Under the pieces are notes generated by a model. The model saw nothing but the letters and a program-made list of their open reading frames with translations. It did no database searches and was not told the DNA's origin. Below are positions 1 to 64,000 of a stretch of 64,000 nt of DNA, one piece after another (position 1 is the stretch's first letter; each line of letters opens with the position of its first letter). This stretch comes from Vairimorpha necatrix. Its lineage: Eukaryota. Position numbers and translations under genes: made by a program. The DNA lies in assembly GCA_036630325.1 (NCBI GenBank), contig CP142733.1, positions 248,001-312,000 on the forward strand. The letters are read 5' to 3'.

Positions 1-946
1 TGGGGTTCGTTCGTATAGCGTCAACACCTAAGATTATGTAGTCCGGTGTCCGTTCTGTGACGTAAGGGCTGAAAGTAATTGAAGTGTTTTCCGTCCTAAA
101 ATTGATATTTAGACATCTTCCTGTAATCTCCAATGGTGTCCCTGATGCTGCTCGTATGATCGTTGAAGATCTGGTAAATCTGATATTTGTCCCTTCGAGG
201 ACTCTTGCGGGTATCAGGGAGACATCAGCTCCGGTATCAATTAATGCTCGATGTCGTTTACAATTGAATTCTACGTTTATGTAGCAAGGGTTAGTGAAAC
301 AGCTGTTGATCTTGTAGTTTTCTATGGTGTAGGGTATATTTCCCTTCTTCGATGGTGCGACCTTCAAAGTCCTGTTATCTAGTGTCTCGTCCGTATTAGT
401 CGTGTTACTTTTCATAGGGAATGCTATCCAAGAAACTTCCTCTGTGCGCCTCAGGAATTCACTCCAATCTTGGCATTGTCTAGCAAAATCATAAAGAATT
501 GATTTGAGGACTGAAGGAGACTTCTTGATTACTATGAGGCTGACTGCTTTGTACTCCATTGTTTGTTGCTCTATAAGTGAGTTTCCTTTCCTGCAGAAGT
601 CTATGAAAGCCTCTAGGATGCCAAATTGTTGCGGTTTAACAAACTCGTCTAGAGTGGCCAGAGTTTTCTGTGAACTGTAAAATCTCAATTTTAGACTCTT
701 AGTAACCTCTGCCAGATCAAGTTCTGACACCCGTTCAAATCCCATTGCTATCCATGAGAGAGCTGGCCCCCGTAGACCCAGGCAGATAAGTCTGGCGGTC
801 TGATCTTCTGTCAGTCCCATAACCCTCGCCGTGAACGTTGTGTCACGCAACCATGTATTTATATCCTCTTCCTTCTTTCCACTGAAGCAGCCAACAGTTT
901 TTATCGCTGTCGCCATGTCGAATGTTCCTTTATTTACGAATTGCAT
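1..946 (-). CDS. Gag-aspartic protease (partial gag-pol), open to the window edge
   Basis: Hand translation from ATG 946 (preceded by CCCCC): MQFVNKGTFDMATAIKTVGCFSGKKEEDINTWLRD...RALIDTGADVSLIP...YIILGVD, with no stop. DTG and ILGxD are retropepsin motifs. It is missing from the ORF track, presumably because it has no stop codon. Confidence 0.9.
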   Translation of the reverse strand, partial: MQFVNKGTFDMATAIKTVGCFSGKKEEDINTWLRDTTFTARVMGLTEDQTARLICLGLRGPALSWIAMGFERVSELDLAEVTKSLKLRFYSSQKTLATLDEFVKPQQFGILEAFIDFCRKGNSLIEQQTMEYKAVSLIVIKKSPSVLKSILYDFARQCQDWSEFLRRTEEVSWIAFPMKSNTTNTDETLDNRTLKVAPSKKGNIPYTIENYKINSCFTNPCYINVEFNCKRHRALIDTGADVSLIPARVLEGTNIRFTRSSTIIRAASGTPLEITGRCLNINFRTENTSITFSPYVTERTPDYIILGVDAIRTNP

Positions 947-1086
947 GGGGGTGAAAATATATAATATTTATAGAAGGATACGACAATCTTATTCATTGTT
1001 GTTGGGAATATATATTTGGGATAATTGCCCCCGGCTTATAATTATCTTTAAAATGGTTAAGAATAAAATATTATTGACCTTAGACA
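1..1086 (-). mobile_element. 5' part of a Ty3/gypsy LTR retrotransposon (runs off the window start); probable 5' LTR 916-1086
   Basis: TGTCGA(916)...TAGACA(1086) imperfect inverted termini. On the minus strand the LTR end is followed directly by the PBS-like TGGCGACAGC and a gag-protease ORF. The second LTR is outside the window, so the LTR limits are inferred. Confidence 0.75.
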
Positions 1087-3138
1087 AAAAAGACGAATGT
1101 TGTTAGTTCAGTCAAGCCATATGACGTAAAAATTACAGTATATGTTAGAATGAGGATGGCTGCTTGTCTTATTCAGAGAGGAGAAGGCTTCCATCAGTCG
1201 AGGGACCATATAGGTGAAGACGTATAGAAGCTGCAAAGAGCTGCAAAGAAACAGTATTGAACGTAATAAGTTCTGGTATAAGACATGTACAGATGTAGTG
1301 TAGTGGTACATTCCACAATTCACATTTAAGTTATCTTGGTAAGATAGCTGAATTTCCAGTGTTAAAAATCCCGAGAGACTTAAGAAGAGAGTAAAATAAA
1401 AAAAAACTGTGTTATAGTTGAAGAATAAGAAAAGCGGATAAAATCCGGCTCCGTTGTTGGGAAGACATGTATAAAGAAAAATCCTATGCCCAAAGACTTT
1501 ATGTATTAAAATAGGGGAATAAAATACCGTAAAGACAACTACAAGAAAACATAGTAGGACGCGAAAGAGTAGAGCGCAGCCCATGGTCAGTTAACATAAT
1601 AATGCACTAAGTTTCGAGAAGCAGGTAGTAGGCGTAGGAAGTTGTAAAGATAATTACATCATTTAGTTCTAAATTTAGCGCGGGATGTTCAGAATATATA
1701 TTTAATAAATTTACCCTTAACTTACAATTATCTTAAACAGTACTAAAAAAATAAAATTTTTATAAAAAAAATGTTAGACTTTAATTTCTACTAGAAAAAT
1801 AAAAGGTTATATAGTTATGATCTTAAAAAATTAAAAAAACCAGAAACTAATCTTTAAGTTGCATTTTTATTTTGTTATATGTATAATATAATAAAAAACA
1901 AAAGAATCGTATTCAGATTACAACATACATCAAATCAACAGTCTTGAAGTAATATCACGAGTGGATTTTTTAAAGTGTCAAAGACATTATAAGACGTTTT
2001 ATAGAAATGGACCAAGAAGCCTTTGCGGACAAGATAAAAAACATAACCGACGACTAAAAGTAAATTATATAATTCAAATTTTTGACCGTATCAAAAGGTA
2101 AAATTTAATTTGTTCGTTTAGAAAAAAACAAATTCAAACAATACGAATTTTCAGAGCAAAAAAAAATATAAACAATATTGAGAAATTTTAAATTTGTTTA
2201 TGTTATTTTTACTAGTAAAAAATCATAGGAAAGAAAACATGCTTTTGGTATAATTCCAACCAATGAAGTTCATGCATGTTCAGTATTTCAATATATTAAT
2301 TCTTTGTAGTATGAGATGGTTTCATATGCCAAAAACATTCCTTCAATCGGGGTTAAGCGCTGTAACCAAATAATACACATTATTGATTGTATTAGATTGC
2401 ACTTATCATTATTTTTTACTCAAAAAAAAATTGTCAACTTGATAAACTTCATAATTAAAGAATTGTGTATCAAAATAAATATTTATTTATTACTCGAATA
2501 TTTATTAAAAAAACAATATAAATCATATTTCAAATAAGTGTTGTTAAAATGTAGTCATGTAAGTATCTTTTTAAAAACTTGTATTTGCTATTTGTGACAA
2601 ACAAAATAAAATATTATAGATTGGAGTTATAATTGTTTTATATATTTTATTTTACACTAATTTTAGAAAGTCATGATGCTCACGAGTAAAATTATCTTGA
2701 TCATGTATATTTGTTTTTTAAAGTAAATTTTACTCAGTGTTAATTGTAACAATATTTACAATGTTAAAAAATTTATATAACAAAAAGAAGAAAACAGTAT
2801 TATCAATACTCATCAAGCCTATCATTATTAAAACTCATACAATAAACATAAATATGAGTATAACCATTCTTATTTAGATTAAATATTATATAAAAATATA
2901 CAGATGCTTGTACATAATGATTAAAAAAGACCACAAGAAAAAAATATTGTAAACAAAAAAAAATATTTTATGAAATGTTTATAATGTGATTATATATCGA
3001 TTTATATACTTCTTTTGTATCGTTTCTTTTTTCCTATAAAACACCCTTTTAGAAAACAAATTAAAAAAGTTTATTGGTAAAAAAACAAAATAAAACAAAA
3101 AAATGCATATATTTAAAAAAAAACCAACATTACCCCCA

Positions 3139-3777
3139 ATGTTTCAATCAAGCTATGTGTTTTCTGATGTTTTAAACTTCTGGAGAAACAAAGAAGCACT
3201 ACAGTGTAACAAGAAGAATTACATTATCAACAATCATTCAGATGACGCGAGGGCGTTGTCTGATGATAAAATTGCCGATTTGCGGGTAGAAAAGGTTGTA
3301 GTCGGCCATTCTTCAGTTGACGTGGGGGCGTCGACTGAAGAAGAAAGTGTTGAAGAGGATATAGAAGACTTGGTGGAAAATGTAGATATGGAGAATGAGG
3401 AGGCGAAGAAGAATAGTGAAAGCACAGAAGATTTGGCCGAGGAGGGATATATAGAAGAAGGGGAAATGGGGGAGGACCCTATAAGTTTAGTAGAAGGACC
3501 AGGGGAGTTTGGGGGGAGTGATGTCATTTTTTTGCCAAAAATCTTTTTCAAAGAGAAAGATAACGAGGGGCACGAGAAAATAATGAAAAGCGAAGAACTT
3601 ACAGAAGAAGATTTGAAGAGAATAGGTGATCAAATTTCCGATCTCTATTCTCTCCATCTTCTGGAAGTGGGTTTTAAAAGGATGAGGGAGGCGGAAGAGA
3701 ACTATAATAAGTCATGGAGAGGGAGAATATATAATGCAATAGGAAGACATTTCTGTTGTTTTGTGGAAAATGACTAA
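3139..3777 (+). CDS. Acidic lineage-specific family protein, copy 1 (C-terminal 11 residues lost to a GAA>TAA change)
   Basis: ATG 3139 follows CCCCCA and aligns with the paralog starts. The TAA at 3775 is GAA in the paralogs; the ancestral stop is at 3808-3810. Glu/Asp-rich centre; C-terminus WRGRIYNAIGRHFCCF. Confidence 0.8.
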   Translation: MFQSSYVFSDVLNFWRNKEALQCNKKNYIINNHSDDARALSDDKIADLRVEKVVVGHSSVDVGASTEEESVEEDIEDLVENVDMENEEAKKNSESTEDLAEEGYIEEGEMGEDPISLVEGPGEFGGSDVIFLPKIFFKEKDNEGHEKIMKSEELTEEDLKRIGDQISDLYSLHLLEVGFKRMREAEENYNKSWRGRIYNAIGRHFCCFVEND

Positions 3778-4902
3778 GATTCGGAGGATATTGAGGACGA
3801 GTTCGATTAAAAAATAATATTTAAACTTCTTTTCTTTGTTTTTATTTTTATTATCTGCATAATTATTTTATCTGAAGTCATAATATGAAATTTCGTTTTA
3901 TATTAAAACATACTTTCTAACGTAATATCGTCTTGTTCTATAAATTTGTTACAAAATAAAATATTAATTGTAATCTATTAACTGCCCACACAGCGTTCAA
4001 TAAATAGGAAACGAACGACAATAAGAAATTTCTGTACTTCTATATTACACACTCATTCGACAGCATCGTTGCAGCATATAAAGGATTTTGAGAACAGTTC
4101 TAATGATTTATAACGCCAGAGAACTTCAATAAACGAATATATTTATAGATTGCCTCCTATACTGATAGTTAAAAATCAAGATCATGATTACCCAATGAAA
4201 ATTTCGCTTAGAAAAAACGATTTCATTTTTTATAATTTATATATTATGGTCTTTTATGAGTAAAAAATTTTTAAAGATAAAAAATAAAGAAATATGTTCT
4301 ATGGAAATGTGATGTAAATTTATTGAGAAATCAATTCAGAATAGTTTTTTGTTGCTATCTAAATAAAATTTTAATGCTAGCAAAGGTTGTTCAGACATCT
4401 TGAAAATCAAGCTGGTTATAAGTTTAAAAAACAATACACACACGAACATGACATTTGTATTCCAATAACACATAAACAACGAAACATAATCTATAAATGA
4501 AATAAACTAATATATCTTTGATTTATTTGTAGACAAGAACTTAAGTTCAGCTTAAACGTTTTTACAAACATACGCTCAGCAATAGATTCTGGCAATAGAT
4601 TAAATGCAAATTGCAACGCTCCCGAGATCCCTCAAATGAATATTGAAAAGTCTCAATATTTAAGTTTCAGTTTTTTAGAATACATTAAAACTGGATTAAT
4701 TTTACATATTTTTATCGAAACAAATGGATTTTCCTTGTATTTACATATATATCCAGATATGTAAAGAATTTTTTGCCGTCACTATCTCGTATTATGATCA
4801 AGAATAAAGATTAAAAACATTCTTTGGCAAGATTTTATAAAACATTTTGCTGGAATAAAAATAATAATACGATATAAAGTACTTATACTTTATAGAGATA
4901 TT

Positions 4903-5960
4903 GGTGCTTCTTTGGAATTCGATCAAAATTTTTAAAAATTCCGCCCTTTTAATGAAATTAATTGGATAGTGAAATTTCTGATCGAATACCGAAGAAAGCA
5001 CGAAAGTAAAAATTAAGCCAAAACAGAGGCATTTTACAGTATTTACGTTTGTTTAAACTCATTAAGTTTGGCGTGTTGATTTAACAAAAAATATCAATCA
5101 AATGCCGTGAAGTTATTAATATTCAATGAGATGGGGATTAAAAGAGTAGTATATAGGTGTACAAACTATATGTGCAGTGTTAAAGTATCAGTAAATAGTG
5201 GAAGCCAGTGGCTTTGAACAACTACTGCGAATTAATATTTTTGATTCTATGTAGAAGCAGTTATTTTACAATAGAGGCAAAATTCGAAGTTTATCATCGA
5301 AAGTTGCTAATAAAAAAAAAACGACTTAAAAAATAGTTAAATAGAATATCTAAAAATTTAATTATTGGTGAACTACGTAAAATTGTTTAAAATCTGAGTC
5401 TGTTATTTGCAAAAGATGTAATTAAGATACCCAAAAAAATCTGCAATTCAATTCCTGAACGATTTGGAAATTAGGCATAGTGTAAGTAAATATCCAATCA
5501 AGTTTTATATTACAATAGTGGAGAATAAGACTGTCAGTGCCTAAAAGCAAATTTGAAATGTAAAATAGATAGAATTTTAATTTTACATTTTGATGGTCAT
5601 TCGAGTTATCCAAGTGTGGCACTAAATCTTTATCTCGAGCATAAATTCTAAACACTCTATTGGGTTCAAATCTTTAGATGGAACTTATATCAACAATATC
5701 GAGGACATTTGCTTGCAGGTAAAATCTGAAATGACCAAAAACCATGAAGTTAAGCGTTAAAAAATAATAACTTGGGTTATTATATTTATGTTATGCCAAA
5801 GTTTTTGTATGGGAACCGATTTAAATGAGCTTTATGTTTGTTATCTTGATTTATTATCCAATTTATTCAAATATATTATATTCCAGGTTTTTTTACATTT
5901 TTTCATTTGTTTTCATTACAGGGGGACTCTTGGAGTCTGATTTAATACCAAAGAAGCACC
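4903..5960 (+). mobile_element. Degenerate Merlin (IS1595/ISXO2-like) DNA transposon
   Basis: TIRs GGTGCTTCTTTGG / CCAAAGAAGCACC; 8-bp TSD gagatatt/aagatatt. Decayed transposase is colinear with the copy at 40803. Confidence 0.85.
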
Positions 5961-7814
5961 AAGATATTTGTCGTACACTTTCTTCTATTTAGTGATTAAT
6001 TAATTTTCATGATTTTAAAAAAAAAATTTAAGACAGACTGACGGACATTATTAGCACTGAAAAAGTTTATGTTTTTAGGTTAAAATCTCTTTGTAAGTGT
6101 GTTTTCTTAAATTTCATGTCGTAAATTTAGCCTTTTAATTGTTTCCTTGCTGATCAGACAATAATAGTTCGAAAATGACGGACACGGCCATTGCATACAA
6201 TAAAAAAAAGATGTACTTTTATTCACTAAACCTTTTTTCTTATAAATAAAAATATCGCATTCTGATATATCCACGATCTTACTTCTTTTGGACGTTAAAA
6301 CACAATATCATCACAAAAAAAATTTGACAATATGATATCTAACAATCATGAATTTTAAAATTTAAATCATCTTTTTTATGGTTTGATGCGTTATCAATAA
6401 AGCTATTTGTTACTTGAAGTTCTTATAACCAAATAGGATTTAATTTTGTATTTTTAATGAAAATCATTATATTTCAAAAACGAACTCCATCCCAATACTC
6501 CTAATTTTTTATGAATATACTTGATACAAGATAAGCTTTCATTGGGATGTAATTCAAGTATTTATTCTGTATTTCTCTTTATATAAAATTAATACTTTTC
6601 CTTTCAAGGCCGAAAAAATATCCATGATACACAATAAACCAAAATTTTCGTATATGTATTTAGTACAAAAATTAAAATTTTAAAATAAATCCAAATTTTT
6701 TTACCTACAAATTTTTCTCTACTTTATGTTCATACCATATAGACATAATTGTATTACGTAAATTATTTCACGTCATATATTTTTTTTGTATTACGTTTTT
6801 TTCTAGCATTTCCGTCTTTTATACAAAAATTATCTCGTGCTTTCTCTTTCTTGTTTCTTGGATTATACACAAAACGAAATTTTACAGCTAGCACTAAATC
6901 TAAGCCTATTAAATTGGAACATAATTTGCTTAATATTATATCTTTTATGTTAAAAATTTCTAAATATGTTTTTTGCCAAAAAAATTTATGATTTACAGTT
7001 TATTTCTCTACATAACCCCGTAGAATATTTGATTGATTCATAAATCGGTGTTGTGCTTAAAACACATTTTTTCTATAAAAAGTGAGATTTGAATATAATT
7101 ATTTCTTTTATAACTGGAAGCACAAAAGCTATGCATATAATTTAACTAATTCTGTCAAATATTACAAGTAAAAAAATCTTGAATACACTTCAAACATTTG
7201 CATGTGAAATGAAATAAAAGACATTGTTTTTGGTATTTAAAAATAATTCATTAATTGGTTATTAATGAAATTTTTCTAATACAACACCCTATTATAAATT
7301 AAAAATTTTCAATATAAAATTATTTTTATCTGTAATTGTCGATTTAAAGATAAAAAGTTTTCATTATGGTATAAAAAAGATTTTTATATATTTATAATTA
7401 AATATAACTTTATTTTTAATTCAGATACTAGAGTGTAAGAAAACTTTCTATACCGAAGTATTTTTATTTATACGTGTATTCTTTATTTTTAGTTCTCGTC
7501 AATAAATAACAGTGTATTTCAATCTTTCATAACATTCTCTTAAAACCCCTTCTTTTAACATATTTGTTTAATTTATAGTCCAATTCAATATGGAGAAAAA
7601 ATAGGCGAATTTGACACTGAGAAATCTATTCAATTTCTATAAATTACGTAGAAAAAAAAAAAATGAAAAATCATTTTTAACGCTGGATAATAAGAATGTC
7701 TGGTTAGATTATAAAGTTCGATTGAGGGAATTGAAATTCATGGTTATTTACTAAATGTAAGGAGCAGCTTATAAAACAATAGAGAATGTTTGACTTGAGG
7801 CAAGAAAAGGCAAT

Positions 7815-8560
7815 GAGAAGGAGAAGACTTAATAAACGATAAGGGTCGAGGGAACCAGATCGGCGAAATATGACTTTGTTAGGTGAGTATATTGGACATG
7901 AGAGAAAAGAAGGTAATGTGATGAGGATACTTAATAAACGATAAGGATTAAGGAGAACCAGATCGGCGAGAAATGATTTGTTAGATGAGTATAATGTACT
8001 TGAATCAAGAGAAGGTTGTGCAGAATGAGGAGACTTAAATCGACGATAAGGTTTGAGGGGGAACCAAGTTCGACAATTATAGATTTTTTAGTGGCGAGTA
8101 AAATGTACTTGGAGCAAGAGAAGATATTGAGAAGGAGAACGCTTAAATCGACGATAAGGTTTGAGGGGAACCAAATCGAAGAAATTAAGACTTGTTAGCA
8201 GCGAGTATAATGGACTTATGGTTTGAGAAGATATTTGAAAGAGAAGACTTAAATCGACGATAAAGTTTGTGGTGAACCAAATCGAAGAAATATGACTTGT
8301 TAATAGCGAGTATAGTGGACTTAAGGTTTGAGAAGATATTTGAATGAGAAGACTTAAATCGACGATAAGATTTAAGGGGAACCAAATCGAAGAAATTTAG
8401 ATTGGTTAATGGCGTGCTTATTGAACTTTAAGAGAAATAGAAGGTATTGAGAATAAGAGGACTTAAATCGACGATAAAGTTTGAGGGGGAACCATGTCGA
8501 AGAATTATCAAATTGTATGTGGCGAGCTTATTGAACATTGAGAGAAAGAGAAATTGTTCT
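7815..8560 (+). repeat. ~108-bp purine-rich tandem repeat, about 7 units
   Basis: Recurrent core gagaagacttaaatcgacgataaggtttgaggggaacc at about 7820, 7925, 8028, 8135, 8241, 8346 and 8455. Confidence 0.9.
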
Positions 8561-9545
8561 TGCTTAAGATCGAAGTTTCTACTTAAGAGAAGAATGCTGT
8601 TTAGTCTAAGAATGAAAGCTCATTTATAGTATCCTTTTCGAAAATAGAACAAGAGAAATTTTCTGCACACAGAAAAGAAAGAATGAGGTTATTTGTTCGA
8701 ACTTCAAGAAAAAAATCAAAGATATGGCAGCTTCATAAAGAAATGCCTATCTGCGATGTAGTGATTTTGTCTGAAGAGAGAATGCATATAATGTGCAGAG
8801 AAGGCCTTGTAAGAAGTAAGTTCGAGTGCAGTTAACTTTCAAGCTGACGATGCATAGAAGAAAAATTCTGTGTGATTTGGCGCGATACGACTTAATTTGT
8901 TGTGTTCACTATAAAGTAAATTTTTCTGAAGAGTTAACGATCTATATAATTGTTTTGACACTAAAATGAGCTTTGATATCTAAAAATATAAATTGACTAG
9001 AAAATTTTAGAAAAATACTTCAAGTATACCTAAAAAATGTCTTTTTAACTAGTCAGTTATTATACTAAACACTGCTGTTATTTTGTTTGTTCGGCGGATC
9101 GTGTAAACATATACCATGTTTTTTCATCTTGCTTTATGCTGAAAATTTTTCATCTGATGTGGTAAACATAAGTGATAAAGTTCTTGTACAAAAAATCTGC
9201 CAATCACAATCTTTACTTTAATTGAATAGTAGTACGAAAGGAACATCATATTGTTAATATGTCTATTTTTTATGGTGTGTTTTAATATAAATTTTTTATA
9301 TCTAACCATAAAGAAATAATAACCCCGACCCAACCCATGTTTATGCATTATTTTTTTTCTATTTATAGTTTTAAAATTCATGGAACGTTCTAAAACCAAC
9401 AAACTTCTTTTTGACGTAAAAAATAAACATAAACAATTTTTGATAATATATGTTAATGCATATTTTTAATGTAAATAAAGTAAAATGTCTGTACATACTT
9501 TACAAGACAACAACACAAATAAACAATGCATTTTTTACAGAAAGA

Positions 9546-10542
9546 GGCCAAAGTGCACAATAGAAAGATTTTTTGAATTGAAGTTTTTTAATTGTTTTTG
9601 ACCTTTTTTTAAAAAATGGAGGAAGAAAGATGGAAAGGAAAAAAGAAAATTAACAAGTAGAATAAAAGAATTAATAAAGCAGCAAAGACTGAAGTAGAAG
9701 AATAATTTTGGAGCATATACCTAAACAGATATAGTTTTGCACTTTGGCTCATCTGTTTCTATAGGTATAGAATTTTTTAGAAAACGCCAATTACCTTCTA
9801 TGGTATTGATTTTAACTTCCGTGATTGGGTCTCTAAAGTGTAATGTATGGTTAACTATATGGTGTTAACCAAATAAAGTACCTAAAGAATGTTGCTCTTC
9901 ACACATCACTGTGTATGATACCTTTTCTATTTACATGTTTTAATAAAAGTTCTATTAGAGTTTTTTATCTATTTTTTGATGTGTACTTGTATTATTTTAC
10001 GTTCCATTGTACTTTCGGTCATTCCAAAACACCAAAATCCTTTGACTAGCTTGCCTCGGTAGTTTTTATTTTTTCCTATCTTTGTCTCATCAATTTCTAC
10101 TATTATGTTCTCTCCGCCTATAATGGTCATTATTGACAAATACTTATCGTAAATGTTCATTTTTTTTAGTTTTTTTAATAACGTAGATATAGTTTTTTCG
10201 AACAAGGTAAAATTTGACAAATATACTTACTGGGATACCCAAGAATCCACAGATTAAGTATTTGTAATGTTTGTAAATGACAAAGTTTAGAATCACTAAA
10301 GAAAGTGTCATGCCAAATAGAAATTGTCCGTCGATATATCTTCCAAGTACAAGTCAGTAAATACTCCTTTTACTTACTTTACGTTCTTTAACTCACATTG
10401 ATCACAAATATTAATTGAGGTTTCTCTTATCAGTTCATTATTTATGTTTCTAATTTTTCTCTTGTTTTGATTCCTTCCTATATTTTTCAAAAAAGGGGCA
10501 AAACCCCCAGTTCAAAAAATATTCCTATATTGCACTTTAGCC
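9546..10542 (-). mobile_element. Degenerate Merlin transposon
   Basis: TIRs GGCCAAAGTGCA / TGCACTTTAGCC; ORF fragment with IGGENIIVEIDETKIGK. No TSD seen. Confidence 0.85.
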
Positions 10543-12143
10543 AAAAAACAAGTTGAATTGAAACACTAATATGTGTCATCTATCTTTGATTTGTTGTACT
10601 AGTCTATTTAAAATGTACTAGATAAAACTTTGACAACTGTAAACAAAATAGGTAAAAGTGTCTTTTTGATTTAATTGATATTAAACGTAATTTATAAAAA
10701 AAATTTGATACAAAATATTGTCAAACCTATTGAAGAAAAAAAAGACATAGAAACACATGTACTAAAAAATGGATATTGTTTGTAAAAATGTTAGAATTTG
10801 ATTTTAAATTGGATAAATACAAGACCAATATAGTTATGATATTGTCAAAAATTTATGAAACTAGAAACTAATTTATAATTTAAATTTCTCTTTGTTATGT
10901 GTATCAAAAAAATAAATTAACAATTAGAATCGCATTCAAATTACGACATACATTAAAATAACAGACTTGAAGTAACATCACAAGTGAATTTTTCAAAATG
11001 TCCTAGACATGATAAGACGATTTGAGAAACGGGTTAGATAAAAAACATGACTAAGTATCGAAGTAAATTTTTAGTTCAAATTTTTGACCGTATCAAAAGG
11101 TAAAATTTAATTTGTTCGTTTAGAAAAAAACAAATTCAAACAAACACGAATTATCAAACAAAAAAATTTTAAACAATTTTGAAAAATTCGAAAATTTAAA
11201 TATGTTTTTTTCAGTACTAGTAAAAATCATAGAATAAATTATAATCAATAAAATACAGTTTCTGTGTATAATTTTTAAATTAATTCTTTGTGAAATTAGA
11301 TGATTTTATATGCTAAATGACATTCGTTAAATTGTTAATAAGCGCTGTATTAAAAGTATAAATAATATAGTTAGTATTAGATTACACTTATCATTATTTA
11401 TACTCGATAAAATATTATCAACATTTGAACCTTATAATTAAATAATTGTGTATCATAATAAATATTTAATTATCATTTTCATTTTTTATATAACATTATA
11501 AATTTATTGTAAAATATATCGAATTATTTTTTAGAAATATATATGTTAATCACAAGTAATGATTTAAAAACTTGAATTTTTAATTGAGAAAAATATAAAT
11601 GAAATGTTGTATATTAGAATTAAAATTGTTTAATATGATCAATTACAAGAAGTTATCAAGATACATGAGCTAGATAGTTGCCTGTTAAAACACCTGATCA
11701 TGTTTATTTTATTTTTTAAAAAATTAATTTTATTCAGTATTTATTGTATTAATAATTACAATGTTTAAGAAATCTATAAAACAAAATGAAGAAAACAGTA
11801 TTATCAATAATCATCAAGCCTATCATCATCAAAACCTATACAATAATTATAAATATGAGTATAAACATTCTTATAAAGATTAAATATTATATTAAAATAT
11901 ACAGATGCTTGTACATAATGATTAAATAAGACCACAAGAAAAAAATATTGTAAACAAAAAAAAATATTTTATGAAATGTTTATAATGTGATTATATATCG
12001 ATTTATATACTTCTTTTGTATCGTTTCTTTTTTCCCCTCCAAAAAACGCCCTTTTAGAAAACAAATTAAAAAAGTTTATTGGTAAAAAAAAACAAAATAA
12101 AACAAAAAAATGCATATATTTAAAAAAATCAACATTACCCCCA

Positions 12144-12812
12144 ATGTTGCAATCAAGCTATGTGTTTTCTGATGTTTTAAACTTCTGGAGAAACAAAGAA
12201 GCACTACAGTGTAACAAGACGAATCTAATTATAGACAATTATTCAGATGACGTGAGGGCGTCGTCTGATGATAAAATTGTCGATTTGCCTACAGAAAAGG
12301 TTGTATTCAGCCATTCTTCAGTTGACGTGGGGGCGTCGACTGAAGAAGAAAGTGTTGAAGAGGATCAAGAAGACTTGGTGGAAAATGTAGATATGGAGAA
12401 TGAGGAGGCGAATAAGAATAGTGAAAGCACAGAAGATTTGGCCGAGGAGGGTCATATTGAAGAAGGGGAAATGGGGGAGGACCCTATAAGTTTAGGAGGG
12501 GGACTAGAGGAGTTTGAGGGGAGTGATGGCATATTAATGCCAAAAATCTTCTTCAAAGAGAAAGATATCGAGGGGAACGAGAAAATAATTAAAAGCGAAG
12601 AACTGACAGAAGAAGATTTGAAGAGAATAGGTGATCAAATTTCCGATCTCTATTCTCTCCATCTTCTGGAAGTGGGCTTTAAAAGGATGAGGGAGGCGGA
12701 AGAGAACTATAATAAGTCATGGAGAGGGAGAATATATAATGCAATAGGAAGACATTTCTGTTGTTTTGTGGAAAATGACGAAGATTCCGAAGACATGGAG
12801 GACGAATATTAA
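12144..12812 (+). CDS. Acidic lineage-specific family protein, copy 2 (intact, 222 aa)
   Basis: Full ORF MLQSSYVFSDVLNFWRNKEALQC...GRHFCCFVENDEDSEDMEDEY, with CCCCCA before the ATG and three paralogs in the window. Confidence 0.85.
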   Translation: MLQSSYVFSDVLNFWRNKEALQCNKTNLIIDNYSDDVRASSDDKIVDLPTEKVVFSHSSVDVGASTEEESVEEDQEDLVENVDMENEEANKNSESTEDLAEEGHIEEGEMGEDPISLGGGLEEFEGSDGILMPKIFFKEKDIEGNEKIIKSEELTEEDLKRIGDQISDLYSLHLLEVGFKRMREAEENYNKSWRGRIYNAIGRHFCCFVENDEDSEDMEDEY

Positions 12813-13030
12813 ATAAATATATATTTAAACTTCTTTTCTCTGTCTTTATATTTATTATCTGCATAATTATTTTTTTTATAATGTCATAAACGAGAATTCT
12901 TTTATATAATTTTATTACAACATGCTTTTAACGCAATGCCGTCTTTTTCTATATATTTGTTACAAAATAAAATATTAATTGTGATCTAATAGCAGCCACA
13001 CATAGCGTCCAACAAATAGCAAACGAAAGA

Positions 13031-13252
13031 TGTCGGGCGACAGATCTCCATTGGTACTAAGATTACCCTGGAGATCTGAGAACACCATTCTGTGAGCATT
13101 CTCCCTCTTCCCAAATATAATTTTTGGAGGGGAAATCGGGATATTTCCCTCAAAAAATTATAATGAAAATTATGCCCAGAAGGGTATGAAGAATAATAAA
13201 AACATTAGTTTAAAACATTCTTCTCGGGCTGATGGGAAACCATCAGTCCACA
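13031..13252 (+). mobile_element. 222-bp solo LTR (hairpin-rich family, homolog at 50589)
   Basis: TG...CA termini, 5-bp TSD AAAGA, absent from the paralogous site near 4015. Confidence 0.85.
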
Positions 13253-13473
13253 AAAGACATTCAGAAATTCCTGTATAGATCATTTCTGTACTTCTATAAT
13301 AAACACTCATTAGACAAATTTTTACAGCATACAAAGGATTTTGGGAATATCCCTAATGATTTTAAACCCTAGAGAACTAAAAATGAACTGTAGATTTTAT
13401 AAGAAATGTCCCATATACAGAAAGTTAAAAATTACAATCACTTTATCCAAAGAAAATTCCGCTTAGAAAAAAC

Positions 13474-14582
13474 GGTACATGACCGTTTGGAACCCGCTTT
13501 GAAAAATTCAAGAAAAGGGAAAAATTTAAAAAATTATAGAAAAAGAGACTTGACGATTTATTTTGAATCCAGAAAGAAGTCGATTAATCCTTTGATTTTT
13601 TGGTATTTGATAAGACCATAGAAACTGTAAAAAAATACTCATAGTGCTCGTTCTGGTTTATTCCATGTATAGACAGAATATCTCCATTCGAAAGAGACCA
13701 AAATCCTTCAATTTGTTGAGTATGTGTCTCGGGATCGTTAGGATTTACGAAATTGATAGAGCGATTCACAGTCCTATGCTCCATCCCTGTGATTTGTCTA
13801 AATACAGCACCATATGCTCTCCATTGATCAGTGATCACAATAGAACCAGGCAATACATTATTTTGTATTACCTTAAGAAGAGTAGCAGTATTTCTACTAG
13901 CTACAGGGACGAGAAAGGCCTTTTTAGAACCTCTTTCAACTCCTCCTACATACCACTGACCTGTGGTATGATTACCACGATTATATTTAGCACGGAAGAA
14001 TAGACTCTCGTCGATCTCCAGTACTTTAGGGATGCCGAACTCATCACGACCTCCTAACCTCTGACTATTATTGGTCACTTCCTCGATTATGCGATCTCTG
14101 CAGAGCAAACCATATGTAATTACGGGTTTTCTGTCTAGATCGAGATCATTTGCTATATAGAGGAAGGAAACTCTTTTGATGTACTTATATATCATTCTTA
14201 TAATTTTATAAAAACTTAATTTGGTATTTTCAAAAATAGAGTCCTTTCACACAGATTTAGAAGCCGTACAAGGTTTTGTACAATTCCAAACATATTTGTC
14301 TAATAGTCTTATTCTTCTAATCAATTTCATTGGCCTTTCAGAGTTGCATACAGTACAAAAAAAGTTGTTTTTTATTAATGAACTGCGTGCCAGAAAGATA
14401 CACGCTGTATCAGCAATATAAAATTTTCAATTATTGCCATATTCAAAAACATGTCATCACAAAAGAGCTCATCTTCTTTAACAAAATTTGTTTTTGTCAA
14501 TCTTTCCATTTTTTGAAAGGGGTCCTTTAAATTTTCAAAGCGGATTCATTTTCCCAAAGCGGGTTCCAAACGGTCATGTACC
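13474..14582 (-). mobile_element. Merlin transposon with disrupted transposase
   Basis: TIR GGTACATGACCGTTTGGAACCCGCTTTG at both ends; perfect 8-bp TSD GAAAAAAC. ORF 13584-14195 has LEIDES, ITDQWRAY and HTQQIEGFW motifs. Empty site near 4211-4218. Confidence 0.95.
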
Positions 14583-15278
14583 GAAAAAACATTTTTTATT
14601 TCATAAAATTTATATATTATGGTTTATTATGAGTAAAAAAACTTTTAAAGATAAAAAATAAAAAAATATGTTTTAGAAAAATGTGATGTAAATTTATTGA
14701 GAAATCAATTCAGAATAGTTTTTTGTTGCTATCAAATAAAATTTTAATGCTAGCAAAGGAATTCGGGCATATTGAAAATCAAGTTGGTTGCAAGTTTAAA
14801 AAACAATACACACACGAACATGACATTTGTCAAACCAAAGAGACATAAACAACGAAACATAATCTATAATTATAATAAGCTGCCATATAATTTTCTTTAC
14901 TTGTAGACAAGAACTTAAGTTCAGTTTAAATGTTTTCACAAACATACATTCAGCAATAGTTCTGGCAATAGATTAAATGCAAATTGCAATGCTACTGAGA
15001 TCCCTCAAATGAATATTGAAAAGTCTCAATATTTAAGTTACGGTTTTTTTTAGAATACATTAAAAATGGATTTATTTTATATATTTTTATCGAAACAAAA
15101 AGACTTTTTCTAATATTTACATATATATCCAGATATGTAAAGAATTTTCCCCCGTCACTATCTCGTATTATGATCAAGAATTTAGACCCAAATATCTTTT
15201 GACATGATCTTTATACGGCATCTTATTGCAATAAAATATAAAATTCAATGCAAAATACTTATACTCTATAGAGATATT

Positions 15279-16355
15279 GGTGTTTCTTTTGTAACGAAAG
15301 GAATTTAAAAAAATTCCGCCCCTAAGAATAAAAAAAAATTGGATATTGAAATTTCTGATCGAATACTGAAGAAAAGCACGAAAATAAAAATCAAGCCAAT
15401 ACAGAGGCCTTTTGCAGTATTTACGATTGTTGAAACTGATTAACCGAGTACAACGTGGTGATTGAACAAAAAATTGTTCCAAATGCAGAGAAATTGCGAA
15501 ATTATTTATATATAATGAGATAGGGATTAAAAGAGTAGTATATAGGTGTACAAACTATATGTGCAGTGCAAAACTTTCAGTAAATAAAAGAAACAGCTGG
15601 CTTTGAACAACTACCGCAAATTAAAATTTCTAATTCTATGTAGAAGCAGTTATTTTACAATAGAGTCCAAATTCGAAGTTTATCATCGAAAGTTGCTAAT
15701 TCAAAAAAAAACGACTTAAAAAATAGTAAAAAATAGAATGTCTAAAAAATTAAATATTGGGGAACCACGTAAAATTGTTAAAATATGAGTCTGTTATTTA
15801 CAGAAGATGTAAAATAAGATACCCAACAAATTCCGACGATTCAATTCCTGAACGGTTTGGAAATTAGGCATAGTAGAAGTTAATACCCCATCAAGTTTTT
15901 CATTACAATAGTGGAGAATAGTGACTTTAGTGCCTAAAAGCAAATTTAAAATATAAAATAGATAAAATTTTTATCTTACATTTTGATGCTCATTCGAGTT
16001 ATCCAAGTGTGGCACTAAATCTTTATCTCGAGCATAAATTCTAAGCACTCTACTGGGTTTAAATCTTTAGATGGAACTTATATCAACAATATCGAGGACA
16101 TTTGCTTGCAGGTAAAATCTGAAATGACCAAAAACCATGGAGTTAAGCGTTAAGAAATAAATACTTGGGTTATTATATTTATGTTATGCCAAAGTTTTTG
16201 TATGGGAACCGATTTAAATGAGTTTTATGTTTGTTATCTTGATTTATTTTCTAATTTATTCAAATATATTATATTCCAAGTTTTTTTTTACATTTTTTCA
16301 ATTGTTTTCATTACAGGGGGACTCTTGGAGTCTGATTTAATACCAAAGAAGCACC
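15279..16355 (+). mobile_element. Degenerate Merlin, duplicated together with 4903-5960
   Basis: Same flanks and TSD (gagatatt/aagatatt) as the unit-1 copy, so the insertion predates the segmental duplication. Confidence 0.85.
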
Positions 16356-16774
16356 AAGATATTTGTCGTACACTTTCTTTTTTTAAGGATTAATTAATTT
16401 TCATGATTTTAAAAAAATTTAAGGCAGACTAACGAACAAAATTAGAACTAAAAAAGTCTATGTTTTTAAGTTAAAATCTCTTTGTAAGTGTGTTTTCTTA
16501 AATTTCATATCGTAAATTTAGCCTTTTAGTTGTTTCCTTGCTGATCAGACAATAATAGTTTAAAAATGACGGACACGGCCGTTGCATACAATAAAAATAA
16601 GATTAACTTTTATTCACTAAACCCTTTTCTTTCTAATAAAATTATCGCATTCTGATATATCCACGATCTTACTTCTTTTGGACGTTAAAACACAATAGCA
16701 TCACAAAAAAATTGACAATATTATATCTAACAATCATGGATTTATGAATTGAATCATCTTTTTTTTATGGTTTA

Positions 16775-17286
16775 CTAGCGTATGCGTTCCCGTTTTAAAA
16801 ACGGGATTTATGTATTTGCCTCATCCATTTTTATAAATTTAGCATTTTTGGTAGGGATATGAAAAGAAGAGATTATGAATCTTCACAACACTAAAAATTA
16901 AATTATTAGCAAAACTTAAATGCATAATTCGATATGAAAAAAATCTATAAAATTCAATGTGAAACTTTTAAATGTTTATTTAGTTCTAAATTTGAACTCA
17001 TCAATAGAAATCTGAAATGGTTAATTGTTTTTACAATTTTCGCGGAAGGGTCAAATAAATTCTAAAAAACGATTCTGACGATATTTTGGAACTGGGTTTT
17101 ACAAAAATAATAATTAAAACAAAAAAGTAATAACATTAAATGTACATACATATAATAGTCAAATTAAAGCAATAAATCTATATTTGATATTATAATAACA
17201 CAATAAGATCGAAAACGAAGTTTAGAATTTACAAAACCACAAAAAAGAGGGGTAAAAAATTAAATAAAATTCTTTTATATATATGA
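16775..17286 (-). mobile_element. Non-autonomous Helitron-like insertion (512 bp)
   Basis: Absent from the paralogous site (~6383). Minus strand starts TC and ends CTAG, lies between A and T with no TSD, and has a subterminal hairpin TCCCGTTTT/AAAACGGGA (16788-16806). Confidence 0.8.
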
Positions 17287-18709
17287 TGATGTGTTATCAA
17301 TAAAGCTATTTGTTACTTGAAGTTTTATAACCAAATAGGATTTAGTTTTTGAGATATAATAATGAAAATTATTATATCTCAAAAACGAACTCCATTCCAA
17401 TACTCTTAATTTTTTATGAATATGCTTGATACAAGATAAGGTTTCATTGGGATGTAATTCAAGTATTTATCTTGTATTTCTCTTTATATAAAATTAATAC
17501 TTTTTCTTTCAAGGCCGAAAAAATATCCATGATACACAATAAACCAAAATTTTCGTATATGTATTTAGTACAAAAATAAAAGTTTTATAATAAATCCAAA
17601 TTTTTTTACCTACTAATTTTTCTCTACTTTATGTTCATACCATATAGACATAATTGTATTACGTAAATTATTTCACGTCATAAATTTTTTTGTATTACGT
17701 TTTTTTTAGCATTTCCGTCTTTTTATACAAAAATTATCTCGTGCTTTCTCTTTTTTGTTTCTTATTGTATACACAAAACAAAATTTTACAGCTAGAACTA
17801 AATATAAACCTATTAAATTGGAACATAATATGCTTAATATTATATCTTTTATGTTAAAAATTTCAGAATATGTTTTTTGCCAAAAAAAATTTATAATTTA
17901 CAGTTTATTTCTCTCATAACCCCGTAGAATATTTGATTGATTCATAAAATCGGTGTTGTGCTTAAAACACATTTTTTCTATAAAAAGTGAGATTTGAATA
18001 TAATTATTTCTTTTATAACTGGAAGCACAAAAGCTATGCATATAATTTAACTAATTCTGTCAAATATTACAAGTAAAAAAATTATTAATACACTTCAAAC
18101 ATTTGCATGTGAAATGAAATAAAAGACATTGTTTTTGGTATTTAAAATAATAATTCATTAATTGGTTTTTAATGAAATTTTTCTAATATGACATCCTTTA
18201 TAAATAAAAAAATTTCAATATAAAATTATTTTTATCTGTGTTTGTCAATTTAAAGATAAAAAGTATTCATTATGGTATAAAAGAGTTTTTTAAATATTTA
18301 GAATCAAATATAACTATATTTTTAATTTAGATACTAGAGTGTAAGAAAACTTTTATACAAGTACTTTTATTTATATGTGTATTCTTTATTTTTTGTTTTC
18401 GTCAATAAATAACAGTGTATTTCGAGCTTTCATAATATTCTTTTATAAACCCTTCTATTAACTTGTTTGTTTAATTTATAGTCCAATTCAATATGGAGAA
18501 AAAGATAGGCGGATTTGACATCGAAAAAATCAATTCAATTTGCATTAATTACGTAGAGAAATAAAAATTGAATAATAATCTATAACGCGGCATAATAATA
18601 AGGTCTTATTTTATTTAAGTTCGATTGAGGGAAACGAAATTCGGGTTTTTTTACTTTTTGTGAAGAGCAGCTTATAAAACAACAGAGAATGATTTACATG
18701 ATGCAAGAG

Positions 18710-19685
18710 AAGATATTGAGAAGGAGAAGACGTAAATCAACGATAAGGTTTGAGGGGAACCAGATCGAAGAATTATAGAGTTTGTAGTGGCGAATATAAT
18801 GGGATTAAGGCAAGAAAAGGTATTGAGAATGAGAAGACTTAATTCGCGATAAGGTTTGAGGGGGACCAGATCGAAGAAATTAAGACTTGTTAGTAGCAAG
18901 CTTATTAGAGACGACGAGAAAGAGAAGGTACTTATAAGGAGAAGACATAAATCGACGATAGGGTTTGAGGGGAACCAAATCGAAGAAATATGACTTGTTA
19001 GTGGCGAGTTATATGAACATTAAGAGAAAGAGAAGGTATTGAGAAGGAGAAGACTTAAATCGATAATAACGTTTGATGGGGAACCAAATCGAAGAAATAT
19101 GACTTGTTAGTGGCGAGTTATATGAACATTAAGAGAAAGAGAAGGTATTGAGAAGGAGAAGACTTAAATCGATAATAACGTTTGATGGGGAGCCATGTCG
19201 AAGAATTATAAACTTGTTAGTAGCGAGTATAGTGGACTTAAGGTAAGAGAAGATATTTGAATGAGAAGACTTAAATCGACGATAAGGTTTGAGGGGGACC
19301 AGATCGAAGAAATTAAGACTTGTTAGTAGCAAGCTTATTAGAGACGACGAGAAAGAGAAGGTACTGAGAAAGAGAAGACATAAATCGACGATAGGGTTTG
19401 AGGGGAACCAAATCGAAGAAATATGACATGTTAGTGGCGAGTTATATGAACATTAAGAGAAAGAGAAGGTATTGAGAAGGAGAAGACTTAAATCGATAAT
19501 AACGTTTGAGGGGGAGCCATGTCGAAGAATTATAAACTTGTTAGTAGCGAGTATAGTGGACTTAAGGTAAGAGAAGATATTTGAATGAGAAGACTTAAAT
19601 CGACGATAAGGTTTGAGGGGAACCAGATCGAAGAAATATGACTTGTTAGTAGCGAGCTTATTAGAGACGACGAGAAAGAGAAATT
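18710..19685 (+). repeat. 107-109 bp tandem repeat, 9 units with 3-unit higher-order structure
   Basis: gaagac anchor at 18941, 19049, 19158, 19265, 19374, 19482 and 19589. Unit variants recur in the order A-B-B-C-A-B-C-A. Confidence 0.95.
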
Positions 19686-22600
19686 GTTCTTGCTTAAGAT
19701 CGAAGTTTCTACTCAAGAGAAGAATGCTGTTTAGTCTAAGAATGAAAACTCATTTATAGTATCCTTATCGAAACCAAAACAAGAGAAATTTTTTGCATAC
19801 AGAAAAGAAAGAATGAGGTTATTTGTTCGAACTTCAAGAAAAAAATTAAAGACATGGCAGCTTCTTAAATAAATGCCTATCTGCGATGTAGTGATTTGAT
19901 CTGAAGAGAGAATGCATATAATGTGCAGAGAAGGCCTTGTAAGAAGTAAGTTCGAGTGCAGTTAACTTTCAAGCTGACGATGCTTAGAAGAAAATCCTGT
20001 GTGACTTGGCGCGATACGACTTAAATTTTTGAATTCACTATAAAGTAAAAATTTCTGAAAAGTTAACGATCTATATAATTGTTTTGACACTCTAAATGAG
20101 CTTTGATATCTAAAAATATAAATTGACTAGAAACTTAAAGAAAAATACCAAGTATACCTAAAAAAATGTCTTTTTAACTTGTAGGTTATTGGACGAAACA
20201 ATGCTTTCATTTGTTCGGAGGATCGTGTAAACATGAAATACGTTTTTTTCATCTTGCTTTGTATTGAAAATCTTTCATCTGAGAAGGTAAACATAAGTGA
20301 TAAAGTTCTTGTACAATAAATCCGACAATCACAAACTTCACTTTTAATTGAATAGTAGTACGAAAGGAACATCATATTGTTGATTTGTATAATTTTTATT
20401 GTGTGTTTTAAAATAAATTTTTTTATATCTAACCATATTAAAATAATAACCCAGACCCAACCCATATTTATGCATTATTTTTTTTCTATTTATAGTTTTA
20501 AAATTCATGGAACGTTCTAAAACCAACAAAATTCTTTTTGACGTAAAAATAAACATAAACAATTCTTGCTAATATATGTTAATGCATATTTTTAATATAT
20601 ATATAAAGTAAAATGTCTGTACACATTTTACAAGACAACAACACAAATAAACAATGCATTGTTTACAGAAAGAAATTATATAAACAAAAAAATTTATTGC
20701 TCAGTAATAAACAATTTAAGTTATTAATATAATTTAATTACATTTAGTATTTTGTAGTTTTTATTTTCAAAATAAAATATCTGTATCATCCTAATACCAA
20801 TTTTAATATCTAAAATGTATTTTAAGTAAAAATCATAAATAAAACAAAATTTATCTTTATTTAGAACATTTAAAAAAAAATTGATTTTATTAATAAAGTT
20901 TAATTGTTTTTATACTAAATAGAAATAGATAATGTTAATAATGTGTTCTTATTTTTTAAATTGGAAGGGCTTTATTTTTAATCATAAAATGTCTGTAAAA
21001 TACTATACATTAATTCCATATCTTTATAAAGAAATGTCTAGACTGAAACATTACAATAAAATTTATAGGTTTTTCTCATACATGCCGAAAAAAGAGAATT
21101 TGATCTAGTAAAAAAAACCATTCTTTAAGGGTTAACTATGCAAAATCGCCGGAAGTTGGACACAAAGTAGATGATAAACAAGTATTTTAATTTTTATAAA
21201 ATTACCAGAGAGCAATGTTGGCCAATTCTATATTTACTTATGAATATACTAAGTCAAAATACGCCATATGCAAATTAAACCTATTGTTTTAGTTTCAATA
21301 TTATATAGAGCATTTTTTAAATTTAAAAGTTAAATTCTCTTTTCAAAAAAAAGAACAATAAAATATTAGCTTGCCACGAGAGGTACAAAAAAAAATAATT
21401 TAATAAGTTTTCTCAATTAAATTAATCAACACATCTTAAGACATGTCTAATAATATCGTATTTTGGTGTTACTTGGGACTAGTAATTAGTTAATAAATAG
21501 AAAAATGTTATCTAGTTTAATATGCTGAGGTATAATAGTTCTTATATAAAAGACATCATATTAGAGACGCAACAACACAGGATTCCTATTAATAGTCTAA
21601 AAATCTTTCTGTTTTTCAAGAAAATAGCTTATAAGTATAGGTCTAATAAGTTTAAAAATTCTCTAAAGAAGAACATTTTCAATAATATAATATCTGAAAT
21701 CAAATTAAAAACTGATTGCTAACATTTACTTATCGACATTTTTTATATTTTGACATTAGACGTAAAATTAAAGTTTCTTAATCAATATTGAATAAACTTA
21801 TTTAGTCAAATACAAAAGCAAACATTGACCAAAAACAATTAAATCGATAAATATCATCTACAAGAACTATTTATGACTAGATTAAGACAACAAAGTCATT
21901 ATCAGAATTGAACTCAAGCAAAAGTCATATATGAATTCATAATCTTTATAATCATATGTAATATATGAAGAAAACAAAGTATCCATAAAATACGTTATTA
22001 AAATGATATTTGGCATTGTCTGTTAATTACTTAACATATACTCGAAGATTGGGTACTATTTTTTTGTAAGCTTTTTTTTAATTCAAAGTAAATCATTTAA
22101 AAAAAAATTCCTAATTTGCGTATGTATATGAATATACATTAATGAGGTGGTTTTCTCCATGTTTATGCCACACTTTTTTTTTAATATTAATATAAATTTA
22201 GTTGTTTTTATAAATTCTCATAAAAATAATTAATATTAAGGTAACTGACATATTGTATTAACAGAATGAATCGTCGTTATTTATCTTAAATCTCGACTAT
22301 TCTTTTGAATGTATTGTATATCTCTTTCCTTCAAAAAAAATCTCATTCACAGCTTTAATATTCGAACATTGTAAACCAACACAAACTGTCTGGTTATTAA
22401 TAATTTTTTCAAATTGGATCCGATCGATTAATTATTTACAGATCTATAACTGGTGTTATTCTATTTGATCAATTATACTGAAGTTGTGTTTCAGTGAAAT
22501 GCCCACATCGAAATTTGAAAATATGTAAAATGTTAGATTGTGGTAAAGAAGCTACATCTCATAGCTAGGTCTGTAGAAGTGATTTCTTGCTATAAGTTTC

Positions 22601-24561
22601 AAACGTTATATATTGATAATGTCAATTTATATTGGATTGTCGTAATGACCACAATTGTCATGCTCTTAGCAAATCGATGGTAATTACAGTACGATTGTGT
22701 CGTGTACACTTGCAATTGAAACATTCGTTATAGAGGTTTAATTGAGAGATGTGTAAATTATAATAGGTTTTTTGTAAAAAGAACTGTATTGATAACGATA
22801 ACTTGTGCATTATGCAAAATTTCTTTCCTTTGTTCTACTAGTATCCTAAAAATTAATTAGACAGATGTTGAGATTATTTAATTAACTAAAAGAAGTTATA
22901 AAAGTAGATTTTAGTTAAAAGGGGTTTTATGTCGTATTAAAATATAAACTAAGCAAAAAGGGAGGTTGTTCGAGATATTACAAAAAATTTTTGTTAAACT
23001 ATTTGACCAAAAAACACAGATTATAATTGCACTATACTTTAATTATCTTTTTTGTATTTTTTTAGAACAATATGATCAAATTTAATATTTCTCTAGGGTG
23101 GGCATTTATATTATTACTGCCTACCCTTAAAATATGATTATTTGTTGTTAAATAAAAATAAGTGTTGAATGTTATTTATAATACATATAACTTAAAAAGT
23201 AAACAAATCACAAAAATTGGATAAAAAAATAGATAGGATAATTTTCGTACGCGTAATGAAATCCAAAATGTAATATAACTGACATTTTTTTGTTTACTGT
23301 ACACGAGAATCAAAAGGTATATTGATATCTGCTTATATTAAACGTATATCGAACAAATAGTCTCGAAGAAAATATCCGAGAAGATTTCTTAAGAATACCG
23401 GAACTTTTAAGAGTATGAGAAATAGAACCAAAGAAAAGATATAAGGTATAGTAAAAGAGTTTTAAGATCTGCTATTAAAACTTAACAGTATCATAACACA
23501 TTAATAGCCTACACAAAATAAATCTTGTTAGTAAGATTATATTATTTAGTTAAAAGATTTTTACTGATCGAATTTAAAAATAAAATTTTCTGTTTTTAAA
23601 AAACAAACAAAGAAAACCTATTGTAAGTACAAAAAAATATATTGTAAAAAGTTTCAAGCACTAATAAAAAATCCAAAAAAACTAAAAGCATAATTGTAAT
23701 GTTGGGAATACATATTTTCATGTTTCGTCCGGTGATATAACGCCAAGAAAAAACTAGATAGAATATAAAAATTTCCCCATTTTACATCTAAAATATAATA
23801 TGCAAGAAATTTATAGCTATTAAGATCTAATATAACTATTTTAATTTGCAATATGCCCATGAGAAAGCAACACAATATTTTTGTATTGAATTTTAGGTCT
23901 CAACATGCTGTAGGTAAATAAATTAACAAATTCCATTAATTTCTTCACATAAACTCAGACAGAAATTTTTAACTCTAGACATTTGAAAAGTCACTATATT
24001 ACACTCAAATATTATTTTTTAGTTTTTTGATTGATCATTAATGTCAATGTTCTTATCAAATATTTATAAGAGGGATTGTCATTAAAAAACGATAACTAAT
24101 ATGCAATTATCATTCATAGAATTATATTTGCATAAAAAATAATATAAATGTCCCTATGACTTTAGAAGTTAAAGTTTTAATAAACTTTACACAGTTTAAA
24201 AAATTATCGAAACACATGAATTAAAAAGTGACCTGTTAGATAAAATGATTATATTTCATAAGTTTACAACAGAAATTCGCAAAAAAAAATAAATCCAATA
24301 AATAAGAAAAAAATAACTACATCATTTATTGTACTCTAGACAAACGTGGGGAGATTCGATATTTTTATTCATAAAGCTAAAACAACATGAAAACAAGACA
24401 GAAGCACAATGCTGAGCATAAGCATTTCCAAAAAGAAAAAAGAATGTTGATAAAAATACATGTATTTTTAAATATGTACATAATTAAATAAGGCTACAAC
24501 ATGAAAAATTTGTAGACAAAAAAATATATTTTAAAATGTTTTTATTGTAAATAATCATTAA

Positions 24562-24880
24562 TGACGACACCCATAGGAGCTACCTCTGAGCAAATACAAT
24601 TCTATGATATTAATATTTTTATTATTGTCATGGCTTGTTGGGCCATGAGTACGGGGCATTAAGTCTTCCCTAGCTTGATTGCTCTTCCTTGCCATTGGGT
24701 TACAAGGGTAATTGCAATTAGGACTGTTGTTGTTAATGTGTGTCATCCTTCAAATTGTGGGGGTGAGAAATAAAATTAAATAAATATTTTATTGTTGGAA
24801 TGGGCCGGTCGAATGGTCTATTTCCAAAAATTAAAATTGAGAAGAAAAAAAAATAACTTCTTGTGGTAGTTATATACATA
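24562..24880 (-). mobile_element. Probable solo LTR (319 bp) in the promoter of family copy 3
   Basis: Flanked by ATTAA/ATTAA; starts TG and ends TA. Removing it restores the conserved upstream region. Shares a GGAATAGACC-type hairpin and a CCCC..ATG layout with 58981-60618. Confidence 0.65.
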
Positions 24881-24943
24881 ATTAATTTAAAGCTTTCTTA
24901 TCATTTATTTTTCATCTCCCAAAACACGCTTTTAGAGATTAAA

Positions 24944-24992
24944 TGTATTCATTTATCATAATGATGGGTAAAAATTACTAAAATATATAACA
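24944..24992 (-). repeat. 3' LTR, 49 bp
   Basis: tgtattcatttatcataatgatgggtaaaaattactaaaatatataaca, bounded by the TSD and the PPT. Confidence 0.9.
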
Positions 24993-27900
24993 TCCCCCTC
25001 CAAGACGGTTAATCTCACTTATCCTTAACCCAAGCAGACTTTTTAGATCATAGTGCCTTTTCTTTACATATCTTCCATTTACTAACTTAACTATATAAGA
25101 ATCATTGCCACATCTCTCTATAACTTTCCCACTCTCTAAAAACCTACCTTTCGAATATTTATCCGCACCTTTCAAGTTTTCCTTCAAAGCTACTCTCACG
25201 TACTCACCTACTTTAAATTTTTTTCGTTTCCCCCTGTTAAACAGTTTTCCATATTTCCCTTGTGAGCTATCTTCAATCATTACATAACCAGTTTTATCCT
25301 TTTCCGCTCTATTGGTGTAATTTTAATTCCGCGTGGTAACTCATATTATATTTTTCAATGCTCCCATGATCTTCTCTGCAAATGTACCTTCTTTAGTCTT
25401 CAGAATGCTCTCTCGCAGCGTACCTATAGCCCTCTCAACTCTGCCATTACTCCCGTGCGATTCGACACTTACTTTCCTATGTTTAATTTCTAGTCCGTTG
25501 CATAACTCTCTAAACCCTTCATTGATAAATTCTCGCCCATTATCCGTTATAATCTCTTCGGGCTTTTTTCCTTGTCCACACAACTTACTTAAAAATTCTG
25601 TCACATTCTTTCCAGTCTTGTTCTCCATTACAGTCCCCCATACTCTTCGAGTGAAATAATCTATCGCAACCAATACATATTTACCTGCGTCTCTAAAATC
25701 AATGAGATCCAAACAACCTTTTCTAAATAACGTGTAGTATCTACAAACTCACATCCATCGAGTCTTTTTCTATTATGTATTTGACATTGTACACACTTTC
25801 GAATTGTCTAATTTATGTCTTTCATTATTCCGGGCCAATAAAATCTTTCCCGCATCGCGTAATATACACTTGTCATACATCTATGTCCAACTTTTTCGTG
25901 GTATTCCTGCATCAAACTTTCCCTTAACTCTTCTGGTGGTATCTCGACTTTCCGTCCCAAATCAAATCTCCAATATTTTTTTTCTTCTGCGTCATCGAGT
26001 GAGCTTTCCATTTGCCCTCCATCTGCTTGGCGGTCCTTTCTCTGATTTTCTTTTTCTTTTCATCGTCTTCCATATGTATCCTGCTTAACGCGTCAGCCAC
26101 CACCATTTCTTCTAGTTTCTTATATTCTATGGAGAAGTCAAATCCCCGGATCTTTTCAATCCATCTATTTATTTTATTGTTATTAAAACACGGTTTATTT
26201 CTAATCTCAACCAAGGCTTAATGGCCCGTCTCGATTTTAAACTTCCTACCGCGCAACTCGTATTCAAATCTTTTTATCCCCCAAAATACCGCGTACATTT
26301 CTTTCTCCGATATAGTATATCTGGTCTCTGTAGGTGTTAACTTTTTTGAACTCCATTGGATTGCTACCCATTCATCTTTATCGTTCTTCTGAAGTAATAC
26401 GGCTCCTATCCCCACATTACTCGCGTCCGTTCTCAATATAAATTCCTTTCTATTATCAGGCAATCCAAGTTTCCTAATCGCTCTCAAAACTTCTTTCAGC
26501 TCTAAAAACTCTCTATTCTATTCAACCGTCCATTCCCACTTCTTATCTTTACCTCTCAAGCTATCTGTCAGATGAATAGTTATCCCGCGTAATTCTTTAT
26601 AAAGTTCCTAAACCATCCTGTCATTCCTAGGAATCTTCGTGTTTCACATACACTTGTCGGCCGCGGGAATTCCAACGCCTCGTTCAACTTTATTTCATTT
26701 GCTTCAATATCTGTACCATTCAACGTGACTCCTAAGAGCTTAACTAACTATTGGCTAAACTGTATCTTCTCAATATTCAATCTCATTTTATGTCTTTTTA
26801 ATCTTTCCAATGCTTCTATCACTAGCTTGTCATGCCTTCTTTTAGTTCTAGCGTATATAACGATGTCTTCCATATATACCTCCACTCTTTCTCCTTGTAA
26901 ATCTTCAAATATTTGGTTCATTATTCGTTATAATATCTGCGGGAAATTTTTATATCCCATTACCATACTATTACATTCATATACCTTTCTGTTAAATTCA
27001 AAGGCCGTTTTGTGCTCATCCTCTTCTTCAATCTCTACGTGGTAAAATCATTCCTTCAAATCTATAACGGTAAACCATTTAGACCCCTGTGCGGCTCTAA
27101 CGATGTCCCTAATATTTGACAACTCATACGGATCTTTCTCAATCAAGTCATCTAAACTCATTAGATTACTTACAAGCCTTACTCCTCCGTTAGGTTTTAC
27201 TGTAGTTCTAATTAGGTTCCTCCACTCGGATGTCGATCTTTTTATAATCTTTCTTTATTCCAAACTTTTTATATATTTTTCAGTATTTTCAATCAACGCC
27301 TGTGGGATAGTTTGTCCTCTTTTAACTGCTTTTTTTTCCTGGTGGCGTCTCAATTTTACATTTCTCTATCTTACAGTGTACGATCTCTTCCTGCTGTGGG
27401 TCAAAAACTTCTCTATACTTCGCTTTGATATCTTCAATGACAAGACCCCCTTCTATTCTATCCTCTCTCATTCCTCTCCTTTTTAATTTTTGTTTACGTT
27501 TTGCTTCTCCGCATTTCCTATATTCTTGTGCGCTAAGTTCTGTGCTTGTAGATCACTCTCTTCATGAACCCTTAAATACTTGTTTAAATGTTTATTTTTA
27601 TTATCTTGCCTTTCCTCTTCCTTACTAAGCAATCTCTTACCATGTGCCCGAATCTACCACAGTTAAAACAATCTCTACTTCTTACTCTCGTAGTTTCTTC
27701 CCTTATTTTTCCTAATGCTCCTAGATTTGCCAGCTCCTCTCGAACTGTTCCTCTAACCGACTCTTCAATTATTTCCATCATCTTACTTTTGTCTTCTTCT
27801 TCCTTCTTTTTTAATTCGTCCTTTCTAACCTCCTTTTCCATTTCTTCAATAATTATGGACCAACTATCTTCTTTTTTAATTCTTTCTGCCATAAAGTTCT

Positions 27901-28060
27901 TTACTTCTTCAAACCCATTTCATAAATTCTTGCCTTCCATATAGACTCATCTACTCCATCCAACTCTAGCTTATAAACTATTCTCTTGATTTCTTGTAAC
28001 ATTATTCTAGCCTCTTGACCACAGCCATCACTTGTTGACTCTCGATTTGGTATCGCCCCA

Positions 28061-28108
28061 TGTATTTATTTATCATAATGATGGGTAAAAACATCAAAAT
28101 ATATAACA
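28061..28108 (-). repeat. 5' LTR, 48 bp
   Basis: tgtatttatttatcataatgatgggtaaaaacatcaaaatatataaca, bounded by the PBS and the TSD. Confidence 0.9.
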
Positions 28109-28186
28109 TTAAATTAAAAAAGTTTGTTGGTAAGAAAACAAAATCAAAACAAAAAAAAATAAATTGAGAGAATCAACAATGCCCCA

Positions 28187-28801
28187 ATGTTGCAAAGAAG
28201 TTATGTTTTTTTCTGATATTCTAGACTTCTGGAAAAACAAAGAAGCACATACATGCAGCAAAACAAGTACTAGTATCTGCGATTACTCAGATGACGTGAG
28301 GGCGTCATCTGATATTAAGAGTATAGATTACCAAAAAGAAAATATCATCATCAACAATTATTCAGGTGACGTGAGGGCGTTGCCTGGCAACTATGTTGAG
28401 AATGATATGGAAGCATTTAAAGAATATGCTGTGATAGAGAAAGAAGGAGGGGAAGATTTTAGGGGGAACTTAGAAGATGGGGCAAAGGGGGAAATAATTT
28501 TAACGGAGATAGAATTATTTGAGGAAAAAGCCATAGGCACAGGAAAATGTAGTGAGGAAGAGAGTAAAACTACAACAAGTTTTAACATACAAGAAATATC
28601 TGAAGAGGAATGGAAAAAAATAGGGGTTAAAATATGTAAACTCTATGCATTCCATCGTCTAGAAATAAGCTTTGAAAGGACGAGGGAAGCAGAAAAAAAT
28701 ATAGACGGTCGTGGAGGGGGATGTTTTACAATTTTTATGGAAAGCATTTCTGTTGCTCTTCAGAGGACCATGAGGATTCTGAAGAAGAATATGAATATTA
28801 A
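28187..28801 (+). pseudogene. Acidic family copy 3 (divergent, two frameshifts)
   Basis: CCCCA-ATG TTG CAA AGA AGT TAT GTT aligns with the paralog starts. Frameshifts in the T-run near 28208 and the A-run near 28695. An alternate frame gives RSWRGMFYNFYGKHFCCSSEDHEDSEEEYEY*. Confidence 0.8.
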
Positions 28802-29009
28802 TAAAGAAAAATAGTATAATCTTAACTTAAGATATTTTTTTATTAACTCTATCATTGTTTTTTATTAGGAGTCAAAAAGCAGAGATTTTTTTTTGTAAGT
28901 TATGTATTAACATGTGTTCTAACGCAACTAAGCCCTTTTATGATGTTTGTTGTTTACTTCAAAAAAAACTATATTTGTGATCTAAGTACTTTTTCACTTC
29001 TAGTAGATA

Positions 29010-29227
29010 ATTATTGTGGCGCGCGAACGTCGAATCTAGGATTTCTACCTGTGCATGCTTTGACCAACTAGGATTTCCATTCCCTGTGCAGGCGTTGACC
29101 CCGAGATTTCCTTAAGAAAAGCCCTGTCAAATCATATCTCAATTAGATAAATAAATGCTTCAAATTGGATCCGAACCCACGACTCATACGCAGGAAACAC
29201 CCAAGAATGCCACTAGACCACGGCATC
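29010..29227 (-). mobile_element. tRNA-derived SINE-like sequence
   Basis: Pol III A box TGGTCTAGTGG (29210-29220) and B box GGTTCGGATCC (29167-29177), with no convincing cloverleaf. Followed by a GC-richer body holding two TGCACAGG..GAAATCCTAG repeats. The 3' limit is approximate. Confidence 0.6.
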
Positions 29228-30666
29228 AAGAAAAAACATTAATACTTCTAATTAAAAAACCTTGCATTATTCAATTTGATAAATAAAATGATTGGTTTGC
29301 CGTAAAAATAATTCTTCCTACCAGAAATGCAGTTGATTATGATAATTTAACATTAATCTCACAAGGCAGGTGTTGGAATGAAAACATGGGTTTATTTATT
29401 ATAAAATATTTAAGAAACAACATGTCAATATATTAAAACAGAGACACCATATATTTGACATGTGTGGCACTTCCTACACTACCCCTTCTTTAAAAGCTTA
29501 ACATGATTTCGACTCGCCGTAACCGTTTTCTTACTGTCCAATAAAACTTTAAATGAATAAATTTTTTATTCTACTACCACTCATTTTTCTTCACATTTAG
29601 GTTCAAGTTTTTCTCTTATAGAGAGAATTAAATAGTACCAAACCCTATCTCCTACCTTTATGGTGTCCCCACTCTCCCCATTTTTCTTTCCACCCGTGTT
29701 ATATTCAAATCTGTAGGCTTCTAAATTTTTTAGGCATGTTCCTGATATTCTTCCAAATCTTTTGATGTCTTAATCCCTTCCTGTAAGTCTATTTTAAAAA
29801 GCACCCTTCCTGTAATAAGTTCTACAGGGGCGTAGCCTATAGCCCCATGGTAAGACTGTATATAGGCCTAAACCAAATTATGAACGCATTTTGCCCAATC
29901 AAATTTTCTTATTTATGTAATTTTCCTTAACTTTGAACCCATTGTTCTATTAAATCTCTCCACAAGCTCCGTGGTCGTAGGTTTATAGGAGAACCATATT
30001 TCCAGATAAAATTTTTAATCCTTGCACATTCATCACAGATTTTATTTTTGAACTCTTTACCATTATCAGTTAGTATGGCTTTCGGATATCCATGTTTCCC
30101 GACTATATGTTTATCGATCAAATAAACAACCGTATTCATATCCTTTGTATAAACCGGCACTACCTCTGCAATTTTCGAAAAATGGTCTATCATTGTTATT
30201 AAAAACTTGTATCCTTGCTCACTCTCGTTCGGGGGGCCTACCATGCTTATTTTCACAGATTTCTCCTAATTTATTTGCTACCACTTGTACAATTCTTTAT
30301 ATATTCTTGGAGGTTTTTACTTTTGACAAGCTTCACAGTTGTCAACATAGTCTTCTATGTCTTTGACCAATATTATACTTCATGTTTTGTTTTGATCCGT
30401 GGCCTAATAAATCAAAAAAAAACTTTAACAATACCAATGTTCTTTCTTTTTTTATAACCTTCTTTTGTACTAGGTTTATTTCCAAAACATTCTCTCCTTC
30501 CTTTTTAAATTCTCTGCTCAGGTGATCTGTATGGTTTGATGGCCCTGTTATATATTCAATATCAAAGTCATATTCTTGTAAATTAATTGTCATCTAGCCA
30601 GCCTAGCTTTAACGTTTATAGACTTAAACAAATATTTCAGAGCTTGATGATTAGTTTTTAATGTTA

Positions 30667-31950
30667 CAGGGTTTTGCATTTTTATAGTCCAACTTTTGCA
30701 TTTTTATAGTCCATTTTTTGAAAAAAAACCAAGATTTGATAAAAAATCAAAAATCAATAGAATTATGCAAAAAATATATACAAACTCATTTAATTAGATA
30801 AACCATTTTTCTGCCTTGCCATTTCTAACCATCTAAACATATTAGTGTAGAATCCATTACACGAAAGGCTGAAATCATCGTTCAGCATTTGTTCCAAATC
30901 CGTTTCAACAGCATTATTTGAGTTCCTTATAGCACAAAACCTTGATTTTATCATAGAAAAAAACTCTTCAATGGGATTAAGTTGTAGAAAATACGGAGGC
31001 AAAAAAACATAAGATATGCCTAATTCTCTTAGCTTACCTAAAACTTCTCTTGAATGATGAAATTTAGCATTATCCATGATTAAAATCTTTTGAGGATTTC
31101 TTTGGAAAAATTCTACAAGATGTCTTTCAATAAATTCGACAAATAGAGCAGAATTATATGCGCCCCTTTTCATTTCGTATGCTATAATATTCGATTTTGA
31201 AATTACGCAAAGACAACTTAAATTTTTGCCTCGGTTTGCAGGGACTGTTTAAAATGCTTTTTTATTATTATATGAAACCCCATAATGCCTTGTGGTATGA
31301 GCATTAAATCCAGTTTCATTCAAAAAATCAAATTTTCTAGTGAATATCCTGATATTTCCATAGCATATTCTGCTCTTTTATCAATTTTGTCCTGCAAATT
31401 ACGCTCTGCAGGAATTAGAGGCAGTCCTTTTCTTGTAATATTTAGATATTTCAACTTTCTCGAAATAGTTGACAAAGACATTGAAACATTTGCTATTGCA
31501 AAAGTTCTTCTTTGAATTCACTTAGAGTCTTGTCATTACTACGTGCAATTACGTTTTTAAGCACAATGTCGATAGGCTTTAAAACTCTATGAGCTGAAAC
31601 TTTAGAACGATTTGTTGTACCTGTAGAAACAATGGATTCTCCCTCTAACATTTTCCTACGGACCCTCCAAATTGTTTTATAATTTAAATCTAATGTTGTA
31701 GCAATATCTTTTAGGGTCAAGTTTTCGTTTTTTATATGTCTTTCAATGAGCTTTAAGACATCAGGAGTGACCGAAGATCTCGCTTTTCTAGGCATTAGGG
31801 GGTTTTTTTCAAAAAGGCCATTGAAATAAAAAAAAATGGACTATAAAATGCAAAAAATGGACTATAAAAATGCAAAAGTTGGACTATAAAAAATGCAAAA
31901 GTTAGACTAAAAAAATGCAAAAGTTGGACTATAAAAAATGCAAACCCCTG
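30667..31950 (-). mobile_element. Tc1/IS630-like transposon, transposase disrupted
   Basis: TA TSD; TIRs CAGGG(G/T)TTTGCATTTTT(T)ATAGTCCAAC with ~24-bp subterminal repeats. HTH N-terminus from ATG 31795; motifs IMDNAKFH and LPPY..QLNPIEEFFS. Confidence 0.93.
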
Positions 31951-32369
31951 TAACTTACATAATAAGTATTCTCTGAAATGTTGAATGTATTTTATTACCG
32001 CCATTATATCTTGTTCCGTTGTGGAATATTTCTTTTTCGTCTTTGAGTGCAGGGAGCTGTAATAAGAAACATTCTTTTCTCTTCCTCCAATTACTTGTGC
32101 CAAAGTGGCGCCACATCCCTCGTTTGATGCATCTGTTGTCAAAATGAATTTATCCTTCACGTTTGGTATGGTCAATAGGGCCGTTCTCTTCATAGCCTGT
32201 TTTACACTTCGACTGCCTTGCAGTATTTTTTATCATTCTCTGCATTTTTCTAAAGTTATCAGCTTCCCCATTCTTGAGCCTGATTGTATCAAATAATGAG
32301 CTAATCACCTTGTAACTGTTTTTTATAAATTTTGCACAGTAATTATACAGCCCCAACAATGATTGTAGC

Positions 32370-34539
32370 GGCGCTCCTTAAATTCAAAATCACAGAGGTT
32401 AAAAAAATTAAAAATTAAAAAAAACCATTTATTCTAACAAAAGTGTTTTTTTTTTTTTTGAAAATTTCAGCATAAGTATCGATATTTTTGTCTTTTAGAT
32501 TTTACTTCTAAATTGGAATTCATATATAAAATCTTTCATATTTATCTTCATTATTCCTCTTCTTGTTCTTAATTCTGTTTTTAAATGACTCCATATATTC
32601 TCTATTTTATTAGTATGATGTCCATACTCATTAGTAAAGGAAACACTATGATTAACAACTTCATGAACAGATCCGAAGTCACGAACAGCAGAACTGTAAG
32701 ATGCAACATCATCAGTTCTTATTATCGTTCCTTCGACAACATACTCCTTAAAAAGCTCTAACATCACAGCCGCAGTCCCATTAGGAACAATTTTTAGAAA
32801 ACAGTCCCTATCTTCATTTTCTATACCCCCAACCAACCAAGTCGTTTCAGGTATATCATCTTCCTCTGTAGTAGGATTCGTAATTATACGACCTCTACAG
32901 ATTGCTGTTTGTCAACCTGAATAGTTTTACCTATTTTTACAAAAAATGTATTTATTTTATTTTTTCAAGGATGACCCCCTTGAAAGAAATATATGTGGGC
33001 TCGGAGACCTCGCATGTTACTGAGGCCATGGGGTTAGTCATTTTCATTACCCAACAATACAACATTCGGCTAAAATCAGCTTTAGTGTAAAAAAAATGGG
33101 GGTCAAAATTTTTAAAAAATTGCCCCTTTTTTTAAAAAACGAAGGGAATGCTGAGTAAAGAAGAAATTGAAGATTTTTATGAACATCTGCTAAGAAAGAA
33201 ATATAAACAGAAATGTTCAATTTGTGGCTGGGATACATCTAGAGTATCTAACGAAGCATTTTATTTGAGATGTAAATTTCCCAAATGCGGCCAAAGATTT
33301 TCAATTTGGAATAATACTCTATTTTCAAATAGTAAGATAGATCATATTCTTATGCTGAAAATTGTTAATCTATGGACAATGGGACTTAAAATAGCGCATA
33401 TTTCTAAAATTTTGGAATGTAATATGCAAAATGTAAGCGCTACACTTGAGAAATTATATAAATTAAAAATTTATGAAAAATATATAAATAAAACAAAACA
33501 AATAGGAGGCGAAAATATCATAGTGGAGATCGACGAAAGTAAAATAGGTAAGAATAAATACCACAGGGGAAAATTAGTTAAGGATTTTGGATTTTTGGGA
33601 TGGTAGAAAGAACAACAGAAAAGAAGATAATATTTGTCATAATAAATAAAAGAAACAAGGATACATTGCTGCCGATCTTATTTAAGAATGTAAATTTGAA
33701 ATTTATTATTCATTCCGATATGTGGAAGGCCTATATAACGTTAAAAAGCCATTACGCGGACCATAGAATTGTAAATCACAGTCAAATATTTAGAGACGGA
33801 GAGACAGGTGTGCATACAAACACCATCGAAAAAAATTGGAGGTCTTTAAAAGCCTCTATACCCAATAGGTGTAGAACATATGAATTTGCTGAAATATATT
33901 TAGTTCTATATATGATTAAAAGAAATGAGAGCGAAGACATCTTCAAAGCATTATTAAAATTATGTTTTTGTTATATTTTAATTATTTTAAAGTTAATTTT
34001 CATGCATTTTTATATCTTAATTATATTTTATTTTTTTTCTGAAGTTTTCTCTTCCCTTCGTTTTTTAAAAAAAGGGGCAATTTTTTAAAAATTTTGACCC
34101 CCCCCATTTTTTTTACACTAAAGCTGATTTTAGCCCAACATTCTAAGTTGTATATGTGTGGGCATTCGAGACTTCTGGAGAAAAGTACCATGTTTGATAC
34201 ATTTTCTTTTTTTGCAGCCATTCGTGCAATAAAAGCAGATTCCTTTTAAGTAATTTCTGGACTTGACTTGGTTCATAAAACAACCACAGTCACACCTTAC
34301 AGTATGTCTGTAGAAGTTTAGAGGCTTTAAGTACTCTATTGCAGGTTTCTCTTCAACAAAGATTATGCTGTAGAGGTTCTTTACTTGCATTGGGGGTAAA
34401 AAATTAAAATTCAAAAATCGCTTTCCTTAAATTCAAAATCATAGGGGCATTTGGATTTTTTTTTGTAGAACGTTTACAATACATGTTCGCGAATTTTTTA
34501 ATTTTTTTAACCCCTGTGATTTTGAATTTAAGGAGCGCC
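32370..34539 (-). mobile_element. Merlin transposon interrupted by another Merlin
   Basis: TIR GGCGCTCCTTAAATTCAAAATCACAG; perfect TSD ATTGTAGC; motifs IRTDD..SY and HTNKIENIWSHLK. Confidence 0.93.
33068..34135 (+). mobile_element. Merlin transposon (one frameshift near 33590)
   Basis: TIR GGCTAAAATCAGCTTTAGTGTAAAAAAAATGGGGG; perfect TSD CAACATTC. ORFs 33148-33606 and 33600-34088 carry VEIDES, HSDMWKAY and HTNTIE. Confidence 0.95.
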
Positions 34540-36488
34540 ATTGTAGCTTTACTTATTTTTAGGGATTGGTAGCTGTGAATACTCCTCACTCTCTCTTCGT
34601 CTACCCTTATTCCATCCTTTGATATTACATGGCCTAAAATTCTTAACTCAATCTTATTAAATTCGCATTTCTCCTTATTAAGTTTCAATCCTACCGATTT
34701 GAGCTTTTACAGTGCCATTTGGACATCTCTTCTATGATCTTCTTCAGTTTACTATAAAATAGTATATCATGCATATATACTACAACAAACTTAAACAAAA
34801 ATTCCCTCAATATATCATTCATCGCCCGCTGAAATGTAGCTGATCCGTCAACGAGCCCAAATGGCCTTTTAGTAAATTCGAATAACCCTTCTTTACAGGC
34901 GAAGGCTGTTTTCTCAATGTCACACGGCGCCATATCAATTTAATGGTATCTCGATTCGGCGTCCAACTTTGTAAAATACGTAGCGCCTTCTAATGAAATT
35001 ATGAATTCTTTTACTCTAGGCATTGAATACGCGTCTTTAATTGTCGCATCAATCAGTTTTCTATAGTGCACATAGCCTATGATCTCCATTCTTTTTTGGA
35101 AAAATAATAATTCGACTTCTACACGCACTTTCACTGGTTCTTATTATTCCTAAGCTCAGATATTCTTTTATTATTTTCGCTGCTATATCCTCCTTTGCGC
35201 CACCCAACTTGTATAACTATAATAATATAGGGTTATCATCTTTTGTGATGATCTTATGGTAACCTATAGCTTTAACTTTTGCCATTTGTCCAGATTCAAT
35301 TTCCATTCTGTTTCCCCCCAAATCTTAAACTTATTTTGTATTTCCTGAGTAGCATGTCCTATGATGCATGAGATTGTGATATCTCTTGTTATAATGAACT
35401 TGTCTTCAAATATCATCCCCTCAATTTTGATTTTCGCTTCCGCCCCCCTTTTTTTTCTTTTATCCATTTGCCGCTCTAAGCTGTTGTTTTGAAGTATTAA
35501 CAACAGTTTTCCTAGGTAACAGTTCTGGTATAATCAGATTTAAGTCTGCTCCTGTATCTATCAGTACTTTGAATTTTTCTTTTGAATTGCTTAATGACGC
35601 AGCTTTGAGCGTTGTTCTAATGACATTAACCTTTGACACGGAATAGTTAAAAATAAATTTAATAGAATCGTTTTCCTCAAATTCTTCCTTCTTCTCTGTG
35701 AAATTTTCAACAACTCTAACATTCTTTCGGAAAGTATTAAATTTGCATTGTGTAACTATATGACCCCTTCCCCACAAATAAAACACTTAATCTTTCCATT
35801 CTTTCCTGTTTTTTCATTGTTTTTCTGCCAGACTTTTCCTCTGATAGCATCTACTTCCATAGGTTCTCCTCGCACTATTTCTGTATATTTTTGAACATTC
35901 TCACACTTCACATTACTCAAAGCCCTGTAAATGTATCCCCACGATAGTGAATCATTAATATTTACTAGAACAATATTAGCTAAATCATTGGGTAGTCCCT
36001 TTAACGCAAAGGCAATTAATATACTCCCAGGAACATTACCCTTGCGTGCTAGTCCCGCCATCTTGTCCAAATAATTTAAAATCGAGCCTCCGTGGTATCT
36101 TAAAGCAGAAAGTTTATCAATGCATATTTTTAACTGCATTTTACTAAATAATCATTCCTTAAATAATTCAATCAACTTATCCAATCCAAGTCCCATTTGC
36201 AATTGATTAACCCAGTCTCTCGCTTCATCCTTTAAAGACATTTTAAACAGGAGCATCCGTTTCCCCCCACTCCACTCCCGTAACCTCCCCCCGCCTCTAG
36301 CATGTCCTCCAAGAACTGCTGTGGGTCATCTCTTTCTTCATTTCTGAATATTAGAAATTTATTGTCGTTCTCGCCAAATTGTTGGAATAAAAACAAGTTT
36401 TTATTTATTTTAAAATATTTAAGAAACAACATGTCAAATATATCAAAACAGAGACACCATATATTTGACATGTGTAGCACTTCCTACA

Positions 36489-38092
36489 GCAGAGATAATG
36501 CTATTGTTTTAGAAAGAAACAAAAAGTGGTTGAAAAAAAGCTTTCAATTACCTTTTTTAAGATGGGTACTATTTTTAAGGGATGAGGCCAATGGAAACCA
36601 TCTAAAGATTTGCCACAATGAACAGCTTAAAGCTATGACAGTTTAATGTAATTCTTTCTGTGATGTTATGCCTAACATCCCAATTGGGCATTGCGTGTCT
36701 ACCCGTCAAACATCAATGACCTGTCGTGGGGCCATACAAACAAACAAACAAAACGAAATCATATATTTCGTTGTACAATTGTAAGTAATCTAATGTTTGT
36801 TGAAATGTTTGAAATCGTAGAAACGTCATTTTAAAATATAAAAACAACTTCACGAAGAAGGGTACGCAATGTTCAGAGAAAAGGAAAGGAACATGAAGGG
36901 CGAGTTTAGAAATGGAAAGAGCCCATACGCCCGTAGCAACGAGGGTAATATTAACCATAATAAAAGTATATTAAATAATTATTTTAAATTTAGGAAACTT
37001 TTTGTAATACAGGACACTTTCCACTGGCTTCGTCACAGGGTGTTAACAGATTTGAAGTATCATTCAAAAAGTTTTTTTTTAAAATCCCCAGGGACATCAT
37101 CAAAAAAGTCGTCTCCGAATGCATCGTATGTGGACAATCGCAACCGTTAAAAAATAAAGAGCGCCAAGTTCATATTACGGCCTCCAACCAATGGAACAAA
37201 TTATGATCGATTTAATCAATATGACGCGATATAATGTGTTTAACGATGGGTATTGTTGGATTTTACATAATAATAGATTTGAATTATAAGTTTGCGATGG
37301 TCTTTTCACTAAAAAGTAAAAGGGGAGAAGAGGTTACAAAAAACCTAAAATTTTTATTTTACATCATGACTGGTCCCCCGAGTTCCTTCAACTCGATAAT
37401 GTAAAGGACAACTGCAATTCCTATATAAATGAACTATGTGCAAACTTTGTATTTGTTCAAAAACATAGTAGGCCGCGTCACCCACATTCAATGGGCAAAT
37501 AGAAAGGTTTAATCAAACTTTAACTAGCACTATTCTAAAACATGTTTTTTAAGAATGTTTTCTAGCTGTTGGTAATTTTAAAACCGAAGATGAAAAGGAA
37601 TGGCTTAAACATCTTAAAAAAGTCGTATACATTTATAATTTGGCCAAACATAGGGCGACAAATCAGGTTCCCTTTAGCCTATTCTTAAAAATACCAGAAT
37701 TTAATTCTGGTTTTACCCAGAATGGTAACGAGTTTTTAAATGATAGCATGAAAGAACTTGAATTGATGATTGATGCAATAAATTAAAATCAAGTTATGAT
37801 GGTGTTCTTTAAGAATAAAATAGAATCTGGTTCAGTTGATCCAATTTACCTTGAAAGAATGGATCGTCATTCATTGGTCCATATCTCAAAATATACTTCT
37901 ATAATTGGGTACAAGGTGATTGTAGCTAGAGACTTTGATAATAATATCAAAACAAAAAAACTTTTATTATCTTTCTTTTATTCTAAAAAAATTAGGGCTA
38001 CAGAAATTCTATCAAACAACAGAGTAAAATGTGAAACTGAAGAAGGTAAACAGATTTTTTTTCTATGTCTAGGCTCAAAAAACAATAATATT
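36489..38092 (+). pseudogene. Degenerate stand-alone rve integrase (Ginger/TDD- or KRBA2/SCAND3-like)
   Basis: Hand translation across frameshifts: ECIVCGQSQP, MEQIMIDLINM, NDGYCWILH, LKSKRGEEV, GPP..LQLDN, SRPRHP and GQIERFNQTL. No adjacent RT on this strand. The family assignment is an inference. Confidence 0.7.
36659..37016. mobile_element. Solo LTR (358 bp), inverse-orientation relative of 57575-57946
   Basis: TGTGATGT...ACAGGACA termini with TSD CTTTC. Confidence 0.85.
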
Positions 38093-39241
38093 GGTTAAGT
38101 TGCGATGTTACCCCCCCTAAAAAAATTAAAAAAAGGGGGAGAAAATAAAAAAAAAGACAAAACTAAAATTTATTCAATTAATCCAAAATCAAATTCAGGG
38201 GCTAAATCGTAATTTAAAAACCATATATTTTGAACTTCAAAGAAGCGTAACATTCTTTCAAGTAGTGATTCTCTATAAATTAACTTAAAACGAGCTATAT
38301 AAAGTCTTCGAATGAGATTCATTAAAGAACCATGGCCTGTTCCTTCTTTGCGCAATTCCTTTTAATTACAGGATACATTCCCTCAATTGTTTGGGTGTGG
38401 GCGCCTGTTGTTGGATTTACAAAATTTTGGCTATGATTTACAGTTAAATGTAAATAGTTATATTCCGAACATAGTTCCGAAAACCCTTCATAACCCCGCC
38501 AATAATCAGTAATAATTGTAGATCCAGGTGCGATTTTTCGTTTTTTTAATTCGACAAGAGTATTTCTTGATCGATTTTCATTAATTTCGAAAAAAAGAAT
38601 TGCTGTCTCCTCGTACAACTCCACTAACGGCCCAAACTTGGTATTGAAGGATTCTACCGTTATGGTTTTTACTTTTAACAAGCAATGTCTCGTCTATTTC
38701 AACTACGAAATTTAAACCTCCTAAGGTTTTGTTTTTTATATAGTTGAAATGGGATAAGAATACAGCGTTATTAAAACGCGTAAACCAGCGAGATGCGGTA
38801 CTACTATCTATATCCAATTTGATAGTAGATGAAACATTGCATACACCTTTAACCCATTTACGCAGCAAAATTAAAAGATCTTCGATATCTAATCTAGAAC
38901 TTTTAAAAATGCTTTCCTTGTAAATGTTACCTTCGTTTGAGCATTTTCTCCCATTTCGTCGTAAGTAACAACGATATTTGTCCAAATTATTTCTAATTTT
39001 GGTCATGGGTGTCATGCACTTATTGCACATTGGTACCATTATTATATTTTTTACAAGAAGAAATAAAAATAATTCCTCCTTTTTATATATTAATTTTCTA
39101 AAATTCTTTATGTTAATTTTAGGGGCATAATTTTATTCCTTTTTTATTTTTCCTCTTTTTTTTATTTTTTCCTCTTTTTTTTATTTTTTCCCCTTTTTTT
39201 AATTTTTTTAGGGGTGGGGGAGGTAACATCGCAATTTAACC
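38093..39241 (-). mobile_element. Merlin transposon, frameshifted
   Basis: TIR GGTTAA(G/A)TTGCGATGTTACC; motifs VEIDETLL, ITDYWRGY and AHTQTIEG. No TSD seen. Confidence 0.9.
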
Positions 39242-40802
39242 GAGAAAACTAAAAAACGACGTTATTTATAGAGTATTCTATATCTCATATATATATAAGT
39301 GCTTAACATAATTGGGGTTTAATATTATTACTGAATACAACATCCCCCTCCCGGCGATTAGTCTCATTCAACATACTGTAAATCGCCTACACCCTTAAGA
39401 TCATAATGCCTTTTTCCCCAACCTTCCATTTGTAATCTCACTATATATGAATCCACTTGGCATAGCTCAATCACTCTTCCCATGTCTAAAAATCGACCCT
39501 TACTATACTTATTACATCCCTTAAAAACTCATTCTTGGCAACTCCAACTATCTGGTTCCTTTTGAATTTTTCTTTAAACCAACTTTTAAACTGCTGCGCA
39601 TACTTTCCCTCAGGACTATTCTCCATACTAACATTTCCTGTATTATCGGTTCAAGCTTCAACTGGCGTGCACTTAATTCCAGCATTAAAACTTAAATTAT
39701 ATTTCTCAATAGGTTCATAAACCTTGGTCTCAAATTTCTCTTTTTGGCTCTTTAAAATACTATCTTTTACAGTTCAAATAATTCTTTCTACTCTTCCATT
39801 ACTTCTGTGCGACTCAACGCTGACCTTTCTATGAATAATATCCAAATTTCTACATAGCTCGGTAACTTTTTCGTTGCAAAACTCTTTACCATTTTCCTTA
39901 ATGATTTCCTCTGGTTTTCTGTCCTGTTTACACAAATCCTTAATAAATTCTGCAATTACAATTGCGTGCTTGCTCTTAAATACTCTTCCCCATAATCTCC
40001 TTGTAAAGTAATCAACTGCTAAGACAATGACGCTTTTTCTATACTGAATTCTATTAAATCTAAGCCAACCTTCTCTAAATATCTTGTTGTGCTCACTAAA
40101 TCAGTACCACCACTCGTTTTTCTATTATCAATCTGACAAGTCTCGCAATTCTTAAGTACCTTTTCGATCTGATCCTTAATTCCTGGTCAATAATACTGTT
40201 TCCTCAACTCATAATATACCGTTGTTCTGCTTCTGTGTCTCAAATTGAAATGACAATCCATTATTAATCTCTCTCTGTCTTGTTCCAAAGGCATTTCACT
40301 TTCTCTACCACTATCAAATGCCCAGTATTCTTTACCTTCTACAATTTTACGTGCTTATTTCTTTTCCCTTCTATTTGTTTATCACGGCGTGTTTCATTTC
40401 TCTTTTTCTTTGCATTCTTTTCTTTTGTATATATCCTACTTAGAGCATCGGCTACGACACTATTTTCTGGAGTTCTATATTCTATCTCGAAATCAAATTC
40501 CTGATTTTCTCGACCCCCTATTAATTCTAGCATTTTTAAAGTCGGGCTTAAATCTTATTTCGCCCAACGCTTTATGATCAGTTTCTATTTTAAATTTCCT
40601 GCCTCTTAATTCATATTCAAACTTTTTAACGCCTCCCCCCAAAACTGCGTACATTTTCTTTTCTGATATTCCATAATTAATCTCCGCAATGGTAAACTTC
40701 TTAGACGCCCACTGTACTGGCACCCATTCTCCTTGATTATTTTTCTGTAACAATACTGCACTCATGCCTACATTACTAACGTCAATCCTCAACAAAAATT
40801 CT

Positions 40803-41910
40803 GGTGCTTCTTTGGTATGCGATCAGAATTTTTTTTTAAAAAAAAATTCTGACCCCCTAAAAATGGAAAATAGTGACTTTAAAAATTCTGATCGCATACC
40901 AAAGAAAAGCACGAAAATCAAAATGCAGGCTATACAAAGGCTTTTCTATGGTATTGACGACTGTTTAAACTCATTACTTGAGTTAAAAGTCTTGAAAGAG
41001 CAAAAGACGTGCTTTAAATGCAATGAGATTTCAAATGTTGTATTATATAAGGAGAGAGAGGTTAAAAGAGTGGTATACAGGTGTTCTAATTATAAATGCA
41101 GTGCTAAAATCTCAGTTAACAAAGGAAGCAAGTTACCTTTATATAATTTTTGTGAATTAATATTTTTAATTTTGTGTAGGAGTAGTTATTTTACTTTAGA
41201 GGCAAAACTAGGAGTTTCTTCATCGACAGTTTCCGGTGCAAAAAAAAGAATTAGAGAAATTTTTAAAAACAAAATTTCTAAGAGGCTTATTATTGGTGGA
41301 CCAGGAAAAATTGTCCAAGTTGATGAGTCTGTAATTTGTAGAAGAGGTAAAATAAGAAATCCAACAAGTTATGACGATATAATCCCTGCAACTGTTTGGA
41401 TACTAGGTATAGTAGAAGCATCTAATCCTACGAACTTTTACATTACAGTGGTGGATAATAGGAAAGTCGAGTGTTTAACAGTTGCTCTAGAAGGTAAAAT
41501 AGGCGTTGGTTCGGTTTTACATAGTGATGGTCATCCGAGTTATCCAAGTTTGCACGAAATCTTTGTCTTAACATAAGGTAGTAAACCACTCTATCGTGTT
41601 TAAATCTGCAGATGGTACTCATACCAATAACAATGAGAATGTATGGTCGCAGCTAAAATCTGAAATGACCAAAGAACATGGAGTTAAACGTAATGAAATT
41701 GATTCATGGCTCAATAAATTAATATTTAGAAAAAGTTTTAGTAGAGGGGACAATTTAGAGAAGTTTTACGACTGTTATGTTGATTTATTATATAATTTAC
41801 TCAATTAAATCAAATTTATAGTATTTTTTAACGTTTTTTTCATATTTTTTTCATTTTTTTTTCCTTTAAAAGGGGGGTCTTGGTGTCCGATCGCATATCA
41901 AAGAAGCACA
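40803..41910 (+). mobile_element. Merlin transposon, nearly intact transposase
   Basis: TIR GGTGCTTCTTTG(G/A)TATGCGATC; TSD aaaattct/taaattct. Motifs VQVDES and HSDGHPSY; frameshift near 41550. Confidence 0.92.
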
Positions 41911-42812
41911 TAAATTCTTTATCATAATCTGCTATTTGCAGCTTTCATAAGCATTTCAATACTTCTTTTAAATTATTTAACTCGTTGTTCATATCATCTG
42001 TCCACTTCCAATTATCATTCTTCTCTTTTAAACCGTCTGTCAACCTAACTGTCAATCCGGCGTAATTCTTAATAAAATCTCTGAACCAACCCGTCATTCC
42101 TAAAAATCCTTTTATATCTGACGCGCATGTGGTATCGGAAACTTTGGGGCTTAATTTTCTTTATATCTGACGGTATTTTATTTTCTCCATTTAAAGTGCT
42201 CACTAATAATTTAACTTCTCGTTGACAAAATTGAACTTTATTTGCATTCAACCTCATATTGTTTTCCTTCAGTCTACTAAATACCTTTTTCACTATTTGG
42301 ACGTGTTCTTCTATCGTTCGGCTGTACAACACAATATCGTCCATATACACCTCTACTCCTTTGCCTTTCATATCTCTAAAAATTCTATCCATAATTCTCT
42401 GCAACATCTGCGGCTATTCTTATATCACATAACCATAGAGTTCCATTCATAAACCTTGCCATTGAAATCAAACGCCGTCTTATGTTTTTCCTCCTCCTCT
42501 ATCTCTATACTATAGAAAGCTTCTTATAAATCGAAAGCCGTCATATATTTTGCACCTTGCGTAGCCCTTACAACATCTCTTATGTTAGACAATCTATACT
42601 CGTCCTTTTCTACAATATCGTTCAATGCCATCAAATTACTAACCAGTCTTATCTTCCCACTTGGCTTTCTGATTGACCTTATAGGATTCCTCCAACTTGA
42701 ATTTGACTCTCTTATCACTTTCCTTTTTTATTAATCTTTTAAATATAACTCTGCATCTTTTATCAACGCCTGCGGAACCATTTGTCCCTTTTTAAATACC
42801 TTCCTACCCGCT

Positions 42813-43694
42813 TCAGGGTGCTTCTCCGTTTTGCTGCCCTAAAAAAATGGGGCAGCAAAAATAAAAAAAAATATATTTTATAAAATCAATTAGAACATCC
42901 ATTTCCTCATTCTTGAATACGTTATTTAAAAAATTTTTTCTAAAAGTAAATTCTTCGAGCCAAGATTCGATATTCACACGTTTTACTCCGTGCTGTTTAG
43001 TCATTTCAGATTTCATACCAGACCCAAAATTCTCAATATTATTAGTATGAAAACCTTCTTCATTAGTAAATCCTATTGAATGATTTACAATAATGTGTTT
43101 GAGTTTTAGATTCGCTGCTACACCGGGATAACTAGGATGGCCATCCGAAATAAGAACTGATCCCGGTAAGACTATATCTTCTATTATCTTTGTTAAAGTA
43201 TTTATCTTTCGATCCGGAACTTGCACTATACAAAATTTTTTTCTATCTACAGCTTCTATTAACCCCAAAATCCATACAGTATCTTTAATTCCATCATCTG
43301 CTCTAGATGGAACTCTAATAGTTCCTCTTCTACACAGTACAGTTTCATCAACTTGAACTCCCGATCCACCGATTTTGCAATCGGTTTCCAATTTCTTTCT
43401 AATATATTCCCTCAATTTAAGCTTTATTTTTAAAATAGTGTCATTTGACACACACGTTAAACATTTAATTAATCTATAATTGCTGTTACAAAGGACCAAG
43501 AACACAACAAAAAGAAAAAATTCAAATGACAATTTAATCCCAGGTAAAAAGCTGTTTTTGGCCCTGCATTGTTGTCTCATACACCTATAAACTAATCTTT
43601 CCTTTCCCCTTTCCAATAATATTGTAAGCTTTGCAACAACATGATCATAAAAACCACATCGTCTAATCAAATTAATAATTCCAGTCTCTATCAT
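42813..43694 (-). CDS. Merlin/IS1595-family DDE transposase (termini probably frameshifted)
   Basis: 293-aa ORF with VQVDETVL, ISDGHPSY and HTNNIEN. A CCCC-proximal ATG at 43762 is out of frame with it. Confidence 0.8.
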   Translation of the reverse strand: MIETGIINLIRRCGFYDHVVAKLTILLERGKERLVYRCMRQQCRAKNSFLPGIKLSFEFFLFVVFLVLCNSNYRLIKCLTCVSNDTILKIKLKLREYIRKKLETDCKIGGSGVQVDETVLCRRGTIRVPSRADDGIKDTVWILGLIEAVDRKKFCIVQVPDRKINTLTKIIEDIVLPGSVLISDGHPSYPGVAANLKLKHIIVNHSIGFTNEEGFHTNNIENFGSGMKSEMTKQHGVKRVNIESWLEEFTFRKNFLNNVFKNEEMDVLIDFIKYIFFYFCCPIFLGQQNGEAP

Positions 43695-43860
43695 GTAGTC
43701 TTTACATGAGGCAAGCTGGAAAACAAAGGATGTCTAAAATTATAAAAGTTTCTTTTTGTCATTTTTGGGGCTTTTTTTAAAAAAAATAAAAATTATTAAA
43801 TTTTTGCTTTTCTCCGTTTTGCTGCCCCCCAAAAATGGGGCAGCAAAACGGAGAAGCGCC
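42817..43860 (-). mobile_element. Merlin transposon with hairpin-forming ends
   Basis: TIR GG(T/C)GCTTCTCCGTTTTGCTGCCCC; perfect TSD CGCTTCAG. Confidence 0.95.
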
Positions 43861-44372
43861 CGCTTCAGTATTAATTTTACATTTTTCCAGTTTACAATAT
43901 TTTATCTCCTCTTTTCTTAATCTAAAAACCTCTCCAAAACTCTTCGCATACTTATATAAATTCAATCTGATTCTCTTACTCTCCTCTTTAACATCATATT
44001 CTTTTTGATTTTTTTCAAATTTGACTCTAAGTCCTCTTTTTGATCTTCAAAAATCTCGCTCCTTATTGACTCTGATTCACTACCTACTTCTATTTTACAA
44101 CTTTGTCCTTGTTATTAAATTTAAAATAATTATCTCTATTAATCTTCAGTCTGCATTCAAACCCCCTATGCCCCTGTCTATCACAATAGAAGCATCTCGG
44201 TACTCTCAATTTTTGTCTGGGTTGTTCTCTACTAATTTCTTCATTTTTAGTCCTAGAAATAAATTATCTCATTTCCTCATATCTCTTCTCTTCCTCCTCT
44301 ATTTCCTTAATTCTCAACAATAGCTTCTTCCTTATTCCTTCAATATTTTCTTCCTTTTTATTATTTCTCAGA

Positions 44373-45643
44373 GGCCAATTTTCACTTTATGCCCCCTACA
44401 TATATAAATACAAATTTTTAAAAAATATCCCTTTTTTAGAAAATCAAAATGGAAAAAAAGGAGGAGAAATACTTAAAATAATAATTTATTAAAACATCAA
44501 AATAATTGTCTTTTGAGTTTTTAAGCAACATAAATCTTAACAAATAGGGATATATTAAACAAGTTGTTCTACATCTTATCGGCGTTTGGCGTTTTATAGC
44601 TGACCAATTCCCTTCTATGGTGTTAGTGTGGACACCTGTAATGGGATCTTTAAACCATTTGCTATGGTTAACAGTTATGTGGCTTGCAATTATCTGGTTC
44701 ATTTTTTAATATCCTTTTCACATATCAGAATAAACAGTGGATTGATTATTAATATATGTGGCAATAAGATTTAATAGGATATTTTTAGTTCTATTAGGTA
44801 CAGGAATTAATAAAAATTTTCTTCTTTAGTCCGTTCGACCATCCCCCAAACCCATATACTGTCTACTTTGTGTCCAACGTTGTATTTACGTTTTCCAAAT
44901 TTGCTTCCGTCTACTTCTACGATTGTATCCTTACCGCCCAGTGTCTCTCTTGCACTTTCCATGTATTTATGGTAAGCCTCGTCCAAACAAAACTGTTGAA
45001 GGCACCTCGATACAACACATGGGGGAATATATAACAACTTGGCGATTAGTAGAGGTGGGATTTTTGTGAGCCAGAGGTTCAGGATCTTTAACATAAGTAT
45101 ATGATCCAAGTGGGGGTTTGCAAATATGGTATTTGCAAAAAGGCTTCTCTCTTTTTGCACTTTTTACCAATGCATCTGATATTGTAACTCCTTTGCTGTC
45201 TCTTCCTAACTTCTTTCCCGCATTTGAAACATTTTACTTAAAGAAGTTTATAAATAATTTCTTCGTATGTTTTATTTATTTCTTCGTTAGTAAGCATAAA
45301 AATGGGGTATTAAAATTAAATTTTTTAAAATTGCTACAAAATCGTTGTAATAAGTTCAAATAAATGAATTTATTGTATGGGTTCATTACTTATTATTATT
45401 TATGATAATTAAAATATAAAGTAAAAAATTTGGATCGTATAATGACATATAGAGTTAAATTTATATTTGTATAATAAAATTGACATGATTCATATATTTA
45501 TTTTTGTATATTAGATTATTTTTAAGTACTTGTTTTAATTTTTTTTTCTCCTCCTTTTTTTCCATTTTGATTTTCTAAAAAAGGGATATTTTTTAAAAAT
45601 TTGTATTTATATATGTAGGGGGGGCATAAAGTGAAAAAGCTCC
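44373..45643 (-). mobile_element. Merlin transposon with long (~90 bp) TIRs
   Basis: Perfect TSD TTCTCAGA; TIR ..TTTTCACTTTATGCCCCC; motifs VEVDGSKFGKRKY and HTNTIEGNW. Confidence 0.93.
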
Positions 45644-46245
45644 TTCTCAGAATAAAATCTTTTAAATCTATCGAAGCCAACTTGAACAGCTCACTCTTCC
45701 ATTTCTCTCTATCCACATCTCTCAAATCCAATTCATACAATATACGCTCTAACTTCTGTAACATCTTTCTGACCACTTGGCTACAGTCCCCTTTTGTGAA
45801 CTCTTCTTTAGGTATCCCCCATATAAGTGCTTAACATAATTAGGGTTGAATATTATTACTGAATATAACAATATATTACATTTTATTGTTACTATTAAAT
45901 CAAAAAAAAATACATTTCAATTATTATTTAAACTTCGTCATCTAAAACAAATTAATCATAAATTTTTGCAATTAAGACTAGTAATTTTGCCAAACTATAA
46001 TTTTGTCATCAGTTACGTTCCTTCTAAATTTTAAAAAATAACAATTTAAACTCATAATTTTTATAAAAAATTACACGAGTCAATATTTTAAAAAAATTAA
46101 AACTCGCATGTACTGTTGTTTTTTGTTCTTGATAATGTTGAAAGATTACTCAATAAATTATGTCTTCGATAATTTATACAACAAGTAGCATGTATATGAC
46201 TTCTTTAAAAAAAACCATTATTTTTAATCATTAAAAAAATATAAA

Positions 46246-49200
46246 TGATGTATCCCACTCTGAAATACGTCTCCAAAATACTTTTATTAAAATTCAGTTT
46301 ATTATTAATATTTTTATTGTTTAATCCAGGTCTGTCCCCGGTCGTTGTTCGGTCTGTTTCCTTAATTCTTTGTTGGTTGTGTTTCATCTTGTATTGTGTG
46401 GGTCAGGGTCTATTTTTTATTTATAGCTTTTATTGTTTATTTGGTACCCAAACAAACAAACAAAACAAAACAAAACAAAATTAATAAATGTGTGGATCTT
46501 TAAGCAAGGATACCACAACCTGCCCTCTCCATTCTCAGGCCTGCAAATCAGTTGGTTTCGTTTTTATATTGTCAACATGTATCCACTCCTTCCTTTCGTT
46601 AATTTTTATCCAATTCTTTTTCTTACTCACTTCTGTAACCATGTAAGGCCCAACGTAACAATCGTCAATCTTATTGCCTGTAAAATTCTCGACAAATATG
46701 GTATCTCCAACCTCTAAGGTGTTGTGCTCTTTGCTACTGATATTTTCGGCCGCTCTGTCGCCTTTCTCGTCCGACCTTATTGTTATTTTAGGTTTATGAT
46801 CTTTAATTATTCTGTCCATGTCTAAGGCTGAATATCCTCTTAACACTGCATATGGTTGTTCTTGAATTCCCCTATGAAAATTTATATTTAGTCGTCTCAT
46901 AATTAATTTTGTGACCAAATTTATTTCTTCGCCTTTATACATTCTGAGAACTTCGGCTATGGTCTGATTAAGCCTCTCGCTTATTCCGTTGGACGAAGGG
47001 TGATATGCTGGCGTCGCTATTTTCTTGATATTATTTTTTGTTAAGAATCGATCAAATTCCGCACTTGTATACTGCTTACCGTTATCACAGATTAATGTTT
47101 GCGGGTAACCAAATTTCGTAAACCATTTCTCAAACTCTCTCGTCAGTTCTTTAGTGGTTGATTTCTCCAATAGTGTTACTCGCGTGTATCTACTGTATAT
47201 ATCTGTTATTGTAAGAAAGAATCCCCGTGTACTAAGTAACGAATTTTCGTACTCTGCCAACTCGAAGGGACCAAAAATGTCTGTGCTAATCTTATCCATC
47301 AGCTTATCTGACTCAATTTTATACTTCTTCTTTTTTCGTGTTTTCATCCTTTTGCATATTATGCAAGTTTTACAATTTTTAACTGTTTCTGAAATCTTTC
47401 GTTTAATGTCTTTTATGTTATAGACATTTCTGATGTTCTGATACATTACGGTTACTCCGGGATGAACAGTAAATTCATGTATTATCTTCAGAAATTCCTT
47501 AACGTTGTTGTCTTGTATTATATATCGATTATTCTCGTCTTTTAATTGTTTTCCATTTTCTTGTACTACCAACTTTTTCCTTATATATTTTTTTAGATCT
47601 TCCATGTCCTCGAATTTATCTATCATATAACAACGTGATAGTTTATCGGCTATGTGATTAGATGATCCTTCAATCGTGGTCAGTTCTACATCGTATTCGT
47701 TTAGAATCAATTTCCATCGTTCGGTTCTTTTTGAAATTTCCTTATTTTCAAATATGCAATTTCTACTATCAGTCTGTATTTCTATCTTGTATCCCTGTAT
47801 TAATGTTCTGTAAAATTCCAATGTTTTAACGATGGCAAACATTTCTTTCTCTACAATCGTATAATTAAGCTCAGACTGCGAAAATTTTCTGCTATAATAG
47901 CCTATTACGCCGCGTTCTTGGAATAAGACTGCTCCCATCCCGTTATTTGACGCGTCGCATTGTATTGAGAACTTTTTGCTAAAGTCGGGCAGTCTTAGCT
48001 GTGCCGTAGTTTTGATCTCTTCTTTTATCTCTTTTAACGCCAAGTTTTGGGCGTCTCCCCATTTCTCTTTGCAATCATTTTTCAATAGGCGCGATATACA
48101 AGAGACTCGCCTACTTACATCTGGTAAGAAATTGCGATACCAGGTGATTATTCCCATTATCTTCTGTATATCCTTTTTCCTGCATGGGATTGACTCTTCG
48201 TTTAATAGCTTATCGATATTTTTAGTATCTATTCTGATCCTGTCGTTTTCAATCACGTTTCCAAGTATTTCTAGTCTCTTGGTTGCAAACATGCTTTTTT
48301 CAAAATTTATTTTAACTCTGTAGTCCATTAGTCGGTTTAATACCTCTAGTAATTTCTCATTATGTTCTTCAGGAGTTGACCCATATATCACTATGTCGTC
48401 TATATAAACGATTATATTTTCGATTCCGTGTAATATATAATTAATCGTCTTTTGGAATAATTTGGGTCCTGATTTTATTCCAAATGGTATTCGTTTATAT
48501 CTGTATTGTTCTCCAAAAATCGTAAAGCTTGTAATGTCTCTGCTACTCTCTTCAAGTTCTAGTTGGTTAAACCCGTTTTTTAAATCAATTTTGCTGTAAT
48601 AAGTGTTTCCTCCAAGTTTATATAAACTTTCAAAAATTTTTGGTATTATACATATTTCATCTTTTATAAATTTGTTAACTGTACGATAATCAACTACTAA
48701 CCTCAGTTCCTTATTTTTCTTTTCGATAAAAAATGAAGGGCTAGCATAATAGTTTCTACCTCGTTCAATGATATCGTTAGTCAGTAACCTTGATATTTCC
48801 TTTCTAGCATCAGCCTCGTACTTTACTGGTACGGTATAGTATTTAAGTTCCAGTCTATGGTCTCTAATTTTTTCATCAATATAAAGGCTTAGCGGTTCTA
48901 CCTTAATTTTATCATGTTCTTCATTCTTTTTTATATATTCGGTCAATCTACGTGGTATGTTCGTTTCATTTAAAATTTTCGGTTCTTTTATTAATAAAAT
49001 TCTGTCATAAAGTATAGCATCTATTTCATCTGTTTCTATCTCTTCTGCGCCGATCATTGGTAAAATAGCGTTGTTTACAATGATTCTTTTGTTTTTATAG
49101 TCAAGTAACCAGCCGTTGTTTAGTAAAAAATCACTTCCTAAGATCATTTTTTCTGGCAAATTCTTGAGAATATGTACATCTTCATAAGTCACTTTATTTA

Positions 49201-50507
49201 GTCCCGCGAGTCTTATTTCCACTCTGGCTTTTTTATTAGTCTTTCCTTTTGCTCCGTTCCCAAATATAAGTGATATTTCGTCAGTTTCTTGTGTCTTTAT
49301 TTTTAACTTATCAGCTATTTCGGCACTCATAAAGCTCTTATTCGCTCCGCTATCGATCATTATGTCAATTGGAGTTTCGTTGATGGATCCTCTTAATTGA
49401 GTCTTCTCAAAATTCTGAACGTTTTCCTTTATAAAGTACACGTTTCTATTGTCTTTATTATCGTTATTTCTTTTGTAAAAATCCTTATCATATTTAGTGC
49501 ATTCCTCAGTGGTGTGGTTAGAATATTTATGCAACTTGCAGTATTTGTCTTTTTTAAATTCTGAATGGTTATTATGCATTGGTTTATTATCATTACTATT
49601 GATGCTGCGAAATTCTCTAATCTCTTTAGCTCTTATCGAAATTTTTATTTCTAAGCCCTTTAAAAATTCAAATGAAGCTTGGTAACTACCGAAACCATAT
49701 TCCAGTACTCTTCCGTACGTGAACTTCCCCAAGCCGGCATGGAAAGCTTCCTCAAATAGTCTGTCAACCTCTTCATCCATTAGTTTTTCCATTGTCCTTA
49801 CGATAGTTAGATTCTGTTTAATCGCGTCATAGTATTCTTGAATTTTCGTATAGTTTGTCTGGTGTATATTTAACAATTTTCTTCTGTAGTATCTTCGTTC
49901 CTCTAAAGGAAATTTAACCGAAATCAAATATTCCTTAATCTCATTCCATGTTTCATATTTATTGTAGTCCATAAGTTTATCATCTTTTATCAGTTGTCTT
50001 AATATTGCTAACTGTATTCTTTTATCCCATTTGTTAACTTCTATTAATGTTTCAATTTCTTGGCACCATTTTAAGATGTCCAAACTGTCGATGTCTTCTA
50101 TAATTTTTATTTCTTGGCCAAGTTTGTCTTCTAGTCCTTCTATCTTCATTGAGAAGGTTAGTGATTTAGTGTTAAATTGCTGTTCTTTTTTCTTCTTATC
50201 GTATTCTTTTGGGTTCTCGTCTTTTGAGCTCAAATTGATGTATCCCACTCTGAAATACGTCTCCAAAATACTTTTATTAAAATTCAGTTTATTATTAATA
50301 TTTTTATTGTTTAATCCAGGTCTGTCCCCGGTCGTTGTTCGGTCTGTTTCCTTAATTCTTTGTTGGTTGTGTTTCATCTTGTATTGTGTGGGTCAGGGTC
50401 TATTTTTTATTTATAGCTTTTATTGTTTATTTGGTACCCAAACAAACAAACAAAACAAAACAAAACAAAATTAATAAATGTGTGGATCTTTAAGCAAGGA
50501 TACCACA
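46246..50507 (-). mobile_element. Intact young Ty3/gypsy retrotransposon (4262 bp)
   Basis: Two 272-bp LTRs (46246-46517 and 50236-50507), identical by inspection, TG...CA; TSD ATAAA; PPT GGAGAGGGCAGG. Confidence 0.98.
46535..50377 (-). CDS. Single Gag-Pol polyprotein (Gag with CHHC knuckle, PR, RT, RNase H, IN with GPY motif), 1280 aa
   Basis: Motifs CKLHKYSNHTTEEC, IDSGA, RLVVDYR, YIDD, DASNNG, EKEMFA, ADKLSR, H..H..CKTC, CDNGKQY, SNGISER and GPY, in gypsy domain order. Confidence 0.97.
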   Translation of the reverse strand: MKHNQQRIKETDRTTTGDRPGLNNKNINNKLNFNKSILETYFRVGYINLSSKDENPKEYDKKKKEQQFNTKSLTFSMKIEGLEDKLGQEIKIIEDIDSLDILKWCQEIETLIEVNKWDKRIQLAILRQLIKDDKLMDYNKYETWNEIKEYLISVKFPLEERRYYRRKLLNIHQTNYTKIQEYYDAIKQNLTIVRTMEKLMDEEVDRLFEEAFHAGLGKFTYGRVLEYGFGSYQASFEFLKGLEIKISIRAKEIREFRSINSNDNKPMHNNHSEFKKDKYCKLHKYSNHTTEECTKYDKDFYKRNNDNKDNRNVYFIKENVQNFEKTQLRGSINETPIDIMIDSGANKSFMSAEIADKLKIKTQETDEISLIFGNGAKGKTNKKARVEIRLAGLNKVTYEDVHILKNLPEKMILGSDFLLNNGWLLDYKNKRIIVNNAILPMIGAEEIETDEIDAILYDRILLIKEPKILNETNIPRRLTEYIKKNEEHDKIKVEPLSLYIDEKIRDHRLELKYYTVPVKYEADARKEISRLLTNDIIERGRNYYASPSFFIEKKNKELRLVVDYRTVNKFIKDEICIIPKIFESLYKLGGNTYYSKIDLKNGFNQLELEESSRDITSFTIFGEQYRYKRIPFGIKSGPKLFQKTINYILHGIENIIVYIDDIVIYGSTPEEHNEKLLEVLNRLMDYRVKINFEKSMFATKRLEILGNVIENDRIRIDTKNIDKLLNEESIPCRKKDIQKIMGIITWYRNFLPDVSRRVSCISRLLKNDCKEKWGDAQNLALKEIKEEIKTTAQLRLPDFSKKFSIQCDASNNGMGAVLFQERGVIGYYSRKFSQSELNYTIVEKEMFAIVKTLEFYRTLIQGYKIEIQTDSRNCIFENKEISKRTERWKLILNEYDVELTTIEGSSNHIADKLSRCYMIDKFEDMEDLKKYIRKKLVVQENGKQLKDENNRYIIQDNNVKEFLKIIHEFTVHPGVTVMYQNIRNVYNIKDIKRKISETVKNCKTCIICKRMKTRKKKKYKIESDKLMDKISTDIFGPFELAEYENSLLSTRGFFLTITDIYSRYTRVTLLEKSTTKELTREFEKWFTKFGYPQTLICDNGKQYTSAEFDRFLTKNNIKKIATPAYHPSSNGISERLNQTIAEVLRMYKGEEINLVTKLIMRRLNINFHRGIQEQPYAVLRGYSALDMDRIIKDHKPKITIRSDEKGDRAAENISSKEHNTLEVGDTIFVENFTGNKIDDCYVGPYMVTEVSKKKNWIKINERKEWIHVDNIKTKPTDLQA

Positions 50508-50588
50508 ATAAATTTCAACAAAGTCTACTATTTATTATGTTCTATAAATCTAATCGTTCAAACAATTTTTACACAATATAATAGTGCT

Positions 50589-50813
50589 TGTCAAGGAACA
50601 GATCTCCAAGAGGTTCTAAGATGGCCCTAGAGACCGAAGAATACTATTCTATAAGTATTCCTCCCCTTCTCCCCTTAATGTTTTTGTAGGGAAAATAGAC
50701 AATATTTTCCCACCGACAAACATAAAAAAACTCATGCCCAGAAGGGTATGAAGAAGAATAGAAATTGTAGTTAAAACATTCTTCTTGGTCTGTTGGGAAA
50801 CCAACAGACCACA
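50589..50813 (+). mobile_element. 225-bp solo LTR (family of 13031-13252)
   Basis: TG...CA termini, TSD GTGCT, colinear with 13031-13252. Confidence 0.85.
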
Positions 50814-50849
50814 GTGCTTATCATCTTTTTTGTCTTTTTACAATGCGCT

Positions 50850-52612
50850 TTATAATGTTGAAACATATTGTCTTTTCTAGAAAACTTTTTAGAACAAGTT
50901 TTTGAGAAGCAAACAAAAGGTTTTATATCCGTATGTGATATGTAATGGCGCTTGTTTTAGCTAATAGTCGGCATTTCTTTGTTACAACCATTTGCACAAC
51001 GAAACATTACGACGCCATTTATTGTTTTTTTCATTTAAATAAACTGTCATCAAAGTCAGAGAAACTTCTTATAGTTTTATTCTCCAGCGGGAGGGATCTA
51101 TTTTTCTTGCTTCCTTTTCGATTTGTCTAGAATTATTCTGAATTAGAAGGATAGCACGTCCCGATACGATTTTATCCCTTTTCCTTCCATTTTTATCCTT
51201 ATTCTTATTAACTTCATGTATTGTTTTTAACCTTCACGATCCAAGTTTTCTGGAATGTAATTTTTTTTATTTGTAAACTCTCTTATTTGCCCCTTTTCTG
51301 CTTCCGTGGCTGCTTGTTTTAGATTAAAAGCTGGAATTTTCAGATTTTTGATGTTTTATGTCGCTAGTGAGATCAGAAAGTTCAGATTCTTATGATCCTC
51401 TTTTTCAAATTGGATTTTCTGAGCTTTTTATATTGAAATCTTTTTTACCTGACATATATCCTCATCAATTTTTGTATTAATGTTAATAATGGGACGCTTC
51501 TTTGTTTTGCAGCCACCCAAAAATAGGGCAACAAAAATAAAAATAAAAAATAAAATAAGTTTAATAAAATAGGAATAAGCTTAATAAAATTAAGAATAAG
51601 CTTAATAAAATAAATTAAAATATATATTTCCTTATTCTTTTATACATTATTTAAATTTTTTAAAGTAAATTCTTCGAGCCAAGATTCGATATTCACACGT
51701 TTTACTCCGTGCTGTTAAGTCATCTCTGATTTTATACCAAATCAAGAATTTTCAATATTATTAGTGGAAAATCCTTCTTCATTGGTAATTCCTATAGAAT
51801 AATTTACCATAATTTGTTCAAGTATAGAATTGCTGCTGCACCGGGATAACTAGGATGGCCATCAGAAATAAGAACTGATCCTGGTAAGACTTTATTCTCT
51901 ATTATCCTTGTTAAAGTATTTATCTTTCGATTTTGAACTTCACTATACAATTTTTTTTATTTACAGCTTACATCAACCCCAATTCCATACAGTATCTTTT
52001 GTTCCATCATCAGTTTTAGATGGAACTCTAATAGTTCCTCTTCCACACAGTATAATTTCATTAACTTGGACTTGAACTACCGATCCACCGATTTTACAAA
52101 CGGTTTTCAATTTAAATCTAATATATTCCCTCAATTTAAGCTTTACTTTTAAAATAGTGTCATTTGACACACCTGTTAAATTTATAATCAATCTATAATT
52201 GCTGTTACAAAGGACTAAGAACGCAATGAAAATATAACTCTAAATGAAAACTTAAGGCCAGGTAAAAAGCTGTTCTTTGCCCTGCATTCTCGTCTCAAAC
52301 ACCTATAAACTAATCTTTCCTTTTTTTTTCTAATAATATTACGAGCTTTTCTACGACATAATCACAAGAACTACATCGTCTAGTCAAATCAATGATTCCA
52401 GTCTCTATCATGTAGTCTTTACACGAGACAAGACTGGAAAACAAAAGATGTCTAAAATTAAAAAAAATTCCGGTTGTCATTTGGGGCATTTTATAAAAAA
52501 ATAAAAATTATAACTTTTTGCTTTTCTGTTTTACTGCCACATTGTTTTTTTTTATTTGGGGGGGGGGGCAGAAAAACAGAAAAGCGCCAATAAAGGAGAA
52601 AAGGAGACATTT
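50850..52612 (-). pseudogene. Possible decayed host gene split by the Merlin at 51493
   Basis: CCC motif then an ATG near 52612, and a Lys/Glu-rich coding-like minus strand at 50850-51490 with many stops. No recognisable family. Confidence 0.25.
51493..52588 (-). mobile_element. Degenerate Merlin (family of 42817)
   Basis: Colinear with 42817-43860; TSD aataatgg/aataaagg. Confidence 0.9.
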
Positions 52613-53144
52613 TCTTAGATAAATTGGGCAATATTTATAGCTAGCAAAAAATTTCATGAGCTATAATTTAAAACAATAAAATTATAGCATAATTAATATA
52701 ATAGTTTCATTTTAACCTTTTTTATTTTCAATATAACTTTTTTGCATGATTTTTTTTTCATTTGCCATATAAATTTAAGTGAATCAAGGACTTAGTTAAC
52801 AATGTATAAATTTTTAATATTAAAAGTTTAAAGTTTGATATTCTTCATTTCTGCAAATAAATTTCAGTGTGCATTACTTACAGATCATTCACAATATTTT
52901 TTACATATGATATTTATTGTAAGAATTTGACTAAATAGTAATTAGCATACAATCAATTAGAATAAATTTTTTAATGATTGTTTATTTTGTTGAATTATAA
53001 AGATCATTTTCCTAAAAATGCATCTGTTTATTGACAAATTACTATTTAGGGGACAAATACTCATAAACACTTACTTGGATGTTTAATTCTTGTTAATAAA
53101 TCTATTTTAATCGATTTAATTTTAGCTCTTTCTTTACAGTATTT

Positions 53145-54189
53145 GGTTAAGTTCTCGACTTACCCCCCTCCCCCTAAAAAAAATAAAAAAATAAATTATT
53201 TGACCCATAATGAGAATTAAAGAATTCAGAAAACTCATCTATAAAAAATGAGTTAATGCAATTTTTAATTGCAAAAAACAATTTGAAGGTTCCTATGTGC
53301 AATAAATGCAATATACCAATGACTCAAAATCGGACCAACACTGAAAACTATCGTTGTTATGTAAGACGTGATGGTACAAAATGTTCCAACAAAGGAACCA
53401 TAATGAAACAAGGCGTTTTTAAGAACTCAAAATTGCCTATTGAGGATCTTTTAATATTGCTTTGCGAATGGGTAAAGGGTTCAAGTAATTTGGCCGCCCC
53501 GTTAGAACTTGATATATGTAAATGTACGTTATCAAGATGGTTTACGCGTTTAAATAACGCCGTGTACGTCTCCTATTCAACATATATAAACAATCAAACG
53601 ATCGGCGGCGTCGGTTGTATTGTTGAAATTGATGAAACTTTACTTGTAAAAAGTAAAAACCATGCGGAAGGGTTCTTTAATATCAAGTATGGGCAGTTGG
53701 AGGCGTTGTGAGAGGGGATGCAAATTCTTTTTTCTTTGAAATCGTAGAAAATAGAACAAGAGCTACTCTTGTTGAATTAATCACAAGAAAAATTGCTCCG
53801 GGGACTACAATTATGACAGATTGTTGGCGCGGCTATAGTGATATTCAAACAATCTGTGTAGAATATGAGTATCTACATTTGACTGTGAATCACAGCCAAA
53901 ATTTTGTTGATAATATAACTGGTGCGCATACTCAGACTATAGAGGGAATGTAGCCGGTTCTTAAAATAGAACTAAGAAAAATCGGAACTTGTCATGGTAC
54001 TATTATGAATCTTGTAAGGAAGATTTACATTAATAGATTCAAATTAATATATCGTGAAAATCTATTAGATAAAATGTTAGAATTTTTTGAAATAGGTAAT
54101 TTTAGTATTTTAGCATATGATATAATTTCTTAAGTAGATTTTACAATTGTGGAATAATTTTTTTTAGGGGGGAAGTCGAGAACTTAACC
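53145..54189 (+). mobile_element. Merlin transposon (family of 59188), frameshifted
   Basis: TIR GGTTAAGTTCTCGACTT; motifs VEIDETLL, MTDCWRGY and AHTQTIEG. No TSD seen. Confidence 0.92.
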
Positions 54190-54244
54190 TTTTTTTCAAT
54201 TCAAAACATATTTGTATACTAGTCTTATTCTTCTAACAAAATCC

Positions 54245-54496
54245 ATTGGCGTTTCGGAGCTGCATACAGTACAAAAAAAAAGTTGTTTTTTATTAATGAA
54301 CTGCGTGCCAGAAAGACACACGCTGTCTCAGCATAATAAAATGTTTTCAAAATGAAAACTACATTTATTTCCATGTTCAAAAACATTTCATCACAAAAAG
54401 AGCTTATCTCCTTAACAAAATTTGTTTTTGCAATCTTGCCATTTTTTGAAAGGGGTCCTTGAAATTTTATAAGCGGGTTCCAAATGGTCATGTACC
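54245..54496 (-). mobile_element. Terminal fragment of a Merlin (family of 13474)
   Basis: Matches 14330-14582, including the TIR ..GGTCATGTACC. Confidence 0.85.
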
Positions 54497-54557
54497 TAAA
54501 TATTTTATGAAATATTTATTTTCTATTTTATATCGATTTATATACTTATTTTGTATC

Positions 54558-57435
54558 TGTTACCAGAAGGAGAGCTGGTTATTGAAGAAGGCTTTTTATT
54601 AGAAGAAGAACTATATTTATTTGGCATATCTTGCCTATTTAAGATTCTTAAATAGTTTTAGTTTCGGATCTGAAACATAGATGGTTTCAGATCATTATCA
54701 ACTGTTTTATCTTTCAGTTTTAGTCTGATTATTGGCGTGTGCAACACAGCCGGTAAACCTCTCCCCTCCTTAGAACAAGGCTTCACTTCCAGGGAAGAGG
54801 TTATATCCTCCAATAAATCGTCATCTTTATTATATACTACAAAATCGTTTCGGTTTATAGAGTGTTCTATTCCATCTTCAAGACTCCTTACTTCATAGGC
54901 TCCTTTTAGTTTGTTTTTCATGACTATGTAGGGTCCTATATATTTTTATCAAGTTTGCTACTAATTTTCATATTTCTAATAAACACCAATGTTCCTTCTT
55001 TTACGTCGTCGGCGGATAGTTTGCTCGGCTTCTGTTCATCATATTTCCTAATATCCTCATCTCTCTTCGCACATACGAATTCTCTTATCTGGTTAGTCAG
55101 TCTTGTACGTTCGCTCAGATAATCCGCAGGGTTTATAAACAACATTTCAAAGTCGCTTGGTAGTTCTTTTAATGCGTTAGGTAGTACATTTTTCCTGCCA
55201 TAGAGCATTCCAAAAGGAGACATGTGCAATTTCTCTATGGGGGACAACCTGTACTGCATAAGTACAAGTGGTAATATTCTATCCCATTGGCTCTGATAAT
55301 CCGTTACCGCCTTCGATAACTTCACTACTAAACTTTGGTTTGTACGTTCCAAAAGTCCATTTGATTGTGGATGATAAGGGCTCGAGTGTCTGAAGTGAGC
55401 ACCGAATAGCTCCGTAATCTTTTTTACAATCTGATTAGTGAATTCTAATCCCTGGTCGCTTCTTATTATTTCTACTGTACCGTGTCGACAGAAGATATCT
55501 TTCATAATAAATTTTGCGATTTCGAATGCAGATTTATGCTTCACTGCCTTCGCCTCAACCCATCTTGTCATAGAGTCTGTTGCAACTATGATGAATCTCT
55601 TTCCTGATGTAATTTGGGTAGAGGGCCTATACAGTCAATTCCCAACATTTTAAAAGCCGAATCCAGTCTCGTTGCGAACACTACGAACTTTTTACGTGGT
55701 TTCTTATGTTCTAGGCACGTCACACAGTCGTTTATGACCTTTTAAACGTCTTCCTTCTTGATACTAGACGCTAATCTGTGTGACTTTAAAAACAGGATGG
55801 TCGCTTCTGTTCCTCCATGTCCTATGTAAGAGTGTGCTTCTCTTATCAAGTCTTTTATGCTCACCACGCTTTTATTCACACATAAAAATGTTTGTTTCTT
55901 CACTCCGTGCTCGTAAATTTCTTTTCTCATAAGAGTTAAATAGTATCGTTCCCGGGTCGAGTTGGTGGTTCAATTTCGCTGCACTTAAGTATGTAGAACA
56001 TTCTTTAATCACGGGGGATTGGCCTACTTCTTTAGTACGTGTTTCCTTTACTTTTGTGAGTTCATTGTAAAGGCGCAGACCATCGTCTCTTTCCTTTTCG
56101 ATCGAACTATGTGCGTCCTTGGTGCTCGTATATTCGTCACTCCCCCACGCTTTTATTTGCTCGTTCAATGTTTAGATTTTTCTATCATTCTCGAGAAAGT
56201 TATTTTGCTGGCCATCGAATTGCTTGTTAATCGAAGTACTCGTCTCGGAAAACCTCAAACTTCCATACAGAAGTGACGTCTGAGCTGTTTCTGCACTTGC
56301 CCACTTTTTAATCCGTCCATCTTCTTGTATAGACATTGTTATATCTATACTCTGTGGAATAGTTTGATTAAAATGTACTTCTTTTACCTTTCTTAGTTTC
56401 TTTCTTCCAATAAAATTGCTTTCGATAAATGGGTTGGACTCACCCGAGTCCAAACGCGTTCTTACTACGTCGCGGTTGATGGACCCTTCGATCGTAGTAT
56501 CGTTCGTGTCTTTTGACACTGGATCTGCCTCGATTAAAAACACCTTTTCCCCTTCGTGTTTCTCGCAGTCTTTAAATAAGTGGTCGCCTCCACACTTATA
56601 ACATACTAACTTTCTTGGACTCTCTCTTGTCCTTGTAGTATATGGCCTTGAAGTCCTCGTAGTTTTTGGCCTATTCTGTTCAGGTCTCTGCCTCGAACTC
56701 TCAATAAATTTATGATTTCTCTCATAAATCTTTAGTACAACGTCCCATGACGTTGCCTCTTCCACCTTTTCTTGAAGTGACGGTGGGAAATATCTAGCCA
56801 ATTCCTCCGTGATTCCCGAAATGCTGACCTTAGCTTTCTTGTTTAGCTTTACCAGGTCGTAAATGAAGCTTTCAATCTTCCTAGATTGAGGTCCAGAGTA
56901 AAGTTTCTTGTAAAGCATTCTAGTATGGTCAATTCCTTCCTGGAACTCTTCTTTCCCATATTTTCTTATGAAAATTTGTTTAAATTCCGTGTATGCTTCC
57001 ACCTCGTCTTCAACCATAGCCTCATACCATTGGAGCGCTATATCCCCCAGTTATCTCTTCGTATAGTTCAATAGTTTATTGTCACTCCATTCTCCCTCGA
57101 GATATTTGAATTGGTTAATCCAAACCCATGCATTCTCGCTTTGGGTCCCGTTGAATTTCACCATCGTGTTAGTTGATATTCCTAACTTATCTAGCAGGTG
57201 ATCCAATTTGTTGGATTTCGAATAGTTGTCGCCAGTGTTACCAGAAGGAGAGCTGGTTATTGAAGAAGGCTTTTATTAGAAGAAGAACTATATTTATTTG
57301 GCATATCTTGCCTATTTAAGATTCTTAAATGGTTTTAGTTTCGGATCTGAAACATAGATGGTTTCAGATCATTATCAACTGTTTCATCTTTCAGTTTTAG
57401 TCTGATTATTGGCGTGTGCAACACAGCCGGTAACA
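54558..57435 (-). mobile_element. RT-less LTR element: Gag-CCHC, partial protease, unknown linker, integrase (2878 bp)
   Basis: 200-bp LTRs 54558-54757 and 57236-57435; perfect TSD GTATC; PBS TGGCGACAACT; PPT AGGAGGGGAGAGG. Motifs CYKCGGDHLFKDC, RLDSGES, HSYIGHGG..CVTC, RSDQGLEF and SNGLLER. No YxDD or RNase H motifs seen. Confidence 0.92.
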
Positions 57436-57560
57436 GTATCATTTTTTTTTCCTCCAAAAATTATGCTTTCAGAAAAACAAATTAAAAAAGTTTTTGGTAA
57501 AAAACAAAATAAAACAAAAAATCCATATATTTAAAAAAAATCAACATTACCCCCCCCCCA

Positions 57561-58609
57561 ATGTTAGAATCAAGTGTCCTGTATAAAAGGAACTTTGCTA
57601 TTTTTGTAATAGCTTTCTAAGATGTTACAATTTGATGTTGTTTTATTTTTATAAAGTTGTTTATTATTGGCATTTTCTCTGCCGTGACTTATGTTTCTCT
57701 CTTCGACCATTTCGTACCCTTCCAAACCAAACTTTCTTTTATAATTTATTATTTCTTGTCAACATAAAAACAAACTTGGCCATACTTACGAATGTAGTAA
57801 CGCCATGCAACATTCATTCATTCGTTTGTTTGTTTCTTTATGTACTCATCTTGACAAGCCGCCGAAGATATTTGACATTTCTCTGGACATAAGTGACAGA
57901 TGGGATATTTGGCATCTGCCCATGTGATGTAGCAATGTACATCACATCAAGCTATGTGTTTTCTGATGTTTTAAACTTCTGGAGAAACAAAGAAGCACTA
58001 CAGTGTAACAAGAAGAATTATATTATCGACAATCATTCAGATGACGTGAGGGCGTTGTCTGATGATAAAATTGTCGATTTGCGGGTAGAAAAGGTTATAG
58101 TCAGCCATTCTTCAGTTGACGTAGGGGCGTCGACTGAAGAAGAAAGTGTTGAAGAGGATATAGAAGACTTGGTGGAAAATGTAGGTATGGAGAATGAGGA
58201 AGCGAGGGAGGTTAGTGAAAAAATGGGAGATTTGGCGATGAGGTATATATAGAAGAAGAAGGGAACGAAGGAGGGCCCTATAAGTTTAGTAGAGGGACTG
58301 GGGGAGTTTGAGGGGAGTGATGGCATATCTATGCCAAAAATCTTCTTCAAAGAGAAAGATAACGAGGGGCACGAGAAAATAATTAAAAGCGAAGAACTGA
58401 CAGAAGAAGATTTGAAGAGAATAGGCGATCAAATTTCCGATCTCTATTCTCTCCATCTTCTGGAAGTGGGCTTTAAAAGGATGAGGGAGGCGGAAGAGAA
58501 CTATAATAAGTCATGGAGAGGGAGAATATATAATGCAATAGGAAGACATTTCTGTTGTTTTGTGGAAAATGACGAAGATTCGGAGGATATTGAGGACGAG
58601 TTTGATTAA
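57561..58609 (+). pseudogene. Acidic family copy 4, interrupted at codon 5 by a solo LTR and frameshifted near 58245
   Basis: C-run then ATG TTA GAA TCA AG | insertion | C TAT GTG TTT...; the C-terminus ends EDSEDIEDEFD*. Confidence 0.9.
57575..57946. mobile_element. Solo LTR (372 bp)
   Basis: TGTCCTGT...ACATCACA termini with TSD TCAAG. Removing it restores the gene start. Confidence 0.9.
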
Positions 58610-58980
58610 AAAATAATATTAACAACTTCTTTTCTATGTCTTTTTTAATTTCGAAGTTTGTTCTCCACTTCCTTACTCATCTTAAAATTTGGGGGTATAA
58701 AAATATCAACAAAAATAATTTCACTAAAACTTAAAATATACTTATCAAAACAGGGGAATAAAAATCACATAAAAATGAATAAAAAGTGAAATATCACGCA
58801 ACGGAGGATTTAATGCAACATTACAGGGGGTTTAATCGTTATAAAGTCATATTTGAATTTCTATATTCCCACGAGGAATTCCTATAGTGCCATGTTTGAG
58901 TTTCTATTTTTCCATGATGAATTCCTACAGTGCCATGTTTAACATTCTATATTCCCATGTTTATATTTCTATATTCCCAT

Positions 58981-60618
58981 TGTCAGGCGACGAACCTACG
59001 CTGACAATAAGAATCCCCAAATACGACTGATTCTTATTTAATATAAATGTGATGGATTATATAAGTGACAGGTGGTAAATTAATATTGAATACGAGCATT
59101 TAGAGAGTTACTTTAATTTTAGCAATTTACTCTTTTCGGAATAGACCGTCGAAATGGTCTATTCCAAATATTTCCTATTTATTTATTGGTTAAGTTCTCG
59201 ACTTACCCCCCCCCCCCCCCCCCACCCCTAAAAAAAATAAAAAAAGGGGAAAAAATAAAAAAAAATAAAAAAAGGGGAAAAAATAAAAAAAAATAAAAAA
59301 AGGGGGAAAAATAAAAAAAAATAAAAAATTTGACCCATAATGAGAATTAAAGAATTTAGAAAACTCATCTATAAAAAAAATGAGTTAATGCAATTTTTAA
59401 TTGCAAAAAACATTTTGAGGGTCCCTATGTGCAATAAATGCAATATACCAATGACTCAAAATCGGACCAACACTGAATACTATCGTTGTTATTCAAGGCG
59501 TGATGGTAAAAAATGTTCTAACAAAGGAACCATAATGAAACAAAGCGTTTTTAAGAACTCAAAATTGTCTATTGAGGATCTTTTAATATTGCTTTGCGAA
59601 TGGGTAAAGGGTTCAAGTAATTTGGCCGCCACGTTAGAACTTGATATAGGTAAATGTACGGTATCAAGATGGTTTACGCGTTTTAATAACGCCGTGTACG
59701 TCTCTTATTCAACATATATAAACAATCAAACGATTGGCGGCGTCGGTTGTATTGTTGAAATTGATGAAACTTTACTTGTAAAAAGTAAAAACCATGCGGG
59801 AAGGGTTCTTCAATATCAAGTATGGGCAGTTGGAGGCGTTGTGAGAGGGGATGCAAATTCTTTTTTCTTTGAGATCGTAGAAAATAGAACAAGAGCTACT
59901 CTTGTTGAATTAATTACAAGAAAAATTGCTCCGGGGACCACAATTGTGACAGATTGTTGGCGTGGATATTGTGATATTCAAACAATCTGTGTAGAATATG
60001 AGTATCTACATTTGACTGTGAATCACAGCCAAAATTTTGTTGATAATATAACTGGTGCGCATACTTAGACTATAGAGGGAATGTGGTCGGTTATTAAAAG
60101 AGAACTAAGAAAAGGAGGAACTAGTCATGGTACTATTATGAATCTTGTAAGAAAGATTTACATTAACAGATTCAAATTAATATATCGTGAAAATCTATTG
60201 GATAAAATGTTAGAATTTTTTCAAATAGGTAATTTTAGTATTGTAGCTTATGATATTATTCCTGAAATAGACTTTACAATTGTGGAATAATTTTTTTTGT
60301 TTTTTTTTTTTTTTTGGGGGGGGGGGGGTAAGGGGGGTTAAGTCGAGAATTAAACGTTTTTTTATTTTTTTTTATTTTTCCCCCTTTTTTTATTTTTTTT
60401 TATTTTTTCCCCTTTTTTTATTTTTTTTTATTTTTTCCCCTTTTTTTATTTTTTCCCCTTTTTTTATTTTTTTTAGGGGTGGGGGGGGGGTAAGTCGAGA
60501 ACTTAACCTATTTATTTTCCAGCCCTTACCCCGAATCATGACTACAAATATTAATCCAAATAAATCTATTACTGATACTCCGTCATCTACTTCAGATCAG
60601 ACCTCGTATCTGATCACA
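58981..60618 (+). mobile_element. Solo LTR (~309 bp net) containing a Merlin
   Basis: TGTCAG...CTGATCACA termini, TSD CCCAT, inserted within the Tc1 subterminal repeats. Hairpin GGAATAGACC..GGTCTATTCC. Confidence 0.85.
59188..60508 (+). mobile_element. Merlin transposon, transposase 59340-60290 with a single in-frame TAG
   Basis: TIR GGTTAAGTTCTCGACTTACCCC; perfect TSD TATTTATT. TAG at 60066 corresponds to CAG in the sister copy. Confidence 0.95.
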
Positions 60619-60889
60619 CCCATGTTTGAATTTCTATATTCCCATGTTTGAATTTCTATATTCCTATGTTTGAATTTCTATAGTGCCATGTTTGAATTTC
60701 TATAGTGCCATGTTTGAATTTCTATAGTGCCATGTTTAAATTTCTATAGTGCCATCTTTGAATTTCTATAGTGCCATGTTTAAATTTCTATAATTGCCAT
60801 GTTTGAATTTCTATAATTGCCATGTTTGAATTTCTATATTCCCATGTTTAAATTTCTATATTCCCATGTTTAAATTTCTATAGTGCCAT
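60619..60889 (+). repeat. 22-bp subterminal tandem repeat of the Tc1-like element (~12 units; continues at 58850-58980)
   Basis: Unit catgtttgaatttctata(gtgc/ttcc). Confidence 0.92.
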
Positions 60890-62003
60890 AAAAAGTTGAA
60901 ATTTAAAAATTTATAAAAAAGTTTATTAAATAAAGTCTTCTCTTGCTCTTGCCTTTTCTATCCACTTCATCATATTGTTATAAAAGATAGGACACTCACG
61001 GTTACAATTTAAACTCAAAACATTATCAAGACTTGTTTCGATTTGACTTTCTGCATTATAAAAAGATGAAAATCTTGCCTTGAGCATCGAACAGAATATT
61101 TCGATGGGATTTAATTGTGGAAAATAACAGGGGCAGGGATTTATAATTGATCTTTAGACTGTTTAATTTTAGTAAAACTTCCCGCGAATTCAAATCTAGC
61201 ATTATCTATAATTAGAACTTTGCCTGGATTATTCCTAAAGAACATGGACAATTTATTCTCCACAAAGTTTATAAAACTCTCAGAGTTATACGCTTTACGT
61301 TTGAACTCAAATGCCAATAATTCATTTATTGTAATTGCGCACATGCAGCTGATATTTTGGCCGCGATTTGCTGGCACATTCTTGTGGCGGGGGTGTTTTT
61401 CTCTGAGTATCCGTAACTACGGGTCGTATGGGCGTTGAACCCAGTTTCATCAAGGAAAACAAGGTTTTCAACAGAGTATCTACTAATTTTAGGTGCATAG
61501 ATACTTCTTTTAATTTACATGTCAAAAGAATTACGTTCAACAGGAATTAATGAAAGTCTTTTTTTGTTATACCTAGTTTTTTAAGTTTTTTCGATATTGA
61601 AGATATAATCAAATTAAATCCTGTTAGTGTATTTAGCTCGTAGGAAATTTTGTTCAAAGTCATATCATTTGCACAATCAACCATGTTTTTTTATAACACA
61701 CTCTATGTTTTAAAGTATTTCGCTTCCCAGCAACTGCGGAAAGAGGCCAACGGTTTGATTGTGCTGTCTTTTTATGATAGATGCAACGGTTTTACGATGT
61801 AAATCAACCATCCTTGATATTTCGGCTATGGATCGTTTTTATCTTTCGCTAACTCCAAAATACATTTCTTAATTCAGTAGTTATGGTTTTTCTTTCTTTT
61901 CTAACCATTAAGGGGCACAAAAAATGTAAATTTTTATGGAACTTTAGAAATTCAAACATGATATATAAATCCAAACATGGCACTATAACGTTTCAAACCC
62001 CTG

Positions 62004-62344
62004 TAAATGTTCGTCAAAAAAACAAATCCGAACAAACACGATTATTCAGAGCAAAAAAATAGAATAATATCGGAAAATTTTAAATTTAATTATGTTATTT
62101 TTAATACTAATGAAAAATTATAGAAAAGAAAATATGCATATGGTAGAATTTTAACCAATAAAATCTTTTGCATGTTCAGTATCTCGAAATATTAATTCTT
62201 TGTAGCATAAGATGGTTGCATGTGCCAAACACAATCCTTTAATCGTTTTTAAACGTTGTAACATAGTTGAAAACATTATTTATTGTATTAGATTGCACTT
62301 ATCATTATTTTTTTAAGTCAAAAATTGTCAGCTTGATAAACCTC
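62004..62344 (+). repeat. Further copy of the far-upstream region of the acidic gene unit
   Basis: Colinear with about 2110-2450; interrupted at 62345 by a sequence starting TGTTG. Confidence 0.8.
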
Positions 62345-63038
62345 TGTTGTAGACTGTTAGTCTTCAACATTTAACATATTTCCCTCCTTGTCAAAACTAT
62401 CAATGAATTTACTTGAATTTATTTTATTTTAAATAAAATTCCAGAAATGAAGGGTACACATAATAGAGTGATGGAACAGAGAACGAAAGAACAGTATGTC
62501 AGAGAGTCCAGAGGGTCTGTTATTAATAAAAGGCAATTTATTAAAAGTATTTTAAATACTACTTATTGACCGGGAGGGTCTCCCCGGGACACCACAGCTT
62601 GAATTTAAGTGCGAGTTAGTTGAGCATGAGCTACAAAAAGATTAACCATAGTGAGGTTAACAATAAAAAAGTAAAGTTAAGTTACACCGTTATAGGACGG
62701 ATATGAGGATCGAGACAGAGTTGAATATCATAGAGGATATTTATAGTTTTGATATGTGTGAATGGCTAGAAACATTCGGAAAAAAATAATTTCTAAACAA
62801 ATTGAACAGTGAGCAGTATGAGCTCGTTTTATGAGATTTTATAAGTAAAAATCCTTAGATGATAAAGTATTTAGAGGAGAATTAGTGAAAATTCCCGAAA
62901 GAATTCTAGCAGAGTTTATAGTATTGATAGAGCGGAAGTTGGATTAATAAATTATCTAATGTAAGACAAGAAAATTTTGAGTCGATAAGTAATTATTATG
63001 AGTACATTAATAGTTATATAAAATATTATAGTATTGTC

Positions 63039-64000
63039 GGTCCTACTAGGAAAATCGACCCAAAAAATAAATATTTATTGAGTAACCAAACATTTTTCTA
63101 GAAGTAAAGCAAAAGCATGAGGAATTGAATTTTTTATTATATTGGCAATGTCTTTTACGCCAAGAAAATTCTTCTAAAAATTTAGAGATACGATTATGGT
63201 TTAACCCACTTCTTTTTCTATAATCGTGTTTTAAGTGGGACCAAAATTTTCAATCTGGTTTGTATGACCACCCTCTTCATTAACAAATCCCTTACTATGA
63301 TTTACTATTTCATGTACTGATCCCAAATTAGCCACAGCTTTAGGATATGATGGATATTCATCAGTAACAATAATAGTTCCCGGGAGTATATATTTTTTAA
63401 ACTCTTCTAATAGAGTTTCATGTTTTCTATTAGGAACTAATGAAACAAAAAAAATCGTTCCATCACCAACTATAACTCCTCCAAGTATTCATTGGATACT
63501 TTGAGTATCGTCTTGTATAGACGATGGATTATCAATCACTAGACCATTGCATATGGGTGTTTCATCAATTTCAATACGTGTATTTTCTCCACCTATCTTT
63601 TCAATTCTAGAAAAGGCTCAACTGAAAAATCCATTATTACATTTTTAAACTCAATGTATGTTGATTCGGCTATTTGACAAAAATTAATAGCTTGATAATT
63701 GGTGTATGAAAAGACCCAACAATACAAGCATCTTAGAATCTTTTTTAAATTCTATATTCGATTTAAAAAATTTGGTGCTTTTTTTAAGGAGCACTTTCTT
63801 TTACATTTTTTACTTAGGCATTTTCTCCCTTTCCCATCAATGAAGGAAGCTGTTTTAATTATTTTCATGTTTCTTACACAAGTATTAGATACACATGGCA
63901 TAACAGGGGTTATTACACCCACTTCTAATAAAAGTGTAATGGCCATGTCATTATCTTGAAATATAGGATTCCAAGGATCAAGTTCTCCTATTTTTCTACA
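63039..64000 (-). mobile_element. Merlin transposon, partial (runs off the window end)
   Basis: Minus-strand IEIDETPI, VTDEYPSY and HTNQIENFWSHLK. The left end GGTCCTACTAGG is inferred. Confidence 0.85.

Follow-up and report, generated by a model that had tools for sequence, protein, structure and literature searches.

Whether Gag translation begins inside the long terminal repeat (LTR) is the question raised by the gypsy-type retrotransposons of this locus. The window analyzed here, a stretch of 64,000 nucleotides of contig CP142733.1 whose own numbering is used throughout, is transposon-rich microsporidian DNA with best protein matches to Vairimorpha necatrix. A preliminary description of the window proposed that Gag starts in the LTR in several unrelated gypsy families, making U5 and the primer-binding site (PBS) protein-coding, as a convergent adaptation to a nearly leaderless host. 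Three elements, named A, Z and B, show the first in-frame gag ATG in the 5' LTR and an open reading frame (ORF) that reads through the PBS position. In our overall reading, which we consider likely, the LTR carries a host-type promoter, the LTR AUG is the gag-pol start codon, and the remainder of the LTR and the primer position are coding.

Structure and probable start codon of element A

Element A is an intact Ty3/gypsy element of 4.26 kb on the minus strand (46246-50507). The region 50236-50507, previously taken as the 5' LTR of a minus-strand element, is indeed one: it is bounded by TG..CA, has a partner copy identical in 272/272 nt at 46246-46517 (the 3' LTR), and the element is flanked on both sides by the 5-bp TSD TTTAT (50508-50512 and 46241-46245), with a polypurine tract (PPT, 46519-46534) directly before the 3' LTR. 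A single gag-pol ORF of 1280 amino acids (46535-50377) encodes a CA-like Gag, PR, RT, RNase H and IN, and Pfam locates PR at residues 329-418, RT at 551-706, RNase H at 773-895 and IN at 956-1127. The Pol order PR-RT-RNase H-IN, with a C-terminal IN, is that of Ty3/gypsy; membership of Ty1/copia (Pseudoviridae) was ruled out, as IN does not precede RT. The first 330 residues are 99% identical to a Vairimorpha necatrix protein at NCBI with an identical start. Comparison of the Gag model with the PDB gave weak capsid-like matches only, headed by the PNMA2 capsid (E = 0.012) and none of them at E <= 0.001, and a search of the ESM Atlas returned generic Gag clusters only.

As first described, the 1280-residue ORF starts at 50377, inside the 5' LTR and after CCC motifs at 50398-50396 and 50392-50390. 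These motifs follow a TATA-like box (50415-50401) in the stretch just upstream of the start codon (50378-50415, minus strand), which also holds an in-frame TGA (50395-50393). The start codon lies at LTR position 131, 142 nt before the LTR end, and is the sole sense-strand ATG of the LTR, where composition predicts 4.95. Gag codons 1-47 are encoded by the LTR (50236-50377, minus strand); this segment includes three in-frame AATAAA hexamers, read as Asn-Lys, and most of a conserved N-terminal motif (residues 35-47). From ATG 50377 to the next in-frame ATG, Met77 (50147-50149, minus strand), the frame stays open for 75 codons, which occurred in 0.27% of 20,000 shuffles (P = 0.0027), while the other two frames over the same stretch show 5 and 10 stops. 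Furthermore, no ATG is found in any frame between 50377 and Met77 (P about 0.026).

The LTR boundary could be wrongly placed or the open frame could be due to chance, given how readily repeats and short TSD matches arise by chance in repeat-dense, AT-rich DNA, as the alternatives for some of the solo LTRs described below show. Against such an artefact at element A stand the complete identity of the two LTRs, their TG..CA ends, the 5-bp TSD, the adjacent PPT and the shuffle result, and we regard it as extremely improbable; the LTR-start anatomy of element A is real.

A second alternative, which concerns all the elements, is that a downstream AUG is the true start and the LTR AUG only opens an incidental or regulatory upstream frame. 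The candidate downstream starts are Met77 in element A, ATG 916 or Met43 in Z, ATG 57154 in C and a conserved Met in D and E. For element A, the AUG-free stretch between 50377 and Met77 is also what would be expected of a leader purged of upstream AUGs. However, Met77 is a Met in only 3/65 aligned sequences and is buried within a confidently predicted beta-strand (residues 72-78; pLDDT of 93 for residues 71-80), and the segment upstream of it shows conservation, its substitutions being conservative and a helix being predicted in the N-terminal motif (residues 37-44, pLDDT about 80), although residues 1-30 are poorly conserved and predicted to be disordered. Likewise, the Nosema granulosis homolog, a protein of 1281 amino acids with 45% identity in the Gag part, has the aligned Met as its first residue and none at the position of Met77, its next Met being near residue 199. 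Across the elements we hold a downstream start to be unlikely. The comparative protein data support translation of element A from LTR ATG 50377, and from this anatomy we infer where transcription starts and that translation does initiate at the LTR AUG.

Relatives of element A and the palindrome beside the LTR

Among the relatives of element A, 58/64 reach at least 10 residues upstream of the LTR-end codon, and 26 of these 58 lack Met throughout the region equivalent to residues 51-100. The N-terminal motif was found in 53/151 relatives at a median start position of 19, and 43 of the 53 begin with Met, a count that is partly circular because ORFs in the database were called automatically, a procedure biased towards the longest open frame. 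In its source, the Nosema granulosis homolog bears the name "Tf2-6 polyprotein". Scans of genome contigs with the element A protein and with the family alignment found no relative.

Judged from the amino acids, codon 47 is able to end in C in 59/60 sequences and codon 48 to start with A in 58/60, together the footprint of the LTR terminal CA. Codon-level statements on family A are based on such amino-acid proxies together with two examples in the window. The claim that the LTR-coded and post-LTR codons form a conserved part of Gag is borne out in family A by the motif, the relatives and the CA footprint; part of the conservation of the N-terminal block may nevertheless stem from cis-acting nucleotides and not from what the protein does.

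The second example in the window is the decayed 5' part of a family-A-like element on the plus strand (62448-62609), with an ATG at 62448, the motif at 62548-62610 and the CA end at 62595-62596. Neither this copy nor element A has a TGG-type PBS, and both show a palindrome in its place. In element A this is a perfect 12-nt palindrome 1 nt past the LTR end (50223-50234, minus strand), read as Leu49-Ser50-Ser51 plus flanking bases, and in the second copy a 12-nt palindrome with two G.U pairs (62598-62609). Pairing-compatible amino-acid covariation is seen in 53/54 relatives. The outer base pair covaries as well: Leu49 occurs with a codon 52 starting with A, Met49 with one starting with T and Val49 with one starting with C, a pattern suggesting that two genomic RNAs pair with each other. 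RNA folding of 50120-50385 predicted only a 4-bp local hairpin, and this leader stretch showed no stability beyond that of shuffled sequences (z = -1.06).

A tentative interpretation, which we consider possible but rather doubtful, is that a clade of microsporidian-type gypsy elements swapped the tRNA primer site for a self-complementary element of 10-12 nt (N-UGA-NN-UCA-N') that acts between two genomic RNAs, lies 1-2 nt past the LTR and is also read in Gag as [Leu/Met/Val]-[Asn/Ser/Ile/Thr]-Ser-x. The paired element could serve as a dimer linkage, and it could also prime, if the partner RNA were cut just 3' of the palindrome, leaving a 3'-OH next to U5. This would be a mode of priming distinct from both tRNA priming and the fold-back priming of Tf1, located inside protein-coding sequence. 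Tf1 of Schizosaccharomyces pombe resembles element A in being a Ty3/gypsy element without a tRNA primer site; its self-priming depends on pairing between the PBS and the very start of the element's mRNA. In contrast, the 40 nt that follow the LTR of element A have no complement longer than 7 nt within the LTR, and thus lack the pairing that Tf1-type self-priming requires. No tRNA genes with which to compare the TGG-type PBSs of the other elements were found in the window.

There is also a likeness to the Conserved Hairpin Site of the fungal GalEa copia elements, which, according to the accessible text of PMC5445492, have no tRNA-type PBS and carry a short palindrome beside the 5' LTR end; family A shares the conserved palindrome at the PBS position. 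GalEa elements belong to Ty1/copia, though, and in that same text their palindrome takes in the final base of the LTR and pairs with a copy 12-41 bp downstream (PMC5445492), whereas that of family A starts 1-2 nt past the LTR and lies in the Gag frame. For element A, no GalEa-type second complementary sequence downstream of the palindrome was predicted in the fold of 50120-50385. How family A elements prime reverse transcription is a testable question raised by these footprints, and such traces in the amino acids, of the LTR end and of a paired primer-site element, may make it possible to place LTR/PBS junctions from protein sequences alone.

LTR ATGs in the other elements

Elements Z, B, C, D and E all lie on the minus strand. 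The placing of an in-frame gag ATG in the LTR holds for Z and B as it does for A; for C, D and E, the present sequence of the 5' LTR does not bear out that part of the preliminary description. The distance from the start codon to the LTR end is 17-53 nt in Z and B, whose ORFs continue through a TGG-type PBS. PPTs were found in A, B, C, D and E, TGG-type PBSs in Z, B, C, D and E, and exact 5-bp TSDs in A, C, D, E and two solo LTRs.

Element Z is represented by its 5' LTR (916-1086), its PBS (915-903) and the 5' part of its gag-pol ORF (2-946). The proposed location of ATG 946 within the LTR stands, at 31 nt before the CA|TGG junction that sets the LTR 3' end, and the codon follows a TATA-like box and CCCCC; the other boundary, 1086, is provisional, the partner LTR being outside the window. 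A second in-frame ATG (916-914) straddles the junction, with one base from the end of the LTR and two from the start of the PBS. Unless translation begins at Met43, the start of the gag ORF has to lie no further downstream than the LTR/PBS junction, and even a start at the junction ATG leaves the PBS inside the ORF, which argues against a downstream start in this element. In a lenient Pfam search, residues 23-107 gave a sub-threshold match to the PNMA capsid family (E = 0.033), so that a start at Met43 would cut into this weak match. The homologs found were Vairimorpha necatrix copies only, which have the same start and so do not discriminate between ATG 946 and ATG 916. An AlphaFold2 model of the Z N-terminus, run without an alignment, was unusable (mean pLDDT 37).

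Element B shows in-frame ATGs at positions 18 and 57 of its 5' LTR (36380-36488), a PBS at 36376-36364, a 3' LTR at 29371-29478, a PPT and a TSD in which 4/5 bases agree. The CCC-ATG reported in the 3' LTR (29390-29385) matches the frame that continues past the 5' LTR, and no ATG is present between the LTR end and the open frame of the element. The gag-like reading of B is that of an open frame without a Pfam match; BLASTP of the gag pieces of B and C against Z Gag gave nothing significant.

Element C (54558-57435) is internally deleted and has LTRs of about 200 bp, a TSD (GATAC), a PPT, a TGG-type PBS (57234-57222) and, in a lenient Pfam search, a sub-threshold Retrotrans_gag match (E = 0.1). 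Its LTR ATG had been described as in frame with gag, which is true of the 3' copy only. In the 5' LTR, where an A run is one base shorter than in the 3' copy, the frame opened by ATG 57304 stops after 15 codons, and there is no CCC nearby. This favours a downstream start for C, as does ATG 57154, which sits within the open gag frame 34 codons upstream of an in-frame TAA (57053-57051).

The 49-bp LTRs noted earlier are real. Element D (24944-28108, decayed) has LTRs of 48 bp (5') and 49 bp (3'), the TSD TTTAA, a PPT before the 3' LTR and a TGG-type PBS (28060-28049); element E (39294-45870, decayed and with Merlin-type insertions) has LTRs of 49 bp that end in TA instead of CA, the TSD TATAT, a PPT and a TGG-type PBS (45821-45811). 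Their LTR ATGs (28076 in D and 45838 in E) do lie 16-17 nt before the LTR end, but as the copies stand they are out of the gag frame. It had been suggested that correcting a G-run indel would restore the frame; this argument carries no weight, as any out-of-frame ATG can be fixed by a one-base change. The LTR ATGs are off the gag frame in opposite directions, and both elements show an aligned, conserved Met about 60 nt past the LTR that could be the true start, which speaks for a downstream start in D and E. Upstream of this shared Met, differences between D and E at the three codon positions (5/10/10) carry no coding signal, and a word-based search, itself weak evidence, found no homologs of the Gag N-terminus of either element.

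Of the solo LTRs proposed earlier, the one at 24562-24880 (minus strand) is supported as a probable family-A-like solo LTR, with a CCC..ATG ORF of 62 amino acids that runs past the end at 24562 and a weak match to the motif (E = 0.07). The plus-strand one at 13031-13252 is also upheld, with the TSD AAAGA and an ATG frame that runs past the LTR end; in a paralog of 76% identity at 50589-50813 (TSD GTGCT), the frame stops inside the LTR. The earlier idea that every solo LTR may act as a mobile promoter with its own start codon is a conjecture, and of these two paralogs one has lost the open frame. The proposal of a solo LTR at 58981 was not confirmed: neither a TSD nor a second copy was found there.

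Promoter-like context, known elements and descent

A CCC motif is present within 20 nt upstream of 5/6 LTR ATGs, compared with 195/2196 (8.9%) of all ATGs in the window, and a TATA-like box plus CCC directly precedes the start codon in 5/6 LTR ATGs. This arrangement resembles the microsporidian core promoter. According to the accessible text of the respective papers, 5'UTRs of E. cuniculi are shorter than 7 nt and carry a CCC motif (PMC2803860), the CCC/GGG motif is found at 77% of functionally characterized protein genes and 54% of predicted transposons of V. necatrix (PMC10759460), and a GGG motif precedes the Pol start of a transposon in Anncaliia algerae (PMC4072689); this text makes no mention of a start codon in an LTR or of a coding U5 or PBS.

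In the proposed mechanism, the LTR would bear a host-type core promoter, a TATA-like box and then a CCC motif, and the first AUG of the transcript would follow almost at once and act as the gag-pol start codon. With the AUG placed right after the promoter, Gag would be read through the remaining LTR, namely R/U5 (AAUAAA signals included) and the terminal CA, and on through the primer-binding position just past it. In family A, the footprints of the LTR end and of the palindrome would be overlaid on a conserved Gag motif, and the palindrome would take the place of the tRNA-type primer site. A link to the short leaders of the host can reasonably be inferred from the published microsporidian promoter data. 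The control regions of these retroelements would then be fitted to a host with almost leaderless mRNAs: the promoter and start codon, the poly(A) signals, the integrase end and the primer site would crowd into or beside an LTR that can measure only 48 bp, and some of this sequence would do double duty as RNA signal and protein code. In the annotation of microsporidian genomes, programs that look for gag after the PBS, LTR finders and gene callers alike, would mis-set starts or mask true N-termini.

Among known elements, Ty1 of Saccharomyces cerevisiae also starts GAG within the 5' LTR; it belongs to the Pseudoviridae, has separate GAG and POL frames and uses tRNA-iMet as primer. Its PBS lies inside the GAG ORF, as stated in the accessible text of PMC4974528, and A, Z and B likewise place the primer-binding position inside the Gag ORF. 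The elements described here differ from Ty1 in being Ty3/gypsy (PR-RT-RH-IN) with one ORF and, in family A, in lacking a tRNA-type PBS. The layout is thus of a known, Ty1-like kind, here seen in microsporidian gypsy elements. No description of a gag start inside the LTR in microsporidia was found in the literature searched, most subscription journals being outside the search; the original description of the Nosema bombycis LTR retrotransposon may bear on the matter.

Two parts of the original proposal fared less well. The word unrelated is too strong for these families, which are all Ty3/gypsy and show 25-53% identity in their Pol pieces, and convergent adaptation is not borne out, given that the family A layout, footprints included, is common to relatives down to 17% identity and is, judged from the protein comparisons, ancient and inherited within a large clade. 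Whether the layout as a whole is real but inherited in old microsporidian gypsy lineages, rather than the product of repeated convergence, appears to us an evenly balanced matter. Besides the distant relatives of family A, inheritance is favoured by the common geometry of Z, B, D and E (CCC, then an ATG placed 16-31 nt ahead of the LTR end, then a PBS of the TGG type), a possible sign of common descent. It is also favoured by the accessible text of Parisot et al. 2014 (PMC4202319), whose trees show three microsporidia-specific gypsy groups with a single polyprotein ORF; in both respects the elements described here are alike, and that text makes no mention of an overlap between LTR and ORF. Conversely, element A, with its palindrome and an ATG 142 nt before the LTR end, differs from Z and B, with their tRNA-type PBSs and start codons 17-53 nt before it, and the Pol identity between A and Z is 25%, so that at least two origins are possible.

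The gag start codon of element A

Element A, an intact Ty3/gypsy element on the minus strand (46246-50507), shows two LTRs of 272 bp (50507..50236 and 46517..46246) which are identical at 272/272 positions, start with TG, end with CA, and are flanked on both sides by the five bases TTTAT. A 16-nt purine tract is found before the 3' LTR, one base past the ORF stop region. The single ORF (50377..46535) contains a weak Retrotrans_gag match followed by protease, RT, RNase H and integrase, in the gypsy order, and the first 330 residues of its 1280-aa product are 99% identical to a Vairimorpha necatrix protein at NCBI. The start codon is located at LTR position 131, 142 nt upstream of the LTR end; the LTR therefore encodes 47 codons, and the frame runs on through the expected position of the primer-binding site (PBS). 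It is the only sense-strand ATG of the LTR, versus 4.95 expected, and upstream of it are a TATA-like box, two CCC motifs and, five codons before, an in-frame TGA.

The rival start is Met77 (50149), the next in-frame ATG. The 75 codons from ATG 50377 to Met77 remained open in 0.27% of 20,000 shuffles, and the other two frames of this stretch contain 5 and 10 stops. No ATG is present in any frame between both candidates (P ~0.026), so which of the two, 50377 or Met77, comes first in the transcript is set solely by the transcription start site.

Among 1.84 billion representatives scanned in full with phmmer, 157 matched A at E <= 0.001; 65 sequences (A and 64 relatives, 17-46% identity) were aligned. 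The Met77 column shows Met in 3/65 sequences, the others having mostly Ile, Tyr, Phe, Leu or Val. A 1281-aa protein of Nosema granulosis, with 45% identity over the Gag part, starts at the aligned Met of A, has Leu at Met77, and shows its next Met near residue 199, within the capsid domain. An HMM made from residues 31-56, which cover a conserved N-terminal motif, matches 53 of the 151 relatives, 23 of them outside its training set, with a median motif start at residue 19. An upstream extension of 10 residues or more, counted from the codon spanning the LTR end of A, is seen in 58/64 relatives, and 43 of the 53 motif-bearing relatives begin with Met, both counts coming from automatic ORF calls biased to long frames. 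Furthermore, 26 of the 58 upstream-extended relatives lack Met throughout the region corresponding to residues 51-100. Within family A the layout is inherited; the preliminary description had read it as a convergent adaptation of several unrelated gypsy families, and convergence was not demonstrated.

The AlphaFold2 model obtained from this alignment has a mean pLDDT of 81.8, with residues 1-30 predicted to be disordered and the motif predicted to form a helix (37-44, pLDDT ~80). A predicted beta-hairpin (72-78/85-91) begins the capsid-like domain, and Met77 sits within its first strand (residues 71-80, pLDDT 93). A fold search with the Gag model gave weak capsid-like matches to PNMA2, dArc, HIV CA and copia capsid, none of them at E <= 0.001. 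Gag residues 280-293 (~49499-49540, minus strand) show a zinc knuckle of the form C-x2-H-x4-H-x4-C, versus the usual C-x2-C-x4-H-x4-C; this pattern is kept in the alignment consensus of the clade, and Pfam zf-CCHC gave no match to element A.

The LTR end and a palindrome within the reading frame

In A, the first base of codon 48 is the last base of the LTR. In the relatives, the footprints of the LTR end and of base pairing were followed through amino-acid proxies from the protein alignment. A C-ending codon is possible at residue 47 in 59/60 sequences (background 0.74) and an A-start codon at residue 48 in 58/60 (background 0.48, P ~1e-16), the pattern that a fixed terminal CA would give there.

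The sequence after the LTR of A has no TGG; it shows a perfect 12-nt palindrome (50234..50223) one base past the LTR. A second, decayed A-like element at 62.5 kb has an LTR-like part ending in CA (62595-62596) and, past it, a 12-nt palindrome in which two of the pairs are G.U (62598-62609). Alignment position 50 is occupied by Asn (28), Ser (18), Ile (12), Leu (3), Thr (1) and Glu (1), with Lys, Arg and Met absent, and these are residues whose codons can give a self-complementary central dinucleotide. At position 51, 53 sequences show Ser and 7 show Leu. Covariation is seen between positions 49 and 52: an A-start codon is possible at residue 52 in 39/40 sequences with Leu49, a T-start codon in 11/11 with Met49, and a C-start codon in 3/3 with Val49, 53/54 rows fitting the pairing overall. 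The Leu versus Met association has a Fisher P ~9e-9, uncorrected for shared descent, and an association of this kind was not seen at the neighboring positions 47, 48, 53 and 54 of the same alignment.

No complement of the post-LTR sequence longer than 7 nt was found within the LTR, which leaves fold-back priming of the Tf1 type unsupported in A, and the predicted RNA fold of the leader was unremarkable. Among described systems, fungal GalEa copia elements come nearest, with a palindromic 'Conserved Hairpin Site' located where a PBS is expected (PMC5445492, available text). The putative palindromic, protein-coding primer-site element of family A is the most novel lead. For Ty1 it is textbook that the PBS lies within the GAG ORF (PMC4974528, available text); the elements described here resemble Ty1 in this respect, but are gypsy by domain order. 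For microsporidian elements, no description of a gag start in the LTR was found in the literature searched, of which coverage is incomplete (including the available part of PMC4202319), and the layout is considered a variant of a known one.

Other gypsy elements and solo LTRs

Element Z, a minus-strand gypsy element at the start of the window which also matches V. necatrix proteins, shows ATG 946 after a TATA-like box and CCCCC, 31 nt before the CA|TGG junction at 916, in a 5' LTR whose boundary is placed by inference at 1086. The last base of the LTR and the first two of the PBS make up a second in-frame ATG, and the next in-frame Met is residue 43. The PBS of Z would be coding unless Met43 is used as the start. 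Residues 23-107 gave a sub-threshold PNMA capsid match.

The LTRs of element B (29371-29478 and 36380-36488) are 92.7% identical. As it stands, the 5' LTR has ATGs at positions 18 and 57 in a frame open beyond the LTR; the latter is also present in the 3' copy, at position 56. A CCC-ATG in the same frame, 17 nt from the end of the LTR, is restricted to the 3' copy. Between the LTR end and the open frame there is no ATG; the position of this frame suggests that it is gag. Element C (54558-57435, internally deleted, target-site duplication (TSD) GATAC) shows an LTR ATG without CCC. In the 5' LTR the frame of this ATG meets a stop after 15 codons; only the 3' copy, which differs by one base in an A-run, keeps it open as far as the LTR end. 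There is an ATG downstream at 57154 and a TAA within the gag frame, and either the LTR ATG or the downstream ATG may be the gag start.

Elements D (24944-28108, LTRs 24944-24992 and 28061-28108) and E (39294-45870, LTRs 39294-39342 and 45822-45870) are decayed and related, with 53% identity in integrase. Their 48/49-bp LTRs are genuine, with exact 5-bp TSDs, adjacent polypurine tracts and TGG-type PBSs. LTRs known from other elements are generally far longer; nothing specific to the shortest LTRs turned up in the literature searched. Each LTR contains an AT-rich stretch, CCC and an ATG 16-17 nt before its end, with AATAAA in D as well. Neither ATG is in the gag frame, the shift having opposite directions in the two elements, and D and E share an aligned Met ~60 nt past the LTR; as the copies stand, the gag start proposed within these LTRs finds no support.

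Two paralogous solo LTRs, 76% identical, are found at 13031-13252 (TSD AAAGA), where the ATG frame runs beyond the LTR end, and at 50589-50813 (TSD GTGCT), where it does not; the latter is only ~80 bp from the 5' LTR of A. The probable solo LTR at 24562-24880 (minus strand) contains a CCC..ATG ORF of 62 aa which runs beyond its end, with a weak family-A motif match (E = 0.07). The solo LTR previously proposed at 58981 was not confirmed, neither a TSD nor a second copy having been found. Further weak motif matches in a six-frame scan, at 57588-57626 (minus, E = 0.37) and 36959-36991 (plus, E = 0.006), are probably more decayed LTR/gag 5' ends.

Promoter context and genomic setting

CCC is located within 20 nt upstream in 5/6 LTR ATGs (A, Z, the 3' copy of B, D and E, the last two being non-independent, and not C), and in 195/2196 ATGs of the window. 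The available text of the sources gives, for E. cuniculi, 5'UTRs of < 7 nt with a CCC motif immediately ahead of the starts (PMC2803860), and, for V. necatrix, a CCC/GGG motif within 30 bp in 77% of the genes for functionally characterized proteins and in 54% of predicted transposons (PMC10759460). We infer a transcription start immediately upstream of the LTR ATG. The LTR would most likely provide a host-type minimal promoter, with transcription beginning a few bases ahead of the first AUG and ribosomes initiating at this AUG; an open frame would then have to be kept through R/U5, the LTR end and the primer site. The anatomy, conservation and footprints are observed, and the transcription start, poly(A) site, in vivo initiation codon and primer are putative.

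Past the ATG of A, each of three AATAAA hexamers (50236-50377, minus strand) encodes Asn-Lys, which corresponds to one of two AATAAA frames free of stop codons. In 33/44 relatives an Asn-Lys pair occurs in the 30 residues preceding the motif, versus 16.7 expected from shuffled segments and 3/44 in control segments, an enrichment which fits a poly(A) signal retained within the reading frame.

The window has a G+C content of ~31%; for the V. necatrix genome, 28.3% G+C and 50% repeats have been published (PMC10759460, available text). With these values and the V. necatrix protein matches of A and Z, the host was taken to be a microsporidian of this kind. Transposon remains crowd the window: Ty3/gypsy pieces, Merlin/ISXO2-like and DDE_3 transposases. 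Pieces of the latter two are nested in the old elements B (30790-31248, 32495-32911, 33582-34088) and E (40737-41576, 42813-43733), and further Merlin-like copies are found at 13584-14246, 38322-38693, 53681-53953 and 59334-60068. A segmental duplication of ~8-10 kb (1767-9545 versus 10784-20673, 83-88% identity) contains arrays of a ~108-bp repeat in both copies (7800-8550, 18700-19680). Tandem arrays of a 22-bp unit (58848-58980, 60620-60889) show CCCATG, a promoter-like motif plus start codon, in many copies, and long homopolymers of C or G, 10-20 bases in length (57550-57559, 59206-59228, 60480-60490), adjoin arrays of T-rich and CCCC units.
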